A stretch of DNA of 64,000 nucleotides. Source: Planctomycetota bacterium (GTDB lineage Bacteria; Planctomycetota; UBA1135). Shown here piece by piece: positions 1 to 64,000 of this stretch. The number at the start of each line of letters is the position of its first letter. Position 1 is the stretch's first letter. Both the position numbers and the translations under genes were made by a program. The stretch is from positions 72,272 to 136,271 of the forward strand of contig JAPKBM010000001.1 of the NCBI GenBank assembly GCA_026421205.1, given 5' to 3'. Under the pieces are notes generated by a model. That model saw nothing but the letters and a program-made list of their open reading frames with translations. It made no database searches and was not told the origin of the DNA.

Positions 1-777
1 AAAATTAAAGCCAAATACCGCGTCATGGTCTTGAATAAGACCGCCTCCAGAAGAACGAATCAAAGTCGGTAAAATAAATTCGTCCGTTTCCCCGCGGTCG
101 GCTGCTTCTTGAATGGCGCCTTGTGGGCTTGCCGATGTCCTCCCTTGGCCATGAACTACCGCATTCCAAAACAAAGCCGATCGATCCCAGCGTTGATCTC
201 TGTCCATGGCGTAATAACGGCCCGAAATACTGGCGACCCGGCCACCGTACTGAGCCAGCATGGCTTCTAACTTCGCCACAAAACCGGGTGATGATTGAGG
301 GGGCGTATCCCTGCCATCCAAAATAGCATGCACCAAGATTTGCTCCGACGACAATTCCATAGACTGTGCCAAGGACAGGATGGCTCGATAGTGGTCCTGG
401 CTTGCGTGTACGCCTCCCGACCCAATCAATCCGTACAAGTGCAAGCGGCTTCCCTCTTTTTTCGCATGCGAAATGGCACCACGTAAAGCGGAATTCCGCT
501 CAAAATCCCCCACACCAATGGCGTGATTGATTCTAGAAATCGTCTGCCGCACCACACGACCGGCCCCAATATTCGTATGGCCGACTTCACTATTCCCCAT
601 CAATCCTAAAGGGAGACCAACCTCTTTACCGGAGGCGCTCAATAATGACCGGGGGGCGGTTTCCCACCAGGACAAAAAATTCTCCGCCGGAGCACACGTA
701 ATAGCATTGAAATCAGTGGCATCGGCGTGGCCCCATCCATCAAGGACAAGAAGGACGAACGGTTTTCGCGCAGCCAT
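1..777 (-). CDS. gpmI: 2,3-bisphosphoglycerate-independent phosphoglycerate mutase (runs off the window start)
   Basis: Absent from the ORF track. Manual translation from ATG 777 gives MAARKPFVLLVLDGWG...VGLPLGLMGNSEVGHTNIGAGR...DAVFGFNF, the iPGM motifs LDGWG, GNSEVGH and FNF(R). Confidence 0.95.
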   Translation of the reverse strand, partial: MAARKPFVLLVLDGWGHADATDFNAITCAPAENFLSWWETAPRSLLSASGKEVGLPLGLMGNSEVGHTNIGAGRVVRQTISRINHAIGVGDFERNSALRGAISHAKKEGSRLHLYGLIGSGGVHASQDHYRAILSLAQSMELSSEQILVHAILDGRDTPPQSSPGFVAKLEAMLAQYGGRVASISGRYYAMDRDQRWDRSALFWNAVVHGQGRTSASPQGAIQEAADRGETDEFILPTLIRSSGGGLIQDHDAVFGFNF

Positions 778-819
778 GACGCACTACCATAGGACGTCCT
801 GCGCCCCCTCTCCACACCC

Positions 820-1605
820 ATGAAAAAGACCCTCTTCATTTTCACCCTTCTGCTTGCCTCCTGCCAAACCGTCGAAGGCACCGGCCGGTCCCAGCTGAAC
901 TTCATGTCCATGAAGAGTGAAATGCGCATGGGCCTGCAAGCCTACCGAGAAGCCTTGAAAAACGCTGAGGTGGATGCGGAAAGCGAAGATGCCAAAATGG
1001 TCCAGCGGGTTGGCGCGCGGGTCGCCGACGCAGCACGAAGGCTTTACCCTAAAATGGCGGAGAAATTTCGGTGGGAATTCACGCTCATTCAGGACGACGA
1101 CATGGTGAACGCATGGGCCCTTCCTGGCGGAAAGTGCGCCGTCTACGCCGGACTTCTTCCAATCACACAAAATGAAGAAGGTTTGGCCGTGGTTTTGGGT
1201 CATGAAGTGGCCCACGCCATTGCTCGGCATGGCGGAGAGCGGATGAGTCAAAGCATTGCATTGATGGGCGCACTCATCACAACGGACGTTTTGTGGGACG
1301 CCAATGACGAAGACAAAAAGCAAAACACCATGGCCCTCTTGGGCATTGGGGGCGCCGTCGGAACGCTGGCCTTTTCTCGTTCCCACGAATCAGAGGCCGA
1401 TGAACTTGGTCTCTACCTTTCCGCCACAGCAGGGTATGACCCGCGTGCCTCCATCGGACTTTGGGAGCGCATGGCAGAAAATAGCTCTGGCCGACCGCCA
1501 GAGTTCTTGTCCACGCACCCCAGTGAACGCACGCGGATCAAACGGCTCAAGAAACTGATGCCCAAAGCTTTGGCCATGTACGAGACCAATCAAGAATGGT
1601 ATTAA
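820..1605 (+). CDS. M48 family Zn metallopeptidase, lipoprotein
   Basis: Lipobox LLASC; NAWALPGG, HEVAH, FSRSHESEAD, FLSTHP. Confidence 0.93.
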   Translation: MKKTLFIFTLLLASCQTVEGTGRSQLNFMSMKSEMRMGLQAYREALKNAEVDAESEDAKMVQRVGARVADAARRLYPKMAEKFRWEFTLIQDDDMVNAWALPGGKCAVYAGLLPITQNEEGLAVVLGHEVAHAIARHGGERMSQSIALMGALITTDVLWDANDEDKKQNTMALLGIGGAVGTLAFSRSHESEADELGLYLSATAGYDPRASIGLWERMAENSSGRPPEFLSTHPSERTRIKRLKKLMPKALAMYETNQEWY

Positions 1606-3260
1606 GTCTTCTTGCCCTGGCCTTTGCTACGCTTTCTTTCGCCCAAGAAGCGCCCGCCCCCTTCCAGCCCGACGCCCTTCGGTTGGACTTGGAATATCTT
1701 TCCTGCGATGCCTTCCAAGGAAGAAAAAGTGGGGAGTTCGGCGGAAAAGCAGCGGGCCGATGGCTTCAAACGCGCTTTCAAGCACTTGGTTTACAGCCTG
1801 TCGGAGATTCTTGGTTGCACCCCTTTGCCTCCTCCCCTCTTTTTATTTCCAGCCAAACGTTCTTGTCCATAGGTGAAAAAACTTTTTCCGCGGGAAAAGA
1901 TTTTCTTCCTCACCCATCTTCTCCCGAAGGACTCGCCACAGGAGAACTGGTCTTTGCGGGCTACGCTCTTCAAAGCGACCACCCCGCGTGGGATGACTTC
2001 GCGGGCATTTCCCTGGAAGGAAAAATTGCCCTCATTCTCCGATGGGAACCGCAAGCGGAACAACCAGACAGCCTCTTCCTTGGAAAGGAGCTTCTCCCGG
2101 CATCTCGCTTAGCCGCCAAAGTTTGGGCCTGTGAACAACGCGGCGCCATCGGCGTCTTGGTAGCTGATGCACCTGGACCTTCAGCAGGCACTTCCGCAGC
2201 CGGCGCACCTTTTTGGCCAGCACACTCTGAAATATTTCAGCGTGTCCTTCCGGGCTTGGGCCAAATGATGCCCCCCGAAGAACTTGCTGCTACCAATTTC
2301 AATACCACCGATGTCGCCAATCAACTCTTCGGCATGATGCAAGGAGCGGGTCCTTTGGGTAGTTCTATTCCCGTTGCCTATCTTTCTCCGCGCATGGCTC
2401 GCGCGCTGTTCAATAAAGCGGCGAACAATCTCACAGCTTGGGTGAAACAAACCAATCAAACTCTTCAGCCCGATTCATTTCCAATTCCAGTCTCCATTCA
2501 TCTGCAAGTTGACTTTGACCCTCCATCCCGGGAAGGCAGAAACTTGGTTGCCGCCCTCCCAGGGACCGCAGGAGAAACTCAAAATGAAGTCGTTTTGATC
2601 ACCGCCCACTATGACCACGTCGGGATGGGCAAGTCGGGGGAAGTATGGAACGGTGCTGACGACAATGGGTCCGGCGCAACCGCACTTCTTGCTTTGGCCA
2701 AATACTTTGTCCATCACCCGCAACCGCGAACTCTTGTTTTCTGCGCTTTTGACGGGGAAGAACTTGGCCTTCTAGGCGCAAACCGATTTCTTGGACAGGG
2801 CTTAGTTTCGGCAAAAAACATTCACGCTATGCTCAATATTGACATGATTGGTCGCGCAAAAGACCATACGGTTTCCGTTGTTGGAACGAAGTCGGCCGAT
2901 GGACTTCGAGAGCTCGCTGAGCAAGCAAAGGGTGATCTTCCATTAACCTTGGATTTCAATGCGGAAGAATTTTTTGATCGCAGCGATCAAGCGCCCTTTT
3001 ATTTTGAAGGCATTCCCATTCTTTTTTTAAACACCGCGGAACATGAAGACTACCACACCCCCAACGATGATGCTGACCGGGTTCTCTATGAAGACATGAG
3101 CTTGATTTGCCAGTTGGCTGCGCGCATGACCGTCGGCTTAGCGCATCAAGACGCGCTTATTTTCCAAGATGGCTACAACCGACGACGCTCTGGCTACGGC
3201 ATGCCGCCCAATTCTATGGTTCCTTGGCCTATCCCTTTCCACCAACGTATGGAATACTAA
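1596..3260 (+). CDS. M28 family peptidase with PA domain, secreted
   Basis: Signal peptide; AHYDH, NGADDNGSG, GEELGLLG, NIDMIG, RSDQ, DYH. Confidence 0.9.
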   Translation: MVLSLLALAFATLSFAQEAPAPFQPDALRLDLEYLSCDAFQGRKSGEFGGKAAGRWLQTRFQALGLQPVGDSWLHPFASSPLFISSQTFLSIGEKTFSAGKDFLPHPSSPEGLATGELVFAGYALQSDHPAWDDFAGISLEGKIALILRWEPQAEQPDSLFLGKELLPASRLAAKVWACEQRGAIGVLVADAPGPSAGTSAAGAPFWPAHSEIFQRVLPGLGQMMPPEELAATNFNTTDVANQLFGMMQGAGPLGSSIPVAYLSPRMARALFNKAANNLTAWVKQTNQTLQPDSFPIPVSIHLQVDFDPPSREGRNLVAALPGTAGETQNEVVLITAHYDHVGMGKSGEVWNGADDNGSGATALLALAKYFVHHPQPRTLVFCAFDGEELGLLGANRFLGQGLVSAKNIHAMLNIDMIGRAKDHTVSVVGTKSADGLRELAEQAKGDLPLTLDFNAEEFFDRSDQAPFYFEGIPILFLNTAEHEDYHTPNDDADRVLYEDMSLICQLAARMTVGLAHQDALIFQDGYNRRRSGYGMPPNSMVPWPIPFHQRMEY

Positions 3261-3265
3261 GCACT

Positions 3266-4147
3266 ATGAAATCCATCATCGGCGTTGACATCGGAGGGAC
3301 GGCCATCAAGGCAGGCCTCCTTTCTGAGCATGGTCTTCAGAAAAAACTTTCTGCGCCAAGCCCAAAATCAGCGGAAGACTTAGTGCGGGTCGTTATCCAA
3401 TTAACGCAGGAACTCCTCCCCGACCGCACTCCTTCTTGTTGCGGGGTTGCTGTTGCCGGGCTTTTATCGCCCGATGAGAAAGAGGTCCTTAATTCCCCCA
3501 ACCTTCGCTGGATCGAAAAATTTCCGCTGCAAGCCGCGCTCGCCGACGCCCTTGCTTGCCCTGTTTTTCTTGTCAATGACGCCACGGCAGCCGCACAAGG
3601 GGAAATTCGTTTTGGCATCGGAACCACCCATCCCAGTTTCCTTCTTGCCACACTGGGTACGGGCGTTGGCGGTGGCGTCGTTCTTGACGGAAAACTGTGG
3701 ACCGGGTCCGGAGGCTTAGCCGGAGAATTTGGACACATGAAAGTCGGCCATGAAGCCCGATGCACCTGTGGAACCATAGGTTGTCTTGAAGCTGTTGCAT
3801 CGGCGTCGGCCATGCAACGCCACGCTAAACAGGAAAATATTCCCGGTTCTCTCGCAGAGATTGCCGACACGGCGCGCCATGGAGACTCCAAAGCTAAATC
3901 TGTTTTCGAGCAAGCCGGGTCATACTTGGGCCAGGCCTTCGGCCAAGTTGCTCTCCTGATGGATCTTCGAGTTTTAGTTTTAGGCGGTGGGGCAGGCCCC
4001 TGTGCAGACTTACTCAGAGATGCGGCGTTGACCACCACCGCGAAGCAAGCATTTGGAAGAACCGTAGAAGACTTTTCCGTACTCGCTTCGCCCTTAGGAA
4101 ATGATGCGGGGGTCCTTGGCGCAGGTATATTCGCCTCAGAAACTTAA
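3266..4147 (+). CDS. ROK family sugar kinase (glucokinase-like)
   Basis: GVDIGGT, NDA, GTGVGGG, GEFGH, CTCGxxGCLE; start moved to ATG 3266. Confidence 0.9.
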   Translation: MKSIIGVDIGGTAIKAGLLSEHGLQKKLSAPSPKSAEDLVRVVIQLTQELLPDRTPSCCGVAVAGLLSPDEKEVLNSPNLRWIEKFPLQAALADALACPVFLVNDATAAAQGEIRFGIGTTHPSFLLATLGTGVGGGVVLDGKLWTGSGGLAGEFGHMKVGHEARCTCGTIGCLEAVASASAMQRHAKQENIPGSLAEIADTARHGDSKAKSVFEQAGSYLGQAFGQVALLMDLRVLVLGGGAGPCADLLRDAALTTTAKQAFGRTVEDFSVLASPLGNDAGVLGAGIFASET

Positions 4148-5424
4148 TCGTTCTCACTCAATAGAAACGGGCGAAGGTGGGCGAGAGCCAACAATACCTC
4201 CTTCCAAGCATTTAATTGTGCAATCTCCCCATTCACCCAATCCGTGCGATACCGGAGGACCTCAGTAAGGGAATACTCACCAGCCTGATACTGCAACTCC
4301 GCGATATGAGTTTTCCTGCTTAAGGCAGGGATTACTTCTTCTTGAATTTTTTTCCACTGCTCTGAAGCAAGGGTGTAGTCCGTGTATCGCCGACGAAGCG
4401 CCATCCGCGTTTCCTGCAATTGCCACTGAACCTTTTGCATGGCCGCCGATGCCTCTGCGCTTTGCGCACGACTTTGCGCGGCGGCTTGACCGTTCCAGGG
4501 AAGCTCAAAAAAAACTCCTGCGTCCAAGGCATGATGACCGGTATCCGTCTTTCGATAGAATAGTTCAAGGTGAACCGCAGGAATCATCCGCGCTTCCGCG
4601 AGGTCGGCCTGAATCTTTGCTACTTGTGCTGAGGAAAACGCTTCGGCCAGCACGGGCACCTGTTCCAGGCCACGAAGCAGAATTTCTAATTTTGGAAAAT
4701 CAACAACTTCCTCAACATCCCCTCGAAGGACGAAGGACGAAGTGGAGATATTCAAAAAAAGTGCGAGGTCACCTAGCGCAATCTGATGGCGTCGGCGAGT
4801 TTCATCAAGAATGGATGCTTGCCGGAACTGCTCCATCTTCGCATCCTCCCACGCCCCACCGATTTCCTCCCCAGATTCCACAAGAGCCTCCTGCAGCTCG
4901 CTTTGTTTTTTTGCAATTTCAACTCGATGTTCTTGGAGCACAACTACTTCCTGAAAAACCAACGCCGACGCAAACAAACCGCGAACCCTCGAATCCAACT
5001 CTAGCGTCAAAAAGGCTTGGCGATGCTGAAGAGAGCGAAGCTTCTCCTCTTCCAGGCGCTCCGTTTTTGACAGCACTCCGCCCAGAGGTATGGCTTGACG
5101 AACACCCAAAAGAACCTCTTCCTTTCCACCACTAGTCCCCAAGGGTAGACCCTCTGCCTTCCATCCGATTTCTGGATTCTTCCATCTTCCAGCCACGGAA
5201 AGACGCTCAATCTGTGCCTGCTTCTGATAAGCCATGGCCCGCAATGCGGGAGAGTTTTCCCGCGCTTTATGCAAGGCGTCAGCCAAAGACAAGGAACTTT
5301 GAAGCATCGGCCTCTCTGTTTCTTGATTGGAACTCCCCGAAAAGGAAGGGCGAAATTCCGCCGTCTCTTTCTCGGCGGATGCGCAAGCCAGGGCAATCAA
5401 AGGGAAGAGAAAAAGAACACGCAT
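4144..5424 (-). CDS. TolC/CzcC-type outer membrane efflux protein
   Basis: Lipobox IALAC, helical OEP pattern, YQAGEYSLTEVL; start 5424 overlaps the RND stop (TAATG). Confidence 0.85.
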   Translation of the reverse strand: MRVLFLFPLIALACASAEKETAEFRPSFSGSSNQETERPMLQSSLSLADALHKARENSPALRAMAYQKQAQIERLSVAGRWKNPEIGWKAEGLPLGTSGGKEEVLLGVRQAIPLGGVLSKTERLEEEKLRSLQHRQAFLTLELDSRVRGLFASALVFQEVVVLQEHRVEIAKKQSELQEALVESGEEIGGAWEDAKMEQFRQASILDETRRRHQIALGDLALFLNISTSSFVLRGDVEEVVDFPKLEILLRGLEQVPVLAEAFSSAQVAKIQADLAEARMIPAVHLELFYRKTDTGHHALDAGVFFELPWNGQAAAQSRAQSAEASAAMQKVQWQLQETRMALRRRYTDYTLASEQWKKIQEEVIPALSRKTHIAELQYQAGEYSLTEVLRYRTDWVNGEIAQLNAWKEVLLALAHLRPFLLSEND

Positions 5425-8400
5425 TAGGTAACCTCCAACTTTACGGGCCGGCCAAAACGTAAGTAAAGCGCTGGCACAACCATCATGTTGAGGAATGTCG
5501 AACTGATGAGACCAAACAAAATAACCCAAGCCATGGGTGTTTGGATTTCACTTCCCGGCTCTCCTCCAGCCATCGCCAAAGGAACCAAAGCCAAGCCAGA
5601 GGCAAATGCGGTCATTAAAATAGGAACGAGGCGTTCTGTGGAGCCACGGAAAACTGCTTCGTGAAGATCCCGAACCCCTTCATGGAGTTGCAGGTGGCGA
5701 ATATGGGAAACCAACATAATTCCATTCCTTGTGGCAATGCCGAACACCGCAATAAACCCAATGAGAGAGCCGACAGACAGGATTCCGTCGGCTAGCCAAA
5801 CCCCTGCAACACCGCCAATTAAAGCAAGCGGCAAGTTTGCCATGACAAAAAGCGCGTCACGGCCCGTCCCAAAGGCCATGCGTAATAAAAAGCCAATGCC
5901 TAAAATAATCGCCAGGCTTAAAAGAAGGATTCGTTTTTGCGCGGCCTCGGCGCTTTCAAACTGCCCACCGAACTCAACTCGATAGCCCGCTTCCCCGTCA
6001 AATTGTGGCTGAACGGCGCGACGAATGTCTTCCACCACAGCGATCAAATCTCGTCCAGAAACATTGCAAGACACCACCATTTTCCTTTGTAAATTCTCAT
6101 GAGTGATTTTGTTCGGTGTTGCGCTTCGAATGATTTTTGCCACCGCACCCAAAGGCACTACCGTGTCTCGCCCTCCAAGAACAGGGACACGGGAAATTGC
6201 AGAATGTGGCGGGCCCTCCATTTGCATGCGCAAAGTAACGTCAAAGGGAAAACTCCCCTCTAAAAGCTCTGTGGCCTTGTACCCCTGAACGGCTGCCTCC
6301 AATGTCGCGGAAGCCTCATGAGGAGAAACCCCCATGCGGCCCATTGCGGCACGATCAAACTCTATTTGCAACGAAGGAACGGCCGACTGCTGATCCATTG
6401 CCAGGTCCACCACGCCAGGAATAGGCTGCATCACCTCCATTGCCGCCTGAGCCCTCTCGCGCAGTTGCTGCAAATCTGATCCAAATATTTTCACGGCAAT
6501 CGCGGCGCGTGTTCCAGAAAGCATGTCATCAATGCGGTGTGAAATGGGTTGGCCAATCGTAAAAACCATGCCAGGAACCATTTTCAACTTTTTCCGTAAT
6601 TCTGCAAGAAAGTCTTCGCGAGAACGATCTTGCATAGAAAGCCGGACCTCCAATTCAGTCACCTCTACCCCTTGGGCATGCTCGTCCAGTTCGGCTCTTC
6701 CCGTGCGCCGGGCAACGGAAACCACTTCGGGGAATGCAAGAAGAGTTTGGTCCACAAGGCCTCCGAGTTGATTACTTTGTTCTAATGAAGTCCCAGGAAG
6801 GGTCACCGCGGCGATGGTCAATGCCCCCTCTTGAAATTCCGGAAGAAAAGATCGGCCCAACGGAATCAGTGCGAACACTGCAAGAGAAAAACAAGCCAAA
6901 GTAGGGCCGAAGGAAGTCCAGGGTCGCTGAAGGACAGGGAGAAGTAGTTTCTTGTAGGTGTTTTTCAGCGCAGAAATATGCCTTGCCTCCTTGGGCGCCT
7001 TAGAATGCGGAATGAGCAAAGAGCACAATACCGGGGTAACGGAAACCGCCACAAGCAAGGATGCCGACAAGGCAGAAACGTAGGCTAAACCGAGTGGCTG
7101 AAGAAGGCGGCCTTCCACGCCCGACAAGAAAAAGAGCGGAAGGAAAACCAGAATGATAATGAGCGTGGCGAAGACAATAGATGATCGGATTTCCAAACTT
7201 GCATCACAAACGACTCGCAGGGAACCTCGCTGTTGTTCCTTGGGCAAAGTAGAATTTTCGCGAAGTCGGCGAAATACATTTTCAACATCAATCACCGCGT
7301 CGTCTACCAGCGCACCAATAGCAATGGCCATTCCGCCCAGAGTCATCGTATTGATTGTTCCGCCCAGAGCATCTAACACAAGGACGGCGCCCAACAAAGA
7401 AAGAGGAATGGCCGTCAATGTGATGAACGTTGCCCTTAGGTTAAGCAAAAATAAAGCCACAATGAAGGCCACAAGCCATGCGCCATCACGCAGTACCCTG
7501 AGCATATTCTCCAGAGCGGTTTCAATGAAGTCAGCCTGACGAAACAGGTCTCGATGCAAGGTCACTTGCGGGGGTAGCTGCGTTTGGATCTCATCCAAGA
7601 TCTCATCCAGCCTCCGAGTTAAATCCAAAGTATTCACGCCCGGTTGTTTTTGAATGCTAATCACCACCGCGGACTCTCCTTGCACTGCCGCCATCCCCCT
7701 TGCAGGTCGTTCGCCGACTCTTACCTGTCCAAGGTCACGAACTTGAACCGGTACCCCATCACGACTTTCCAAAGTCAGCATGGCGATGTCCTCCGTATTT
7801 CTAAACCGGCCAACTCCAGTGACTAAATATTCACTTCCTCCTTGTGCAATAAATCCAGCCGGAATATTGGCATTGGCTACTTGAAGCGCTTCCGCAACCT
7901 GAGTAATCGTAATTCCATACGTTTCAAGACGTATAGGGTCAAGCCAAACTTGATATTGCCGTGCGCCCCCACCCATTGCGGTTACTTGGGACACACCGGG
8001 AACCGCTAGAATCCTTCGGCGCAAGACAGTGTCTGCAAACGTGCGGGTAGAAAGAAGATTTCCCGCCTCAGAGGTTAATCCGAGAAACAGAATTTCTCCC
8101 ATGATGGAAGAAATTGGGGCAAGAACAGGCTCTCCGGTTTGTTCTGGAAGGGCGTTTGCAACGAGGCGCAACTTCTCTGTAACGATTTGTCGTGCACGAA
8201 AAATATCAGTGCCCCATTCAAACTCTGCCTTCACAATAGAAATCCCCACGGCACTACTGGAGCGCACCCGGCGGATTCCAGATGCTCCATTCAGGCTAGA
8301 CTCAATGGGGAAAGTCACCAAGCTCTCCACTTCTGTCGAAGCCATGCCCGGTGTCTCCGTAATCACCGTCACAGTGGGCGCAGTTAAATCAGGGAAAACA

Positions 8401-8507
8401 TCCATGGGAGCCTGGAGTGCTGTTTGCCAGCCCCAAACAGAACAAGCCAAGGCGCAAACCAAAACTACCGCTCGGTTACGCAGTGACCAACGAATGAAAA
8501 AGTCCAT
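5424..8507 (-). CDS. CzcA/CusA family heavy-metal efflux RND permease
   Basis: DVFPD, VESLVTFPIE, GALVDDAVIDVEN, RLVPILMTA; 1027 aa. Confidence 0.95.
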   Translation of the reverse strand: MDFFIRWSLRNRAVVLVCALACSVWGWQTALQAPMDVFPDLTAPTVTVITETPGMASTEVESLVTFPIESSLNGASGIRRVRSSSAVGISIVKAEFEWGTDIFRARQIVTEKLRLVANALPEQTGEPVLAPISSIMGEILFLGLTSEAGNLLSTRTFADTVLRRRILAVPGVSQVTAMGGGARQYQVWLDPIRLETYGITITQVAEALQVANANIPAGFIAQGGSEYLVTGVGRFRNTEDIAMLTLESRDGVPVQVRDLGQVRVGERPARGMAAVQGESAVVISIQKQPGVNTLDLTRRLDEILDEIQTQLPPQVTLHRDLFRQADFIETALENMLRVLRDGAWLVAFIVALFLLNLRATFITLTAIPLSLLGAVLVLDALGGTINTMTLGGMAIAIGALVDDAVIDVENVFRRLRENSTLPKEQQRGSLRVVCDASLEIRSSIVFATLIIILVFLPLFFLSGVEGRLLQPLGLAYVSALSASLLVAVSVTPVLCSLLIPHSKAPKEARHISALKNTYKKLLLPVLQRPWTSFGPTLACFSLAVFALIPLGRSFLPEFQEGALTIAAVTLPGTSLEQSNQLGGLVDQTLLAFPEVVSVARRTGRAELDEHAQGVEVTELEVRLSMQDRSREDFLAELRKKLKMVPGMVFTIGQPISHRIDDMLSGTRAAIAVKIFGSDLQQLRERAQAAMEVMQPIPGVVDLAMDQQSAVPSLQIEFDRAAMGRMGVSPHEASATLEAAVQGYKATELLEGSFPFDVTLRMQMEGPPHSAISRVPVLGGRDTVVPLGAVAKIIRSATPNKITHENLQRKMVVSCNVSGRDLIAVVEDIRRAVQPQFDGEAGYRVEFGGQFESAEAAQKRILLLSLAIILGIGFLLRMAFGTGRDALFVMANLPLALIGGVAGVWLADGILSVGSLIGFIAVFGIATRNGIMLVSHIRHLQLHEGVRDLHEAVFRGSTERLVPILMTAFASGLALVPLAMAGGEPGSEIQTPMAWVILFGLISSTFLNMMVVPALYLRFGRPVKLEVT

Positions 8508-8516
8508 CTTTTTTCC

Positions 8517-10073
8517 CTAGTGAGAATGTTCCGGAATCGTTCCGGATAGAGAAACCAAATACACCACATAAGCACCATCAATAACCACGTGTTCCCCGGC
8601 CGATAAGCCCTCAAGAATCTCTGTCCGGTCTCCGTCGGGCACACCCATGCGCACCGGGCGACGTTCAAAGGATTCTCCGCCGGTCTGCACAAAGATGACC
8701 GAAATGCCAGCATCCTGCACGATTGCCGAAGAAGGAATAATTAAACCCTGGCGAGGAAAGTCAGTTGAGATTTGAGCGGGCAACGTCATGCCCGCACGCA
8801 ACCACCCTGGATTTGGTATTTCAAAAAGAACTTCGGCAGAGTGGGTCACCGGATGAACTTTTGGCGCCGAGAGCAACAACTCCCCTTCGGGACCCGGAAG
8901 AAAAAGTGCGGGTTCACCTGGAATGGGGTGAGAAATCTCCGCCTGCAAGGATTGTCCAAGCTGAGGAAGATCCGCCTCGGACACGCGAATCGAAACGTGA
9001 AGTTGACTCAGGTTTTGAAGGTAAAAAAGTGGCTCCCCAGACAGTGCCCACTCACCGCTCGCCGTTGGCGCTTGAATCACCTGCCCTGTAATTGGCGCAA
9101 GTAACAAAATTTCCATGGAAGAGCCGGGGGTCGCTTGTGTCCAGGCAGAAAAAATCTCCCCCGCGGCGTCATGAGCAACTTCGGCCCGGCGCAAGGCATA
9201 CTCTGCTTCTTCCAAGTCCTTTGCTGACTTCGCCTCTTGGGCGTACAAAGACTCAACACGCGCGAATGCCGCAGTCATCTGCGTTCGTTCCGCTTGGGCG
9301 CGTTTCACCTCTTGTTTCGCCGACGCCACCGAAGCCTTGTACTCAATGGCGCTCGCGCCGACCAAAGGGATTTTCAAGGTAGCCAAAATGTCTCCGGCCT
9401 TTACCTGCTGCCCAAGAACCGTTCGTGGAAGCGAGGGGGGGGGTAGCAATATCCCCGAAACAGGCGCGGGGACTTTTGCCGTGTGAGTGCGGCATGTCGT
9501 AACGCGTGCCGTTGCTGGAATGCGCTGAGAATATTCTTGGGTTCTTGCCGTCTCTACTCTTAAACGCACTGGCCATTGCTGTTCCTTCAACATGGTGATG
9601 CCTTTCCCTCCCCCTTCCGCCTCACCTAAGGATGCCCGCAAATCAGATTCATTAAAGAAAATGGAAATGGCCTCTAAAGGAGAGGAATCGCCCTGATAGG
9701 ACGCGGTCCAAGACCAAGAACCTTCCGACGGAAATTCAACGTGCGCCAAATAGATTCCCGACCGACTGGGGGAAGGTACCTCCACATTCAATATTTGATC
9801 CGCGTTTTGGAAGCGCAATTGCAACGCCCCCTCTGTGATTGGGGAGCCGTCGGCAAGGCGAGTGACATGCAACGCAAACGAGGTGGGCCGCCCCACGACC
9901 CCACCCTCATTCTCAAAAAAGAACTCGTGGTGTTGGGTCCAGATGGTTTGCGCACGCGTGGGCCATTCTGCAGATTCTGGTTTTTCCGCAGGAGTATGAC
10001 TATGGGAGTGATTGCCGCAGCCCCAAAGGAACGCGGGAACAAGAAGAAAGAGAATGAAGCGAAGAACGGACAT
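8517..10073 (-). CDS. RND efflux periplasmic adaptor (CzcB-like lipoprotein)
   Basis: Lipobox LWGC followed by NHSHSH; APITG, LRAGM, GLSAGEHVVIDGA; C-terminal EHSH. Confidence 0.9.
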   Translation of the reverse strand: MSVLRFILFLLVPAFLWGCGNHSHSHTPAEKPESAEWPTRAQTIWTQHHEFFFENEGGVVGRPTSFALHVTRLADGSPITEGALQLRFQNADQILNVEVPSPSRSGIYLAHVEFPSEGSWSWTASYQGDSSPLEAISIFFNESDLRASLGEAEGGGKGITMLKEQQWPVRLRVETARTQEYSQRIPATARVTTCRTHTAKVPAPVSGILLPPPSLPRTVLGQQVKAGDILATLKIPLVGASAIEYKASVASAKQEVKRAQAERTQMTAAFARVESLYAQEAKSAKDLEEAEYALRRAEVAHDAAGEIFSAWTQATPGSSMEILLLAPITGQVIQAPTASGEWALSGEPLFYLQNLSQLHVSIRVSEADLPQLGQSLQAEISHPIPGEPALFLPGPEGELLLSAPKVHPVTHSAEVLFEIPNPGWLRAGMTLPAQISTDFPRQGLIIPSSAIVQDAGISVIFVQTGGESFERRPVRMGVPDGDRTEILEGLSAGEHVVIDGAYVVYLVSLSGTIPEHSH

Positions 10074-10141
10074 GGGATCTTAGGTGACTTGTTTTGACGA
10101 ATCTTCGCACAAACTTTGGCTTGCGAAAGCTGCGTCGGAAA

Positions 10142-10159
10142 CCGCGCCCGAAGGCACGG
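10142..10159 (-). promoter_or_regulatory. UUCG-tetraloop hairpin between the leader ORF and the efflux operon
   Basis: Minus strand CCGTGCC-TTCG-GGCGCGG (one G-U pair), 10 nt after the leader stop, followed by TTT. Confidence 0.5.
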
Positions 10160-10169
10160 ATGGGGAAAG

Positions 10170-10583
10170 TCACGAAAGCGGTGGACCGCGGTACCGTTGT
10201 AGGCCTGACAGCCTGAGCTCTTTCGGGTTAGACAAAAAGTGGTGTGCTCGACGGCACGCGCTAAACCTGTCTACAAAGACGAAAGAAGCCGAAGGCGCAA
10301 TGGGTGAGATCCTCTGCGTGCTTTCTTTGGTCTGTTTCCCGGGAAGGGCAAACCATGCATGTTCCGCAACTACATGAAATAGCTCTGCGGGAGCATCCCC
10401 TGACATTGGGTCAATCTGCTGATCGACGTGAGCCCCTTCGTGAGAATGCGCCACGCTCATGTGATGATCACTCGCAAGATGCCAAGGCAATATCAGAACA
10501 AAGGCCGACACAAATAACGTTGCCAAAAACCATATTTGGCGACGAAATTGTGGACTAGGGATTTGAACGGAGACGGTCGACAC
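10170..10583 (-). CDS. His-rich exported/membrane leader protein ending RGPPLS (DUF2946/CruR-like putative arrest peptide)
   Basis: GTG 10583 with TACACT 8 nt upstream; RR plus hydrophobic helix, WHLASDHHMSVAHSHEGAH, terminal YRGPPLS; directly upstream of the metal RND operon. Confidence 0.65.
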   Translation of the reverse strand: MSTVSVQIPSPQFRRQIWFLATLFVSAFVLILPWHLASDHHMSVAHSHEGAHVDQQIDPMSGDAPAELFHVVAEHAWFALPGKQTKESTQRISPIAPSASFVFVDRFSACRRAHHFLSNPKELRLSGLQRYRGPPLS

Positions 10584-10588
10584 GAGAT

Positions 10589-11755
10589 TTAAGTGTACAG
10601 GGCCGAAGAACGGTTTTTCCGAATTTTTTCGAGCCGTGCCGCGACGTCGGCGCGACGCTTTTGAAACAACGAGGGGTTCAAACAAAGCGTGGCAATCCAC
10701 AAGACAAGGGCTTCTTGGTCTCCTCGGTCAATCTCTTCTGCACGGGGGCCCTGACAAGTTCGGTCATCGGGAACATTGTGATAATTCCGCAAGGGCATCG
10801 CCAAACAAACTGCCCGTCGACCGTCGGCACACAAAGCAGTTGCTTCGCAGGACCCGCCGTCCATGAGTTTTCTTTGCCACTGGAAGCCGGGAACTTTTTT
10901 CTCTAACTCTAGGGCCGCCAAACGAAGGGACTCGCAAAGTTCTGCGTCAAACACAGAAGACCTATCCCCTACACGAAGAACGGGTCCGTCTCCGGGCAAT
11001 GCAGATGGAAGTTGAGGGGAACACTCCAAAACAATCGTCGGAGTGTCCGGCGAAAAACTTCCAAGGCGCAAACCCTCGAGGCAACCCACAAAACCATTTT
11101 CCTCACACCGCGTAAACCAAGCTTGAACAGGGCGATCCAGGCCATTCTTCTGCGCCAGCGCCATGCTAGCCAAAATGGTTGCCGCGCCAGCAAGATTGTC
11201 ACAGACCACATTACGAATTGTCTTTTGAGTCAGGCCATAGGGCACGTCCCATTCTCCAAGCCATCCCCCCTGAACTTCTCCCCTGCCCATCATTTTTAAT
11301 TGAAGAGGAAGTCGGCCGGTCTTTGCATCTTTTTTCCCGACGCCCACGACTTCCGCGCGCAAAGGACCATCCCCTGATTCAGGGTGAAATAAACGAACTT
11401 TCCCGCCAACCATACGACTCCCTGGGTGCCCTCCATAAAACGCGGCGTGAACCAACCCTTCTTCGGTCACGCGCTCCACCTGCATCGCTGGATGGTCCAA
11501 GTGAGCCAACAACGCTACCGACGGCTTTCCACGCTTCTTTCCAGGAACGGTGACGATTAAATTTCCGGCAGCGTCTGCCTTCACCTTCCAATCATGCTCT
11601 TTCGCCCATTGCCAAATAAAAGCAAGGGGAAGATTCTCTACATAAGGCGCCGTTGGGCAGCGAAGGAGCGAAAGCGCGGGTTCGGCAAAAGGGCGAACCG
11701 ATTTTTTCTGCCAATCCTTTGAGCGCGCACCACGGGGAAGTTGGAGGGATGCCAT
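10589..11755 (-). CDS. M42/M20-like dinuclear metallohydrolase
   Basis: DAAGN, AHLDH, CDNLAG, RCEE, DGGSCEA, NYHN. Confidence 0.75.
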   Translation of the reverse strand: MASLQLPRGARSKDWQKKSVRPFAEPALSLLRCPTAPYVENLPLAFIWQWAKEHDWKVKADAAGNLIVTVPGKKRGKPSVALLAHLDHPAMQVERVTEEGLVHAAFYGGHPGSRMVGGKVRLFHPESGDGPLRAEVVGVGKKDAKTGRLPLQLKMMGRGEVQGGWLGEWDVPYGLTQKTIRNVVCDNLAGAATILASMALAQKNGLDRPVQAWFTRCEENGFVGCLEGLRLGSFSPDTPTIVLECSPQLPSALPGDGPVLRVGDRSSVFDAELCESLRLAALELEKKVPGFQWQRKLMDGGSCEATALCADGRRAVCLAMPLRNYHNVPDDRTCQGPRAEEIDRGDQEALVLWIATLCLNPSLFQKRRADVAARLEKIRKNRSSALYT

Positions 11756-11805
11756 TCCCTCAAGATACTGAATCGGTCAAGCTCGTGGGCCAGGGAACAC
11801 GGAAC

Positions 11806-13059
11806 CTAATATAAGTTCAAGTGCCCGGGACTATAGTTGGGAAAGAAACCCTTTGGAGGCTCAAACCCAAGACTGCCGTGGAGAACTTCGGCCAATACAT
11901 CTCGGAAATCTGTGGTGACGGCCAAATCCCGGCCTTGATACAGCCCATCAGAAGTCAGACTCCTCCACTTTCCGTGAATTCGGCCGCCGCGGACACCACC
12001 ACCCAACACAAACATGCCCCCACCATGGCCATGGTCCGTGCCACTGTTTCCATTTTCCCGGAACGTGCGGCCAAATTCCGTCATCACAAGAATTGTCGTC
12101 GTATCGAGAATGGAACCGAGGTCGTCACAAAATGATTTTAGAGAATTTCCAAGATCCGCCAGGCGTGTATGGTGATTTCCCTCCACACCGCCTTGGCCTG
12201 CATGATCGTCCCAACCGCCATAATCTAAGCCAACAATTTCCAATCCTGAGCCGGATTTCAAAACCTTTGCGATGGACTGCAGCTTCTTTCCAAAATTTCC
12301 GCTTGGGTACTTCACACTAGACGTCCCTTTTTCCAGCAGATCCTGATACCGCCGAAGGGTTTCAATGGTCACTTTTCCAGACTTCACAACAACGTCTCCG
12401 TCTCTATCCATCATGGAATCGTCACCCTCCATCACGCCTCCGCCGACCCCATAGAATTCTTCAAATCGACTCAGCGTTTTTGCCCCCCTCTTTTTCTCCA
12501 TGGAACGGGGTACAGCGAGAACCGGGTAATTCCCTCTCAAGGAACGAGGGAGAAGTTTCTCCAAAGCCATCGCCCTAAACTCCGATGCGCCCTTCTTCTG
12601 CGTTGCCGCCAAGTATCGGTTTAGCCAGCCTGTGCGCACCGACCGATCTCCTGGCGCGGCAAATTCCATGAAGTCCTGCGCATCGAAGTGAGAACGTGTG
12701 GTGTGGGGAGATCCCACCATGACCACCGGAGCAAGTTTTTTTGACTTCCAAAGGCTTTCCCAAGCAGAGAGCCCAGGGTGCAGTCCAAATTTTGAATCCA
12801 ACTCCACCACACCATCTTCTTTGCGCAATCCAATGGTTGGCCGCGCCGAATGATAAGCATCATCTCGATAAGGAACGATCATGTTGAGAAAATCAGCACC
12901 ACCACGAAGATAAATGCACACCAGAGATCCCGGCTTTTTCTTTGTCCAAGAAAAAGACGAGCGAGAAAGAGCAAGGCTGGACGGACAAAGTGTAAATCCA
13001 GCCGTCAAACCTGCAGTTCGCAAAAAATCTCGGCGAGAGGGAGAATGATTACTTTTCAT
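11806..13059 (-). CDS. DUF1501 protein, Tat-exported
   Basis: SRRDFL; LRGGAD, SHFDAQ, GGWDDH, TEFGRT, GTDHG; start 13059 in ATGA overlap. Confidence 0.9.
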   Translation of the reverse strand: MKSNHSPSRRDFLRTAGLTAGFTLCPSSLALSRSSFSWTKKKPGSLVCIYLRGGADFLNMIVPYRDDAYHSARPTIGLRKEDGVVELDSKFGLHPGLSAWESLWKSKKLAPVVMVGSPHTTRSHFDAQDFMEFAAPGDRSVRTGWLNRYLAATQKKGASEFRAMALEKLLPRSLRGNYPVLAVPRSMEKKRGAKTLSRFEEFYGVGGGVMEGDDSMMDRDGDVVVKSGKVTIETLRRYQDLLEKGTSSVKYPSGNFGKKLQSIAKVLKSGSGLEIVGLDYGGWDDHAGQGGVEGNHHTRLADLGNSLKSFCDDLGSILDTTTILVMTEFGRTFRENGNSGTDHGHGGGMFVLGGGVRGGRIHGKWRSLTSDGLYQGRDLAVTTDFRDVLAEVLHGSLGFEPPKGFFPNYSPGHLNLY

Positions 13060-14612
13060 TGCTGCTGAAACTCCGGAGAACCCAAAAGAAGGCCGACAAG
13101 CTCGGGACCCAGAACCCTGGAATCTGGAACCCGCGCCTTCGCCAAGTATTGGTTGGTGATCGTGGAGAGCGCATTGCGCGTGCGCTTTCCAGCGCCGGAA
13201 GGCACAAGATACTCCGTCAAATAGTGTTGCCAAAGCCGGGGGACCTCTTGGGGGAGGCTGTCGTAATAGTTTGGAGGAATTTCTATCCCCTTTACTTTTC
13301 CGCCAGCAAGGCCTAGCGCAAATTCCCAGCGAAGAGCCATCACCCCTGGATCCAGCCACGACTCGGCCGTGTCGTAGTAGCCTGTAGGATCATCGCAGTG
13401 ATAGATCGGTTGCCCCATATCCATCAAGGCGCGATGCACCTTAGAGAAATCTGAGATCTCAACGTTTAAAGCACGAAAGGCACTCATAACGAACTCATAA
13501 GGCGTTTTAAATTTCGCCCGATAATGCTCACGGCTCCAAAATTCTTCCGAAGCAACCAAAGATTGAATCATGGAAGGGACATTACCCTTAGTCTTCTTGT
13601 AAGCCTTGGTGAGGCGTTTCACCAGAGAAGGAGGTGGGACGTCGGCGACAAAAAACCGAGCCAACTTCATGGATACAAACGCTGCAGTTCCTTTATGCCT
13701 AGCTAGCATCTGAACCATGGCCAAACCCTGCGCTTGAGGGTTCTCCTTGTCCTCCTTAAAGATTTTTCCCAATAACCTTTTGTCACCAAAAGCATGCATA
13801 TCCTTCCGAAACTCAAAGGTATGCGTACCTCGAGATCCCCCGCTAAACGTCCAACCGGTCAGGGCCCCGGCTAATGCGATGACATCTTTTTGTTTGTAAT
13901 AATTGTCAACCCCTAAAGTGTGGAGTTCCATGATCTCTCTCGCATAATTTTCATTCAGGCCTTTCTGACCTGCAATCGTGGCCGCCTCTTCTCCCTGCGA
14001 ACGAGAACCTGTCCGCCGGCGAACACGACGCTCCACGTCTCTCAGCTCTTGTTCCGTTGGCGGCTTACGAGAAAGATGATTGTCCAAATAATGAAGCATG
14101 GCGGGATGCTCCGCCGAAGCCATCAACATGTCCTCAAAATTTCCAAGCGTGTGCCGACGCACCACCGTGCGCTCATAGTCGCTGATTAAAATTCTCGCTT
14201 GATTTCCTTTTGTAAAGCTTACGTTCAAATGGTTCCGCCAAAAGTCACAAAGCACCTCCTCCAACTGCCGCTCTTTCTCTACGGCACGTCGAACCAAGGC
14301 CTGACTCAATTGCTTCCGAGGAATATTCTGGCGCTCCCTTGCCTTGCGGCGCGCCTCTTCTGATCCATCGTTTTCCTGATCCACTTCTGTGTACTCAAAA
14401 CATTCATGAGGCGTTAGGTCCAGCGTTTCCAATTCTTTCAACTGAGCGGTCAATGCGCGGTTGGGCTCAGGCGCTGACGACAACTGCTCTTCCAACCAGG
14501 CTTTTTCCCCCTGCTCAAGAAGCATGTCCAAGTCCTCAGGACGAGGCCCGTAAGCAAACCGATTCAATAAATGAATTGCTCGCTCTTTTCGGCTGAGTGG
14601 CTCCATGGACAT
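13056..14612 (-). CDS. DUF1800 protein
   Basis: HLLNRFAYG, FWRNH, PAMLHYLDN, NENYAREIMELHTLG, SPEFQ. Confidence 0.92.
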   Translation of the reverse strand: MSMEPLSRKERAIHLLNRFAYGPRPEDLDMLLEQGEKAWLEEQLSSAPEPNRALTAQLKELETLDLTPHECFEYTEVDQENDGSEEARRKARERQNIPRKQLSQALVRRAVEKERQLEEVLCDFWRNHLNVSFTKGNQARILISDYERTVVRRHTLGNFEDMLMASAEHPAMLHYLDNHLSRKPPTEQELRDVERRVRRRTGSRSQGEEAATIAGQKGLNENYAREIMELHTLGVDNYYKQKDVIALAGALTGWTFSGGSRGTHTFEFRKDMHAFGDKRLLGKIFKEDKENPQAQGLAMVQMLARHKGTAAFVSMKLARFFVADVPPPSLVKRLTKAYKKTKGNVPSMIQSLVASEEFWSREHYRAKFKTPYEFVMSAFRALNVEISDFSKVHRALMDMGQPIYHCDDPTGYYDTAESWLDPGVMALRWEFALGLAGGKVKGIEIPPNYYDSLPQEVPRLWQHYLTEYLVPSGAGKRTRNALSTITNQYLAKARVPDSRVLGPELVGLLLGSPEFQQQ

Positions 14613-14690
14613 TATTCCCATCCTAAGACAAAACCCCAAGAGCAGGCACAAGTTTCGTGGAAAGATTACCGCTTGAGGCGGAAAGCGATT

Positions 14691-16724
14691 TTATAGAAAA
14701 CGAAGATCAAGGGCAAACCGTGGGTCCATGGGGAGGAGGATTTCCGCACCCCCGAGGTCACCCACTACGGTGCTTCCCTTCCACGTCCAGGCGTAATCAA
14801 CGCCATTCGAACTTTTGAGCTCCAGGTCCATTTCCACGTGCACCCTCTCCCCAGGATTCCCAGAAAAATGGTGGGGAAATCCGCCCGTGTATTCCCATAT
14901 CAAACAGTACGGAATTGGAGACGGCAGCCTCTCATCTTCATCCAGCCAAGGGGATACATACCGAAGTTGAAAAATAGCGGGCGCCGTTTCCGGGTGCGCG
15001 AGACGCTCTAAAAGTGTCCGATCCATGCTGCCCCATGGCGCCCCACCATTCGCCTTTGCTAAATCTTTCGCCAACAAAGGGAGTCGGCTTTCGCGAAAGA
15101 TAAACCGAACCTTGCGCTCTTTCAGTATTTTTTCCGCCTGAGCCACTTCGGTCGCCAAATAAAATCTCGCCGCATCCCGATAACTATCTTCGCCAACGTA
15201 ACTCCCAAAATTTGTTCCGACGCTACCAACCTCGGCAACCCACTCTAAAGCATGTCCAATATCCCAAGGGCCTAGCCCGGAATGCGCCGACGTGCCCAAG
15301 GCTAAGGAAGCTGTCCCCTCCTGCCCTACCCACTCCAGCGCATCTCGTGTGGCCGCCGACCTCATGGATTGCGTCCACGGTCCTTGCCAATCCACGGAGA
15401 TAAATGCTGTAAGGCCGACTAAACCCGCGAATCCCACCAAAGAGCGCCTCTTTAAAACCTGCGTCAGCCACAAAGTAACGACCACGGCAATAGGCCCCAC
15501 GGCAAGATCACTAAAGCGGCGCTGAAGAAGAGCCTGCAAGATAACAACAGGAAGGATCACCAACCAAATCCGTAGCGCGGGACGATGCACTCGAAGAAAC
15601 GCCGTCCAGGCAAGAGGCGTCAACAAAACGGCAAGGCCCAGCCAACGCAAAACACCACCGGTCCCCGTCTGATCCGCGCGATAGAGCGGTTCCGATTCTG
15701 CAATGCCCGCCATAAATTCATTCCCCCGCGAAATCCATTGAAGCGCCTCTTGCATGCCCTCTCCTGGCCCCCAACGAAAGAGCCAAAGTAGAACGGCAAT
15801 ACTGAACGCAATCAAAGCAGACTGACGCGGTTTTTTGCTCCAAAAAATAAACGCGCCACCAAGGAGATAGAGCAAATGAAACCACGAAAGGTTCACAAAC
15901 ATCCATGGAGAATCTATCTTCCAGGGACTGGCAATAACTGCGGGAAGAACAGTCAACGCGGCGACCCCATGAAACCAAAGAGCAAAAGTGCGCGATTCAG
16001 TTTTCCTCTCTGCAAACAAGGACCAAAGAAGTGTCGCTTGCAACAAACCAATCGATAGCAAGGAAGGCACCCATGACCCCAGAAGAATTCCGGCAATGAC
16101 ACCGGAGAAAATCCCTGTTAAACGCATGCGTTTCTGGCTACTCGAGTCAAGCCATGCCCAAGAAGCAATGCCCCAAAGAAGTGTTGTGAAAAATGCCACA
16201 AACGCATGATGGTCGGCAACACCCCAGGCCGAAGTGTGCACCGATCCATAAGTCAATGCATGGAGAAGCCCAGCCGCAAGTGACGCGTCGGGTCGACGGG
16301 AAAGAAGAAAGACAATGCCTGCAATCAAACACGAAGTTAGAATTCCAAAAAGAAGGGGGATCGTTGCAACCCAATGCTCCACGTCGGCCTTTTTAGGCGA
16401 GTTGGGAAGAAAAACGCGTGCGGTTTGTAAAAGAAAAAAGTCGTAATAACTCGGCCATGGAATTTTTGCGCCGTACGGGTAATTCATCTGAGGGTCCTCC
16501 GAAGCAACCCCTCCTTCCCCTAAGCCTCGTGCAACTCGCCGCGCATGATAAAGGCCATCGGCATCTACACTGAACCAGCCGGTTTGCACTATTTGGCCGG
16601 GAAGTCGCTCCATACGCTGATCCTGCTTGACGCGCACCCAAAGACTTGCGCACAAGACCAGCCCAATCACCCCCACGAGAGACCACGGAAATCCACACCT
16701 CGCCGGAAGAGAAATGAGTTTCAA
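14691..16724 (-). CDS. AglB/STT3-like oligosaccharyltransferase
   Basis: Polytopic membrane protein with DGLYHARR, DPQMNYPYG, ADHH, GIAE (TIXE-like), QRRF, PWDIGH (WWDYG-like). Confidence 0.75.
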   Translation of the reverse strand: MKLISLPARCGFPWSLVGVIGLVLCASLWVRVKQDQRMERLPGQIVQTGWFSVDADGLYHARRVARGLGEGGVASEDPQMNYPYGAKIPWPSYYDFFLLQTARVFLPNSPKKADVEHWVATIPLLFGILTSCLIAGIVFLLSRRPDASLAAGLLHALTYGSVHTSAWGVADHHAFVAFFTTLLWGIASWAWLDSSSQKRMRLTGIFSGVIAGILLGSWVPSLLSIGLLQATLLWSLFAERKTESRTFALWFHGVAALTVLPAVIASPWKIDSPWMFVNLSWFHLLYLLGGAFIFWSKKPRQSALIAFSIAVLLWLFRWGPGEGMQEALQWISRGNEFMAGIAESEPLYRADQTGTGGVLRWLGLAVLLTPLAWTAFLRVHRPALRIWLVILPVVILQALLQRRFSDLAVGPIAVVVTLWLTQVLKRRSLVGFAGLVGLTAFISVDWQGPWTQSMRSAATRDALEWVGQEGTASLALGTSAHSGLGPWDIGHALEWVAEVGSVGTNFGSYVGEDSYRDAARFYLATEVAQAEKILKERKVRFIFRESRLPLLAKDLAKANGGAPWGSMDRTLLERLAHPETAPAIFQLRYVSPWLDEDERLPSPIPYCLIWEYTGGFPHHFSGNPGERVHVEMDLELKSSNGVDYAWTWKGSTVVGDLGGAEILLPMDPRFALDLRFL

Positions 16725-19700
16725 AATCTTAATGAGTAAACGACTTTCAAGGCCAAATCACTAGAAGTTGGAATCCAAACACTTCCGATCTCCTCCCGCC
16801 ATCCTGTATTCAGTACAAAAAATAATTCTTGCCCATCTTGCTGCATCCAACGCATTCGACTTTGCGCACCGAGCTCGTCTGATTGATTGTCGTATTGGAT
16901 AATATTTTTCCAACTCCAATCTGGAGAAAAAAACCAATCCACATCTGCGGAAACGACGCGGCTGGAAAAATCCCCTGCGGCGAGAAAGGCTTGGCTTTCT
17001 GAATAATCCAAGGCCATTCTGGAATGGGCGCTTGGTCGCCAAGAAAGTTCGAGGCCAGCCTTGGCCAACGTACCGTCATACCAAGTGCCAAATCCCCCAC
17101 CAACTTCCCATGCGAAATCTTCATTCATAGGAGACTCCCATGCAACTTCGGTATTCCACCAATCATGCCAACCAAGAGAAACCGGAATGTTGCCTGGGGC
17201 AAAGGAATCTGAGGTAACCCGGTCGCCTGCAATTTTCATGTCCCAACCAAATCGTGAACCATCATGCCATTCCATTCCGAGCAAATCCAACTTCACCTGA
17301 TGAGACATCACTCTTTTGTCTCCGTCCACCCAAACCGAGGGCCTGACTGAAAACGTATATCTCCGGACATCCCCCGAGCTAGGCCGGGGCTCCCAAAAGA
17401 AGCGTCCCTTCACAAGCGCTTGGCCAGGCCGACGGACATAACCCATGCCAGGATGAAATCGGCCCATAGCCGCAACCGTTTCCACGCTCATGTGTAAATC
17501 TTTCAGCCGAAGAGCTGCCTTCACCCCTGCGGCACCACCAATCTCTCCCGCCTCCTCATCATTACTTCGCACGAGCCAGGTGTTCCATGAAAAAAGGCCC
17601 GGAAACCATTCGGTATTAGAGTGCCGCCAGTCAAAGCCGGTCACCACATTCGAAGAAATGGAACCGGGATTCCCTGACGTCAACAGAGCTCCCACGGATG
17701 TTGTGGAATTCACATTCCAATTGGGTCGAAAGACCAAGAGATCTCCATCGGTTTGCGGAGAATCGTCCGTCGGCCCCGTATGAACCGCAAGCACCCCAAG
17801 GTCAAATTCCCCCATACGCCCGGTTAAACGAGCACCAGATTCCAAGGGAACTTCATTGCCACCGGAAAGCCCAATCGCCCGACTGTAAAAAGGAATGACT
17901 GTGTCGCTACCGCGCCAACCACCACTCGCACCAAAAGAAAAAAGTGTCGAATCCTCCAGGAAGAAATCTCTCTTCTCTGGAAAAAATAGCGAGTATTGCG
18001 TGAGGTTCACCCTTCGGTCATCAATTTCCGTCTCTGCAAAATCCGTATTTCGAGTAAAGCTTGCCTTCAACTGCGGCGTAATCCACCAATCAAATTCACC
18101 GCCCATTCCGGAAAGCCAGTCACTTTCTCCTCCATGCACATCGGTGCGTTTCGCCTTAATGTACGGCCGAAACTCAAGACCTAAACCTTGGTCGATTTCG
18201 GCGAAGCCTGTCATCTGGCCTGCTTGACTCACATTCATCACCCAATACTGACGCAATGGATTTGCCCAACGCCATTTTGTCCGAGAAGACCCACGGTACC
18301 TTTCAAAATTTATTCCCCACCGACCGGTTTCCCCTGCAGCAATCGTCTGGAAAGGGATTTCAATTTCTGCCGTCCAACGGTCTTCCCCCACCAGCGTCCG
18401 CCCTTGCCAAACGCCGTCCCATTGTTTATTAAAACTTTTGCCGTTCGCGCCAATCAAGCCGTCCCCTCTAGACCCTGCTGCGGACACCTGAAAAAAGTAT
18501 GCGTTTTTCCCATCTAAAAACGTGTCCAAAACAAACTCCACACGATCGTCCTCCCTCAAAAAGGCGTCTCGTTGCATTTGCTGAATGACCATGGAATCTG
18601 GATCTGGCTCCATGCAAACAAAGCCGACGTAAAGGGCTTTTTCCGTCCGCATCAACCAAACTTCCGTTTCTGGGTCTGGGTCGGCCCCCTCCACAGGAGT
18701 GACCTCTTTAAAGCCACGCAACTTTGTCGCCGACGCCCAAGAATCCTCGTCAAGCACTCCGTCCACCTGAGGGGGAACGTCAACATGAGGAACGTGAAAT
18801 TCTTGCGCAGTGACCAAACGGGCATCGGCGAAGAAAGCTGTGACGATGAGTACGAAAGGGGTTAACAGGCGGAATATTTTCCGTGTGAGACCCGTCAAGG
18901 GAACAGATTGGGGGTTCACAAGGGTCTCCTTTGAATCAGGTGGCAAGCGATACACATCGGCGGTGATTTTATGGTGCGTAATGGTATGGCGCACCGTGCC
19001 GAGGTGTTCCTGAAGGGTGCCTAGTTTAGAATGTTGTTTCAGCCAAGAGTCCGCGGCATTCGCTGCATTCACGGCCCCTGAAGAAAGCGTGACCATGGGA
19101 GGTTCCCAGAACCCCGTATTCCAGCCCTCGGATCGCTGATAAAGAAGACACTCATTTTCATCCCCCTTCAATCCAACTGCAAAATGAAGACGTGTCCAAG
19201 ATTTCTTTTTTGCAGCTACCGGATAATCTTGTGGTGATTCCGCGGTGCAGAAATCAGAAACCGGACAATTTTCACACTGCGGGGCTCGCGGTGTGCACAC
19301 GGTGGCACCTAATTCCATGATGGCTTCATTCAATTTCCCCGGTGCAGCAGGTCCGCGCGCATCCATCCAGGCCTGCGCCCAAATCTCTGACGCTTTATGC
19401 AGAGCCGTTGAGCCCGCAGGATGCAATAAAGACTGTTGACGCGCCGCAACCCTCTTGACATTTCCGTCCACCACAGCAATCGCTTCTCCGTTCACAATGG
19501 AAGCGATGGCCGCCGACGCATACCCACCCACCCCAGGAAGACGCTTCCACTCCTCCGCGGTGACGGGGTATCCATCTCCCCCTTCCACCACCATTTTTGC
19601 CGCCTGATGTAGCATTCGTACCCGTCGGTAGTAACCAAGGCCCGCCCAAATTTTTAAAATCTCTTCCTCTGAAGCCGCGGCAAAAGACTCTGGGGAAGGA

Positions 19701-19861
19701 TACAAATCCATAAAACGGAGCCAATAAGGGATCACCGCCTCCACACGCGTTTGCTGCAGCATGATTTCAGAAACCCAAACCCCCCATGAATCTTGCGACT
19801 TCCGCCAAGGCAGGTCCCTTTTCTTTTGTGAAAACCAATGAAGAAGCTGGCTTACCGGCAT
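16721..19861 (-). CDS. mutY: In-frame fusion: MutY adenine glycosylase (aa 1-~335) + signal-like helix + CBM9-like/DUF5916 outer-membrane protein
   Basis: VSEIMLQQT, GLGYYRR, HhH, VDGNVKRV, CTPRAPQCENCPVSDFC, HTITHH; then VDGVLDE..W, NTDFAETEID, NLTQYSLFFPEKRDFFLE and terminal KVVYSLRF. Confidence 0.85.
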   Translation of the reverse strand: MPVSQLLHWFSQKKRDLPWRKSQDSWGVWVSEIMLQQTRVEAVIPYWLRFMDLYPSPESFAAASEEEILKIWAGLGYYRRVRMLHQAAKMVVEGGDGYPVTAEEWKRLPGVGGYASAAIASIVNGEAIAVVDGNVKRVAARQQSLLHPAGSTALHKASEIWAQAWMDARGPAAPGKLNEAIMELGATVCTPRAPQCENCPVSDFCTAESPQDYPVAAKKKSWTRLHFAVGLKGDENECLLYQRSEGWNTGFWEPPMVTLSSGAVNAANAADSWLKQHSKLGTLQEHLGTVRHTITHHKITADVYRLPPDSKETLVNPQSVPLTGLTRKIFRLLTPFVLIVTAFFADARLVTAQEFHVPHVDVPPQVDGVLDEDSWASATKLRGFKEVTPVEGADPDPETEVWLMRTEKALYVGFVCMEPDPDSMVIQQMQRDAFLREDDRVEFVLDTFLDGKNAYFFQVSAAGSRGDGLIGANGKSFNKQWDGVWQGRTLVGEDRWTAEIEIPFQTIAAGETGRWGINFERYRGSSRTKWRWANPLRQYWVMNVSQAGQMTGFAEIDQGLGLEFRPYIKAKRTDVHGGESDWLSGMGGEFDWWITPQLKASFTRNTDFAETEIDDRRVNLTQYSLFFPEKRDFFLEDSTLFSFGASGGWRGSDTVIPFYSRAIGLSGGNEVPLESGARLTGRMGEFDLGVLAVHTGPTDDSPQTDGDLLVFRPNWNVNSTTSVGALLTSGNPGSISSNVVTGFDWRHSNTEWFPGLFSWNTWLVRSNDEEAGEIGGAAGVKAALRLKDLHMSVETVAAMGRFHPGMGYVRRPGQALVKGRFFWEPRPSSGDVRRYTFSVRPSVWVDGDKRVMSHQVKLDLLGMEWHDGSRFGWDMKIAGDRVTSDSFAPGNIPVSLGWHDWWNTEVAWESPMNEDFAWEVGGGFGTWYDGTLAKAGLELSWRPSAHSRMALDYSESQAFLAAGDFSSRVVSADVDWFFSPDWSWKNIIQYDNQSDELGAQSRMRWMQQDGQELFFVLNTGWREEIGSVWIPTSSDLALKVVYSLRF

Positions 19862-20487
19862 GGCAAAAGAACCTCTTCAAGGTGGGCAAAAAAAACATCT
19901 TTCACTTCAGCAAGAGAGGGCGCCGACCCAAGCTGTTCCTCCAGTGATGTCATGACGTCAGGCTCAAGGCCACATGGATGAAACTGACGAAACCAAGATA
20001 GGTCAGTGGTGACGTTCAAAGAAACTCCGTGGTAAGTCACCCACTTGCGTACAGCAACACCGACGGCTCCAATCTTTTTTCCCCCCACCCAGCAACCGGT
20101 ATTCCGTTCATCCCGGCCACCCTTTAAACCAAAGGTCTCCACCGTTTGAATCAGCGCAGTCTCTAAAGAATATAAATAAGCATGCAAATCTCTTGCATCG
20201 GGCGCTAAATGAATCAATGGATAAGCGACCATTTGTCCTAAACCATGAAATGTTGCCTTTCCACCCCGAGAAACCTCTTGTACTGGAATCTTTAAATGCG
20301 CGAAATCCGCCGCCGCGCCGGCACGACCCACAGTAATGATGGGTTCCAACTCACAAAATAACACTTGATCCGTTGCCTCACCCCGAGCAATTTTCTCCAC
20401 CCGGTCTATCATGATTTGTTCCGCCTCAGAGTGACTTAGCCGACCGAGGTCAACCGCATCCAAACGAGGCGACTCCCTCAAGCGCAT
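19852..20487 (-). CDS. lipB: Lipoyl(octanoyl) transferase
   Basis: RGGKATFHGLGQMVAYP, KIGAVG, HGVSLN, PCG. Confidence 0.93.
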   Translation of the reverse strand: MRLRESPRLDAVDLGRLSHSEAEQIMIDRVEKIARGEATDQVLFCELEPIITVGRAGAAADFAHLKIPVQEVSRGGKATFHGLGQMVAYPLIHLAPDARDLHAYLYSLETALIQTVETFGLKGGRDERNTGCWVGGKKIGAVGVAVRKWVTYHGVSLNVTTDLSWFRQFHPCGLEPDVMTSLEEQLGSAPSLAEVKDVFFAHLEEVLLPCR

Positions 20488-21887
20488 TATTTCGCGGAGT
20501 GAATGCACAAGTTGTGCACATCCTCACACGCTTCCATAAATACTTCGGACAACGTCGGGTGCGGATGAATCGTCAAGGTGATGTCTTCCGAGGTCAACCC
20601 CGCCTCAATGGCAATGGCTGCTTCAGAAATCATGTCCGTTACATTCGGGCCAACCATATGCACTCCCAACAAGGTGTCATCACTGGCGCGCGTCACCACT
20701 TTGACTAAACCATCACTGGCTTGTATGGACATCGCGCGGCCATTCGCCGCGAAGTTGAAACGGCCAATTTTGACATCAATGCCCTTCTCAATAGCCTCAG
20801 CTTCTGTCATGCCAACCATGGCCACTTCTGGGTCTGTGAAAATAACGGCTGGAACCACTTGCGCATCCCAAGCAGCGCCGCCCTGCCCCAAAATAGCGGA
20901 AGCTACAACCAAACCCTGCGCGGACCCTTTATGCGCCAACATTGGCCCCGTAGTGGCATCCCCAACGGCATAGATATGTGGAATACTCGTTTGGCATTGT
21001 GAGTCCACGCCAATAAACCCTCGGGAATCCACCTTCACGCCACAAATGTCCAAGTTCAAATGCTCCGTGCGTGGGCGCCGACCCGTAGCCAATAGAATCT
21101 TATCCGCAGAAAACTCTCGGGTTTTCCCAGAAATCTCTACCGCAACGCTCAAGCCATCACCCAAGGGCTTCCAGCTTTTTGCGGAAGCAGAAACATGAAT
21201 CTTCACGCCAAGCTTCTTCGCTTTTCGCTGCACTACTTTGACCAATTCTGGGTCTACCCCAGGAAGGATTTGGTCCGCGTATTCAATGACGGTGACTTTA
21301 GTGCCAACTTGTGCATAAAAAGAGCCCATCTCCATGCCAATAACACCGCCCCCAATCACAATCATCTCTTTCGGCAAGGTCTCCGGCGAAAGAGCTTCTG
21401 CACTTGACCAAATGTGCTCGCCAAACTCAAAGCCAGGGATTCCTGCAGGGATCGAACCGCTTGCAATAACAATATCTCGGGCTTTGACCACAACAAGGCC
21501 GTCAGCAGTTTCCACCTCAACCGTGTTTGCGTCTTTCACACGGGCTGACCCTTTGAGCCATTCGACTCCACGTTTTTCAAACAACATACCGATGCCACCC
21601 GTCAGTCGCGTGACAATGGAATCTTTCCAAGCAATGAGCTTGCTCAGATCAAGGGTTGGTGTGTCCACGGTAAAGCCCATGGCCGAGGCGTGCTCCGCAT
21701 GCTCCATGAAGTGCCCAGCGGAAATCAAAGCCTTCGAGGGAATGCAGCCAACATTTAAACAAGTTCCTCCCAAGTTCCCCTCTTCCACACAAATCACTTT
21801 CCGGCCGAGTTGCCCCAAACGAATAGCGCACACATAGCCCGCGGGGCCTGCCCCAATGACGACAACATCAGTGTTTTTCTCAGACAT
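20487..21887 (-). CDS. lpdA: Dihydrolipoyl dehydrogenase (E3)
   Basis: GAGPAG, GGTCLNVGCIPSK, GGGVIG, HPHPTLSE. Confidence 0.97.
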   Translation of the reverse strand: MSEKNTDVVVIGAGPAGYVCAIRLGQLGRKVICVEEGNLGGTCLNVGCIPSKALISAGHFMEHAEHASAMGFTVDTPTLDLSKLIAWKDSIVTRLTGGIGMLFEKRGVEWLKGSARVKDANTVEVETADGLVVVKARDIVIASGSIPAGIPGFEFGEHIWSSAEALSPETLPKEMIVIGGGVIGMEMGSFYAQVGTKVTVIEYADQILPGVDPELVKVVQRKAKKLGVKIHVSASAKSWKPLGDGLSVAVEISGKTREFSADKILLATGRRPRTEHLNLDICGVKVDSRGFIGVDSQCQTSIPHIYAVGDATTGPMLAHKGSAQGLVVASAILGQGGAAWDAQVVPAVIFTDPEVAMVGMTEAEAIEKGIDVKIGRFNFAANGRAMSIQASDGLVKVVTRASDDTLLGVHMVGPNVTDMISEAAIAIEAGLTSEDITLTIHPHPTLSEVFMEACEDVHNLCIHSAK

Positions 21888-21945
21888 GAACGAAGAATGA
21901 TACCACGGCCGCCTCTTTTGAATCTTCCGATACGGCCGGTAGCCC

Positions 21946-23097
21946 CTAAAGCGGGAACTTACCCTCAACGGCATCGGCGGCGCCTTTTTCTTCGACTAAG
22001 CGCAATGCGTCTACGACCTGACCGAGCAAGTGACGCGGCGGAATCTCAAAGACGTCCTCCACCAAAGAAGCAAGAGGTGGGGGCCCAACTTGTTCGGCAT
22101 GCTGAACAGCATTTTTTATAACCTCAAGAATTTCCTGCTCCATCGAAGCGCGTGAGCGATCATCAAGCACACCAATGCTCTGCAGGAATCGCTCCATCCT
22201 AGGCAACGGATCCTTGGACTCCCAATAACGCACCTCCTCCGCGCTTCGGTATCGCTCTGGATCATCGGAACTGGAGTGACCACCCATTCGGTAGGTGCGC
22301 AAGGCAACAAGCGAAGGGCCATCTCCAGCTCGAGCTCGGTCAACCGCTTCTTGCGTGGCTTGCAATGCGGCCAATGGATCATTCCCGTCTACATCCACAC
22401 CTGGCATGCCATAGGCCTGTGCTTTTGCTCCGTAAGACTGAGATGCCGTTTGTTTTGAGCTTGGAACAGAAATAGCCCAGCCGTTATCCACCACAACAAA
22501 GACCACAGGCGCTTGACGGACGGCAGCAAAATTCAATGCGGAGTGGAAGCCGCAAGAACTCGTAGCCCCATCTCCCGTATAAGCCCCCACAACTGATTTT
22601 TCCCCACGGGCCTTCATGGCTAACGCAACGCCAACCGCATGCGGCATCTGCGTACCAAGCACACTAGACCAAGAAGGAAAATTGACATCTTTACATTGAA
22701 AGTGGTTCGGCATTTGCCGGCCCTTTGCCGTGTCCTCTGCATTGCCAAACATATGTGCAACATATTCCTGCACGGGCATGCCCCGCTGAAGAGCCACTCC
22801 TCCTTCACGTAAAGCACTAAAAAACCAATCCTCTTTTTGAAAGGCCGCTGCGCTTCCATGAATCGCGCCCTCTTGTCCTGCGGAAGTACCCACAAAAGCG
22901 ACTCGCCCCTGACGCTGTAATTTCAACATCCTGTCATCCATAAACCGCGTCGTCAACATAGCACGAAAAATCGACAGAAGCTCCTTGTCTGAAGGGAAAA
23001 TCTCGCGGGGGATACCAGGCAATAAACCTTCGCCAGAGCCTGTCAATACCTTTCGCAATGGAAAGGTCCCTGGGTCCAACTTCCGTAACGGAGTCAT
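21946..23097 (-). CDS. 2-oxoacid dehydrogenase E1 alpha subunit, second paralogue
   Basis: LQRQGR, GRQMPNH, GDGATS..DN TPP motif, GHSSSDDP. Confidence 0.92.
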   Translation of the reverse strand: MTPLRKLDPGTFPLRKVLTGSGEGLLPGIPREIFPSDKELLSIFRAMLTTRFMDDRMLKLQRQGRVAFVGTSAGQEGAIHGSAAAFQKEDWFFSALREGGVALQRGMPVQEYVAHMFGNAEDTAKGRQMPNHFQCKDVNFPSWSSVLGTQMPHAVGVALAMKARGEKSVVGAYTGDGATSSCGFHSALNFAAVRQAPVVFVVVDNGWAISVPSSKQTASQSYGAKAQAYGMPGVDVDGNDPLAALQATQEAVDRARAGDGPSLVALRTYRMGGHSSSDDPERYRSAEEVRYWESKDPLPRMERFLQSIGVLDDRSRASMEQEILEVIKNAVQHAEQVGPPPLASLVEDVFEIPPRHLLGQVVDALRLVEEKGAADAVEGKFPL

Positions 23098-24369
23098 TTA
23101 TAGAAGCATCAATGCAGGATCTTCCAACAACTCTCTCATTCTTACCATAAAACGGGCGCCATCAGCACCGTCAACCAAACGGTGGTCAATGCTAATGGAC
23201 AAGTTCATAATTTGGCGAGCCACAATGTCATCCCCAATGCATCGCGGCATCTTGCGCATAGAGTGCACACCCATAATGGCCACTTCGGGGAAGTTGATAA
23301 TGGGTGTTGCCAAAATCCCACCAATGTTTCCGGCATTTGAAATGGTGAACGTGGACCCCTGAAAGTCTTCGGCCTTTGCCTTGCCCTCACGCGCACGACC
23401 GGCAACTTCGGCCAATTCCGCCGAAATCTGAAGAAGCCCTTTCAAGTGAACATCTTTGACAACCGGGACCATCAAGCCGTTCGGCGTGTCCACAGCAATG
23501 CCAAGGTTGACGTATTTTTTCACGACGACTTCTTGTGCCTCTTCATCCAACATTGCGTTGAGCTGAGGATACTCCATCAGGGCTATTGCCGCCGCCTTCA
23601 TGATGTATGGCATGTAAGTCACTTTAATTCCATACTTTTCCGACGCCACCTTTGCACGATTTCGGATATCCACCAAGTCAGTACAGTCCACCTCTTCAAT
23701 CAAAGAAAAGTGAGGCGCCGTGAACTTGGATCGAGACATGGCCTCCGCTGTTTTCCGACGGATTCCACGAAACGGCGTACGCTCTTCTTCATGCGCTCCT
23801 GAGGTTGCTGCAAACGTAGGAACAACAGCCGCCGGAGCAGTTGGAGCCGTTGGAGTGGTCGGAACAGCGGGAGGCGCACTTTGCTGAGTGCGAACATCTT
23901 CAGGACGAATTCGCCCATTCGGGCCACTACCACGAATTGTAGTCAGGTCAACACCCAGCTCACGAGCTAAACGTCGCGTTGCCGGCGCGGCCAACACCTT
24001 CCCATCTTCACGCCGAGTGACGGCCGGCAGATCGGCTGGCGCAGTCTTTTCCACAACGACCGGAGCGGAAACAGGCTTCTCTTCTTCCGCCACTTCGGGC
24101 GCCGAAGAAGGAGAATCCGCAACGGCCCCATCAGAAGAAATAATGAAAATAACATCGCCCACATTGGCAACTTCACCTGCGCCGAAAAGATGCTTAGCAA
24201 TCACTCCGGTTCCAGGTGATGGGATTTCTACCGTTGCCTTATCCGTCATGATTTCAACCACGGGATCATCTTCGGCAACGGCGCCGCCTTCAGGAATCAG
24301 CCATTGAACGATTTCACCTTCGTGAACGCCCTCGCCAATATCAGGTAATGGAAACTCAAGATTCGACAT
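23098..24369 (-). CDS. Dihydrolipoamide acyltransferase (E2)
   Basis: Single lipoyl domain TDKA, E3-binding APATRRLARE, DHRLVDG. Confidence 0.95.
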   Translation of the reverse strand: MSNLEFPLPDIGEGVHEGEIVQWLIPEGGAVAEDDPVVEIMTDKATVEIPSPGTGVIAKHLFGAGEVANVGDVIFIISSDGAVADSPSSAPEVAEEEKPVSAPVVVEKTAPADLPAVTRREDGKVLAAPATRRLARELGVDLTTIRGSGPNGRIRPEDVRTQQSAPPAVPTTPTAPTAPAAVVPTFAATSGAHEEERTPFRGIRRKTAEAMSRSKFTAPHFSLIEEVDCTDLVDIRNRAKVASEKYGIKVTYMPYIMKAAAIALMEYPQLNAMLDEEAQEVVVKKYVNLGIAVDTPNGLMVPVVKDVHLKGLLQISAELAEVAGRAREGKAKAEDFQGSTFTISNAGNIGGILATPIINFPEVAIMGVHSMRKMPRCIGDDIVARQIMNLSISIDHRLVDGADGARFMVRMRELLEDPALMLL

Positions 24370-24377
24370 GGTAACTC

Positions 24378-25355
24378 CTAGTAATCAAGGACTTGTTCAA
24401 TGGCGTCTACAACGCGACGCGCATCGGGAATGTAGTAATTTTCTAGCGTATTGGGAAACGGGGTATCAAAACCCGTCACACGTTGAATCGGGGCCTCCAA
24501 AGAGTCCACCGCGTTTTCTGCAAGAATTGCGGAAATTTCAGATGCGTAGCCACAAAAACGTGGTGCCTCTTGGACCACGACCACACGACCACATTCTCTT
24601 GTGGCTTGAATCACCGCCTCTTCATCCAAAGGCATCAAGGTGCGCAAATCTACAACACGAATGGATTTTCCACGGGATTCACTCACGCGCTCTGCCGCCG
24701 TTTTGCAAACCGGAACCATGGCGCCCCAGCAATAAACCACACAATCTTCCCCCTCAACCACGGTTGCGGTTGTAGAAAGCGGCACCGTATAAAGTCCATC
24801 CGGAACCTCTTGACGAAAGGCCCGGTACAAAGCTTTCGGCTCCATAAACAAAACCGGGTCAGGGTCTTGAATGGCGGCAATCAAGAGACCCTTTGCATCA
24901 TAAGGATTACTAGGAATCACAACTTTTAAACCCGGCGTATGTGCAAAGTAGGCCTCGCCAGACTGTGAATGATAAAGACCGCCGCGAATACCCCCGCCGT
25001 AAGGAGTCCGAATAACCATCGGCACGGTGTACTGACCACCCGAGCGATATCGCATCTTTGCCGCCTCGCTCACAATTTGATCGAAAGCAGGGAAGATGAA
25101 ATCTTGGAATTGGATTTCACAAACAGGTTTCATACCGTTCATGGCCATGCCAATGCCAACACCGACAATCCCGTCTTCGGAAAGAGGCGTATCGAAACAG
25201 CGGTCTTCACCAAACTCAGCATGAAGGCCATCCGTTGCTAAGAAAACGCCCCCCTTTGGGCCGACATCTTGGCCCAAAACAAGAACACTTTCGTCCTCTT
25301 TCATCGCAACACGCAATCCGTCATTGACGGCCTGAACAAGTGTCAATTCACTCAC
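24378..25355 (-). CDS. 2-oxoacid dehydrogenase E1 beta subunit
   Basis: DTPLSE, EIQF, GGLYHSQS, VDLRTL; GTG start in GTGA overlap. Confidence 0.95.
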   Translation of the reverse strand: MSELTLVQAVNDGLRVAMKEDESVLVLGQDVGPKGGVFLATDGLHAEFGEDRCFDTPLSEDGIVGVGIGMAMNGMKPVCEIQFQDFIFPAFDQIVSEAAKMRYRSGGQYTVPMVIRTPYGGGIRGGLYHSQSGEAYFAHTPGLKVVIPSNPYDAKGLLIAAIQDPDPVLFMEPKALYRAFRQEVPDGLYTVPLSTTATVVEGEDCVVYCWGAMVPVCKTAAERVSESRGKSIRVVDLRTLMPLDEEAVIQATRECGRVVVVQEAPRFCGYASEISAILAENAVDSLEAPIQRVTGFDTPFPNTLENYYIPDARRVVDAIEQVLDY

Positions 25356-26467
25356 AGCGGGAACTCCCCCTTTTCGTTGACTCCCTCGCCGCGCGAGGAG
25401 TAATGGTCTACACAAAATGCACTTTGTTTTTTCAAGTGAGCTGGAGTTTCCTCGAACACGTCTTCAAAAACACTGGTTAGCACGGGAACGGGCTTGGCCT
25501 CTGCAGCGCGAGCCGCCGTTAACATTTCATCCTTCGCTTCCTCCCTGAGAGTAGCATCGGCGGCCTCATTCAAAATTCCTTCGGCGTGCAAAAATGCCGA
25601 GAATCTGACAATAGGATCTCTCTGCTCCCAATAAGTAACCAATTCCGGGTCCACATATTTCGTGGGATCATCCGAAGTAGAGTGCCCCCCCATGCGAAAC
25701 GTCACAGCCTCAATCAGCGTTGGGCCGTCCCCCGCCCGGGCACGCTTCACTGCTTGGGAAACTGCGCGGTACATTGCAAGAACATCATTGCCATCCACAC
25801 GGACACCCGGAACTCCATAGGCTTCTCCCTTGATGGCATAGGAGGAGCTCTTTGTTTGCTGCTCTGATGGGCAAGAAATTGCCCATTGGTTGTTTTGGCA
25901 AAGAAACACCGTCGGGGAATTAAAAACGCCGGCCCAATTCATCCCAGAATGAAATCCGGAAGCACTTGTGGACCCATCTCCAAAAGTCGTCAGCACAGCT
26001 CCGTCTTCTCCTCTTGTTTTCATGGCCATTGCAATGCCAACCGCTTGCGGAACTTGTGTCCCCAAGGGAGAAGAGATTGATAAGAAGTTGAGCGGTTTAC
26101 GAAATGAAAAATGCACTGGCATTTGACGCCCAACCGCAGAATCCGCTTCATTACCGAACATCGTGTCCATCATCCGCTCTGGAGAAACCCCATGGTAAAG
26201 CATGATGCCAAAATCACGGTAGTGCGGAGCAACCCAGTCTTTCGAAATATCAAGGGCGGCGGCGGCGCCAACAGAGACGGCCTCAATACCTCGGTTCGGA
26301 ACAGAGAACCCAACTTTCCCTGTACGCTGCAATTTCATGCACCGGTCATCAAATGCACGCGTGCGCACCATGGCTCGATACATATTCAAAAAAACTTCTT
26401 TTTTCACACGAGGGACCGTGCCTACTTTGTTTCCCTCTCGATCAATAATTTGCAGGAGATCACTCAT
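25352..26467 (-). CDS. 2-oxoacid (branched-chain/pyruvate type) dehydrogenase E1 alpha subunit
   Basis: GRQMPVH, FGDGSTS..NN, GHSTSDDP. Confidence 0.93.
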   Translation of the reverse strand: MSDLLQIIDREGNKVGTVPRVKKEVFLNMYRAMVRTRAFDDRCMKLQRTGKVGFSVPNRGIEAVSVGAAAALDISKDWVAPHYRDFGIMLYHGVSPERMMDTMFGNEADSAVGRQMPVHFSFRKPLNFLSISSPLGTQVPQAVGIAMAMKTRGEDGAVLTTFGDGSTSASGFHSGMNWAGVFNSPTVFLCQNNQWAISCPSEQQTKSSSYAIKGEAYGVPGVRVDGNDVLAMYRAVSQAVKRARAGDGPTLIEAVTFRMGGHSTSDDPTKYVDPELVTYWEQRDPIVRFSAFLHAEGILNEAADATLREEAKDEMLTAARAAEAKPVPVLTSVFEDVFEETPAHLKKQSAFCVDHYSSRGEGVNEKGEFPL

Positions 26468-26470
26468 GGA

Positions 26471-27346
26471 TTAAACGACTAATCGACTCTCTAGGTAATG
26501 CTCTGCGGCACGGTAGGAAGATCGGACGAGTGGCCCAGAAGCACAAAAAGAAAAACCAAATTCATCTTCCGCAACCAACTTCCATTCTTGAAATTCTTCC
26601 GGGGTGCAATATCGTACCACCGACAAATGCCGAGACGTGGGTTGAAGATATTGACCCAGTGTCAAAATCTCAACGTCGGCCTGGCGAAGGTCGGCCATGG
26701 CTTGACGGATTTCTGCCGACGTTTCGCCAAGGCCCAGCATTAATGAGGACTTCGTCACAAGATCCGCCTTCATCCTTTTCGCCATTTTCAAAACACGAAG
26801 GGACTGTTCATAAGTGGCGCGCACATCACGTACAGTTCGGTGCAGGCTCTCGACCGTTTCCAAATTATGCCCGAAGACATCCAGCCCTGATTCCACCAAA
26901 GTACGGACACATTCTTCTCGCCCCTGAAAATCTGGGACTAACGCCTCCACGAGCAAGTCGGGACGACGCTCCTTCAGAAGAGCAATCGTTTTAGCATAGT
27001 GGCCAGCGCCAAGATCGGGCAAGTCGTCACGATCTACACTGGTTAACACCAAGTATTTCAGTGCCTTAATTTCTGCTCCTGACGCTACTTTTTCGGGCTC
27101 TTGCAAATCCAGCCAGCCATGTGGGTCGCCGGACTTAACAGCACAAAAGCGACAGCCTCTTGTACACACATCCCCCATCAACATGATAGTGGCTGTCCCT
27201 TCATTCCAACACTCTCCCTGGTTGGGGCACCGCGCCTCTTCGCACACGGTATACAGCCCACGCTCCCGCAAAGACTTGCGCAAAGAAGAGACTGCCTCTC
27301 CGGAAGGGAGACGCATCTTTAGCCAGGGAGGTTTTGGTGAAGCCAT
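26471..27346 (-). CDS. lipA: Lipoyl synthase
   Basis: CEEARCPNQGEC, CTRGCRFC, RSSY; alternative TTG start at 27370. Confidence 0.97.
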   Translation of the reverse strand: MASPKPPWLKMRLPSGEAVSSLRKSLRERGLYTVCEEARCPNQGECWNEGTATIMLMGDVCTRGCRFCAVKSGDPHGWLDLQEPEKVASGAEIKALKYLVLTSVDRDDLPDLGAGHYAKTIALLKERRPDLLVEALVPDFQGREECVRTLVESGLDVFGHNLETVESLHRTVRDVRATYEQSLRVLKMAKRMKADLVTKSSLMLGLGETSAEIRQAMADLRQADVEILTLGQYLQPTSRHLSVVRYCTPEEFQEWKLVAEDEFGFSFCASGPLVRSSYRAAEHYLESRLVV

Positions 27347-27432
27347 GAAGGTGGGATTCACATGAATCAAGCGCGAATTATACGTACGCCAAACCACTCT
27401 CGCTGAACGCCTCCTCGTAGGATGAACCTTCC

Positions 27433-29361
27433 ATGGACGTCATCCCTCCCGGCTCTCGCCTCAAAACCCTTCAAGTCACTTTTGGGGGGGCGGCGATTTC
27501 CGCTTTGACCCTTTCTCTTTGGCCCTGGCTTACCCTGTATGACCCCGGCACAGTCACCGACCACCTGACTCGCGCCGTGACTCTTACCATTGTCGGCGCC
27601 ATCGGCTGGTTCACTTTTGGGGCAAGTCTCAAAAACTCCCGCTGGTCAAAAATCGGGGCGTGGCTTTTTGTTGCAATCGCTGCATGGGGTGTCTTGGAAG
27701 GGGTGGCGTCGGCCGGCGAATTGGCCAATCGAAAGCTCTTTCGTGGCAGTACTTCTGCACCATTTCTCCTCACTCTCTTTCAACTCGACGAACCACTCTC
27801 CGAGAAGCATTTTGCCTGGGTTCCTTACCTCACCTTGACCATGGCGGCCGTTCCTGCACTTTGCATGGGCGCCGCCAGCCGACTCTTTCTCAGCAAGAGT
27901 GGAAGCACCAAGAAAATGCCCCATTCCCGCTGGTGGACTCCCATCGCATTCACCTTGGGTCTCTTGATCTGGCCCCTGGATACTTGGGCAACACAACGGC
28001 CCCATCCATTCCAAAACTGGCTCCCTGAAATTGCATCGGGCCATCCTTTCCATGAGTTCTTTCGCTACCAAGTAGTCGAGAACAATCGCCAAGAATTCGG
28101 ACAACGCATTGTGAACGGACAAGTTCTCCGCGTTATGGAGCGAGACTCCTCCCCTGCCCTAGGGAAATGGCACTTTGCTGCTGGTCGGGAAATCCTCACC
28201 ACAGACGTCAAGGACGCCGACGGCCTCCGTGTCTCCGCGCTCTTCTCTCTTTCTCTCGCCGATGCCCCCCGGACAGCCCTCATTGCAGGATTTCCTGAAC
28301 CGGCCATGGCTCAAGAGCTCCAAAGAAGTGGGGTGTCCGCGATGGACTTGGCTTCGGGTCCGCAAGAGGTTGTGGATCTTGACTGGCTCTTCAACCCGAA
28401 TTGGGCAGGAATCCCCATCCGCAGTTTCTTCGACATTAAAGAACTCAACCCGAGCACCTATGACCTGGTCCTCTATGCGCCTGCAGCTCCATGGCGACTT
28501 GGAGCGAATCCTGCCCGAGCAGGAATCTTTCAAGAGCTTGCGGAAAGTCTTTGCCCACAAGGAGTTGCGGCTTTTTTCCTTCCTGCTTCATCCCTGCCCG
28601 CACAGGAAATTGAGGGACTTTGGAAGCATTTCCAAGGGGCCTTTCAGGGCAAAGGAACCTCAAGGGCATGGATCCTCCCCCGTGGCCTCCAAACTCCGCG
28701 AATTATTTTTACGTCTAGTTCAGAAGACCTTCCAGAGCAGCTCCCCAAGCTTGTTTCCATCGGCCTACAGGCCGCCGGCTTCCCCTTGTCCTACCCAAGC
28801 GATCTTTCCCTCCTCCAGATACCAACCACAAAGGCTTTTAAGGAGCCGTCCGAATCTGCTCTCTTCCCTTGGAGCCGATTGCGTGCACGCCAAACCCATG
28901 GGGTGCAAGAGGAAATTTTGGCCGCCGAAGCCCTTGCCGTTCTCCCCCAGACCCCTATTTCTTTGGCGCTTACAGGGCATTTGGCCTCCCAACAATGGAC
29001 TTTGCCAGACTCTCAGTTTACCTCTGAATTGACCCAAATGGATCTCACCTGGGAAACCACCCAGAGCTTCCTTCAGCTCGCCCGCCAATACCCACATTCT
29101 CAACTTATCCAACGGCTTTGGATGGATTTAGCACAAGCTCTTGTGGAAAAAAGAGAGGTGGAATGGGCCGACGCCACCCTACCTATTTTGGTGGAAGAGC
29201 TCGGCTGGAGGCACCCTATTTTTCTCTGGGCAGCGGGAAGAACAGCCCTTGAGGTTATGGAGCCCGAACAAGCACTTGAATACGCCGAAGAAATCCTCCG
29301 ACAAAAGCCCGAAATGCTTAAAGCACAAGCACTTAGAGAGGAGGCCCTAAGGGCACAATAA
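27433..29361 (+). CDS. Membrane protein with degenerate spermidine-synthase/SAM-MTase-like domain and C-terminal TPR-like helices
   Basis: About 5 N-terminal TM helices; YDLVLYAPAAPW and FQELAESLCPQGVAAFFLP resemble fused spermidine-synthase-like proteins. Confidence 0.45.
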   Translation: MDVIPPGSRLKTLQVTFGGAAISALTLSLWPWLTLYDPGTVTDHLTRAVTLTIVGAIGWFTFGASLKNSRWSKIGAWLFVAIAAWGVLEGVASAGELANRKLFRGSTSAPFLLTLFQLDEPLSEKHFAWVPYLTLTMAAVPALCMGAASRLFLSKSGSTKKMPHSRWWTPIAFTLGLLIWPLDTWATQRPHPFQNWLPEIASGHPFHEFFRYQVVENNRQEFGQRIVNGQVLRVMERDSSPALGKWHFAAGREILTTDVKDADGLRVSALFSLSLADAPRTALIAGFPEPAMAQELQRSGVSAMDLASGPQEVVDLDWLFNPNWAGIPIRSFFDIKELNPSTYDLVLYAPAAPWRLGANPARAGIFQELAESLCPQGVAAFFLPASSLPAQEIEGLWKHFQGAFQGKGTSRAWILPRGLQTPRIIFTSSSEDLPEQLPKLVSIGLQAAGFPLSYPSDLSLLQIPTTKAFKEPSESALFPWSRLRARQTHGVQEEILAAEALAVLPQTPISLALTGHLASQQWTLPDSQFTSELTQMDLTWETTQSFLQLARQYPHSQLIQRLWMDLAQALVEKREVEWADATLPILVEELGWRHPIFLWAAGRTALEVMEPEQALEYAEEILRQKPEMLKAQALREEALRAQ

Positions 29362-29503
29362 AGGCCCTCATCTCCGCCTAATTTCCTTAAATTTTCTAGA
29401 GTTCTTCTATCTTGGATTTAAAGAACTTGTATGCTTGAAGCAGGGCAACCGGTTTGGACATCCCCATTCCCCATTCGGCCCTTTCTCATTACTCATTTCC
29501 CCC

Positions 29504-31171
29504 ATGAAATACTTGATCCCCGTTTTGGCAGTCCTTTTGGCTGCACCTCTCGCCGCGCAAGGCACCATGCGCGATCCTTCCCAACTAGACATGGGCCTCG
29601 GTACCGCAAAGTATCCAGCCATTGCTTCCAGTGGAAACACCGCGACCGCCATTTGGATTGAGGACGTCACCAACAATCTTTGGTCTAACTCTTCTGCCGA
29701 CGGTGGCGCAACTTGGGGACCTGCTGTGCGCATCGATGACGATGCAACGGGTGCCCTCAAGTACTGCTACGACACCAATTTGGCTTCTTCCGGCAGCTCG
29801 GTTTACTATGCATGGAGAGATCAGCGTGGTGGTGGTGGGGTAGAAGACGTTTTCTTCACGGCTTCTCATGACGGTGGCGCCACTTGGAGTGCCAACGTGC
29901 GCATTGATGATCTCAACGCCCCAGGCACCGTAGACACCGACGCGCTCAAAATTGCTGCGTCCGGAAACAACGTTTACGTTTTGATGAGGATTAACCGCAC
30001 AGGTGGCGAGGGCCTCTGGTTGGCTTCTTCTCAGGATGGAGGCGTAACCTGGAATCCAACGATCGCCGTCGATGCTGACTTAGGCGACGTGGACCTTGAA
30101 GGCATCTCTGCCGAAGGGGCTGACGTACACATCGCATGGTGTGACAACCGGAACTCCAGCGATGATGACCTCTTTTACACCATGTCTCATAACGGTGGCT
30201 TAAGCTTCATGGGCACGGAAGTCCAATTGGACGCTTCGGGTGCCTCTAACGGCGACATTGACTACAGTGAAATCTGGGTCTGCAGCGAAGGCGGTCTCGT
30301 GGCCGTTTCTTGGATGGAAGACGAACTCCCAACCTCTATGGACGACGAAGAGCTTCACGTCGTAGTTTCTTCGGATGGCGGCCATAACTGGGGCGCAGAG
30401 ACCACCCTCTTGACCGGTGCCGACGCAGACGGCCACTTCATGTCTCTTGGCAATGACGGAACGGATAGCTTGATCGCCGTCACTTGGGAAGATAACCGCA
30501 CAGGTGCCGATGAGATCTATGTTGCTGTTTCTTCGGACGAAGGCGCAACTTGGACAGAAAATCAACTCTCCACCACAGGAGGTTCTTACCCAGTTGTTCG
30601 CTGTAACTCGGTGCACATCGGTGTGACTTGGGCCGGAGACGGTTACCCAGAAAACCCTTACCTGGCAACTTCTCTTGATGGTGGGCTAACCTTCACCGCA
30701 GGCGACATGGCCAAAGGAACGCAAATCGGTGACGCAGACTATGTTGAGCTTGCCATGAATCCCGACGGTAACTTCCACGGCATTTGGTTGTCGGACGATT
30801 CCGGCAGTAACGTTTGCTGGGCAGGCGGCATGGAATTGGCCGGCCCCGGTCACCCGACTTACACGATTACTGGTTTGGTCGCAGGTGGAAACGCCACTCT
30901 CATGGTTACCGGCTGTGCCAACACGAGCAATGTCTTGTTCGCCTACTCCCTGAATGGCGCAGGTCCAACGGCAACTCCTTACGGTTCCGTGGACATGAGC
31001 ATGCCTATCACCCGGATGCCCGTGGCAGCTTGTGATGCAACTGGAACGGCCTCCCTATTGGTCGCCATTCCTAGTGGAGCCGCAGGCGTTTCAGTCTGGC
31101 TTCAGGCCGCTGAAATGCAGGTAAGTGGCGCTGTCGTTCTCACGAACGCCTTGGCCGAAACCATCCTGTAA
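29504..31171 (+). CDS. Secreted Asp-box (BNR) beta-propeller protein with C-terminal accessory domain
   Basis: Signal peptide; seven SxD(N)xGxT(S/N)W(F) boxes. Confidence 0.8.
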   Translation: MKYLIPVLAVLLAAPLAAQGTMRDPSQLDMGLGTAKYPAIASSGNTATAIWIEDVTNNLWSNSSADGGATWGPAVRIDDDATGALKYCYDTNLASSGSSVYYAWRDQRGGGGVEDVFFTASHDGGATWSANVRIDDLNAPGTVDTDALKIAASGNNVYVLMRINRTGGEGLWLASSQDGGVTWNPTIAVDADLGDVDLEGISAEGADVHIAWCDNRNSSDDDLFYTMSHNGGLSFMGTEVQLDASGASNGDIDYSEIWVCSEGGLVAVSWMEDELPTSMDDEELHVVVSSDGGHNWGAETTLLTGADADGHFMSLGNDGTDSLIAVTWEDNRTGADEIYVAVSSDEGATWTENQLSTTGGSYPVVRCNSVHIGVTWAGDGYPENPYLATSLDGGLTFTAGDMAKGTQIGDADYVELAMNPDGNFHGIWLSDDSGSNVCWAGGMELAGPGHPTYTITGLVAGGNATLMVTGCANTSNVLFAYSLNGAGPTATPYGSVDMSMPITRMPVAACDATGTASLLVAIPSGAAGVSVWLQAAEMQVSGAVVLTNALAETIL

Positions 31172-31184
31172 TCGGCCCTGAAAC

Positions 31185-31224
31185 ATAATAAGGGCCAGAG
31201 GTTTCCCCCTCTGGCCCTTATTAT
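31185..31224. terminator. 17-bp perfect stem-loop, probable intrinsic terminator
   Basis: ATAATAAGGGCCAGAGG-TTTCCC-CCTCTGGCCCTTATTAT, 13 nt after the stop at 31171. Confidence 0.8.
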
Positions 31225-31325
31225 CGCCTCACTACCCTCCATTTACCCCGTCTTCTTGCTTGAAAAGCCAGTCATTGCCGTTGGAATTCCGGCTATACTT
31301 CATTCAGGACTCTCAATCTCATTCC

Positions 31326-33026
31326 ATGAAAAATCTCATCCCCCTCGCCCTTCTTTTCGCTCCGACAAGTCTTGTTGCCCAAGATACTGAATACATGATG
31401 TATGGTGGCACGCCGGGCACCGCAGAATGGGAAGTACGCCGCACCGTAGACACTAATTTTGACGGGCAATACACCGGCGCCGATGAAGGATGGCAATTTG
31501 CCTATGACGGCGCCACTCAAATCACCTACGTCGAATCCATGATGTATCGTGAAATTAATGGCGTCCCCGCACTCTACGCCATCGCCGACGGCGACGTCAT
31601 CATCAAAATGGTTGACCTAGACGGAGATGGTCTTGCCACAGGACCTGGAGAGGTGGTCACTTTTATTGACACACGTGCCGCACATGGTGTGACCAACACA
31701 AGCCCTGACGATCTGGACTTCAGTGATGTCACCGGTGAATTGTTCGTCACCAATGACCTTTGGGCAAATGGACCGCAAGCAGGCTCGGGTATCTCTGGAT
31801 ACCTTGACCTCAACGGAGACGGAGACGCCATGGACGCCGGAGAGATGGTTCAACTCGTCGACGCTTTGGGAACCATTACTCTTCAAGAGCCTGCTGGCCC
31901 CGTTGACATAGACATCGGTGACTTTGAGTCCATCATGGTGGACAGTGCCGGCGTCGTAATCTCCTTTGCCCAGCAAGACCTTGCACTCTACGCCTTCCAA
32001 GACCAAAACGGAGACGGAGACGCCATGGACGCTGGGGAAGCTTGGAACTTTTGCAATCTTGTAGGCGACAAAGTAAATCTAGAGCTCAACGCCGACGTCG
32101 CTGCAGGCGTGCTCTACTCCCCAAGCTGTCCTTCAAACCAAAGCAGTGGTTTGTATGCAACCCTTGAAATCTTGGACGTAGATCACAACGCCGACGCCTC
32201 TGGCAAAGATATTTACTGGATCGTGAGCACGGCATCGGCCAATTCTTGTGCTGGCGCAAACGGCTTGATTTACCGTGGTGTTGATGTCAATGGTGATCAA
32301 GACCTCAATGATGCCGGGGAAGTGGTCCTCTGGTTCAACGGCCCCAATAATGGCATCATGGATTACCCTCCAAGCACATTTTACGGGGCGTCAGCTCATG
32401 ATGGAGGCATTGCATTTTGGTCGAACGCTGGACCCATGGGGTCGGGCGGAACTTACGTTCAAAATTCTATCGCCTACCTTGAAGACCTCAACGGTGACGG
32501 AGATGCCATGGACAACCTAGAGCAAACAGACCGCTTCTACTGGGCGCCGGATGGTTGTTACGCAAAAACCATGACCTCCGTTCCAAGTGGTGCGTTCCAC
32601 TCACCCGATGGCCCACAGTTCACCATCTTTGGTAATGCCGGAACAACTTCCGGGGGAACTCAGCCACAAATTGGCAACAATACCCTGCCCTACGTGGGGC
32701 AGACTTTTGAAATCACCTTGACGGATGCTCTACCCAACAACTTCGTCATGCTGTTTGCAGGATGGTCCAACGTCAACAGCACGTACGGACCCCTTCCGCT
32801 TGACTTGACGTCTCTTGGAGCCCCTGGAAACACCCTCTACGCCTCCGTGGATTTCAAAGCTCAGTTCATCACGGATGCTAATGGCGCAGCCATGTTGCCC
32901 ATCGGCCTTCCACCCAACCCAACTCTGGACGGCAGACACCTCTACTTCCAGTGGTACGTGGATGATCCCACCGCAAATCTTCGTGGGCTCACCTTGTCCA
33001 ATGCGGGCGACGCGTTGATGCGCTAA
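31326..33026 (+). CDS. Secreted acidic protein with Dx[DN]xDG Ca-binding-type repeats and C-terminal accessory domain
   Basis: Signal peptide; DTNFDG, DLDGDG, DLNGDGDAMDAGE, DQNGDGDAMDAGE, DVNGDQ, DLNGDGDAMD. Confidence 0.7.
   Translation: MKNLIPLALLFAPTSLVAQDTEYMMYGGTPGTAEWEVRRTVDTNFDGQYTGADEGWQFAYDGATQITYVESMMYREINGVPALYAIADGDVIIKMVDLDGDGLATGPGEVVTFIDTRAAHGVTNTSPDDLDFSDVTGELFVTNDLWANGPQAGSGISGYLDLNGDGDAMDAGEMVQLVDALGTITLQEPAGPVDIDIGDFESIMVDSAGVVISFAQQDLALYAFQDQNGDGDAMDAGEAWNFCNLVGDKVNLELNADVAAGVLYSPSCPSNQSSGLYATLEILDVDHNADASGKDIYWIVSTASANSCAGANGLIYRGVDVNGDQDLNDAGEVVLWFNGPNNGIMDYPPSTFYGASAHDGGIAFWSNAGPMGSGGTYVQNSIAYLEDLNGDGDAMDNLEQTDRFYWAPDGCYAKTMTSVPSGAFHSPDGPQFTIFGNAGTTSGGTQPQIGNNTLPYVGQTFEITLTDALPNNFVMLFAGWSNVNSTYGPLPLDLTSLGAPGNTLYASVDFKAQFITDANGAAMLPIGLPPNPTLDGRHLYFQWYVDDPTANLRGLTLSNAGDALMR
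31812..32032 (+). repeat. 26-bp exact intragenic direct repeat (31812-31837 and 32007-32032)
   Basis: AACGGAGACGGAGACGCCATGGACGC twice, with a degenerate third copy near 32490. Confidence 0.85.
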
Positions 33027-33044
33027 GCAACGGGTATCCTTGCA

Positions 33045-34553
33045 GTGATGCTTGGCCTTGCCCTTCTTGCTGCTTTTCCGGTGGTCTTCCAAGATGCGGA
33101 GGACCATCGGAAACTTTTGGAGCGCGCAACCAACGGCTATGAGGTCACGGACACCTCAAAGGCCTTCGCCGAAGTTGCCGGCGTCAATGCCATGGAGGCG
33201 CGTGTTGAAATATTTGACGCCAAATTGACTATTCGTGGGTGCACACAACTCAGAGACTGGCTTGTCAGTGGAATGAATCAAGCGCGGACCCTGGAGGAAA
33301 CCGACGTTCTTGCCCTTGCCGCAAACAATAAAAAGAGAAGTGAACTCTTGCGCCTTGTTTGTCTTCGTGCTTTGCAAATCACCAAGGCGCCGGTTTCAGC
33401 AAAACATCTCCTCCAAAAGAAATTCCTAAAAGATCCCCAAGACATTCAAAGAGAATGGCAAAGAACCGTGGGAATAGTTCACGCACAAGGTCGGCTGGAC
33501 GCGGGGAATATCAAAGATCTCAACAAAGAAGTGCGCGCGCTCCTTTCCAAAGCCGGAACGCCTTGGAGCATTCTTTGCTCCACGCCCTCCCTCTCTCAAG
33601 AAGATGCTTCACGGGTTGCCGAAGCCATGACCAAGTCAAAGCTCCCCGGGGATCAAGCGGAAGCCACCCGCAATCTTGCGGCCTTCACCGACCATCACCC
33701 TCTTTGGATTTCTGCGGCGAAAAAACTTCTGCTCAACACAGCATGTGGTCCCCGCGTTGCTGTTTTGGAAATGGCAAAAGCGCATTCCATTCACCACCTT
33801 GCGCCACACCTCATCCACGCCTTAGAGCAAGAAGTGCAACGCGGTGGACGCTTTGTGAATGACTTCGCCGCCACCCTTCGCGCCATCACGGGACGGCAGT
33901 TTGGCACCAACCCAGAAAGCTGGGGCCGATGGTGGCAAAGAGAAGGGGGCCAGTTCCTGAAAAACCCAGCTCCGCGAGTAAAGCAAGTGGATGCAACGGA
34001 AAAGGAAGAGCGCACGGTGGCAAGCTTATTCGGCATTCCGGTCGACAGCCTTCGGGTGGCCATTGTGGTTGATGGCTCTGGAAGCATGAATGACCTTTTG
34101 GATGACCGTCCCTGTTTCCAGGCAGCTGCCGAAGAAATGGAATCTTTCCTGGAGAGACTTTCCGAAAAGGCCTACTTCCAGGTCGTTGTCATTGGACGAG
34201 ATCAGAGAGCCTGCTTCAAAAAATCTGTGCTCAACTCGGCAAAAAATCGAAAGGCCGCAGTCAAGTACATCCGTGACTTTGATTACAGCACGGCTTCGGC
34301 AATGCATGACGTCCTTGTAGAAGCACAACGAAATGACATGGTCGACACGATGCTCTTCATCTCTGACGGAGGGGGAAGTTGGGGATCCTACGCCTTTGCA
34401 GGCCACATGGAACCCGTCTTAAAACAAGAATATGAGCGGACTGGTGTTCGTATTCATAGTATTTTTGTTGGGAGTTCCAATACAAAACGACGGTTTATGC
34501 AGAACCTAGCAGACCTTACGTCTGGTATTCTTGTTGCACCTTCTAATTCTTAA
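33045..34553 (+). CDS. Secreted HEAT-like helical + VWA domain protein
   Basis: LRAITGRQFG..W..WW, FGIPV, MIDAS DGSGSM, FISDG; start may be ATG 33048. Confidence 0.8.
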   Translation: MMLGLALLAAFPVVFQDAEDHRKLLERATNGYEVTDTSKAFAEVAGVNAMEARVEIFDAKLTIRGCTQLRDWLVSGMNQARTLEETDVLALAANNKKRSELLRLVCLRALQITKAPVSAKHLLQKKFLKDPQDIQREWQRTVGIVHAQGRLDAGNIKDLNKEVRALLSKAGTPWSILCSTPSLSQEDASRVAEAMTKSKLPGDQAEATRNLAAFTDHHPLWISAAKKLLLNTACGPRVAVLEMAKAHSIHHLAPHLIHALEQEVQRGGRFVNDFAATLRAITGRQFGTNPESWGRWWQREGGQFLKNPAPRVKQVDATEKEERTVASLFGIPVDSLRVAIVVDGSGSMNDLLDDRPCFQAAAEEMESFLERLSEKAYFQVVVIGRDQRACFKKSVLNSAKNRKAAVKYIRDFDYSTASAMHDVLVEAQRNDMVDTMLFISDGGGSWGSYAFAGHMEPVLKQEYERTGVRIHSIFVGSSNTKRRFMQNLADLTSGILVAPSNS

Positions 34554-36382
34554 TGCTCCCCCTCTCCTCCACCCTTCGCCTTAGTGTAATCCTTCTTTGC
34601 GCAGCGCCTTTTTTGCCTGCGCAAGAAATGGAGGTACATTTCCTCAATGTTGGGCAAAGTGATGCCACCCTTGTCATTGGCCCAACGGGGAAAACTTTTT
34701 TGTTTGATGCCGGAAGCAATGGAGATGGCTCAACTACCGTGGTCCCCTATTTGCAATCTCTCGGAATTTCTCAGTTAGACATTGTAGGCGCCAGCCATTA
34801 CCACTCCGATCACGTCGGCGGGCTTGATGAAGTTTGGAACGCGGGCATTCGTGCCGCCGTAGCTTATGACCGTGGAGACTCCAACCACACAGGTACACAA
34901 AGTTTCTATGACTATCGCTCTGCCTATTCTTCCGTCCGAAGCACGGTGCAGCCGGGGCAAGTGGTTGACTTGGGTGGCGGCGCCCTTATGACCTGTGTGG
35001 TTGTCGAGGGAAACCTCATGAATGGGCAAAACGTCAGCCTTTCGGGGTCTTCCCAGTGGGAAAACTCTGCAAGCATCGCATGGAAAGTGGAATATGGTGA
35101 TTTCGATATGTGGCTCGGTGGGGACCTCACGGGAGGCGGCAATGGAACAGTGGATGTAGAAACGAAAGCGGGCATTGCCTGCGGAGATGTTGATGTCTAT
35201 CAACTCAATCACCATAGTTCTCAAACATCAAGCAATGCATCTTTTCTCAATTCCATCAAACCGGAATTTGGCGTCATTCCTTGTGGTCACGCAAACAGTT
35301 ACGGCTATCCAAGACAGGATGTGGTGGATCGCATTACCAAGCCATCGCGCACTATTCCCGTTTGGTCCTTAACGGATGGCATCGGCACACAAGGTTATCT
35401 TGATGCAGGTGGCCATGTGGTTTTAAAAACGGACGGCAACACCTATTCTGCATCTTGTCCTGCGGGTGCCGCATTCACGGCCTGGTGTGATGAGCAAGCC
35501 CCTGCTGGACCGCAAGTGGGTGATGTTGTTCTTGGGGAACTCATGCGCAACCCTTTCCAAGTAGCGGATAGCTATGGGGAATGGCTTGAAGTCACTTGCA
35601 CGGATGAGTCCTCTCCTGTTAGCCTGAAAAACTTAAAGGTTCAGGACAACTACGGCAATACCTTCACCTTGGCTACGCCTATTTTAATGGAAGCTGGGGA
35701 CCCGTGCCTTATGGCCGCCGATGGCCTCCCTTCCCGCAACGGGGGCATTGCACCGGTTGTTGTCTGGCCAAATAATACGCTAAGTTTTTCTGACTCTACC
35801 GGAAGTGTAACACTAAAAAGTGGGTCACTGACCTTAGAGGAAGTGAACTGGACATCCACCTTCCCCGGGGGGTCTGGTGTTTCCGCAGAGCGCGTGGATC
35901 TCTTCGGGGACACAAGTCCGAGCAATTTTTTCGCAGCGACCGGAGCCTATGGCCTCGGTGATAAAGGCTCTCCGGCAGAGACCAATGACGCCGACGGCAC
36001 AATTTGGCCAGGGGTAGATCCTTGGATTGATATTATTCGATACCCCACCCTCGGTGGGCAACTAGAAATGAACTGGTATGCCTCGGGAGAAGCCGGCTAC
36101 CTCTTTCAAGGCTGGCTTACACTCAGTACTTTTCCTGGAATCAATGTTGGTGGAACATATTTGCCAGCCAACCTTGACCAGGCCTACAGCATGACGCAGG
36201 GAATTCCCGGCTGGTCCGGCATTGTTCCTTCGTCTGAGACCATGCCAGTATCCGTGGCTATTCCGAATAATGCGGCTTACCGAGGCCTCGGCATCTATGC
36301 CTTTTTCGCAACTTATACAAACTACCTTGGGCAAATTGGCATTCGAGATTATGCCGTACCCCTATTAATGTTCCTGTGGTAG
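34553..36382 (+). CDS. Secreted ComEC/Rec2-type metallo-beta-lactamase-fold hydrolase + lamin-tail domain + C-terminal domain
   Basis: NVGQSD, SHYHSDHVGG, GGDL, NHHS, YGYP; ELMRNP..GEWLEV. Confidence 0.8.
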   Translation: MLPLSSTLRLSVILLCAAPFLPAQEMEVHFLNVGQSDATLVIGPTGKTFLFDAGSNGDGSTTVVPYLQSLGISQLDIVGASHYHSDHVGGLDEVWNAGIRAAVAYDRGDSNHTGTQSFYDYRSAYSSVRSTVQPGQVVDLGGGALMTCVVVEGNLMNGQNVSLSGSSQWENSASIAWKVEYGDFDMWLGGDLTGGGNGTVDVETKAGIACGDVDVYQLNHHSSQTSSNASFLNSIKPEFGVIPCGHANSYGYPRQDVVDRITKPSRTIPVWSLTDGIGTQGYLDAGGHVVLKTDGNTYSASCPAGAAFTAWCDEQAPAGPQVGDVVLGELMRNPFQVADSYGEWLEVTCTDESSPVSLKNLKVQDNYGNTFTLATPILMEAGDPCLMAADGLPSRNGGIAPVVVWPNNTLSFSDSTGSVTLKSGSLTLEEVNWTSTFPGGSGVSAERVDLFGDTSPSNFFAATGAYGLGDKGSPAETNDADGTIWPGVDPWIDIIRYPTLGGQLEMNWYASGEAGYLFQGWLTLSTFPGINVGGTYLPANLDQAYSMTQGIPGWSGIVPSSETMPVSVAIPNNAAYRGLGIYAFFATYTNYLGQIGIRDYAVPLLMFLW

Positions 36383-36918
36383 TGACTACTCGGGCCATCG
36401 GCGCCCTCCTCTTTCTTTTGGCCTGCAGTATTTCGCCTGCCGAGGGGATTTTCCCAAGAAGAAGTGCTGTGTACACCACCCTGTCCCTCGAGTTCTTCGA
36501 TGCAAAGCAAGGCTGGACCCCATTGATTCAAACCCAAGGCGCAGGCCGCCAAGGCCTCTGGCAAGAATTCGGCATACTGGCCCCGCAAAATGGACCCCGC
36601 ATGTCAGGCAAGGTTCGCTTACTCCCCCGTCGTGGGGGAGATTTTCGCTGGACTGCACAAATTGAAGTTCGACTCTTACCGCACACTTCATCCGGCAATC
36701 TACTCCTTCCAGAAACTTCGTGGAAAAAAGCGTCTTCCAAAACAGCCCACCTTTTGCCGCGCGCCGACGGAACCTGGGATTTTCAAATGGCCTTGCCCAT
36801 GCCCTATCCTTCTCAGATACGCGGCCATCTGCAGTTAGAGCCCGACCCAATTTGGGAACTAGAGCGTCAGTGGCCCGAAGCGCGCCTCTCTTTCTCTGCT
36901 GCTAACCACAAAAACTGA
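36376..36918 (+). CDS. Hypothetical lipoprotein
   Basis: LLACS lipobox; overlaps the upstream stop. Confidence 0.5.
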   Translation: MVVTTRAIGALLFLLACSISPAEGIFPRRSAVYTTLSLEFFDAKQGWTPLIQTQGAGRQGLWQEFGILAPQNGPRMSGKVRLLPRRGGDFRWTAQIEVRLLPHTSSGNLLLPETSWKKASSKTAHLLPRADGTWDFQMALPMPYPSQIRGHLQLEPDPIWELERQWPEARLSFSAANHKN

Positions 36919-37475
36919 TTTCCCCAACTCTGAGTGCCCAAGACCCGAAATCCCGCGCGCTCCGTGACTGCAATAAAGTCCTCTTTCAGAAATCGGCTTT
37001 CCCGGGGGTGCGCCATGCACCGACTCCAGACAGGGTGGTCGATGAATCCCTTCAGTGTCTCTTGAGCATAAAAAATTCCACCCGGCTTTAATATGCGGCT
37101 CGCCTCCTGGATGGCTTCACCCCAGCCCTCCACGTGATGAAGCACATTAAATTCAAAAATAGAGTCAAAGGCGGCGTCCTTTGCTGGGATTTGGCGAATA
37201 TCGGCTTGAGCTAAAGTGACCCGCTGAAGAGACGCACTTTTCTCCCTCGCAAGAGAAAGAAATTTTGCATCGATTTCAAAGGCCCCCAGATCCGTTATGC
37301 CTGATAATTGAGAAAGAGGTTTTAATGCATGCCCAGCCCCACAGCCCAATTCTGCCGTTCGGCCCAGAGGTCGGTGGCGCGCAAGTCGGCGAAGCAAGGG
37401 GATGTCCCACCATCTCTGAACCCACGACCGCATGGAATGGGTGACCAAGTAGCGCTCAAAATCGTTAAGTAGCAC
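36867..37475 (-). CDS. Class I SAM-dependent methyltransferase
   Basis: ELGCGAG, FD, VLHH, RILKPGG. Confidence 0.9.
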   Translation of the reverse strand: MLLNDFERYLVTHSMRSWVQRWWDIPLLRRLARHRPLGRTAELGCGAGHALKPLSQLSGITDLGAFEIDAKFLSLAREKSASLQRVTLAQADIRQIPAKDAAFDSIFEFNVLHHVEGWGEAIQEASRILKPGGIFYAQETLKGFIDHPVWSRCMAHPRESRFLKEDFIAVTERAGFRVLGTQSWGNQFLWLAAEKERRASGH

Positions 37476-37477
37476 CT

Positions 37478-38341
37478 TTAAACGAGTAACTCGCCTAAAT
37501 TAACACCGGTCGCCAAGGCAACCGACAAAGAAAAAAGAAAAAGGGCAAATAGGATCCCCCAAAGAATCGGCACAGCACTGAGTTGAATACGCTTGCCCTC
37601 AATGCAGACAAATACGTATGCCATCGGCGGAAAAATGGAAACCAAGGCAGGCCACCAGAGTTTAAACCGTACAAGCTGTATCAAGGTTTTAATCCAGAGG
37701 CAGGCGCAGAGGAATCCGAATAGCCCGGCAAGCCCTAAGAAGCCAAGGTAAATTCTCCAGGGCGTCACAAAAGACGCATTGGCCAGAAGAATACTTGAGA
37801 CAATCACAAGCCAAACGGCACTCAGGAAATGCCAATAAAGAGCAACCTGAAAATACTGCTCTTCGAAGGCCAGGCCCTTCTTGGACTTTGCATACACAAA
37901 GCCTGTGTAAATCAAGCCCCCCAAAACATGAATGACATGGAGTCCCGTAAAAAAGAAAAAATTAAACGCGTAGAGTGAGCCCGACTGAACCGAAAGGCCC
38001 TGATGAGACAAATCTAGCCAAGCAATGAACTGGAAGACGGTAAAGACGAGTCCGCAAATAAGAACATGGCGAAGGTGCGAGTGAGCCCGTTTCAGATCAT
38101 TTCCCTTCCTGGCCGATCTTGCTTTCTCTACAAAAAACCCAAGAAGCACAAGGGCCGCCGTACTTGCCCACAAAGCGCTCGGGAGACCGGGAAGATTGTC
38201 AGACCAGACGATGGCGCGGGCACGAATAATCCAAAATCCAGCAAGGCCGCTCAAAAACAAAATGCTAAGAGATGCAAGTAAGGCCGCAAGGCCCATGACG
38301 CCTGTGCCTGACGGCAGAGCGCTCTCTTGCTCAACATTCAT
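37478..38341 (-). CDS. Second cytochrome c oxidase subunit III-like protein with C-terminal TM extension
   Basis: FTGLHVIHVLGG, LYWHFL; about 95 extra hydrophobic residues. Confidence 0.8.
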   Translation of the reverse strand: MNVEQESALPSGTGVMGLAALLASLSILFLSGLAGFWIIRARAIVWSDNLPGLPSALWASTAALVLLGFFVEKARSARKGNDLKRAHSHLRHVLICGLVFTVFQFIAWLDLSHQGLSVQSGSLYAFNFFFFTGLHVIHVLGGLIYTGFVYAKSKKGLAFEEQYFQVALYWHFLSAVWLVIVSSILLANASFVTPWRIYLGFLGLAGLFGFLCACLWIKTLIQLVRFKLWWPALVSIFPPMAYVFVCIEGKRIQLSAVPILWGILFALFLFSLSVALATGVNLGELLV

Positions 38342-38682
38342 CTTTTACTTTCTATAAGAGCTTCCACATTGACTTCATTTTCATACGTATCCAAAACGGT
38401 AAAGGCTAAAAAAACCGCAACAAATACAATCGAAATCAAGAAGAAAATCGCATTCAGTGGCCTGTCCCATTTTAAATGCATAAATATGGCGCAGACAAGT
38501 GTTGCCTTGATGCCTGCAATGACCATAGCAATTTTAAGATCCCATCCATGGAAATTCATCTGCCCTGTCCACACCGTTAGACCGGTCAAAAGGAGCAAGG
38601 CTACTAAAACGCCAACGAGCATCTTGAGGGGAAGAACGTGCCCAAGCGCAGGGCCTTCGGAATGGGGGTCGGAATGGCTCAT
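38338..38682 (-). CDS. ctaF: Cytochrome c oxidase subunit IV (caa3 type)
   Basis: IKATLVCAIFMHLKWD. Confidence 0.88.
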   Translation of the reverse strand: MSHSDPHSEGPALGHVLPLKMLVGVLVALLLLTGLTVWTGQMNFHGWDLKIAMVIAGIKATLVCAIFMHLKWDRPLNAIFFLISIVFVAVFLAFTVLDTYENEVNVEALIESKR

Positions 38683-38683
38683 G

Positions 38684-39421
38684 TCAAGCAATGAGGTAAA
38701 GGAGTGGGAAAAGGAAGATCCAAATGAGGTCCACTAGGTGCCAATACAAGGCCCCAAAGTCCACAGCATTGAAATTATTCGGCCCAAAATCTCCGCGAGC
38801 ATTTCGCATGAGAAGCCAGGCAATCAAAATCATGCCGAGAAGTACGTGAATGCCATGGAGGCCAGTAAGGCAAAAGTAGATGGCAAAAAACTGGCCGATT
38901 TCATGGCGAAACTCCGGTGTCAGTTTCTGCGCATCACCCCATACAGAACTATGTGCACGAATCTCCGGATGGACATCGTCAAGGTTCGCCTTAAAAACAG
39001 AGTGCTCCGACCCCGACCACAAGAGTCCCTCATGATACTTGTGAGAATACTCCTGGTACTTGATACCCATAAACCCTGCAGCGCACAAAAAAGTGATGAC
39101 AAGATTAATGCCGAGGGCCTTTGTCTGCCCCAACATGGCATTGCGCACCCCCAAGGCGAAGGTAAATGAGCTCAGTAGCAGCACACAGGTATTTAGAAAA
39201 CCAAGTTTGGTGTCCAAAAATTGAGCCGCATAAGCAAAAACTTCCGGGTTGTTATTCCTTAGCGTTGAATAGACTACGAATAATCCGGAAAAGAAAAGAA
39301 CCTCGGTAAGCAGAAAGGTCCAAATGCCAAGTTTTCCCGTCTCAAACTGCTGTGCGGCATCATCGAAATGGTGAGCAACATGTTCGTCATGAACATGTGA
39401 TGTAGCGGAAGATTCAGTCAT
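38684..39421 (-). CDS. ctaE: Cytochrome c oxidase subunit III
   Basis: FLLTEVLFFSGLF, TGLHGIHV, YWHLVDLIWIFLFPLLY. Confidence 0.93.
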   Translation of the reverse strand: MTESSATSHVHDEHVAHHFDDAAQQFETGKLGIWTFLLTEVLFFSGLFVVYSTLRNNNPEVFAYAAQFLDTKLGFLNTCVLLLSSFTFALGVRNAMLGQTKALGINLVITFLCAAGFMGIKYQEYSHKYHEGLLWSGSEHSVFKANLDDVHPEIRAHSSVWGDAQKLTPEFRHEIGQFFAIYFCLTGLHGIHVLLGMILIAWLLMRNARGDFGPNNFNAVDFGALYWHLVDLIWIFLFPLLYLIA

Positions 39422-39436
39422 CAGTATGGCCCCAAA

Positions 39437-41131
39437 TTAGTGTTGTGATTCCGTAGAATCCGCATTAGGAAGTGCAATGTAGGGAAGCCCTGGAACGGGA
39501 CGAGTAGGAACGTATCCCCCTTCGGCCTCATCCCATTTAAAGATAGAAAGGTCATAAGGATCCCCTACGACGGGAGCATCATCAAAGTTATGTGGGTCTG
39601 GAATTGGCGCTGTGTTCCACTCCAAGGTGACGGCACCCCATGGATTCGCTGGGGCTGGCTTGCCCGATCGTATGGAGCGAAGAAAGTTGGCCACAATGAG
39701 CAACATGGAAAATCCCATCAGGAAAGCTCCCACGGTTGAGATTTGATTGTAACCCTCAAAGCGCTCTGCGTAATCAAAATAACGACGAGGCATGCCCTGG
39801 GTACCCGCGATAAATTGCGGAAGAAAAGTAAGATTGAACCCCAAGAAGAGGAGGCTGGCCCCCCACAGAGAAACTTTCTCATTCAGCATCGTGCCGTAAA
39901 ACTTTGGCCACCAATGATGGATGCCGCCAAGGAAGGCCATAATTGCGCTGCCAACCATGACAAAGTGAAAGTGAGAGACAACAAAATAGGTGTCATGCAG
40001 GTGAATGTCGGTTTCTAATGCAGCAAGCCAAAGACCGGTTAACCCGCCAATGCCGAAAAGCCAGATGATCGCCAGCCCATAAATCATGCTGGATGTAAGT
40101 CGAATTGACCCTTTATATAAAGTGGCAATCCAATTGAACACCTTAACTGCAGAAGGAACAGCCACAAAAAATGTGATGGCGCTAAAGAGAACGGAAACCA
40201 AGACAGACTGGCCAGACACATACATATGGTGGCCCCAAACCACAAAGCTCACAACCGCAATAGCCACCGAAGACAGCGCAATGTAGCGATATCCAAAAAT
40301 TGACTTCCGTGAATAGGTAGAAATCAACTCAGACATGACACCCATGGCGGGCAAAAGCATAATGTAGACAGCCGGATGACTGTAAAACCAAAACATATGC
40401 TGAAAGAGAACCGGGTCACCACCAAGCGCGGGGTTAAAAATGCCAATTTCTAACATTCGTTCAACCGCCACGAGAAGTAGGGTAATTCCAATAACCGGAG
40501 TTGCTAAAATTTGAATAATAGAAGTTGCGTAAATGGCCCACAAAAAGAGAGGCATCTTAAACCAAGTCATTCCGGGTGGCCGCATTTTGTGAATGGTGAC
40601 CAAAAAGTTCAATCCAGTGAAAATTGAACTAAAGCCAAGGACAAAAGCACCGAAAACGGCGAAAAGAATTGCCCTGTGTGCGGGACTCTCGCTTGTCGAA
40701 TAGGGCGCATAAAACGTCCATCCGGTATCCAATCCAGTCGCCAACATGGATGCCACAAAGAAAATGGCGCCCATGACATACAAATGATAGCTCATGCGAT
40801 TGAGCTTTGGAAAGGCCACATCTTTTGCTCCAAGCATCAGGGGCAGTACAAAGTTTCCAAGGGCCGCCGGGATACTTGGAATAATGACAAGGAACACCAT
40901 GATGGAGCCATGCAAAGTGAACAGCTGATTAAATGTATCAGCACTCACAAAATCCTCTCCTGGGGAAAATAGCTCGGCCCGAATAAGCATGACAAACGCA
41001 CCGCCAAGAAACATCATCGCAATAATGGACCAAAGGTACATCAAGCCAAGTCGCTTGTGATCCAAGGTCATAAACCAGGATCTGAAGCCCTTGTCACAAT
41101 TTAAGTAATTTACGTTCGAGTCGTGGTTCAT
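39437..41131 (-). CDS. ctaD: Heme-copper oxidase subunit I, type A2
   Basis: [14 protein letters not shown] (YS = A2 type), WGHHM, HFH, MPRRY. Confidence 0.97.
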
Positions 41132-41140
41132 CCGTTTTCT

Positions 41141-42118
41141 CTATTGAAGGGATTTGAGGTACTCGACAAGGACCCGCATTTTGTCATCGTCAAGCTGCCC
41201 TTGAAAAGTGGGCATGATCGGTTGAAAGCCATCGGCAATCTTCGCCGTTGGATCAAGAAGGGATTCTCTGACGTAATTGGCATCGAAGGTGACCGAACTA
41301 CCGTCCGAAAGCTTGCGCTCTTGGCCAAACCGGCCGTTCAGGGCTGGCCCAATGCCGGCAACGCCAGCAACACTATGACATGCTGCGCAACCCTTACTGG
41401 CAAAGACGCGTTCGCCGGCCTCGATCGGCGACAACTTAGTCATAAAGTCGCCCGCTTCGGACAACCATGCGTCAAAATCCTCTTGACTATGAACAACTGC
41501 TGTAGTGATCATTGCCGAATGATTTGTTCCACAATATTCCGCACAGTACACATCAAACTCGCCCAGCATGGTTGGGGTAAACCAAAGCTGTTCGTAACGA
41601 CCTGGCACGACATCCATCTTTACCCGAAATGCCGGGACAAAAAGGCTATGGAGTACATCTGATGAGGCCAGGTTAACCCGGACGGCTTTCCCCAAGGGAA
41701 GATGCAGTACGGAAGATTCTGTGCCATCCGGGTAAGTAAAGTTCCAACTCCATTTCCTACCCTGCGCATGGATTTCATAAGCATCGGGCGGAGGAGTTTT
41801 TCTGGCCAGACAGCCCTCAAAGCCCTCCATGAAAATCCAGGCAAGCAGTATGGTCGGCACAACCGTCCAGATGATTTCGATGGTATTGTTATGAACCGGA
41901 GAGGGCTGAGGCTCTGGGCATTTTGTGTGATGATATTTCCAAACGAAATAAAGCGTCGTAAAGACAATAATGGCAAAGAAAAGCCCCGATAAATATAAAA
42001 TCGTAAAGAACAGGCTGTCGCTAGCTATGGCAAGATCAGAGGCAACAGGCGGAAAGAAAAATCCACCCTCGCCATCTTGCTGCTGCAAGATTAGAGGAAG
42101 TAGGGTAGGAAGAATCAT
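41141..42118 (-). CDS. ctaC: Cytochrome c oxidase subunit II with fused cytochrome c (caa3)
   Basis: DVLHS, CAEYCGTNHSAM CuA site, CAACH. Confidence 0.96.
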   Translation of the reverse strand: MILPTLLPLILQQQDGEGGFFFPPVASDLAIASDSLFFTILYLSGLFFAIIVFTTLYFVWKYHHTKCPEPQPSPVHNNTIEIIWTVVPTILLAWIFMEGFEGCLARKTPPPDAYEIHAQGRKWSWNFTYPDGTESSVLHLPLGKAVRVNLASSDVLHSLFVPAFRVKMDVVPGRYEQLWFTPTMLGEFDVYCAEYCGTNHSAMITTAVVHSQEDFDAWLSEAGDFMTKLSPIEAGERVFASKGCAACHSVAGVAGIGPALNGRFGQERKLSDGSSVTFDANYVRESLLDPTAKIADGFQPIMPTFQGQLDDDKMRVLVEYLKSLQ

Positions 42119-42930
42119 GCTAAGTTAAAACGGTTTCGTCGTTGGGTGCGGAAAAAAAGCCCAACACCAAAAAAGACAAGGACGGCACCGGCGATCCGAG
42201 TCAAGGTCATGACTGCGGGCGCATAAGTCCCCGCAGAGGAGTCGTAATAAAAACAGGTCAAAAAAGCCGCGTCCAAATAACTCCCGATGGCGCCTCCTGC
42301 ACTTTCTACAAGAGAAAGCCGAAGAGTATTGGAATCATAAAGCACACCATCAAGGTATCGAGAAACCTGACCCGTTGGAGTCAAAAGGATAAGCGCTGCG
42401 GCATGCGCATAGTCACCGGTCAACTCTACTCTTTTATACCCAAAGCCGACGGATTTCGCCAAAGACTGGATGGAGGCCTCGGAGCCCGTCAAAAACTCCC
42501 AGCCACCGTCGAAGGCGCTCGTGCGACTATATCGGCCAAGCAGTTTATCTCGTAATACATTAAATCTCTGAGGTGTGTCCGTGGGATCAATGCTTACTGT
42601 AATCAGCTGAAATTCGCGGCCAGCCGACCATTCCATGCCATCCAATCCCGCAACGAGGCCATCCAGCTGCAAATTGCACAGCTGAGGACAATTCGCATAA
42701 TTCAAGGTCAAGGCAACAGGCCGACCCGTTTGAAAGAATTGCCCCAGGGAAACCGATTCCCCGGCAGAGTTACGAAACTGGAGGTCCAATGGAACCTGTG
42801 CACCCAGATTTTGTGTAACGCCAACTCCCTGTAGCTGCGGAAGGTCCTCCACAATTTGAGCACCCATTGCAAGCCCGCCCGCCATGAATATAGCAAGGGG
42901 AGGGACAAGAAGAGGGGCGAATTTGTTCAC
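42115..42930 (-). CDS. SCO/SenC copper chaperone
   Basis: CPQLC, SIDP, AH, SRYLDG. Confidence 0.9.
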   Translation of the reverse strand: MNKFAPLLVPPLAIFMAGGLAMGAQIVEDLPQLQGVGVTQNLGAQVPLDLQFRNSAGESVSLGQFFQTGRPVALTLNYANCPQLCNLQLDGLVAGLDGMEWSAGREFQLITVSIDPTDTPQRFNVLRDKLLGRYSRTSAFDGGWEFLTGSEASIQSLAKSVGFGYKRVELTGDYAHAAALILLTPTGQVSRYLDGVLYDSNTLRLSLVESAGGAIGSYLDAAFLTCFYYDSSAGTYAPAVMTLTRIAGAVLVFFGVGLFFRTQRRNRFNLA

Positions 42931-42934
42931 GAAA

Positions 42935-43126
42935 TTATGCGGGTTTGGCCGTCACCACGAACTCAATGGGAGTCACCCCTGCATTGCGAAAATCTCTCTC
43001 CATGCTCCTCTCCTTTGCGTGCGTCAATGCGGCAACGGCGTAACAGAAAGCGAGGGTAAAGAGTAAGCCAATCACAGTTGCAAAGAGCACGTGAGGAACA
43101 CTAGTGTCGTCTGGATGGTGAGCCAT
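42935..43126 (-). CDS. Small single-TM protein between actF and SCO (possible ActG-like)
   Basis: Fills the gap with 9-nt and 4-nt spacers; one TM helix. Confidence 0.55.
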   Translation of the reverse strand: MAHHPDDTSVPHVLFATVIGLLFTLAFCYAVAALTHAKERSMERDFRNAGVTPIEFVVTAKPA

Positions 43127-43135
43127 ATAGTTGTC

Positions 43136-44368
43136 CTAGTAATTTTGAAAGGCGAGGCAATCAGAAATCAAAGGATCCCTGTGTGCAAGTAAGGAATGTT
43201 GTTTGGCCTGCTGTCCGTATTTCCACAAGAAAAGGCCGACAACGCCAATCAATGCAAAAACCTCAACGCCGTTAAACGGCACCGTGTCGGGATACAGGTT
43301 TGGTGCAACCAACCAATAAAGGTCAATGTAATGAACCACAAGAATGTAGAAGGCCCAGAAGCCTAACAATGGCGGCTTTCGCTTAATGTGGCGGGAAAGA
43401 ATTCCAAGGAAAGGGATAAAGAAATGGCCAATTGGCTCAATCCAAGACCAGTTCGTCCATGGTGAGGTAATTCTTATGAGATACCATGCGGTCTCTTCTG
43501 GAATATTTCCGTACCAATACAACATGTATTGAGAAAAAGCAATGTAAGCCCAAAAGATTGTGAAGGCCAGCATTAATTTTCCAAGGTCATGGTAATGCTC
43601 AATCGTAACCATCTTTTTCAAATGACCCTGCCGCTGATAATAGAGCGTACTCAGCACAAGGAAGCAATGAATCGCCAAAAAGCTTGCGCCAAAAAGATAA
43701 ACTCCAAAAATAGTACTAAACCAAGCCGGGTCCGTTGACATCAAAAGGTCAAATGCGGCAAAGCTATAGGTCAACGCCAAGACAATCAGGCAAAGAGCGC
43801 TGCGTGTCCGCATTCGCACGGTCAGCTCATGCTCTCCTGTTTTGTCTTGCTCTATGGACGCGTTTTTAAAGTACCGAGCCATCAATGACCAAATCAGAAA
43901 ATAACCCACAAAGCGCCCAACGAAAAAGTTGACATTTAAAAAGGGAACCTTGGAAGTAATCAGCGCAGCATGATCTCCATGCGGGTGCACCCACGACCAA
44001 AGAAGGCCGCCGAACTCCTCAACTCCCTCATGAGAAAAGAGAGGGACAAGCAACGGTAAGGCTAAAAAAGCAAGGAATGGAATGGTGCCAATCGCAAACT
44101 CTGCCTGACGACGGACCGTAACACTCCACTTCGCACCCGTAATGTGCTGAATCAGCACGAAAAAGAGGCCGCCAACGCCCAGGGTCAAGACAAATGCAAA
44201 TGCAATGAGATAGGACAACCAGAAGTGGCGCATATGGTCCCCTTCGGCTAGGCCAAGACCAATGGCTACGGCAAGGCCGACGACTCCACATAAGAAGCCG
44301 GCTCTCGAAAGGCGGGAAGCCGCCGCAGTGGCGAAATCAGCCGAGTAGGTGGGTGCAGTGTGATTCAA
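43136..44368 (-). CDS. actF: Alternative complex III membrane subunit ActF
   Basis: WSVTVRR, WFSTIFG, HDLGK, FSQYMLYWYGNIPEE. Confidence 0.92.
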   Translation of the reverse strand: MNHTAPTYSADFATAAASRLSRAGFLCGVVGLAVAIGLGLAEGDHMRHFWLSYLIAFAFVLTLGVGGLFFVLIQHITGAKWSVTVRRQAEFAIGTIPFLAFLALPLLVPLFSHEGVEEFGGLLWSWVHPHGDHAALITSKVPFLNVNFFVGRFVGYFLIWSLMARYFKNASIEQDKTGEHELTVRMRTRSALCLIVLALTYSFAAFDLLMSTDPAWFSTIFGVYLFGASFLAIHCFLVLSTLYYQRQGHLKKMVTIEHYHDLGKLMLAFTIFWAYIAFSQYMLYWYGNIPEETAWYLIRITSPWTNWSWIEPIGHFFIPFLGILSRHIKRKPPLLGFWAFYILVVHYIDLYWLVAPNLYPDTVPFNGVEVFALIGVVGLFLWKYGQQAKQHSLLAHRDPLISDCLAFQNY

Positions 44369-44380
44369 CAGAGGTAGTTC

Positions 44381-45526
44381 CTACAGACTCTCCTTAAGGT
44401 ACTGAACAATGGCCCAGCGGTCCGCCGCAGGGATTTGACTGGAGTAGCTTGGCATATTTCGAATGCCATTCGAGATGGACTCAAACAATTGCCCTGGAGC
44501 CTGCTGCTTGATTGCATCCGTACGGAGATCCGTCGGCCCAACCCAGGTTTTTGACAAAAGTTCTTGTGCCCGAAGATGGACCGTGCCTTGCCCGGAGCCA
44601 TTCACGGCATGGCACGCGGAACAGTAGATTCCAAAGCGAGCCCTACCCCGGTCTTCAAATTCTGGCGTGACGTCCATGGGAATTGAGGAGAGGTAAGCGC
44701 CATTTTCTTTGCCCGTCCAAAAACCAACTTGCTCACCGATTAACCGGTCATCCTCTTGGGCATAAGTTCCGGAAATCGGGAGCCGCATTGCTTGACCATC
44801 GGCAAAAAAGTCACTGGCTTCTTGCCCGCGGTGGGTCACCTGTGTATCCATGTTTGGAACAATGTGAACGCGCGGCTGCGTGGATTTTGTAAACCGAGCA
44901 TTGGCAATCATTGCCGGGGGCAGCAGCAATAGAGTGAGCGCAATGCCAAGCATGCCCTTCAACCTCAACGGAATTTTTCCGTCTTCGATAGGCGCCTCAA
45001 TCATTTCGATCGTGTTTGGCGAAAGGCTCTCTAGCAATTTCCGAGTCTCCTCTCCAAACAAGTCATCCCTTGCGTCAATCGCCAAAACAAAGCGATCATC
45101 CGTAGCTCTCGTAAAGCACTTTGCCCGAAAGAGCGGGCTATACCAGCGTGGAAATCCATTAAGAATCCACATGGAAAAGAAAGCCGTGAGCGCCGCGAAC
45201 AAAATAGTCATCTCGAATGCCACCGGAATGTTTGCGGGAAGACTCCAGTCAGGCTTTCCGGAAATACGGAAAACATAGTCATGAGCATTCGTCCACCACT
45301 GCAACAAGATTCCCCCAGAACACCCCGCAAAACCCATCACTAAAACGAGCCATGGCAAACGTGTTTGACGAATTCCCATCGCACCATCCAATCCGTGAAC
45401 TGGAAATGGCGTGTGGCAGTCCCATTTCCGATACCCTTCCTGCTTAACCTTTTCCGCTGCATGAAGGATGCCGTCGACGGAATCAAACTCTGCCAGGATG
45501 CCGTGAATGGATGTTTGATTAGTCAT
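44381..45526 (-). CDS. actDE: ACIII ActD-ActE fusion (DUF3341 + monoheme cytochrome c)
   Basis: [18 protein letters not shown]; PNMD, CSACH, MPSY, DRWAIV. Confidence 0.88.
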
Positions 45527-46940
45527 GGTTAACCTCCCCGTGATTGCCATGGGGATGAGCCGAAGGCATGACGTTCTTCACTTCCGAGATCGCCACTTGC
45601 GGCAACCAACGGCAGAAGAGCAAGAACAAGGTAAAGAAAAGACCGAAGCTTCCTGCAAGTGTCAATATATCCACAATAGTTGGACTAAAATAATTCCAGC
45701 TTGAGGGGAGGAAGTCTCGATTCAAAGACGTCACTGTAATGACAAAGCGCTCAAACCACATGCCAATATTGACAAAGATAGAAATCACAAAAATGAGGGG
45801 GATGCATCGCCGTGCTCGCTTAAACCAAAAAATTTGTGGGGAAATCACATTGCAACTTACCATTGTCCAATAAGCCCAAGCATAGGGGCCAAAAGCACGG
45901 TTAACAAAAGTAAAGCCTTCGTACCGATTTCCCGAATACCAGGCCATAAAGAATTCCATCGCATACGCATATCCAACCAACATGCCGGTACACATAATCA
46001 CCTTACACATCAACTCAATGTGCCGCATCGTGATAATATGCTTAAAGCCAAAGAGGGCGCGAGCAGGGATAGACAAAGTTAAAACCATTGCAAACCCAGA
46101 AAAAATGGCTCCGGCTACAAAATATGGCGGGAAAATCGTCGTGTGCCAACCAGGAATTTGTGCCACCGCGAAGTCAAAGGACACAACCGAGTGAACCGAC
46201 AGCACCAGCGGAGTAGCCAGCGCAGCAAGAAGCAAATAGGCGCGTTCATAGCGATGCCAGTGACGATTCGAGCCATTCCACCCTAAGGCGAAAATACCAT
46301 AAAGGAATTGGCGCAGTTTAGTTTTTGCGCGATCACGCTGTGTCGCCAAGTCAGGCACCATGCCCATGTACCAGAACAATAAAGACACCGTAAAATAAGT
46401 GCCGACTGCGAAAACGTCCCAAAGCAAAGGTGAGCGGAAGTTCGGCCACATGTCCATTTGGTTTGGAATTGGGAACACCCAATAAATTACCCAAACGCGT
46501 CCCACGTGGATCGCCGGGAAAAGACCCGCGCAACACACTGCGAAAATAGTCATTGCTTCGGAAAATCGGTTAATTCCTGTTCTCCATCCTTGGCGGAACA
46601 AATACAAAACAGCCGAAATCAACGTACCCGCGTGACCAATGCCAACCCAAAATACAAAGTTAACAATAGGAAAACCCCAAGCAACCGGCTGGTTATTCCC
46701 CCATACCCCAACACCGGTGGTGAAGAGGTGAAAAATCATGGCGCCGAGCACGCCAAGAAAACAGAGGGCAAGAGTAAAAAGCACGTACCAAGACCGAGGC
46801 ATCCTGTCGGCCTCTGCAATGCTACAAACCGACTCCGTGATGTCATGAAACGTCTCTGCGTTTTGAACCAGCGCAGGAGGCTCAAGCAAGTTGTCTAGTT
46901 GGCTATCAGACAACTCATTGACATTGGCATATTTAGCCAT
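45519..46940 (-). CDS. actC: ACIII quinol-oxidising NrfD-family subunit
   Basis: [42 protein letters not shown]. Confidence 0.95.
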
Positions 46941-49900
46941 GGCGTACCTCCCCCGCACCCTGGGAATCATGCGCCGCAAGAGAGGGGTGAGGATTACGGA
47001 TCCGTGCCAAGAAAGCAGTCCTCGGTTTATTATTTAATTCACCAAGCATGGCGTAGGCCCGATCATTGTCGTGGGCTATCCGCACCTTGCTGGTCTTGTC
47101 ATTCAAATCACCGAACTGAATAGCATTGGATGGGCAAACCTGAGCACAGGCTGGGGTAATGTCACCGTCTTGAATCTTTTGTTCATGAGTATGAGCCTCA
47201 ATGCGGGCACTTTGAATACGTTGGACACAGTAAGTGCATTTTTCCATGACACCGCGCGAGCGCACTGTCACGTCAGGGTTTTTCACCAACTTCAATACTT
47301 CGGAACCGGTCTCTTCAAGGTCAAGGTTACAGTTGAAGTAATTAAATCGACGCACTTTGTAAGGGCAATTATTAGAACAATAGCGCGTGCCGATACAGCG
47401 GTTGTACACCATGTCATTCAAGCCTTCGCTCGTGTGTGTGGTTGCTGCAACAGGACAAACCTGCTCACAAGGAGCCATTTCGCACTGCTGACAAGACACT
47501 GGCTGGTGCACCGCTTCGGCTTCATCCGGGTCAGACCCCGTGAAATAGCGGTCCATTCGAATCCAAGCCATTTCGCGGCCGCGAAATACCTCATCCTTAC
47601 CGACCACCGGGATATTGTTTTCGGACTGGCAAGCAATTGTGCAGGCAGAGCAACCGGTACAAGTAGACAGGTCAATTGACATACCCCAGCGGTAGCCTTC
47701 GTATTTATGCTCCTCCCACAATGATTTCAGCGGAGGGTGGTGAACAACGTGTTGAGCAAAATCAGGTTGCTGCTCCCACTCATCTAAATCTCCGCCTCGG
47801 ACCAAGTCGCCCAATCGATCTGCACGACCCTCCATGCCAATCTCATCAATAATGTGGTGGTCTTGCGTGGAAACCAGAGTGTAAGTCTCACCCGTACCTT
47901 GAACCGACGCAAGGGAAAACCCTAATGCCTCAGAGCCACGCAAGAGGAAAACATTAAAACCCGTTGGCGTTACGCGATCCGCAACTAAGCCAGCGACATG
48001 GCCGGCATCCGTACGGCCATAGCCCATAGGTAGAGTGGCGCATCCTTGTGCATGACCAGGCATCACATAAACCGCCATTTCAATACTACGGTCATCAATG
48101 GCGAACTTTGCCATGGAGCCGGTTGTCAAACCAAGCGCGCTTGCCGTGGACGGCGCCATCAATGCTGCGTTGTCCCAGGTCAACTTCGTCATTGGGTCCG
48201 GCAACTCTTGAAGCCAGCCACTATTTGCAAAGCGGCCGTCAAAAACGCTTGGGTCGCTGGCAAAAGTGACCTCGATAGAATCCGATGCCTGCCAGATATT
48301 GAGCTCCATTTTCGGCAGAGGCAGCGGTGCGGAAGTGCCCCGCAAAGTTTCTAGGCTAGATCCGGCAACAAAACCCGCCTGTACCGTCTTGCGCCATTCC
48401 GTTTCTCCACCTAAGCCGGCGTCGGACCAGGCTTGGTGCACCCAAGCTTCTCCAGACGTTTCACCGCCCATAACAAGGCCGAGTAATTCTGTCGCGGAGC
48501 GCCCGCTCCAAAGCGGCTCCATGGTTGGCTGGGCCAAAGTCCATGTGCCGTTCCAAGAAAGACTGTCATTCCAACACTCCAAGAAATGAGCTTGGGGTAA
48601 ATGCCAGGTGGACACAACACCAGTTTCATCTAAATAATGACCGAGGTGAATGCGATTTTTCACTTTTCCGTAAGCGGCCGCGAAATTCAAATCTGCCGGC
48701 ATGTCATAAACAGGATTTCCGCCAAGGGTGATCAAGGTCTGAACACTCCCTTGCCTCATGCGAGCGACTAACTCCGTGGAAGCGGAAAGGTTGGCTGTTG
48801 GAATCCGAGAGACATCGGCATACGTCACGGTCTTCCCCACAGAACCCAATAGAACGTTCAGGCGATGGGCCCTAGCAATCACTTCGGCAGGTTGATGCGC
48901 ACCGACCGCTACTAAAGATTTGCCCTTTGCCTGGAGTAAATCCTGCGCCAACGCCTTAAGCAGTGCTTTTACCTTGTCCTTAGCAAGGAAACCGCCCTGC
49001 GGCGGATTCTTCATCAATTGACGCGCCTCGGGAATTTTTATGCCCCCCTTCTTGAGTAGCTCTGCTTCTAGGGCAACTAAGAAGGCGCCAATCTGACCTG
49101 AGCGCAATGCAAAACGATGATCAGCGAGCGCACCCGTAAGAGAGTGATTCGCCTCAACCACCCAAAGTCGGTTCATCGGCCCGTCTTCAGGCTTTCGCCG
49201 TGTCGCGAAATCCCGAGAGTGGCGAACGGCATTGGGGTGCGTCCCCATGAGGTCATCCTCAAGGGAAAGGATGACGTCGGCTTTATCTAAGTCATAAATT
49301 CCACGGGCAGCCTTGCCAAAGACCCTTTCTGTGCCCATGGCTTCCGCTTGATATGAACAGGCTTCCCAGTCCACCCAAAGCGCTTTAGGGAAAGTCTTTT
49401 GGAACTGCCGACGCGCACGCAGAAAAGACGGAGATGATGTGATTGGGGCCACAATGGCCAGGCCTTCGCCTTGCGTGGCGGAAAGGCGCGCAAATTCAAT
49501 CTTGGAAAATGCGGAAAAACTCTTCCAGCTCGAAGGGGTTTCCTTGTCTCCCTCTAATGCGAGGACACCACGTGACCGATCTGGATCATACAAGCCAAGA
49601 GTGCCTGCTTGCGCCCAAGAATTCGTCGCCCCCAAACTAGAGGGGTGGGCCTGGTTGCCCTCAATTTTGGTGGGACGGCCGTCATAACTGGTAACCGTCA
49701 AGGCCTGACCAACCCCGGTGACTTCCATTGACGTGGAATAGTGCCGAGGCTTACCCGGAACCCAGCCTTCCGGCCGATCCGCAAAAGGCATTAAGGTTTC
49801 CTTCTGCCAACGGCAACTTGAAGCCGTACCCAGGGCAACAGAAGCGCCCATTAATTGCAAAAAACGACGACGACTCGTGTCGGACCACTCGCCATCAGGG

Positions 49901-50010
49901 CCAGCGGGAAATTCTTTGGCAACCATTTCCTGGAATTCCGGCGTTTCCTCAAGATGATCAAGGCTTCGCCAATAGTGTTTGGTCGATTCGGAGCGATTTA
50001 ACGATGACAT
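46933..50010 (-). CDS. actB: ACIII ActB (molybdopterin-oxidoreductase-like + Fe-S domains)
   Basis: [17 protein letters not shown] Tat signal; [37 protein letters not shown]. Confidence 0.95.
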
Positions 50011-50657
50011 GTGGAACAATCCTGTCGCGGGTGAATGTTGTTAACTTCTCGAAGTTTTGCGCCCAACTCTTCTCGGTCTATCTCGGAAGTCCAAGACATA
50101 TTTGTGACTTCATCAACTGGGCGAAGGTGTGACTCAGGGCTTCTATGGCAATCAAGGCACCAACCCATGGAAAGGGGAGCGACTTGCTCAACGACATCCA
50201 TTTGGTCCACTCGGCCATGGCACTCCACGCAACTCACTCCCTTGGTCACATGCGCGCTATGGTCAAAATAGGCATAATCCGGTAAATCATGAACCCGAAC
50301 CCATGGAATGGACTGCCCTGTTTTTGCACTTTCTCTCACCTTTTCTAATCTGGGGCTCTCCGTATGAATACGATCATGGCAATTCATACAAGTCTTCGTA
50401 GGGGGAATGGACGCCTGGGCCGACTCCTCCACCGTCGTATGACAATAACGGCAATCCATTTTTAGATCGCCCGCATGCAGTTTGTGGCTAAACGGTACGG
50501 GCTGCTCTGGTGCATAGCCAACATTAAGGGTTTCCGGCGAGGCGCCATACAAAACAATCCCCGTGAGATATACCGGGCCAGCAAGGGCAACAACCGCAAG
50601 CAATGGACGAATCTTATTCGACCAACGAGGAAAATGGTACTGGCTCATTGAAGTCAA
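49998..50657 (-). CDS. actA: ACIII pentaheme cytochrome c
   Basis: PEQPVPFSH; five CxxCH (CRYCH, CMNCH, CVECH, CLDCH, CSTCH); start may be ATG 50648. Confidence 0.95.
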   Translation of the reverse strand: MTSMSQYHFPRWSNKIRPLLAVVALAGPVYLTGIVLYGASPETLNVGYAPEQPVPFSHKLHAGDLKMDCRYCHTTVEESAQASIPPTKTCMNCHDRIHTESPRLEKVRESAKTGQSIPWVRVHDLPDYAYFDHSAHVTKGVSCVECHGRVDQMDVVEQVAPLSMGWCLDCHRSPESHLRPVDEVTNMSWTSEIDREELGAKLREVNNIHPRQDCSTCHR

Positions 50658-50817
50658 CCATCTCCTTACTGAGCAAATGCCAGTACGAAAATGGTTTTTT
50701 TGGGAGGGGGGACCTGAGGCCAGTTTGGTGAAGTAAAAGCACTCCTTAACTGACAGCCGAGTAGTTTAGCGAAGCCCGAGAATCAGTGCCCATTCTGAGA
50801 AGAACGGCGGCGTCTCA

Positions 50818-51066
50818 TCAAGAAATATATTGCTCAAGAAAACCTGCTGCGCCGCATGATCGAAGCCGAGAAAGGGCCTTGGACTGAATCTGCCTGACTC
50901 GCTCCAGACTCACACCCAAAATAGTTCCAACTTCCGCTAGTGTCTTGCCTCTCTCGCCCTTGAGACCAAATCGGAGGAGGAGGACCTCTTTCTCCCTATC
51001 ACTCAGGCCTTCCAAGGCAGCCCCCAGGAGAGCCACAAATCCTTCGGCCTCCTCTTCAAGGTGCAC
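50818..51066 (-). CDS. Stand-alone sigma-70 region 4 HTH protein, or sigma-factor remnant
   Basis: LSDREKEVLLLRFGL..KTLAEVG..LGVSLERVRQIQSKALSRLR; no regions 2-3. Confidence 0.65.
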   Translation of the reverse strand: MHLEEEAEGFVALLGAALEGLSDREKEVLLLRFGLKGERGKTLAEVGTILGVSLERVRQIQSKALSRLRSCGAAGFLEQYIS

Positions 51067-51114
51067 GGTTGGAATACCTGGGTCAAATCAAGGAAGTGCC
51101 CCACAGTCAATCAT

Positions 51115-51153
51115 AGCGCTTAATGAGCACTAATTTAGTGCTCATTAAGCGCT
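51115..51153. repeat. Perfect 19-bp inverted repeat with 1-nt spacer over the mutS 3' end
   Basis: AGCGCTTAATGAGCACTAA-T-TTAGTGCTCATTAAGCGCT. Confidence 0.95.
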
Positions 51154-53861
51154 TTTCGAATGCGGGCGAGCCATTTCCAGGCTGAAATCGGCGTAACTTC
51201 ATTGATATCAAGAGTTTGCAACTCATTCGCAAGCTCGGAGTCTGCCGAATCTAGCCGGTCAAAAAGCCCTAATTGCAGGTCGTTGAGCTTTTCCTGCACA
51301 TGGGGCTGAACTTCATGGGCGGCCAAAATACGCTCACTCATGCCCTCCTCATCCTTCTCCAGCCTTTGAAGGACCGCCCGGGAACGGTCCAAAACCTGTG
51401 GAGGAAGCCCCGCAAGCCTTGCCACATGAATCCCGTAGCTCCGATCTGTTCCGCCCTCTTCAATCCGGTGAAGAAAAACAATTTCTTCTCCCCACTCCCG
51501 CACGGCCACGTTGAGATTTTTAGCATGAACCAAGCCCGCGGCAAGATCGGTCAAAGGATGGTAATGCGTTGCAAATAAACACCGCGATTCCAACTGATCA
51601 TGCACGTACTCACAAACAGCCCATGCAATAGCAAGTCCATCAAAAGTGGAAGTGCCACGGCCGACTTCGTCCAACAAGAGCAAGGAGCGCGAAGAAGCAT
51701 TGCGCAAAATATTTGCGGTCTCCACCATTTCCACCATGAAGGTCGATGCTCCACGAGAAATATCGTCCCCACCACCAAGGCGCGTAAAAATGCGGTCAGC
51801 CAAACTCATCTCTACTTTTTCCGCCGGCACAAAAGAACCCATTTGCGCCATCAATACAATGAGGGCTGTTTGGCGCAGATAGGTTGATTTTCCACTCATA
51901 TTTGGACCCGTCAAGACAGCAAGATAGGAATCCTCCTGAAAGGACGTGTTGTTTGGGACAAAAGGATCATCCTGCAATGCGGACTCCACAACCGGATGGC
52001 GCCCCCCTTGAATCTGCAGCTCTTGGTCTCCGCCAACAAACCTTGGCCTCACATAGTTTCTTGAAACGGCAACGGAAGCGAGAGAGGTGAACACATCGAG
52101 GCGCGCAACCGCTTGCGCCGTCTTCAATGCGCGATGCGCCTGCGCCGCGGCCTCAGTCCGCAACTCCACAACAATTTGATACTCCAAATCTTTTTGTTTT
52201 TCTTCTGCCCCTAAAACTTTTCCCTCATACTCTTTCAGCTCTTCCGTGATGTAACGCTCTGCGTTTTTCAAGGTCTGCTTCCGAATGTAATGACTGGGAA
52301 CTAAGGCCTTATGTGTATTGGTCACCTCAAGGTAATAACCAAAAACGCGGTTAAACCCAATTTTTAAACTCGAGATTCCCGTGCGCTCTGTTTCTATGCG
52401 CTGCAAACGCACCAGGTAATCCTTTCCGCCCTTTGCCAGGGCTCGGTATTCGTCAAGCTCATCTGAAAAACCAGACTGCACAAGGTCCCCATCGGTCAAT
52501 GACAAGGGCGGATTCTCTACCAACGTGCTCTGAACACGCCGCACAAAGCCCTCCACTCCATCTAAGTGGCTGGCTAAATCCATAAGAGCCTGTGCGCCCG
52601 TTCCCTGAAGAGCCTCTTGAAGAATCGGAACTTTTTGTAGCGCATTCGCCAAAGCCACCATGTCTCGCGCATTCGCCCGATGGTTCGCCGCACGTGCACC
52701 CAAGCGCTCAAGATCCCCAAGGCCGTCTAAAGAATCAACCAGTGACCGACGGATTTCCACGTGACTGACCAACTCCGATACTGCTTCATGGCGAACCTCA
52801 ATCGCTGCCTGGTCCACCAGGGGCTCCAGTAACCAGTCCCGCAACATACGCCCGCCCATAGGCGTCCCCGTTTGATCCAAAACAGAAAGCAAAGTCCCGT
52901 CGCTGGACCCATCGGCCTGGGAACGCGTAATCTCCAAAGTCCGACGAGTTGCTTGATCCAATACAAGATGCTGGCTCCTGCGATGCAACTGCAAATCTCT
53001 AATTTGCGCGAGCGTGCTTTTTTGAGTGTCCTTCAAAAAAGTAAGTAAGCCACCACACGCAGCCAAAACCTCGGGAAGTTCCTCCACGCCAAATGCATCC
53101 AACGTTTTTGTGCCCAGCTGTTCACATAAATCTCGCCGCCCACGGGGCGCGTCAAAAGACCATGGCGCGCGAAGGGCAACCGGAATATTTTCACGGTGTG
53201 CTTGCTTCTGCAATTCACGAAGCATCGGCATGAGCGCGTCCGACTCCGCCAAATCTGGAAGCAAAATTTCTGCCGCACCAATTCGCGCAAGCTCTTCTCC
53301 GAAGCGAGAAACTGTGGTGGAAGCGCAACGAAAGACGCCCGTGGTAAGGTCGGCCCATGCCAAGCCAAGGGGATGGGAATCCAGCGCGGCTTGTTTTTTC
53401 TTCGGTTTTTCCAAATGCACCGCAAGAACAAAAAGCGGCTCATTGTTCGCCAGGCTTTCATCCTCGATCAGAGTTCCTGGAGAAACCACACGAACAACAT
53501 CTCTCTCTACAATTCCCTTCACCTCTTTTGGGTCTTGCATCTGTTCACAAATCGCCACGGTATGCCCCGCCTTAACGAGCTTGATTAAATAGCCCTCCAT
53601 AGATCGAACCGGAACCCCCGCCATCGGCAAATCTTTTTCCTTAGAGCGTGACGTCAGCGTCAGCCCCAAGGCTTTAGCCCCAACTTTGGCATCCTCCTCA
53701 AACATCTCATAAAAGTCCCCCATCCGGAAAAACAGGATTGCTTCGGGATGCTTGGCTTTAGCCGCGTGAAATTGACGCATCATGGGCGTCTCTTGCACCG
53801 GTTTTTTTGCAGGGGATGGCTTCGGATTCAAAACAAGATAGAGCAGGGTAATTCTATCCAA
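51135..53861 (-). CDS. mutS: DNA mismatch repair protein MutS
   Basis: TPMMRQF, FRMGDFYE, GPNMSGKS, STFMVE, DEVGRGTS, FATHY, SYGIHVA; true start probably somewhat downstream of 53861. Confidence 0.97.
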   Translation of the reverse strand: MDRITLLYLVLNPKPSPAKKPVQETPMMRQFHAAKAKHPEAILFFRMGDFYEMFEEDAKVGAKALGLTLTSRSKEKDLPMAGVPVRSMEGYLIKLVKAGHTVAICEQMQDPKEVKGIVERDVVRVVSPGTLIEDESLANNEPLFVLAVHLEKPKKKQAALDSHPLGLAWADLTTGVFRCASTTVSRFGEELARIGAAEILLPDLAESDALMPMLRELQKQAHRENIPVALRAPWSFDAPRGRRDLCEQLGTKTLDAFGVEELPEVLAACGGLLTFLKDTQKSTLAQIRDLQLHRRSQHLVLDQATRRTLEITRSQADGSSDGTLLSVLDQTGTPMGGRMLRDWLLEPLVDQAAIEVRHEAVSELVSHVEIRRSLVDSLDGLGDLERLGARAANHRANARDMVALANALQKVPILQEALQGTGAQALMDLASHLDGVEGFVRRVQSTLVENPPLSLTDGDLVQSGFSDELDEYRALAKGGKDYLVRLQRIETERTGISSLKIGFNRVFGYYLEVTNTHKALVPSHYIRKQTLKNAERYITEELKEYEGKVLGAEEKQKDLEYQIVVELRTEAAAQAHRALKTAQAVARLDVFTSLASVAVSRNYVRPRFVGGDQELQIQGGRHPVVESALQDDPFVPNNTSFQEDSYLAVLTGPNMSGKSTYLRQTALIVLMAQMGSFVPAEKVEMSLADRIFTRLGGGDDISRGASTFMVEMVETANILRNASSRSLLLLDEVGRGTSTFDGLAIAWAVCEYVHDQLESRCLFATHYHPLTDLAAGLVHAKNLNVAVREWGEEIVFLHRIEEGGTDRSYGIHVARLAGLPPQVLDRSRAVLQRLEKDEEGMSERILAAHEVQPHVQEKLNDLQLGLFDRLDSADSELANELQTLDINEVTPISAWKWLARIRKALNEH

Positions 53862-53903
53862 GCCTTTCCGTAACGCGCGGCTGGCGACGCAATAATCTAA
53901 GCG

Positions 53904-55223
53904 TTGCTTTCCCTCTTTCGCCTTACCCTACTGAGCCTCTGTGCGGCCTGTTCCAGTGCCAGCACCTTTACTGATTATCCAAGTAATATGATTTTCGGCC
54001 TGGACGCCTTTGAAATGGGCGCCTTCGCCGATGCCGCTGATGAATTTCAACTGCTTGCCAGAGAATATGAAAAGGATGCTTTCTTGGGCCACGCCGAAGC
54101 GGGAATGGCTTGGCATGTTCAAGGTGACCTGAAGAAGTCCACCGTTGCCTGGCTTCGCGCCTCAAATGTCCTGGAAACATACAAAGATCGGCCCACAATC
54201 AGCGGGAGGACTGCCACGGAAGGCGTGATGTCAAGCATACTGAATGACAAAAGCCTTTTTTATGACGGAGAAGATTATGAAGTTTCCCTCTTGCATGCAT
54301 TTTTAGCCTGGGACTTTCTCCGCCTTGGGAAGCAAGATGATGCGCTGGTTGAAATCCGCCAGGGTTACCAAATACAAGATGATGCAGAAACTCGCTATGA
54401 GGCAACTTATGGCATGAATCGATTTGCACATTTTCTTGCTGCGGTAATCCAGGAAACCCTTGGGAATTTAGATGACGCCCGCATTGACCTGGAGCGTCTA
54501 TCAAAAAAAATCCCCGAGCATCCCTTTGTGAAAAAAGCTCAGGCCCGCAATGCCGCCCTTCTCCAAGGGAATACGGAAGAAGCCGGAAAGTCTGAAATTT
54601 TCCTCGTCTTTGAACGTGGACGTGTTGCAGAAAAAATGGCTCAAGATTTTTTCTACGAAACAAAACAAAGCGTCGGCCGACTGTCTCTGCCAGTCTTTGG
54701 GTCTCCTCCATCCGCTGCGCATGCCCTTGAGCTCCGCATTGATGGGGAGCCCGTCGGAAAAACGATTCCGCTGGAGCGCGTCTTCAAAGTAGCCAAGGCT
54801 AACCTCAAAGACCGCATAGGATGGATTACTGCAAAGACCATCGGCCGTTCCGCCGCAAAAACACTCTTTGTGGATAAAGCGGCAAAGCATATCGAAAAAA
54901 AGGAAAATGGCGAAGGACTAAGTAATCTCATACGAATCCTAGGAAGCATCGTCGTCCTTGCAACAGAGCGCGCCGATCTCCGCTCTTGGATGACCCTCCC
55001 TCTCTCCATAGACATTCTTCGCCTGCATCTTCCACCAGGGGAATACTCCGCCACCCTTCATCTCGTAGGGGCACCTTCCGGCCGTGAAAATAATTCGTCC
55101 GTAGATTTAGGAATCATCCAATGCAAGGCCGGTGCGCCCGTATGGATGAGTGCCCGCTCCTTAGGTCCTCGTCTTTTTGCCACCGTACACACCCACAACC
55201 CTTTATCCTCTCTTCAGCCATGA
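53904..55223 (+). CDS. COG3014-family TPR-like lipoprotein
   Basis: Lipobox CAAC, YDGEDYE, ADLRSWMTLP; context with YcfL and LpoB. Confidence 0.75.
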   Translation: MLSLFRLTLLSLCAACSSASTFTDYPSNMIFGLDAFEMGAFADAADEFQLLAREYEKDAFLGHAEAGMAWHVQGDLKKSTVAWLRASNVLETYKDRPTISGRTATEGVMSSILNDKSLFYDGEDYEVSLLHAFLAWDFLRLGKQDDALVEIRQGYQIQDDAETRYEATYGMNRFAHFLAAVIQETLGNLDDARIDLERLSKKIPEHPFVKKAQARNAALLQGNTEEAGKSEIFLVFERGRVAEKMAQDFFYETKQSVGRLSLPVFGSPPSAAHALELRIDGEPVGKTIPLERVFKVAKANLKDRIGWITAKTIGRSAAKTLFVDKAAKHIEKKENGEGLSNLIRILGSIVVLATERADLRSWMTLPLSIDILRLHLPPGEYSATLHLVGAPSGRENNSSVDLGIIQCKAGAPVWMSARSLGPRLFATVHTHNPLSSLQP

Positions 55224-55603
55224 AGCCGCTCCTCACCTTACTCTGTCTTTTTTCCTCCTGCTCTTCTGTCGGAATTGAAGACGGCCCTCTTTCTGGGCTG
55301 ACGCACTCCACAGGTGACGCAGAGCACGTTATAGAGCTCGGCCAAGAACGCGTCCGGTTTAATGACCTCGGCCTTGCCGCTTATCAGGTCATTCTAAAAA
55401 ACACTACGGCAAAGAGACTTGTATTGGAATACCGGGCACGCTGGTTTGACCAAGATGGCATAGAGCTCACCGACGTCACGCGTTCTTGGAAGCCACTCAT
55501 CCTTGATGGGCATGCCTCACGTCCGGTCCACTCGCTGTCGCCCAACGCCAAAGGCGTCCACTGCGAACTTAAGGTTCGCCTTCACCAGCCCATGAGCGGA
55601 TGA
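55220..55603 (+). CDS. YcfL/DUF1425-like lipoprotein
   Basis: Lipobox FSSC; LEYRARWFDQDG..W. Confidence 0.75.
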   Translation: MKPLLTLLCLFSSCSSVGIEDGPLSGLTHSTGDAEHVIELGQERVRFNDLGLAAYQVILKNTTAKRLVLEYRARWFDQDGIELTDVTRSWKPLILDGHASRPVHSLSPNAKGVHCELKVRLHQPMSG

Positions 55604-55998
55604 AATACGCGCTCCTTCTTCTTAGCATCTTCCCTGCGTGCTCCAGTACATCAGCGAAAGATGAAATGGTTCTCGCCGGGGAATCTGTGGACATTCGCGC
55701 GGAAATTCAAGTGGACGGAAAGGGTATTGAGGCCACAGAAACCATGGTTCGCGGAAAAGACGGACGAGTTACTGCGCAATTCCATTTGCGAAACCTGCGC
55801 AGTCAATCCGTTCGAGTTCGAGTTTCTTGGGCCTGGAAAGATGCCGACGGCATGGCCCTTCGTGCCGCAACCGGCGGCAAAGGATTTCGGACTCTTCTGC
55901 TCCGCCCGGATCAACCAGAAACCATTACATTACTGTCACCCACGCAAACTGCGGTGGAAGCCCTTATTCACGTTCAAGCCCTGGACACCTCATCATGA
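55600..55998 (+). CDS. Second YcfL/DUF1425-like lipoprotein
   Basis: Lipobox FPAC; LRN..VSWAWKDADG..SP. Confidence 0.6.
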   Translation: MKYALLLLSIFPACSSTSAKDEMVLAGESVDIRAEIQVDGKGIEATETMVRGKDGRVTAQFHLRNLRSQSVRVRVSWAWKDADGMALRAATGGKGFRTLLLRPDQPETITLLSPTQTAVEALIHVQALDTSS

Positions 55999-56579
55999 AA
56001 CACGCTCGCACTCTTTTCTGTTTTGTCGCCTTATCTTTGGCTGTCCCCGCATGCTCCGACGTGGTCACCTATGAAGACCCAGAGCAGGTCGAAACGATGA
56101 CTGCAAAATTTGGCTTCACGGACCTCAAGCTCATTGCGCAATCGATGACGCAATCCTTCTTGGGGTCGGACTCTTGGGGCGGCGATCGACCTCGCATTGT
56201 TTTTGGCGGATTCCGCAATAGAACGAGTGAACATATTGATATCAGCAATGTCACAGACACCATTCGCACCTCATTAGTTCAATCACAACAATTTCATATT
56301 CTTGCCGGCGACGTCGGGATTTTGGAAATTCAAAAAGAACTGGACTATCAACAATCAGGAACGGTAGACCAAGCTCTTGCAGTAGAGCTGGGTAAACAAA
56401 TGGGAGCTGAATTTGTCTTTTACGGGGCTCTTACGGACATTAACAAAGAAAAAGGTTCCACGGAAGCGGTTTGGTTTAAATTCAACATGAGCGCCGTAAA
56501 CGTCCAAACCAGAGAAATTATCTGGCAGGCGGAAGAAACCATTGCGAAGAAAAAGGAAAAGTCCTTTTTCGGCTGGTAA
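55995..56579 (+). CDS. lpoB: LpoB-like lipoprotein (PBP activator family)
   Basis: Lipobox VPAC; FGFTDL, NRTSEHID, LGKQMGA, IIW. Confidence 0.78.
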   Translation: MKHARTLFCFVALSLAVPACSDVVTYEDPEQVETMTAKFGFTDLKLIAQSMTQSFLGSDSWGGDRPRIVFGGFRNRTSEHIDISNVTDTIRTSLVQSQQFHILAGDVGILEIQKELDYQQSGTVDQALAVELGKQMGAEFVFYGALTDINKEKGSTEAVWFKFNMSAVNVQTREIIWQAEETIAKKKEKSFFGW

Positions 56580-56622
56580 GCGTAGAATGTAGGGCCAACG
56601 CGGCCCTTCATCCCACGGAAAC

Positions 56623-57858
56623 ATGGAACTTCAAAATATTATTTTCACCGACGCACACAAAGAAGTGCGCGAAAAAGCTCGCACCATTGCCATTGAACTT
56701 TTGCTGCCTCACGCGGCAAAACATGACAAAGAGGAAAGCTACAACGAGGCCGCGATGGCGGAAGCCGCCAAGCAAGGGCTCTTGGGCACTTGGATTCCGA
56801 AAGAGTACGGCGGCTCTGGCGTTGGAATTTTAGGCCTCGCCCTTGTAGTTGAAGAACTCTCAAAGTGCGACCCGGCCTTCGGCGTGGCCTTTGCCGTAAA
56901 TGCCCTAGGCTCTATTCCTCTCATCATAGGCGGCACTGAGGATCAAAAAAATACGTATCTCCCTAAGGTCGCCTCTGGCGAATACGCTTGCGCCTTTGCC
57001 CTTTCAGAAAAGTTCGCGGGCTCCGACGCCGGCGGCTTATCGGTACGTGCAGAGCAAGAGGAAGGAGGGTGGCGTATTTTCGGGGAAAAAAAATGGACGA
57101 CAAATGGCTCCCGCGCGGATCTTATTACTTGTTTTGCCGTTACAGATCCGAAGTCCCGGTCTCGTCGTATTTCAGCTTTCATCGTGAAAAACACAGACGA
57201 GGGTTTTTCCATTCGCCTTGACGAAGACAAGATGGGCATCCGGTCGGTACCCGTCAGTGAAACCGTATTCAATGGTGTCTTTGTCCCCGACGATCGCCTC
57301 TTAGGAGAGCGAGCGGGCCTTGGATTCAAGCACAGCATGATGACTTTGGATTGGGCAAGGCCTGGCGTTGCGGCACAAGCCGTAGGCACCGCTGCTGGTG
57401 CTTTAGACTTAGCCGTCACTTATGCCACACAACGCAAACAATTCAGCAAGCCCATTGTCAGTTTTCAAATGGTTCAAGCCATGCTTGCGGACATGGCTAC
57501 GGAGACCGAGGCAGCGCGCTGGTTGAACTATCAAACCGCGGCCCTTGCCGACGCCGGCAAATCGGTTTCCAAAATTGCTGCCATGAGCAAATGCTTTGCC
57601 ACAGATACTGCCGTAAAGGTGGCCACGGACGCGGTGCAAATTTTCGGCGGGTACGGCTTCATGGAAAATTATCCAGTTGCCAAGTACTACCGTGACGCCA
57701 AGATTCTTCAAATTTATGAAGGTACGAATCAAGTGCAACGTCTCATCATTGCTCGAAACTTGGTCAAAGAAGCTGGAAAGATGGAACACTACACCAGCGT
57801 CATTCCAAAGGAAACACAAGAAGCCTTCGGCGGCGAACTTGTCGGCGGAAACTGCTAG
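56623..57858 (+). CDS. Acyl-CoA dehydrogenase
   Basis: FALSE..AGSD, GEKKWTTNG, RKQF, QIFGGYG, IYEGTNQVQR. Confidence 0.95.
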   Translation: MELQNIIFTDAHKEVREKARTIAIELLLPHAAKHDKEESYNEAAMAEAAKQGLLGTWIPKEYGGSGVGILGLALVVEELSKCDPAFGVAFAVNALGSIPLIIGGTEDQKNTYLPKVASGEYACAFALSEKFAGSDAGGLSVRAEQEEGGWRIFGEKKWTTNGSRADLITCFAVTDPKSRSRRISAFIVKNTDEGFSIRLDEDKMGIRSVPVSETVFNGVFVPDDRLLGERAGLGFKHSMMTLDWARPGVAAQAVGTAAGALDLAVTYATQRKQFSKPIVSFQMVQAMLADMATETEAARWLNYQTAALADAGKSVSKIAAMSKCFATDTAVKVATDAVQIFGGYGFMENYPVAKYYRDAKILQIYEGTNQVQRLIIARNLVKEAGKMEHYTSVIPKETQEAFGGELVGGNC

Positions 57859-57868
57859 GACCTAACCT

Positions 57869-58831
57869 TCAAAGCCTTTCGGACATCTGAGAGGGATATT
57901 CTCCTACTAGACGCGGGCCCCGTTGCCACTGAACCTCCAATCTGTCTTCAAGGAACCCCCAGATTTCTCCGTCTAATTCCAACGGGACCTGCAAAGGCTC
58001 ATGGGGATCGGGCTCAATCACGATGCGCTCCTCAATCACTTCGGTTTGAACCTTTGGGTGACGAAAGTGCCCTCGTTTCCCGGCCACGGCCATGAGAAAG
58101 AGCGCCTCAAAGCGGGCGAGGTCTCCTCCGAGTAAGTATTGAAGCCCATGAGAAACGGGGCTTTGGCCAGGGGCTGCTGGCAGACCTCCTCCAAAAAAAG
58201 GGCCGTTGCAGATTGCCCCTAAAAAAGTTTTTCGAGAGCAAGACGGCCGGCCGTCGACTGCCGTTTGAATCTGTGGATTCCTCCACCCAAGCGCAGAATA
58301 CAAGGCCCAGAGTTGGTACGAAAGCCCGCCCAGCCAGCCTTTGCCCCCGCCATGCCCCATCTTGTGCACGACTCTTGCCCCAAAGCCAAACGTACAGGCA
58401 TTCAGAAAAAAGCGGGAGGCGTCGGCATGCTGCGCGCGACCTACATGGAGAAGGGAGGACTGAGAAGATTGAAGCTGCTTGAGCGCCGTTGAGAAATTAT
58501 GAATCCCTAGGCCACGAGCAAAATCACTTCCTGTTCCCGCCGGAAGAATCCCCATTTTGACCGGAGCAAACTGGCCAGCCGAGGCATCCCAAAGCCCGTT
58601 TAAAACTTCGTGCGCCGTCCCGTCTCCACCGACAGCCACCACATATTCTGACCCTGCCGCCACTGCCGCTTGGGTCCGTTGTGTTGCCCTTTGTGACAAG
58701 GTTGTTTGCAGGATATTAGCCGTCGGAAAGACCCGCATAATCTCTTTCTCGTGCCGACGCCACCACCTGGCGGCCCGCCCTCCTCCAGCGGCAGGGTTCA
58801 CGAGGAAGGTTGGGGGATTGGGCAACGGCAC
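57869..58831 (-). CDS. Diacylglycerol/lipid kinase family (YegS/BmrU-like)
   Basis: VNPAAG, GGDGTAHEV, PAGTGSDFA, LDGE. Confidence 0.9.
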   Translation of the reverse strand: MPLPNPPTFLVNPAAGGGRAARWWRRHEKEIMRVFPTANILQTTLSQRATQRTQAAVAAGSEYVVAVGGDGTAHEVLNGLWDASAGQFAPVKMGILPAGTGSDFARGLGIHNFSTALKQLQSSQSSLLHVGRAQHADASRFFLNACTFGFGARVVHKMGHGGGKGWLGGLSYQLWALYSALGWRNPQIQTAVDGRPSCSRKTFLGAICNGPFFGGGLPAAPGQSPVSHGLQYLLGGDLARFEALFLMAVAGKRGHFRHPKVQTEVIEERIVIEPDPHEPLQVPLELDGEIWGFLEDRLEVQWQRGPRLVGEYPSQMSERL

Positions 58832-58853
58832 CCTCAGACGCTACCCTCTTCGA
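58832..58853. promoter_or_regulatory. Candidate bidirectional leaderless promoter
   Basis: + TACCCT (58842-58847) and - TAGCGT (58843-58838), each 6 nt from a start codon. Confidence 0.6.
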
Positions 58854-60818
58854 ATGGCCCTATTCCAAAAAGCTCCTGCCACCGCTGAAGAAGCCGCTCA
58901 ATACGGACCTTTGGATATCAATCCGGACCAAGTCCTCGAAATGGACGAGGCCGAATGGTACGAAAAAGTGTACCGCGGGGAGCATGTTCCCCAGCTCACC
59001 GTGCGCGCTGTTTTGATGGGGTCTTTCCTGGGCTTTCTCCTGGCTTTCACCAATCTTTACATCGGCTTGAAAACAGGGTGGGCACTGGGCGTAGCTATTA
59101 CGGCGTGCATCCTTTCTTATTCCATCTGGAATTTTTTCCAAAAAACGGGGCTTGCCAAGTCCCCCATGACCATTTTGGAAAACAACTGCATGCAGTCCAC
59201 GGCGTCGGCGGCCGGCTATTCCACGGGTGGCACCATGGTCTCTGCCATTGCCGCGCTTCTTTTGCTTTCCGTCACCCCGGAAAACCCCAAAGGGGAACAT
59301 ATGGGCTGGGTGGTCTTGGCCACTTGGACCATTTTCCTTGCCGCCTTCGGCACCGTGCTCGCCATTCCCTTGAAGCGGAACATGATCAACAAAGAGAGGT
59401 TGAAGTTCCCCTCCGGCACCGCAGCGGCGGTCACCTTGCAGTCTCTCTATTCCGAAGGCGATGTGGCAATCAAAAAAGCGCGTGCCATGTTCACAGCGGC
59501 GGGCATCGGCGCAATCTTCCCCATTCTTATTGAATTGAAAATCAAAGCTGGGGAAGGACTGATTGCCGCAGAATGGCACATCTTTGATTGGTTTACGGCA
59601 CCCGGCTCCTACAAGCCGTCGGACTGGACCATGGTTTGGGATGTCAACCCCGTCATGATCGCCGCAGGAAAACTTGTCGGCATGCGAATCGGAATTTACA
59701 TGCTCATCGGCGGACTGGCCCTCATTTTTGGTATAGGAGATTGGGGCCTCAGTGCCGACGCCTTCACCACGCCGGGGGGAGATGAGGTTTACGCCATCAG
59801 CAAACCATGGAAAGCTTGGAAGGAACTCGGCCTTTGGCTGGGCGTGCCCATCATGCTTTCTTACGGGCTTCTTCAATTTTTCGCCCAGTGGAAGACCATT
59901 GTCCGCGCCATTAGCAGCTTGAAAGGTGGAGGAAGTTCCGAAGCCGACGCGAAAGCTGCGGAAACCGAAGTCCCCTTCTCATGGTTTGCCGTCCTTTTGA
60001 CGCTTTCCAGCGCAGCGCTGATTTACACCGCCAAGACCTTCTTTGATATTCCCATCCACTTCGGCCTCCTTGCCATTTTCATGACCTTCTTCTTGGCCTT
60101 GGTTGCCGCGCGCGCCACAGGAGAGTCGGACATCACCCCCGTCGGCGCTATGGGGAAAATCATGCAACTTACTTTCGGGACCTTCATCCCGTCGGGCACG
60201 GCCAACTTAATGTCCGCCTCCATCACGGCCAACGGCGCCGGTTGTTGCGCCGACCTCTTGACTGACCTCAAATCTGGCTACCTCTTAGGCGCCAACCCGC
60301 GTCGCCAATTTGTTGCCCAAATGATGGGAATCTTGGCCGGTACCGCGGCCACCGTGACTGGTTTTTATCTCTTGGTGCCCGATGCCACCGCCCTCACCGG
60401 CACGACCTTGGCCGACGGCTCCCATGTCAGCCCAGATTTCCCCGCACCTGCCGCCCAAGCCTGGAAGGCCGTGGCAGAAGTCATGACGGGTGGGGGTTTT
60501 GCCGCCATGCACCCCTTCCACATCATCGCCATTCAATGGGGCCTAGGAATTGGCACGCTCTGTCTCGCCCTGGAAATGATATTCCCAAAGAAAAAAGCCT
60601 GGCTTCCCTCCGCAACTGGATTGGGTCTTGGGCTCATCCTTCCTTTTCAATATCCCCTGTCTATGGCCTTCGGCGCTTTCATCGCTTGGATTTGGGAAAG
60701 GAAAAACAAGGAACACTTCTCCACCTACATGGTGCCGGTTGCTGCCGGCATGATTGCCGGCATCTCCCTGATGGGCGTGCTGGTTGCCCTGGCAAATACG
60801 GTCCTGTTTGCGGACTAA
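58854..60818 (+). CDS. OPT family oligopeptide transporter
   Basis: QLTVRA, YIGLKTG, ENNCMQSTAS, LKFPSGTA, DLKSGYLLGANP, PAA; start moved to 58854. Confidence 0.92.
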   Translation: MALFQKAPATAEEAAQYGPLDINPDQVLEMDEAEWYEKVYRGEHVPQLTVRAVLMGSFLGFLLAFTNLYIGLKTGWALGVAITACILSYSIWNFFQKTGLAKSPMTILENNCMQSTASAAGYSTGGTMVSAIAALLLLSVTPENPKGEHMGWVVLATWTIFLAAFGTVLAIPLKRNMINKERLKFPSGTAAAVTLQSLYSEGDVAIKKARAMFTAAGIGAIFPILIELKIKAGEGLIAAEWHIFDWFTAPGSYKPSDWTMVWDVNPVMIAAGKLVGMRIGIYMLIGGLALIFGIGDWGLSADAFTTPGGDEVYAISKPWKAWKELGLWLGVPIMLSYGLLQFFAQWKTIVRAISSLKGGGSSEADAKAAETEVPFSWFAVLLTLSSAALIYTAKTFFDIPIHFGLLAIFMTFFLALVAARATGESDITPVGAMGKIMQLTFGTFIPSGTANLMSASITANGAGCCADLLTDLKSGYLLGANPRRQFVAQMMGILAGTAATVTGFYLLVPDATALTGTTLADGSHVSPDFPAPAAQAWKAVAEVMTGGGFAAMHPFHIIAIQWGLGIGTLCLALEMIFPKKKAWLPSATGLGLGLILPFQYPLSMAFGAFIAWIWERKNKEHFSTYMVPVAAGMIAGISLMGVLVALANTVLFAD

Positions 60819-60819
60819 G

Positions 60820-61230
60820 CTACTTCCCGAAGGACCGAATCTTGGCAATCAACGCGGCAACGACCTCAGGCTGATCCGCTAGATCTGGCGAGGGGGGCAT
60901 AAGCGCACTTTTACCAACGGAAAGACCGCCACCCACAATAATGGCCGCAAGCTCCTCGTCGGTCACCGAAGCCTGCCAAGCTAGATCCGTGTAATTGCGT
61001 GGCTTAGGCGTAAGAATTGCCCCGTCCCCTAGCCCTGTGGTGCCGTGGCAACTTGCGCACAGACCATTGAATTTTACCTCCGCGGCAGCAATAGCCGCTG
61101 CAGAAGGAGCTGGAGCCGATGGCCCTTGTGCCCCAGAGGGCTCAGATGATTCTGGGGCTCCGCCACCGCAAGCCACCAAAAAAGTGCCGGCTATGCTCAA
61201 CACTAAAGAGAGGGAAGTTTTGGAATTCAT
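60820..61230 (-). CDS. Monoheme cytochrome c lipoprotein
   Basis: Lipobox LVAC, Pro/Ala/Ser linker, CASCH, MPP. Confidence 0.88.
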   Translation of the reverse strand: MNSKTSLSLVLSIAGTFLVACGGGAPESSEPSGAQGPSAPAPSAAAIAAAEVKFNGLCASCHGTTGLGDGAILTPKPRNYTDLAWQASVTDEELAAIIVGGGLSVGKSALMPPSPDLADQPEVVAALIAKIRSFGK

Positions 61231-61298
61231 GCCGCCAGTTTATCCCCCGGCAGGCATCCTGTTATCATTTCTGGACATTGCGAAAGCGGTCCCCATCC

Positions 61299-61964
61299 AT
61301 GAAAACACAAACGACAATTGGTGCCAAGACGGTCATGGCCGTCACGGGCGTCTTTCTTCTTCTCTTTGTTCTTGGCCATATGGTCGGTAACTTGCAATAT
61401 TTTGCCGGCGAGGAAACGCTCAATGCTTATGCGGAAATGCTCCAAGGCCTCGGGCCTCTTTTGTGGATCATCCGGCTCTCGCTCTTGGCCATCTTCCTAG
61501 CTCACGTCATTTCAGCTACAACGGTCGTCCGACGCAATCGTGCGGCCCGCCCAGTGGCCTATGCCTGCAAGGAAAACCTCACCTCCACATTCGCCTCGCG
61601 CACGATGTTAATGAGCGGGTTGATTGTGGGTGCTTTTGTGATTTACCACCTGTTGCACTTCACGGTGGTTTTAGATGCCAACCTTGCCGCCATCAAGCAT
61701 CCCGAAGGTGGCGCACTGGATGTATACGGCATGGTCACGGCTGCCTTTTCCCATGGGCCGACCACACTGATTTATGTCATCGCCAATATCTTGCTGGCTT
61801 TGCATTGTTCTCATGGTGTGCAATCTGCTCTCCAAACCTTCGGCCTTCGGTCGGAAAAATGCGCGGCTTGCCAACGCCTCACCTCGCACGCCATTGGAGC
61901 GCTAATTCTTCTTGGAAATTTGGCCGTTCCGCTTTCCATTCATTTTTGTAACTGCCGAGCCTAG
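61299..61964 (+). CDS. sdhC: Succinate dehydrogenase/fumarate reductase cytochrome b subunit
   Basis: MAVTG..F...HMVGN, ASRTM..SG, YHLLHF, HCSHG..SALQTFG. Confidence 0.9.
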   Translation: MKTQTTIGAKTVMAVTGVFLLLFVLGHMVGNLQYFAGEETLNAYAEMLQGLGPLLWIIRLSLLAIFLAHVISATTVVRRNRAARPVAYACKENLTSTFASRTMLMSGLIVGAFVIYHLLHFTVVLDANLAAIKHPEGGALDVYGMVTAAFSHGPTTLIYVIANILLALHCSHGVQSALQTFGLRSEKCAACQRLTSHAIGALILLGNLAVPLSIHFCNCRA

Positions 61965-61973
61965 GAATCAATC

Positions 61974-63905
61974 ATGAACTTTCATCTCAACTCAAAAATT
62001 CCTGACGGCCCCATTCAAGAAAAATGGATAAAGGCCAAATTTGATCTCAAACTCATCAATCCGGCTAATCGTCGCAAGTTCAAAATCATTGTCGTTGGCT
62101 CAGGATTGGCGGGTGGCTCTGCCGCGGCAACACTAGGAGAACAAGGTTATGACGTGCACTGTTTCTTTTACCAAGACAGTCCGCGCCGTGCCCACTCCAT
62201 CGCCGCACAAGGTGGGATCAACGCTGCAAAAAACTACCCTAATGATGGTGACAGCATTTGGCGCCTTTTTTACGACACTGTCAAAGGCGGTGATTACCGC
62301 TCGCGCGAGGCCAACGTGTATCGTTTAAGTGAAGTGAGCGCTAATATTATTGACCAGTGCGTCGCTCAAGGCGTTCCTTTTGCGCGTGAATATGGAGGTC
62401 AATTAGATAACCGATCTTTTGGGGGTGCGCAGGTGAGTCGAACTTTTTATGCGCGGGGCCAAACGGGTCAGCAATTATTGTTGGGTGCTTACTCTTCCTT
62501 GAATCGCCAAGTCGACAAAGGCACGGTAAAAACGTATCCAAGAACGGAAATGCTGGACTTGGTTACAGTCGATGGTCACGCACGCGGCATCATCACGAGA
62601 AACTTGGTTACGGGCGAGATAGAAAGGCACGCCGCAGATGTGGTCATCATGGCCACTGGTGGATATGGCAATGTTTTCTTCCTGTCCACAAACGCCATGG
62701 GCTGCAATGCAACCGCGGCATGGCGCGCGCACCGCAAGGGCGCTGGATTTGCAAACCCGTGTTACACGCAAATACACCCCACCTGCATTCCTGTTTCCAG
62801 TGACCACCAGTCCAAGTTAACCTTGATGTCAGAATCCTTGCGCAATGACGGCCGCGTCTGGGTTCCAGCGGCAAAGGGTGACAAGCGTGCGCCCAATGAC
62901 ATTCCGGAAAACGAACGGGATTACTACTTAGAGCGTCGTTATCCAAGCTTTGGAAATCTCGTCCCTCGTGATGTCGCCTCCCGCGCAGCCAAAGAACGCT
63001 GCGATGCAGGGTATGGGGTTGGCGAAACAGGCCTTGCCGTTTATCTTGATTTCGCCGATGCCATCCAACGTTTAGGCAAAGACCTCGTGGAAGCGCGCTA
63101 CGGAAACTTGTTCCATATGTACGCAAAGATTACCGCAGAGGACCCTTACAAAGTTCCCATGAGAATTTTCCCTGCGGTGCACTACACCATGGGCGGGCTT
63201 TGGGTGGACTACAACTTAGAGTCCACGATTCCAGGGCTATTTGTTCTTGGTGAAGCAAACTTTTCTGACCATGGCGCCAACCGATTAGGGGCAAGTGCAC
63301 TCATGCAAGGTTTAGCCGACGGCTACTTTATTGCACCTGCCACGGTGCCCGACTATTTAGCCCGAGAAGGCACCATGAATGCGGATGAAAAAGTGACCAC
63401 CCATCACCCTGCTTTTGAAGAAGCTGAAAAATCTGTCACGGATCGTGTTGAAAAACTCTTGTCGATTCAGGGTCAACGCACCGTCGATGATTTCCATAAG
63501 GAACTTGGACTCATCATGTGGAACCATTGTGGGATGGAGCGGACCAAAGAAAGTCTGGAGGAAGCGCTGAAACTCATTCCCGCCCTTAAGGAAGAGTTCT
63601 GGAAAGACCTGAAGGTGGTCGGCGACAAGGATTCCTTCAATATGTCACTAGAGAAAGCGGGCCGCGTTGCTGACTTCTTTGAACTCGGAGAACTCATGGT
63701 TCGCGATGCACTGCAAAGAGAAGAATCGTGTGGGGGTCACTTCCGCGGGGAACACCAAACGGAAGAAGGTGAGGCGCTCCGTGACGATGACCGGTTTACC
63801 TTCGCTGGCGTGTGGCAATTTAAAGGGAATGACAAGGCCCCACAACTTCACCAAGAGGAATTGCAATTTCCAAACGTTCCACTGACCACTCGCAGCTACA
63901 AGTAA
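61974..63905 (+). CDS. sdhA: Succinate dehydrogenase/fumarate reductase flavoprotein
   Basis: [34 protein letters not shown]. Confidence 0.96.
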
Positions 63906-63909
63906 GAAC

Positions 63910-64000
63910 ATGAAACTCACTCTGCACGTTTGGCGCCAAAAGAATGCCTCAGATCAAGGACGCATGGAAACAATTTCCGCCGACGGAGTCTCGCCGGACA
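63910..64000 (+). CDS. sdhB: Succinate dehydrogenase Fe-S subunit (partial, runs off the window end)
   Basis: MKLTLHVWRQKNASDQGRMET..VSPD directly after sdhA. Confidence 0.85.
   Translation, partial: MKLTLHVWRQKNASDQGRMETISADGVSPD

Follow-up and report, generated by a model that had tools for sequence, protein, structure and literature searches.

What controls a heavy-metal efflux operon that has no metal regulator beside it? Heavy-metal RND pumps are textbook cases of control by two-component or MerR-type systems, and gene regulation in Planctomycetota is little studied. In the stretch of DNA analysed here (the window, 64,000 nucleotides), which comes from a marine planctomycete, a heavy-metal efflux operon is preceded by a 137-aa ORF (10170..10583, minus strand; GTG start, TGA stop) that ends in ...LQRYRGPPLS-stop. 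A preliminary description made from the sequence had read this ORF, hereafter the leader, as a metal-sensing ribosome-arrest leader lying 96 nt ahead of an adaptor-RND-TolC operon, with no metal regulator or two-component system adjacent. The layout was confirmed: the gap from the leader to the adaptor ATG (10073) is 96 nt, and no two-component, MerR or ArsR regulator was found among the ORFs scanned from 1 to 19861, two of which have no Pfam match. The genes downstream of the leader are as follows.

8517..10073, minus strand: RND periplasmic adaptor, a CzcB/CusB-like lipoprotein with a His-rich N-terminus (TIGR01730, 127 bits; PF16576)
5424..8507, minus strand: CusA/CzcA-family heavy-metal RND permease (TIGR00914, 749 bits)
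4144..5529, minus strand: outer-membrane factor, TolC/OEP (PF02321, 70.5 bits)

The frame listed for the outer-membrane factor overlaps the RND gene, and its true start is probably further downstream. Compared with solved structures, the permease scored 461 bits with CusA and 439 bits with ZneA, scores that do not decide its metal specificity. The leader is probably a cis-acting arrest leader of the RAPP/RGPP class, controlling translation of this operon.

Anatomy and possible expression of the leader

The leader GTG lies 5 nt past the stop of the upstream M42 peptidase gene (10589..11755), which is overlapped by the leader's open frame as it runs on up to 10700. No homolog of the peptidase gene was found at the 12 other loci searched. 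The following features were assigned.

10592..10597, minus strand: -10-like hexamer TACACT, starting 14 nt ahead of the leader GTG; TAnnnT in the close clade
10470..10553, minus strand: N-terminal TM helix, residues 11-38, after R14-R15 (AlphaFold2 and a conserved hydrophobic stretch)
10461..10487, minus strand: motif 1, PWHLASDHH, residues 33-41, at the outer end of the TM helix (P33, H35 and H41 invariant in 19 sequences)
10359..10376, minus strand: motif 2, HVVAEH, residues 70-75, family pattern H-x3-[ED]-H (H70 invariant)
10260..10310, minus strand: moderately hydrophobic section of the linker, about residues 92-108, located 24-40 residues ahead of the arrest Arg (family-wide hydropathy hump)
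10179..10196, minus strand: putative arrest motif R130-Y-R-G-P-P135 (invariant in the close clade; RGPP/RAPP interchange)

The preliminary description had given the leader its own candidate -10, and this held for the hexamer alone. A TAnnnT hexamer beginning 8-18 nt before the start codon is present at 8/8 close-clade loci, the chance of one in such an 11-nt window being 0.005-0.139 (0.5-14%) per locus. The consensus scan of 9900-11200, which required both a -35 and a -10, returned 0 sites, that is, no full sigma-70-type promoter. The position of TACACT so near the GTG points to an mRNA that is leaderless or has only a short leader. Two metatranscriptome libraries contain a contig that runs from the leader end across the intergenic region into the adaptor start (10034-10207), and a further contig that falls within the leader (10384-10515). 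These contigs are weak evidence of expression; they cover the stretch in part, may reflect DNA carry-over and cannot demonstrate a single transcript.

The export or TM segment noted earlier, an RR pair with a hydrophobic stretch, corresponds to R14-R15 and the TM helix. With the family alignment, AlphaFold2 modelled residues 11-38 as a helix at pLDDT 84-95 and the remainder at about 50-60. The leader beyond the TM helix is predicted by this model to be unstructured, and the model, of low confidence there throughout, gave no metal-site geometry. By the positive-inside rule the helix is a probable N-in signal anchor. The anchor is probably uncleaved, because the -3/-1 positions after the helix (WHLA, WHIA, VHMV; inspected by eye) do not resemble a signal peptidase I site. 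The His cluster PWHLASDHHMSVAHSHEGAH, HVVAEH further on and the terminal YRGPPLS-stop were all found as described. The stretch between motif 1 and motif 2 is rich in His/Asp/Glu, and the leader has a single Cys and no CXXC. From H70 to R132 the distance is 62 residues, with 56 intervening residues. The topology given here is a prediction, and the His motifs are putative metal ligands.

The leader family and its length ruler

Relatives of the leader are spread across Planctomycetota, and each examined locus directly precedes an RND efflux operon. Homologs with the same architecture were found in 17 library clusters, in 14/339 order-level genomes and in 15/401 phylum-level genomes; the genome of the window is one of those in each genome count. 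A direct protein search with the window ORF returned only one near-identical fragment, and a search from a four-sequence alignment added 2 metagenome loci (1 usable as a new sequence) and 0 genome loci. There was no match for the leader ORF in Pfam or NCBIfam, no Rfam family within 9800-10900, no relative of the family among solved structures and no tblastn match to the leader in the plasmid collection. In the ESM Atlas the nearest clusters were hypothetical proteins without names; DUF6769 also came up, at 0.95 with 124 features in common, and is a lead only.

Four features are family-wide: a TM helix ending P-x-H-L-x-x-E-H-H, the H-x3-[ED]-H motif, a linker of variable sequence and, at the C-terminus, R-[G/A]-P-P with a tail of 1-4 residues. 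In the close clade, at an overall identity of 25-34%, R130, R132, G133, P134, P135, L136, P33, H35, H40, H41, H70 and E74 are invariant; P33, H35, H41, H70, P134 and P135 are still so across 19 sequences. The R[G/A]PP ending with its 1-4 residues is present in 16 of 17 library representatives and at 14/14 further phylum-level loci, where RGPP and RAPP interchange. Third positions of the R-G-P-P codons vary freely, and selection therefore acts on the peptide. The preliminary description had proposed a comparison of the ORFs upstream of orthologous RND operons; at these and at distant operons, only the TM helix, the His motifs and R[G/A]PP proved to be conserved.

The linker varies in sequence and is kept in length. 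Of 40 distinct sequences, 18 place motif 2 at 62 residues from the arrest Arg, the window leader being at this family mode, and 33 of the 40 place it at 59-65. Between motif 1 and motif 2 the distance can be anything from 10 to 78. Mean Kyte-Doolittle hydropathy peaks at +1.1 at position -39 relative to the arrest Arg (41 sequences), and the conserved hydrophobic hump sits 24-42 residues ahead of the arrest point. Judged on the alignments, the pattern of conservation is typical of an arrest leader.

The missing Pfam and NCBIfam matches could also be expected of a chance ORF that is no gene. In this genome 18 of the 16,048 stop-to-stop frames of at least 60 aa end in R[GA]PP, so that one such ORF taken alone is no rarity. 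The leader is more than chance because its architecture is conserved across the relatives counted above. This conservation refutes the chance reading, to which we assign practically no probability. At two related loci an intact leader is lacking: one carries a truncated 64-aa leader without RGPP (G006), and at the other the orthologous adaptor directly follows a divergent gene (G027). The pump can therefore be present without the leader.

The gene directly after the leader is an adaptor homolog at 14/14 order-level loci; at the 14 phylum-level loci, the downstream gene is an adaptor homolog in 7 and an OEP gene in 7. All 28 examined loci that have an intact leader carry a tripartite efflux system as the next operon, and never sec or yidC. 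This constancy bears on the reading that the leader arrests in response to a non-metal input, such as Sec/YidC insertion capacity or envelope stress, or as a pure force sensor, with its histidines serving otherwise. Classical RAPP-type peptides monitor localisation machinery (PMC10987492; PMC12992588), and the family does have a TM anchor and a conserved hydrophobic hump before the arrest point. As invariant residues the family has typical metal ligands (His, Glu/Asp), which together with the efflux context make a non-metal input very unlikely.

The conserved His motifs would also suit a stable small membrane or periplasmic accessory of the pump, for example a flux modulator like CzcI or a metal chaperone that uses His, in which RGPPLS would be a motif of the protein and have nothing to do with ribosome arrest. 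CzcI is encoded ahead of czcCBA as a small exported protein that reportedly quenches CzcCBA activity (PMC10127602), and CzcI of pMOL30 has WHLGHHEH, which is like motif 1, as well as CGVC and a C-terminal ...NARAPD.... The profile comparison with CzcI gave a probability of 1.4%. The predicted model is unstructured past the TM helix, and a linker kept in length rather than sequence fits a ruler better than a fold. An accessory protein leaves unexplained the RGPP/RAPP interchange, the fixed tail of 1-4 residues and the RNA helix over the last codons described below. It is quite unlikely as the explanation of this ORF, and the two roles, accessory protein and arrest leader, are not mutually exclusive.

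The predicted intergenic helix and a proposed arrest mechanism

Three RNA elements were predicted between the end of the leader and the adaptor start.

10167..10178, minus strand: 5' strand of the long-range helix, CTT TCG TGA CTT (Leu136, Ser137, stop, plus 3 nt)
10079..10090, minus strand: 3' strand of the long-range helix, AAGTCACCTAAG, ending 5 nt before the adaptor ATG
10142..10159, minus strand: internal hairpin CCGTGCC-TTCG-GGCGCGG of the intergenic domain, predicted in the same place at 8 related intact loci

Both strands of the helix were placed from MFE and centroid folds, covariation and duplex energies. In nine close loci the last leader codons (Leu-Ser/Ala-stop) pair just 5' of the adaptor start codon, with compensatory changes. 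The helix is present in the MFE folds of 9/9 intact close loci, and in both the MFE and the centroid structure of the 251-nt context (z = -2.33). In the alignment 80.4% of cells are paired, compared with 23-45% when the partner strand is slid. Five pairs are changed on both sides, with TGA/TCA becoming TAA/TTA, CTTTC/GAAAG becoming CTCTC/GAGAG and GCTTT/AAAGC becoming GCTTG/CAAGC. The covariation score of 0.256, against 0.161 in shuffles, was reached by 1/500 shuffles, and the duplex energy was better than in shuffles at 9/9 loci (p = 0.001-0.028); these statistics come from only 8-9 related sequences, in which the 5' strand is also under coding constraint. A scan of 19 distant GC-rich loci could not single out a comparable RBS-sequestering helix, strong duplexes occurring everywhere and the downstream start codons being uncertain. 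The preliminary description had left the choice between translation and termination; as the covarying helix joins the leader end to the adaptor start, the translation branch of that proposal gains a concrete mechanism.

Arrest could act instead on transcription in the manner of CruR, with the stalled ribosome shielding the RNA from Rho or blocking an attenuator and the RBS helix being secondary. CruR (DUF2946, RAPP) uses Rho-dependent termination between the uORF and the next gene (PMC9426467). Here the intergenic region opens with the C-rich stretch CUUUCCCCAUCC, a stable hairpin lies about 10 nt past the stop at every close locus, and a local hairpin at several distant loci has the Pro codons, the tail and the stop as its 5' arm. 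On the other hand, the terminator scan detected no terminator-like site in the intergenic region and did not flag the internal hairpin, and the covarying helix ties the leader end precisely to the adaptor initiation region. Control of transcription is, on this evidence, unlikely.

For a translational arrest leader, the following sequence of events is proposed. Transcription of the leader would begin at a promoter of its own, and its mRNA would have hardly any 5' UTR, if one at all. The signal anchor would insert co-translationally, N-in, with motif 1 at the periplasmic face, and the His/Asp/Glu-rich chain would be fed through the translocon. By analogy with published RGPP/RAPP work, the ribosome would stall at R-Y-R-G-P-P, its P site occupied by Pro134 and its A site by Pro135, at which point motif 2 (H70-x3-E-H) would be 64 residues from the peptidyl-transferase centre and just outside the membrane. 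The stalled ribosome would cover the Leu-Ser-stop codons, the 5' strand of the helix that otherwise pairs with the 12 nt before the adaptor ATG; the adaptor initiation region would therefore open and the pump would be on. Without metal, translocation or membrane partitioning of the hydrophobic part of the linker would pull on the chain and release the arrest, whereupon the helix would re-form and the pump stay low. A metal of the Zn/Ni/Co/Cu(II) type, with His/carboxylate ligands, would bridge motifs 1 and 2, so that the pull is lost and the stall prolonged. This direction, from metal to longer stall, is borrowed from CutF. With the sign reversed, metal-induced folding could raise the pull and release the arrest, the wrong direction for an efflux pump.

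By this analogy the leader resembles a metal sensor built into the operon, one that turns on translation of the pump, and the interpretation given in the preliminary description is supported, with its stalling, metal binding and direction of regulation modelled on known systems. A wider reading, which we hold tentatively as possible rather than probable, is that the leader is a regulator-free transmembrane ruler sensor, in which the membrane-anchored nascent chain forms a His/carboxylate metal clamp between its TM end and motif 2, 62 residues before RGPP/RAPP, and periplasmic Zn/Ni/Co/Cu occupancy during the stall opens the helix over the pump start. It would have an origin separate from DUF2946/CutF, with the arrest motif alone in common, and would be the main way in which many Planctomycetota induce RND pumps without two-component systems.

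Comparison with known systems

Like the RAPP-like arrest peptides ApdA, ApdP and ApcA, which are small secretory or membrane proteins with R-[A/G]-P-P near the C-terminus encoded upstream of a regulated gene (Fujiwara 2024, PMC10987492; 2025, PMC12992588), the leader is a TM protein encoded upstream of the adaptor on the same strand, and its RGPP is followed by LS-stop. Members of this class arrest elongation with Pro-tRNA in the A site, as would be expected of the leader. The 2025 survey describes RGPP and RAPP as robust, EF-P-refractory arrest motifs enriched at the C-termini of small secretory/membrane ORFs upstream of metal genes, and notes metal-related downstream genes and His/Cys sensor candidates (PMC12992588). 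The tested cases of the two papers lie upstream of sec/yidC or of Streptomyces genes, whereas the leader precedes an RND operon; 'efflux' and 'RND' do not occur in the main text of PMC12992588.

CutF of Rhodobacter capsulatus is a small exported ORF heading a metal-detoxification operon, with an exported metal-ligand motif and a C-terminal Pro motif, as is the leader with its putative ligands (PMC9973294; bioRxiv 10.1101/2025.02.05.636593). In both, a short intergenic region folds to shield the initiation region of the next gene, a fold predicted in the case of the leader, and in both a logic of metal, longer stall and downstream translation is proposed, for the leader by analogy (PMC9973294). 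CutF has a cleavable signal peptide, CxxxC, PPP and 45 residues from metal motif to Pro motif (PMC9973294), whereas the leader has an uncleaved-looking TM anchor, two His motifs, RGPP/RAPP and the 62-residue ruler. When the leader was compared with the rule set for CutF-like proteins in PMC9973294, its size, motif and gap agreed (137 aa, PP at 134-135 of 137, 96 nt), as did the intergenic stem, here a predicted covarying helix in the close clade. For the signal peptide, it has the N-terminal RR and hydrophobic helix, with the cleavage site inspected by eye only.

The novelty claimed at first was overrated. OEP, ACR_tran and HlyD_D23, that is, RND efflux, are the commonest downstream neighbours of CutF-like proteins (Ozturk 2023, PMC9973294), and RAPP/RGPP ORFs before metal genes had also been described (PMC12992588). 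His-only CutF-like clusters are likewise published, those in the main text of PMC9973294 adjoining HupE/UreJ and not RND pumps; CutF-like proteins outside Pseudomonadota, Actinomycetota and Bacteroidota are a minor part there. The planctomycete leader looks, from its sequence features, like a variant of the CutF/CruR type, and its cluster may already be among those listed in the supplements of PMC9973294 and PMC12992588.

CruR of Bordetella pertussis (DUF2946) shares with the leader an N-terminal export signal, a C-terminal R-[A/G]-P-P (RAPP three residues from the end in CruR), tight spacing of metal motif and arrest motif, a place as first gene of a metal operon and a prediction of poor structure (Roy 2022, PMC9426467). 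It has CXXC and 45 intervening residues and controls a TonB-dependent uptake gene; Cu relieves its arrest so that Rho terminates, and its signal peptide is dispensable (PMC9426467). The leader, in contrast, has His ligand candidates, a spacing fixed at 56 rather than 45 intervening residues, an efflux operon and a predicted RBS helix. Its early description as a His variant without CxxC agrees with the DUF2946 search, in which PF11162 did not match the window ORF at E up to 1 or any protein of its genome at E up to 10. One of 19 family members passes PF11162 (P0012, 26.5 bits, cut-off 23.7) and 2 more fall below the cut-off; hhalign of the family with 16 planctomycete DUF2946 proteins aligned only 17 C-terminal columns. 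The planctomycete DUF2946 proteins with CxxC have another narrow ruler, of 47-52 residues from the first Cys (16/16).

CzcI of Cupriavidus metallidurans pMOL30 is, like the leader, a small exported ORF directly upstream of an RND operon. It differs in its CGVC, in its end ...NARAPDRPQWQRLA without PP and in the hhalign result given above, and its likeness to motif 1 is limited to a short WHLxxxEH.

In SecM-secA, the exported leader arrests close to its C-terminus and thereby opens a helix in which the initiation region of the next gene is sequestered. SecM carries RAGP as part of a longer arrest sequence and responds to SecA activity rather than to a metal. The two systems would be alike in placing an arrest motif near the C-terminus over a helix at the start of the next gene, as proposed here for the leader. 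If the proposal is true, RND pumps of the same kind as those under two-component or MerR-type control are switched by a nascent peptide alone. The leader family is compact and offers three separable experimental handles, namely the His motifs, the 62-residue ruler and the covarying helix, and the 62- and 48-residue rulers of the His and CxxC classes within one phylum provide a natural comparison. These handles bear on how a ligand outside the membrane signals to the ribosome, a question that the leader shares with CutF and CruR.

The leader ORF and its relatives

A His-based, metal-sensing ribosome-arrest leader had been proposed ahead of the heavy-metal RND efflux operon. The ORF on which the proposal rests was borne out: 137 aa on the minus strand, ending in RGPP, 96 nt before the adaptor gene. 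The features of the region are listed below.

10589 to 11755, M42-peptidase gene upstream of the leader; its stop lies 5 nt before the leader's GTG
10592 to 10597, minus strand, -10-like hexamer TACACT, the TAnnnT match in the window
10170 to 10583, minus strand, leader ORF, GTG start, 137 aa, C-terminus ...LQRYRGPPLS-stop
8517 to 10073, minus strand, adaptor of CzcB/CusB type (TIGR01730, 127 bits), starting 96 nt downstream of the leader
5424 to 8507, minus strand, RND permease of the CusA/CzcA family (TIGR00914, 749 bits), after the adaptor
4144 to 5529, minus strand, OEP/TolC gene (PF02321), after the RND permease

The open frame of the leader reaches up to 10700, the extra part overlapping the peptidase gene. 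As the longest TolC-like frame (4144-5529) overlaps the end of the RND gene (5424-8507) by 106 nt, its true start is probably an internal codon. The adaptor (8517-10073, minus) begins with a lipoprotein-like signal (...LWGC) followed by His-rich GNHSHSHTP, and relatives also have a His-rich N-terminus, e.g. CGEHTHDSSNGHE. Two-component, MerR and ArsR families were not found among the scanned ORFs of window 1-19861. Minus-strand genes in the window include a DUF1501/DUF1800 pair (11806-14651) and a 1046-aa protein (16721-19861) in which a HhH-GPD/NUDIX_4 (MutY-like) N-terminus is joined to DUF5916.

The leader ORF has no Pfam or NCBIfam match, and a direct protein search with it returned nothing beyond one near-identical fragment. 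Fragment P0002 (95% identical) carries five residue differences, none in RGPP or in the second His motif, HVVAEH (motif 2). Homologs (E<=1e-3) were present in seven other genomes when 61 related genomes were searched; six are complete ORFs ending in LRGPPLS or LRGPPLA, and the seventh, in G006, is shortened to 64 aa and has no arrest motif. In the alignment of seven, with 25-34% identity to the window leader, R14, F24, P33, H35, H40, H41, H70, E74, L80, R130, R132, G133, P134, P135 and L136 are invariant. Run against 1.84 billion representatives, a profile of the close homologs matched 17 clusters, all but one of which (16) have R[G/A]PP plus 2-3 residues as C-terminus; it also matched 14 of 339 genomes of the order. 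A wider profile matched 15 of 401 genomes in a phylum sample; R[G/A]PP plus 1-4 residues is the C-terminus at all 14 phylum loci, the window's own excluded. Seventeen other stop-to-stop frames (>=60 aa) in the window's genome carry RGPP or RAPP within their last 10 residues, on other contigs (C58, C86, C11 and others; e.g. ...QGPRAPPLLD on C58), and are probably mostly non-coding.

The shared architecture consists of basic residues and a TM helix, followed by P-x-H-[LMI]-x-x-[ED]-H-(H) (motif 1, PWHLASDHH in the window), a stretch that is rich in His/Asp/Glu and variable in length, H-x3-[ED]-H (motif 2), a variable linker, (R)-x-R-[G/A]-P-P and a short tail. Spacing was measured on 40 distinct sequences whose motif 2 was located by a regular expression. 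The first His of the motif precedes the R[G/A]PP Arg by 62 residues in 18 of the 40 and by 59-65 in 33, a few outliers being mis-assignments by the expression (L039, by eye, is also 62); one sub-clade has 54. The distance between the two His motifs ranges from 10 to 78. The linker sequence is not conserved across the family; aligned from the arrest point, it has a moderately hydrophobic hump that is conserved, the mean Kyte-Doolittle hydropathy being above zero between -42 and -21 with a maximum of +1.1 at -39. Positions -7 and -12 are often Pro, and -2 is often Arg.

Association with the pump operon and expression

An adaptor homolog lies directly downstream of the leader, on the same strand, at all 14 order-level loci and at 7 of 14 phylum-level loci; the remaining seven have the OEP gene first, which is the czcCBA gene order. 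No homolog of the window's upstream peptidase was found at any of the 12 other loci searched, and at L051 the leader follows a divergent gene by about 120 nt. In the reverse search, 17 of the 49 genomes of the family gave an adaptor homolog (E<=1e-40). An R[G/A]PP leader precedes it in 13 of them (a contig end cuts one), one has a truncated leader, two have none (G027 and G019) and one was not assessable. Since the leader is absent or truncated in some adaptor genomes, its link to the pump is very strong but not obligatory.

The truncated leader (L028, G006:C15, about 1474-1659 of the locus, minus) is a natural one, stopping after 64 aa (...DAHHCATDDHDN). Motif 2, linker and RGPP are missing, as is the 5′ strand of the predicted RNA helix described below; both the helix 3′ strand (AAGTCAC...) and the adaptor remain intact, and this pump may be deregulated. 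The leaderless G027 adaptor (L089, G027:C174, 1498-3066, minus) is an ortholog with 51% identity, and a divergent gene starts 26 nt upstream of it. Two genomes of the same genus, G014 and G035, have the leader.

A two-hexamer promoter scan of 9900-11200 returned no site. The candidate -10 of the preliminary description is supported by a TAnnnT hexamer that 8 of 8 close-clade loci share, starting 8-18 nt ahead of the start codon; an 11-nt window of this kind has a background of 0.5-14% per locus, and the position window, chosen post hoc, flatters the result. These data suggest a leader mRNA with a very short or absent 5′ UTR. Two metatranscriptome libraries yielded a 174-nt contig covering 10034-10207 (adaptor start, whole intergenic region and last 38 nt of the leader) and a 151-nt contig matching 10384-10515, inside the leader; both have 0 differences from the window, DNA carry-over is possible, and a single transcript is not proven by them. 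The runs containing the window stretch are marine or seawater metagenomes. Marine DNA runs show variants at 10191, 10261 and 10362; the first, G>A, is synonymous in Tyr131 (TAC to TAT), adjoining the arrest motif.

A predicted helix at the adaptor start

The folded region began 33 nt before the leader's end and ran through adaptor ATG+12. A long-range helix enclosing one or two internal hairpins was present in the MFE fold of all nine intact close-clade loci. Its 5′ strand consists of the Leu-Ser/Ala-stop codons plus 3-4 nt (CTTTCGTGACTT, 10167-10178 in the window), and its 3′ strand of 12 nt ending 5 nt before the adaptor ATG (AAGTCACCTAAG, 10079-10090). In a 251-nt context the helix is kept in the MFE and centroid structures (z = -2.33; 2 of 200 shuffles fold equally well). 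In an 8-sequence alignment 80.4% of cells pair, vs 23-45% with the 3′ strand slid by 1-3 columns, and two-sided changes are seen in 5 of the 12 pairs. The covariation score, 0.256 vs 0.161 in shuffles, was reached by 1 of 500, and duplex energies were better than those of 1000 shuffles of the 3′ segment in 9/9 loci (p = 0.001-0.028); these statistics come from few, related sequences, and one strand of the helix is coding. Compensation is seen where a TAA stop faces TTA in place of TCA, where the CTC-TCC locus has GAGAG in place of GAAAG, and where Ala-codon loci (GCT, GCG) have CAAGC in place of AAAGC. Leu is encoded by CTT at 8 of 9 loci, the lone CTC being compensated; the Arg, Gly, Pro and Pro codons show free third-position variation.

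The window fold (10040-10200, minus) also pairs the G of the adaptor ATG and UCCGUU with leader codons 129-131 (AACGGUAC). This second predicted helix recurs; in G008, GCGGAC (Arg-Gly-Pro codons) is predicted to pair with GUCCGC directly after the AUG. An equivalent of the long-range helix was not established in the distant GC-rich loci examined. At L040, L047, L037, L039 and L049 a strong local hairpin starting 14-18 nt after the stop is predicted, with the Pro codons, tail and stop as its 5′ arm (e.g. CCUCCCAUGGC...GCCAUGGGAG in L047); the stall may be read out differently there.

On the 3′ side, a ribosome covers about 12-15 nt counted from the first P-site base. In toeprints on CruR, the third RAPP residue occupies the P site and the fourth the A site (PMC12992588). 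If Pro134 sits in the P site, the covered span, Pro135-Leu-Ser-stop, would coincide with the helix 5′ strand, and a ribosome stalled there would thereby hold the adaptor initiation region open. H70 is then 64 residues from the peptidyl-transferase centre. If the tunnel holds ~30 residues and a membrane crossing takes ~17, as quoted in PMC9973294, motif 2 would stand ~15 residues beyond the membrane at the stall, enough for it to reach back to motif 1, which lies where the TM helix ends on the outside.

Comparison with known arrest leaders

The CxxC of the DUF2946/CruR proteins is absent from the window ORF. PF11162 (DUF2946) did not match the window leader; among 19 family members one scored above the cut-off and two more below it. 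In a local hhalign comparison with 16 planctomycete DUF2946 proteins just 17 C-terminal columns align (probability 93.6%). Planctomycete DUF2946-matching proteins have CxxC and a distance of 47-52 from first Cys to Arg (16/16), which agrees with CruR, where the intervening residues are reported to number 45 (PMC9426467). The His and CxxC classes occupy different loci in the same 401-genome sample, the phylum-level DUF2946 matches (L059-L079), with CxxC plus R[A/G]PP, being distinct from those of the His family. The leader family is not demonstrable as a DUF2946 member.

CzcI of pMOL30, the classical small ORF before czcCBA, reads WHLGHHEH...CGVC...NARAPD... and is described as without the Pro motif (PMC9973294). 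Its profile comparison with the leader family gives a probability of 1.4%. The gene (L099:25176-25523, plus strand) resembles a decayed version of the same theme, with signal peptide, WHLGHHEH, CGVC and, near the C-terminus, NARAPD, where RAP is followed by D in place of P.

RGPP and RAPP are reported to act as robust arrest cores and to be enriched at the C-terminal ends of small secretory ORFs that precede metal genes (PMC12992588); 'efflux' and 'RND' have 0 occurrences in that paper's main text. A full-text literature search did not find RAPP/RGPP arrest tied to an RND metal pump, the exception being general discussion in the CruR paper (PMC9426467); the present cluster may already figure in the supplementary lists of the CutF-like and RAPP/RGPP papers. 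CutF-like proteins are counted as 5,334 in 29 clusters, other phyla being minor; their commonest downstream neighbours are given as OEP, ACR_tran and HlyD_D23, and the His-only clusters 14 and 17 adjoin HupE/UreJ (PMC9973294). The leader family has the CutF-like length (<150 aa), PP in the last 15 residues and a short same-strand gap; the CutF-like rule set calls for a cleavable signal, whereas the family N-terminus looks like an anchor. Cu-induced stalling on CutF is reported to melt a stem-loop over the cutO RBS (10.1101/2025.02.05.636593).

As far as sequence analysis reaches, the proposed interpretation is supported. The leaders form a His-type, TM-anchored RGPP/RAPP family specific to Planctomycetota RND efflux operons, with a 62-residue ruler, to which the window's clade adds a predicted covarying helix that a stalled ribosome would open. 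By analogy, the leader would work like CutF in its putative stalling, metal binding and sign of regulation, and the family is a variant of an already known kind of arrest leader.

Follow-up and report, generated by a model that had tools for sequence, protein, structure and literature searches.

The type A C-terminal domain (CTD) of the T9SS of Bacteroidota (PF18962/TIGR04183) is an Ig-like sandwich of ~80–110 residues; in each genome, dozens of otherwise unrelated Sec-exported proteins end in it. Modules such as SLH domains, dockerins and cell-wall-binding repeats are found on many enzymes, usually at one terminus and sometimes at the other or repeated. We know of no mechanism by which many exported Planctomycetota enzymes are placed. 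The Akkermansia muciniphila sulfatase Amuc0953 is cell-bound and has a last domain resembling the T9SS CTD, and its authors suggest a comparable system (PMC13524802).

The DNA analysed here (the window) is a 64,000-nucleotide stretch from an uncultured marine planctomycete, whose genome is 2.15 Mb and 88% complete. A first-pass annotation pointed out three secreted proteins in it, called A, B and C here, with unrelated passengers and a similar terminal domain, and proposed that the latter is an uncharacterised, lineage-specific sorting or surface-attachment signal. The domain probably serves many exported proteins as a shared “where to put this protein” module, and we tentatively regard it as a putative terminal docking or anchoring module, a reading to which we give slightly less than an even chance.

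The three genes and their terminal domains

The three passengers are different, as had been claimed (Table 1). That of A matches Pfam BNR_2 (1.3e-11) and that of C matches Lactamase_B (2.4e-12) and LTD (1.8e-6), while B matched no Pfam family and has acidic DxNGDGD-type repeats that were spotted by eye. Sec-type N-termini, also recognized by eye, end in ..LAAQ, ..LVAQ and ..LPAQ in A, B and C, respectively. The ORF of gene A is listed from a TTG, and we read the Met of MKYL at 29504 as the likelier start; gene B likely starts at 31326, where a 100% identical database form of 566 aa begins. There is no hydrophobic anchor after any of the three tails in the translations, in agreement with the annotation. 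The consensus of the family also bears out the motif that it proposed (DxxGxA, IP, G..[VLI][WY]xQ and, close to the end, [ST]N). Tail A terminates as N-x7-COOH, with I at -2.

Table 1. Genes and terminal domains considered in this work (positions in the window).
Feature	Position	Strand	Description
Gene A	29435..31171	+	Signal peptide, BNR/Asp-box propeller, A-type terminal domain
Tail A	30836..31168	+	Terminal β-sandwich domain (predicted), residues 468-578
Gene B	31260..33026	+	Signal peptide, acidic DxNGDGD-type repeat passenger, B-type terminal domain
Tail B	32643..33023	+	Same domain family; subtype with inserted loop (LPLDL..GAPG)
Gene C	34553..36382	+	Signal peptide, ComEC-like metallo-β-lactamase fold, lamin-tail, C-type terminal domain
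Tail C	36032..36379	+	C-type domain; putative remote member of the superfamily

The likeness among the tails appears solely at the profile level, and pairwise BLASTP of tails A, B and C gave nothing significant (E 2.6 to 6). With tail A as the query, phmmer found 24 more ORFs in the same genome (E <= 4.3e-5), all matched at their C-terminal end, and jackhmmer started from tail A alone converged on 50 ORFs, B among them. A leave-out profile of 114 positions, made from 40 paralogs with A and B excluded, matched tail A at 8.6e-33 (residues 469-577) and tail B at 7.5e-9 (residues 462-581) over profile positions 3-107; there were no matches at E < 10 among shuffled ORFs, and tail C was not reported at E <= 10. 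An independent B-type profile of seven proteins and an A-type profile made without B were aligned by hhalign with a probability of 97.6% (E 3.4e-12, 109 columns). In a search for related loci, tail B as a single query had 0 relatives, and the tail of a paralog found three loci, in UBA1135 and UBA8587 MAGs. A preprint groups GTDB UBA1135 with Saltatorellus ferox, Engelhardtia mirabilis and Rohdeia mirabilis (10.1101/817700). The profile comparisons argue firmly that the A and B tails are members of one domain family.

For tail C, the relationship is remote. As a single sequence, it scores 0.7% in hhalign and 2.4 bits with the family HMM (not significant), and in a word-index search against 5.8 billion proteins C matched only itself. 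Tail C is thus less well supported than A and B. When 29 C-type tails were aligned (A2; C and 28 relatives, from 41 genomes of the order), the alignment matched the 42-row alignment of the A/B type (A1) with a hhalign probability of 86.3% (E 4.8e-6) over 101 columns, reaching the last residue of both. A C-type tail was matched in 28 of the 41 order genomes and is kept in all seven genomes of the same family. Tail C might instead be an independent β-sandwich that resembles A and B by convergent composition and fold, which would leave only two of the three tails related, and the silence of the single sequence fits this, as does a hhalign probability of 86% rather than above 95%. HMMER iteration from the C-type profile also converges on C and one M36 peptidase and never recruits the A/B types at E < 1e-3, and the same profile gives tail B an E of 0.013, when the best shuffled ORF reaches 0.092. 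Nevertheless, we consider convergence improbable: the profile–profile alignment is collinear to the final residue, and the tail of the M36 peptidase, encoded in the same genome, bridges the two types (E 2.3e-6 with the C-type profile; HMMER E 0.0012 and hhalign 72.5% with the A type). All 29 C-type tails are terminal and share the hydrophobic-[IV]-[QPS] ending of the A/B family, and the AlphaFold models of A and C show their 10 strands in an identical order and have 13 of their top 50 fold matches in common. A, B and, remotely, C thus appear to end in members of one large, uncatalogued Ig-like β-sandwich superfamily; that the three tails are related had been suspected in the annotation.

The tails are folded domains of 105–120 residues. 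The AlphaFold2 model of tail A has a pLDDT of 94.6, and that of tail C a pLDDT of 88.6. The annotation had suggested a comparison with Ig folds, and the A model does superpose on such proteins, the best match being 8f9r_B (VIA Z 9.3, rmsd 2.2 over 88 residues), with TEP1r at Z 9.1; all 40 chains with a Z of at least 8 are Ig, FN3 or macroglobulin-like. The C model matches an MG domain of complement C3 (Z 9.0) and alpha2-macroglobulin (Z 8.7). Foldseek found nothing in the PDB at E <= 0.001 for the tail model. The predicted fold is a generic Ig/FN3/macroglobulin-like two-sheet sandwich, with no one family prominent. Among the matches of the C model, PorU ranks 45th (Z 7.0), and the T9SS CTD is absent among the best 50 matches listed for the A model, neither of which is counted as evidence either way.

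The domain family in this genome and beyond

The domain is present in 50 of the 1812 greedily called ORF-genes of its own genome (~2.8% of genes), and all 50 have a Sec/signal-like N-terminus as judged by eye. A crude hydrophobicity rule was passed by 44 of these 50 proteins and by 550 of the 1576 genes of at least 150 aa; signal peptides were called by eye and by this rule, with no trained predictor, and the rule is too permissive for a secretome denominator. The chain stops within 20 residues of the domain in 44 of the 50 ORFs; two more are cut by contig ends, in three the signal peptide leads straight into the domain and in one the domain is internal. The strictly C-terminal position that the annotation envisaged is therefore mostly, but not strictly, observed, with 4 of 50 copies N-terminal or internal. 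Stand-alone proteins of 142 and 152 aa consist of the signal and the domain only.

The passengers are mutually unrelated and very diverse. They include six peptidase families, five CotH+LTD proteins, eight FG-GAP and two Kelch propellers, as well as lectins, RCC1, YHYH, GSDH, PAD (a PAD_porph enzyme), a cytochrome c and a PETase-like hydrolase. Since one domain is common to so many unrelated passengers, its concern is likelier to be location than substrate. No cleavage motif or linker is conserved ahead of the domain, where the composition is the same as in the whole proteins, and the conserved positions are mainly Gly, Pro, Asp and core residues. When 52 complete proteins of this genome were scanned with Pfam, 0 matches fell on the tail, and NCBIfam gave 0 families for 42 tails. 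The description “uncharacterised” was apt, as we found no name for the domain in Pfam, NCBIfam or the PDB and no paper naming it in the full-text literature searched.

Beyond this genome, the family is large: in a set of 1.84 billion representatives, it is matched at E <= 0.001 by 7193 clusters formed at 50% identity. Position statistics were taken from 150 metagenomic representatives, of which 145 have their last copy at the C-terminus and five do not; the domain is single in 139 and in tandem (two to three copies) in 11. The register of the end is fixed: residue -8 is N in 121/150, and residue -2 is I or V in 136/150. Among the best 20 matches in other Planctomycetota genomes, 17 stop within 14 residues and three are N-terminal or in tandem. 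The annotation had held other positions against a sorting tag; they do occur in a minority of each of these samples, and the C-terminal bias holds.

The family is found in 38 of 201 sampled Planctomycetota genomes, consistently within clades, and is thus common in part of the phylum; the annotation had mentioned similar tails on many hypothetical proteins of uncultured members. The nearest clusters in the ESM Atlas are unnamed Planctomycetota proteins (0.87–0.89, under the level that counts). The domain is not strictly lineage-specific, as it is also found in 2 of 81 Myxococcota genomes. In one of these, a lipoprotein-type signal precedes 12 of 14 copies, which lie close to the N-terminus; the second had three matches that were not recovered in the ORF set. 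One Myxococcota protein carries PPC and this domain next to each other as separate domains.

The annotation found no cognate machinery in the window, and indeed none lies there. Among the neighbours of the cargo genes, no family shows clear enrichment, one TPR family alone being mildly enriched (6 observed vs 2.1 expected), and a 642-aa membrane protein encoded upstream of A is present in only 2 of 201 genomes of the phylum. The cargo neighbourhoods of this genome thus yielded no co-located candidate machinery.

Docking, sorting or structure

Homology, copy number, position, fold, passenger diversity and the lack of PorV and Por_Secre_tail matches are shown by the analysis, whereas docking and the identity of a partner are what we infer. 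In the proposed model, each cargo would be exported by Sec and fold outside the cytoplasm, and the terminal sandwich would then hold its passenger at a shared envelope site, be it the cell surface, the outer membrane or the wall. It would dock non-covalently, either to a ligand or receptor that the cargo proteins have in common or to further copies of the domain, and the domain would work like SLH domains, dockerins and cell-wall-binding modules rather than being threaded or cut from the C-terminus. The existence of N-terminal, internal, tandem and lipoprotein-proximal copies makes docking or anchoring likelier than an export signal that is threaded and depends on the C-terminus; together with the stand-alone proteins, such copies favour a self-sufficient folded docking unit. 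Of the original proposal of a sorting or surface-attachment tag, the homologous tails on diverse Sec-exported passengers stand, and the threaded, C-terminus-dependent signal has become the less likely form. However, conserved residues that are mostly structural fit a purely structural domain equally well, and the strong C-terminal bias and fixed end are also compatible with a signal read from the C-terminus.

Such a dedicated signal, a folded C-terminal domain that would be recognized by an outer-membrane translocon or sortase analogous to the T9SS and subsequently removed or used for covalent attachment of the cargo to the surface, is in our view unlikely, if still deserving serious weight. 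It would explain why the C-terminal position dominates and the final register is conserved, and the cargo load of ~50 per genome is comparable with that of the T9SS genomes described below, as are the kinds of cargo (peptidases, a PAD_porph enzyme, propellers). Consistency within clades is expected for a system with machinery, and the Akkermansia sulfatase offers a PVC precedent (PMC13524802). The N-terminal, internal, tandem and stand-alone copies speak against it, as do the lack of a conserved cleavage motif or linker, of co-located candidate machinery, of PorV and Por_Secre_tail matches in the 88% complete genome (in searches that were positive elsewhere) and of profile similarity to natural type-A CTDs. 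We think it rather unlikely that Planctomycetota and scattered Myxococcota use the domain to tag the cargo of an undescribed sorting or surface-display system, which would serve ~50 proteins per cell in parallel to the T9SS with unrelated parts.

Ordinary Ig-like spacers tend to lie inside proteins and to come in repeats. If the domain were such a structural or binding module (a spacer, a stabilizer or a substrate-binding unit) without a role in localization, its C-terminal bias would stem from domain shuffling within the lineage; a generic fold, mainly structural conservation, the possibility of other positions and tandem repeats, and a borderline likeness to ligand-binding Ig-like proteins (see below) are all in keeping with this. 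We nevertheless judge it somewhat less probable still, as the domain is both single and terminal in 139 of the 150 representatives, its passengers share no common substrate and, small as the genome is, ~2.8% of its genes carry the domain. Even if the domain is only structural, defining it as a new family would help annotation. If docking or another form of localization is its function, the surface and secreted proteome of these lineages could be defined from sequence alone, and there would be a handle on the partner, for example through the presence pattern in 38 of 201 genomes.

Comparison with known sorting and anchoring systems

The planctomycete domain and the T9SS type A CTD are alike in size, sandwich fold and the number and variety of Sec-exported proteins that carry them, with similar cargo sets; the planctomycete domain is mostly at the C-terminus. 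Unlike the type A CTD, the planctomycete domain is also found N-terminally, internally, in tandem and on its own, and it lacks sequence or profile similarity to it: the comparison that the annotation had called for, with 30 natural type-A CTDs in hhalign, gave 0.15% against A1 and 0.13% against A2. PF18962 (Por_Secre_tail) had 0 matches in this 88% complete genome and 45–77 in each of five T9SS-bearing genomes of a Bacteroidota-side phylum, and PorV likewise had 0, in a search that was positive in Bacteroides thetaiotaomicron. These results exclude identity with the T9SS CTD. SprA, PorP_SprF and Peptidase_C25 had 0 matches in the genome as well, but their control searches were equally silent.

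A PEP-CTERM/exosortase signal is excluded, as the tails are folded and have no hydrophobic helix, and Exosortase_EpsH had 0 matches with a positive control; the PEP-CTERM model itself had 0 matches, with a silent control. PPC (PF04151) was rejected too, with no match on the 52 proteins scanned.

The best sequence-profile matches in the PDB were enediyne apoproteins, C-1027 (1hzk, E 0.0034, domain 0.021) and actinoxanthin (1acx, E 0.049), both borderline and covering 75 of the 114 profile positions. A neocarzinostatin mutant was at Foldseek rank 15, with a Foldseek TM of 0.52 to 2cbo; the C-type profile found nothing in the PDB, nor was there a neocarzinostatin-like Pfam match. These apoproteins are likewise secreted and Ig-like, with ~110 residues and a G-Q..V.V.GA + D..G.A pattern, but they are stand-alone ligand carriers of Actinomycetota.

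Amuc0953, a PVC protein from outside Bacteroidota, is comparable by its description, with surface localization proposed as the role of its C-terminal sandwich (PMC13524802); it differs in that the planctomycete family profile finds nothing in 81 sampled Verrucomicrobiota genomes. SLH domains, dockerins and wall-binding modules are unlike the domain in that no Pfam family matches the tails and no sequence relation exists. Like it, they are modular and usually terminal, are carried by diverse enzymes of one organism, and are occasionally placed at the other end or repeated.

Kinship of the three tails

The source genome (G000) is a 2.15 Mb assembly of 96 contigs, 88% complete, in which the window corresponds to contig C59, 72272-136271. 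Genes A, B and C were found in a run of six close plus-strand ORFs (27433-36918) encoding a 642-aa membrane protein, A, B, a VWA protein, C and a 180-aa exported protein. The run looks like an operon by its gene spacing, since the VWA ORF ends at the coordinate where C starts (34553) and C and the small ORF share 7 bases.

The first-pass annotation had described A, B and C as unrelated secreted proteins with Sec signals, and such signals were recognised by eye, ending in ..LAAQ (A), ..LVAQ (B) and ..LPAQ (C). The passengers are also those it named. A is a BNR/Asp-box propeller (BNR_2, 1.3e-11), and C combines a ComEC-like metallo-beta-lactamase domain (2.4e-12; TIGR00361 at 3.7e-21, under that model's cut-off) with a lamin-tail domain (1.8e-6) as its second part. 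The B passenger matched no family in Pfam and NCBIfam, and by eye it has at least four acidic DxNGDGD-type repeats (D-x-N-G-D-G-D-A-M-D), which suggest calcium-binding loops. None of the three tails matched any Pfam or NCBIfam library family, even at E <= 1.

The tails were also claimed to be related, which holds firmly for A and B and only probably for C. Pairwise BLASTP among the three (E 2.6 to 6) gave no support for kinship. With tail A as the query, phmmer returned 24 further G000 ORFs at E <= 4.3e-5, all matched C-terminally, and jackhmmer from tail A alone converged on 50 of 6301 six-frame ORFs, B among them. A leave-out profile, built against circularity from the 40 fetched paralogs with A and B left out, matched A at 8.6e-33 and B at 7.5e-9 (profile positions 3-107 of 114), recovered 50 G000 ORFs again (E < 1e-3) and gave zero matches at E < 10 among residue-shuffled ORFs. 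An independent B-type alignment (B plus six database relatives) aligned by hhalign with the A-type alignment without B at 97.6% (E 3.4e-12, 109 columns). Profile comparison thus firmly assigns the A and B tails to one domain family.

As a single query, tail C gave nothing significant by family HMM or hhalign, and a word-index protein search returned only C itself. It does have matches in 28 of the 41 genomes searched of the order, G000 counted, and these 28 include 7/7 other genomes of the same family (43-55% identity). All 29 collected C-type tails end at the stop codon, and they occur on other passengers too, such as an M36 peptidase of G000. When their 29-row alignment (A2) was compared with the 42-row A/B-type family alignment (A1), hhalign gave 86.3% (E 4.8e-6) over 101 columns that end at the last residue in both. 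The M36 peptidase tail scores E 2.3e-6 against the C-type profile, and 0.0012 (HMMER) and 72.5% (hhalign) against the A type; judged by these scores, it is an intermediate that bridges the two. HMMER iteration from the C-type profile did not merge with the A/B type, and this profile scores B at E 0.013, the best shuffled ORF reaching 0.092. Tail C is probably a remote member of the family.

Coordinates of the genes and loci discussed
Feature	Location	Strand	Remark
Gene A	29435-31171	+	ORF, 578 aa as listed
Gene B	31260-33026	+	ORF, 588 aa
VWA protein ORF	33045-34553	+	between B and C
Gene C	34553-36382	+	ORF, 609 aa
180-aa exported ORF	36376-36918	+	3' of C
M36 (fungalysin-like) peptidase	G000:C80:2400-4208		PepSY propeptide, intermediate tail
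Signal + domain only proteins	G000:C11:79188-79616; G000:C91:417-875		
Three TPR-family members in a row	C16:70894-76729		
G372 carrier ORFs	loci L162-L174		Myxococcota sample

Carriers, position and range

Strict C-terminal placement was found to be common rather than universal in G000: a stop follows within 20 residues of the domain in 44 of the 50 carriers (2/50 are cut by contig ends), the domain comes right behind the signal peptide in 3/50 (the passengers that follow being a Kelch propeller, an FG-GAP propeller and an unknown one), and it is internal in 1/50, ahead of a Kelch propeller. Three of these four exceptions are complete at the C-terminus, and none of the three has a further copy at that end. 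Two paralogs, 142 and 152 aa long, are made up of a signal peptide and the domain only. The rule is terminal, but not C-terminal alone.

A passenger scan of 49 of the 50 carriers identified peptidases (S8 (two), M10, M12, M28, M14), CotH+LTD (five), FG-GAP (eight), Kelch (two) and C-type lectin (two) proteins, and single cases of RCC1, YHYH, GSDH, PAD_porph, a multihaem-like cytochrome, DUF1028, LVIVD, a PETase-like hydrolase and BNR; about 14 passengers are without a family. The region before the domain shows neither a conserved linker nor a conserved cleavage motif. Residues at the chain end keep a fixed register, with N at -8 in 121/150, I/V at -2 in 136/150 and Q at -1 in 70/150 representatives (23/44, 30/44 and 17/44 of the complete G000 tails). 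By eye, many of the 50 signal peptides end in a small residue followed by Q (..AQ, ..GQ).

Among 1.84 billion cluster representatives, the A1 profile matched 7193 at E <= 0.001, of which 1944 reach E <= 1e-10. In the best 150 of the 7193, the last copy lies within 20 residues of the C-terminus in 145, two or three tandem copies occur in 11, and the domain is N-terminal or internal in 5. Some metagenomic representatives are two or three copies and nothing else (e.g., P0008, 369 aa). Within the phylum, 38 of 201 sampled genomes have a match at E <= 1e-5, and genomes of one family agree with one another (e.g., 4/4, 3/3 and 5/5 versus 0/8 and 0/9); per-genome numbers are lower bounds, 22 candidates being scored in each. 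In 17 of 20 other Planctomycetota genomes, a stop lies no more than 14 residues behind the best match; in the other 3 the best match is N-terminal or tandem. The domain was found in 0/81 Verrucomicrobiota and 2/81 Myxococcota genomes, with one weak match in 81 genomes from the phylum of an Ignavibacteriales MAG. Among named genomes, the relatives nearest to an A-type tail come from MAGs with the labels UBA1135 and UBA8587; a preprint groups UBA1135 with cultured Saltatorellus, Engelhardtia and Rohdeia strains (10.1101/817700).

The Myxococcota form is described from one genome, G372 (15 matches, GC 0.63); the three matches in the second, G378, are absent from the ORF set. The domain is near-N-terminal in 12 of 14 domain-bearing G372 ORFs, preceded by a short linker and, before that, a signal of lipoprotein type (L-x-x-C, by eye); MopE-like motifs, DUF285, LTD or DUF4397 follow it. 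The other two are a trypsin+PPC protein that has the domain at its C-terminus and one with the domain after M10. The G372 version contains a Cys pair. Neighbouring genes share only 25-66% identity with G000 genes, which speaks against planctomycete contamination as the origin of these contigs.

Predicted fold

AlphaFold2 predicted an all-beta domain with 10 strands for A1 (pLDDT 94.6) and the same strand order for A2 (88.6 overall, about 95 inside the domain). Foldseek found no PDB match at E <= 0.001. VIA-align against 48,161 chains gave a plateau of Ig-like, FN3 and macroglobulin-type domains (best for A, Z 9.3, rmsd 2.2, 88 residues, with 40 chains at Z >= 8; best for C, Z 9.0), and 13 entries are common to the best 50 of each. 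The modelled fold is an ordinary sandwich. A PDB sequence-profile search with A1 gave borderline matches to C-1027 apoprotein (0.0034, 1hzk), a Cna-B domain (0.018) and actinoxanthin (0.049, 1acx), and none with A2; 1hzk and 1acx are enediyne chromoprotein apoproteins. The family is uncatalogued: NCBIfam gave 0 families for 42 tails, and Pfam 0 matches on the tail region in 52 whole G000 proteins. A full-text literature search (without supplements) returned no description of the domain.

Possible roles and comparison with known sorting systems

One domain family with a confident sandwich fold occupies a terminal position on about 50 Sec-exported carriers with unrelated passengers, in a genome where searches found no T9SS markers. 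The earlier interpretation as a sorting or surface-attachment tag is partly supported. The domain may decide where the protein is located, and it would do so by docking or anchoring the passenger. This reading is tentatively preferred to that of a dedicated signal for export or sorting because copies are also seen at the N-terminus, beside a lipid anchor, as tandem repeats and as stand-alone domains, and because no conserved processing site precedes the domain. The machinery that such a signal would use was sought with negative results: no gene family is clearly enriched beside the carrier genes, and the membrane protein encoded upstream of A was matched in only 2 of the 201 phylum genomes. 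An export or sorting signal is rather unlikely, and a purely structural or binding role slightly less likely still.

In a 19-member TPR-repeat family, six members have a carrier gene no more than three genes away, with 2.1 expected (contigs C16, C11, C54 and C79).

PF18962, the T9SS C-terminal domain, had no match in G000; five genomes from the Bacteroidota-side phylum, searched in the same way, had 45-77 matches each. PorV and exosortase were not matched in G000 by models whose controls rang; SprA, PorP/SprF, C25 and PEP-CTERM were not matched either, with controls silent as well. Nor was any likeness to T9SS C-terminal domains seen at the profile level, where a profile of 30 natural domains from these five genomes gave hhalign values of 0.15% against A1 and 0.13% against A2. 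By these comparisons the domain is outside the PF18962 family, although it may work like a T9SS C-terminal domain. The nearest published idea concerns a cell-bound sulfatase of Akkermansia with a last domain similar to a T9SS CTD, for which the authors suggest that "a comparable system may exist" (PMC13524802).
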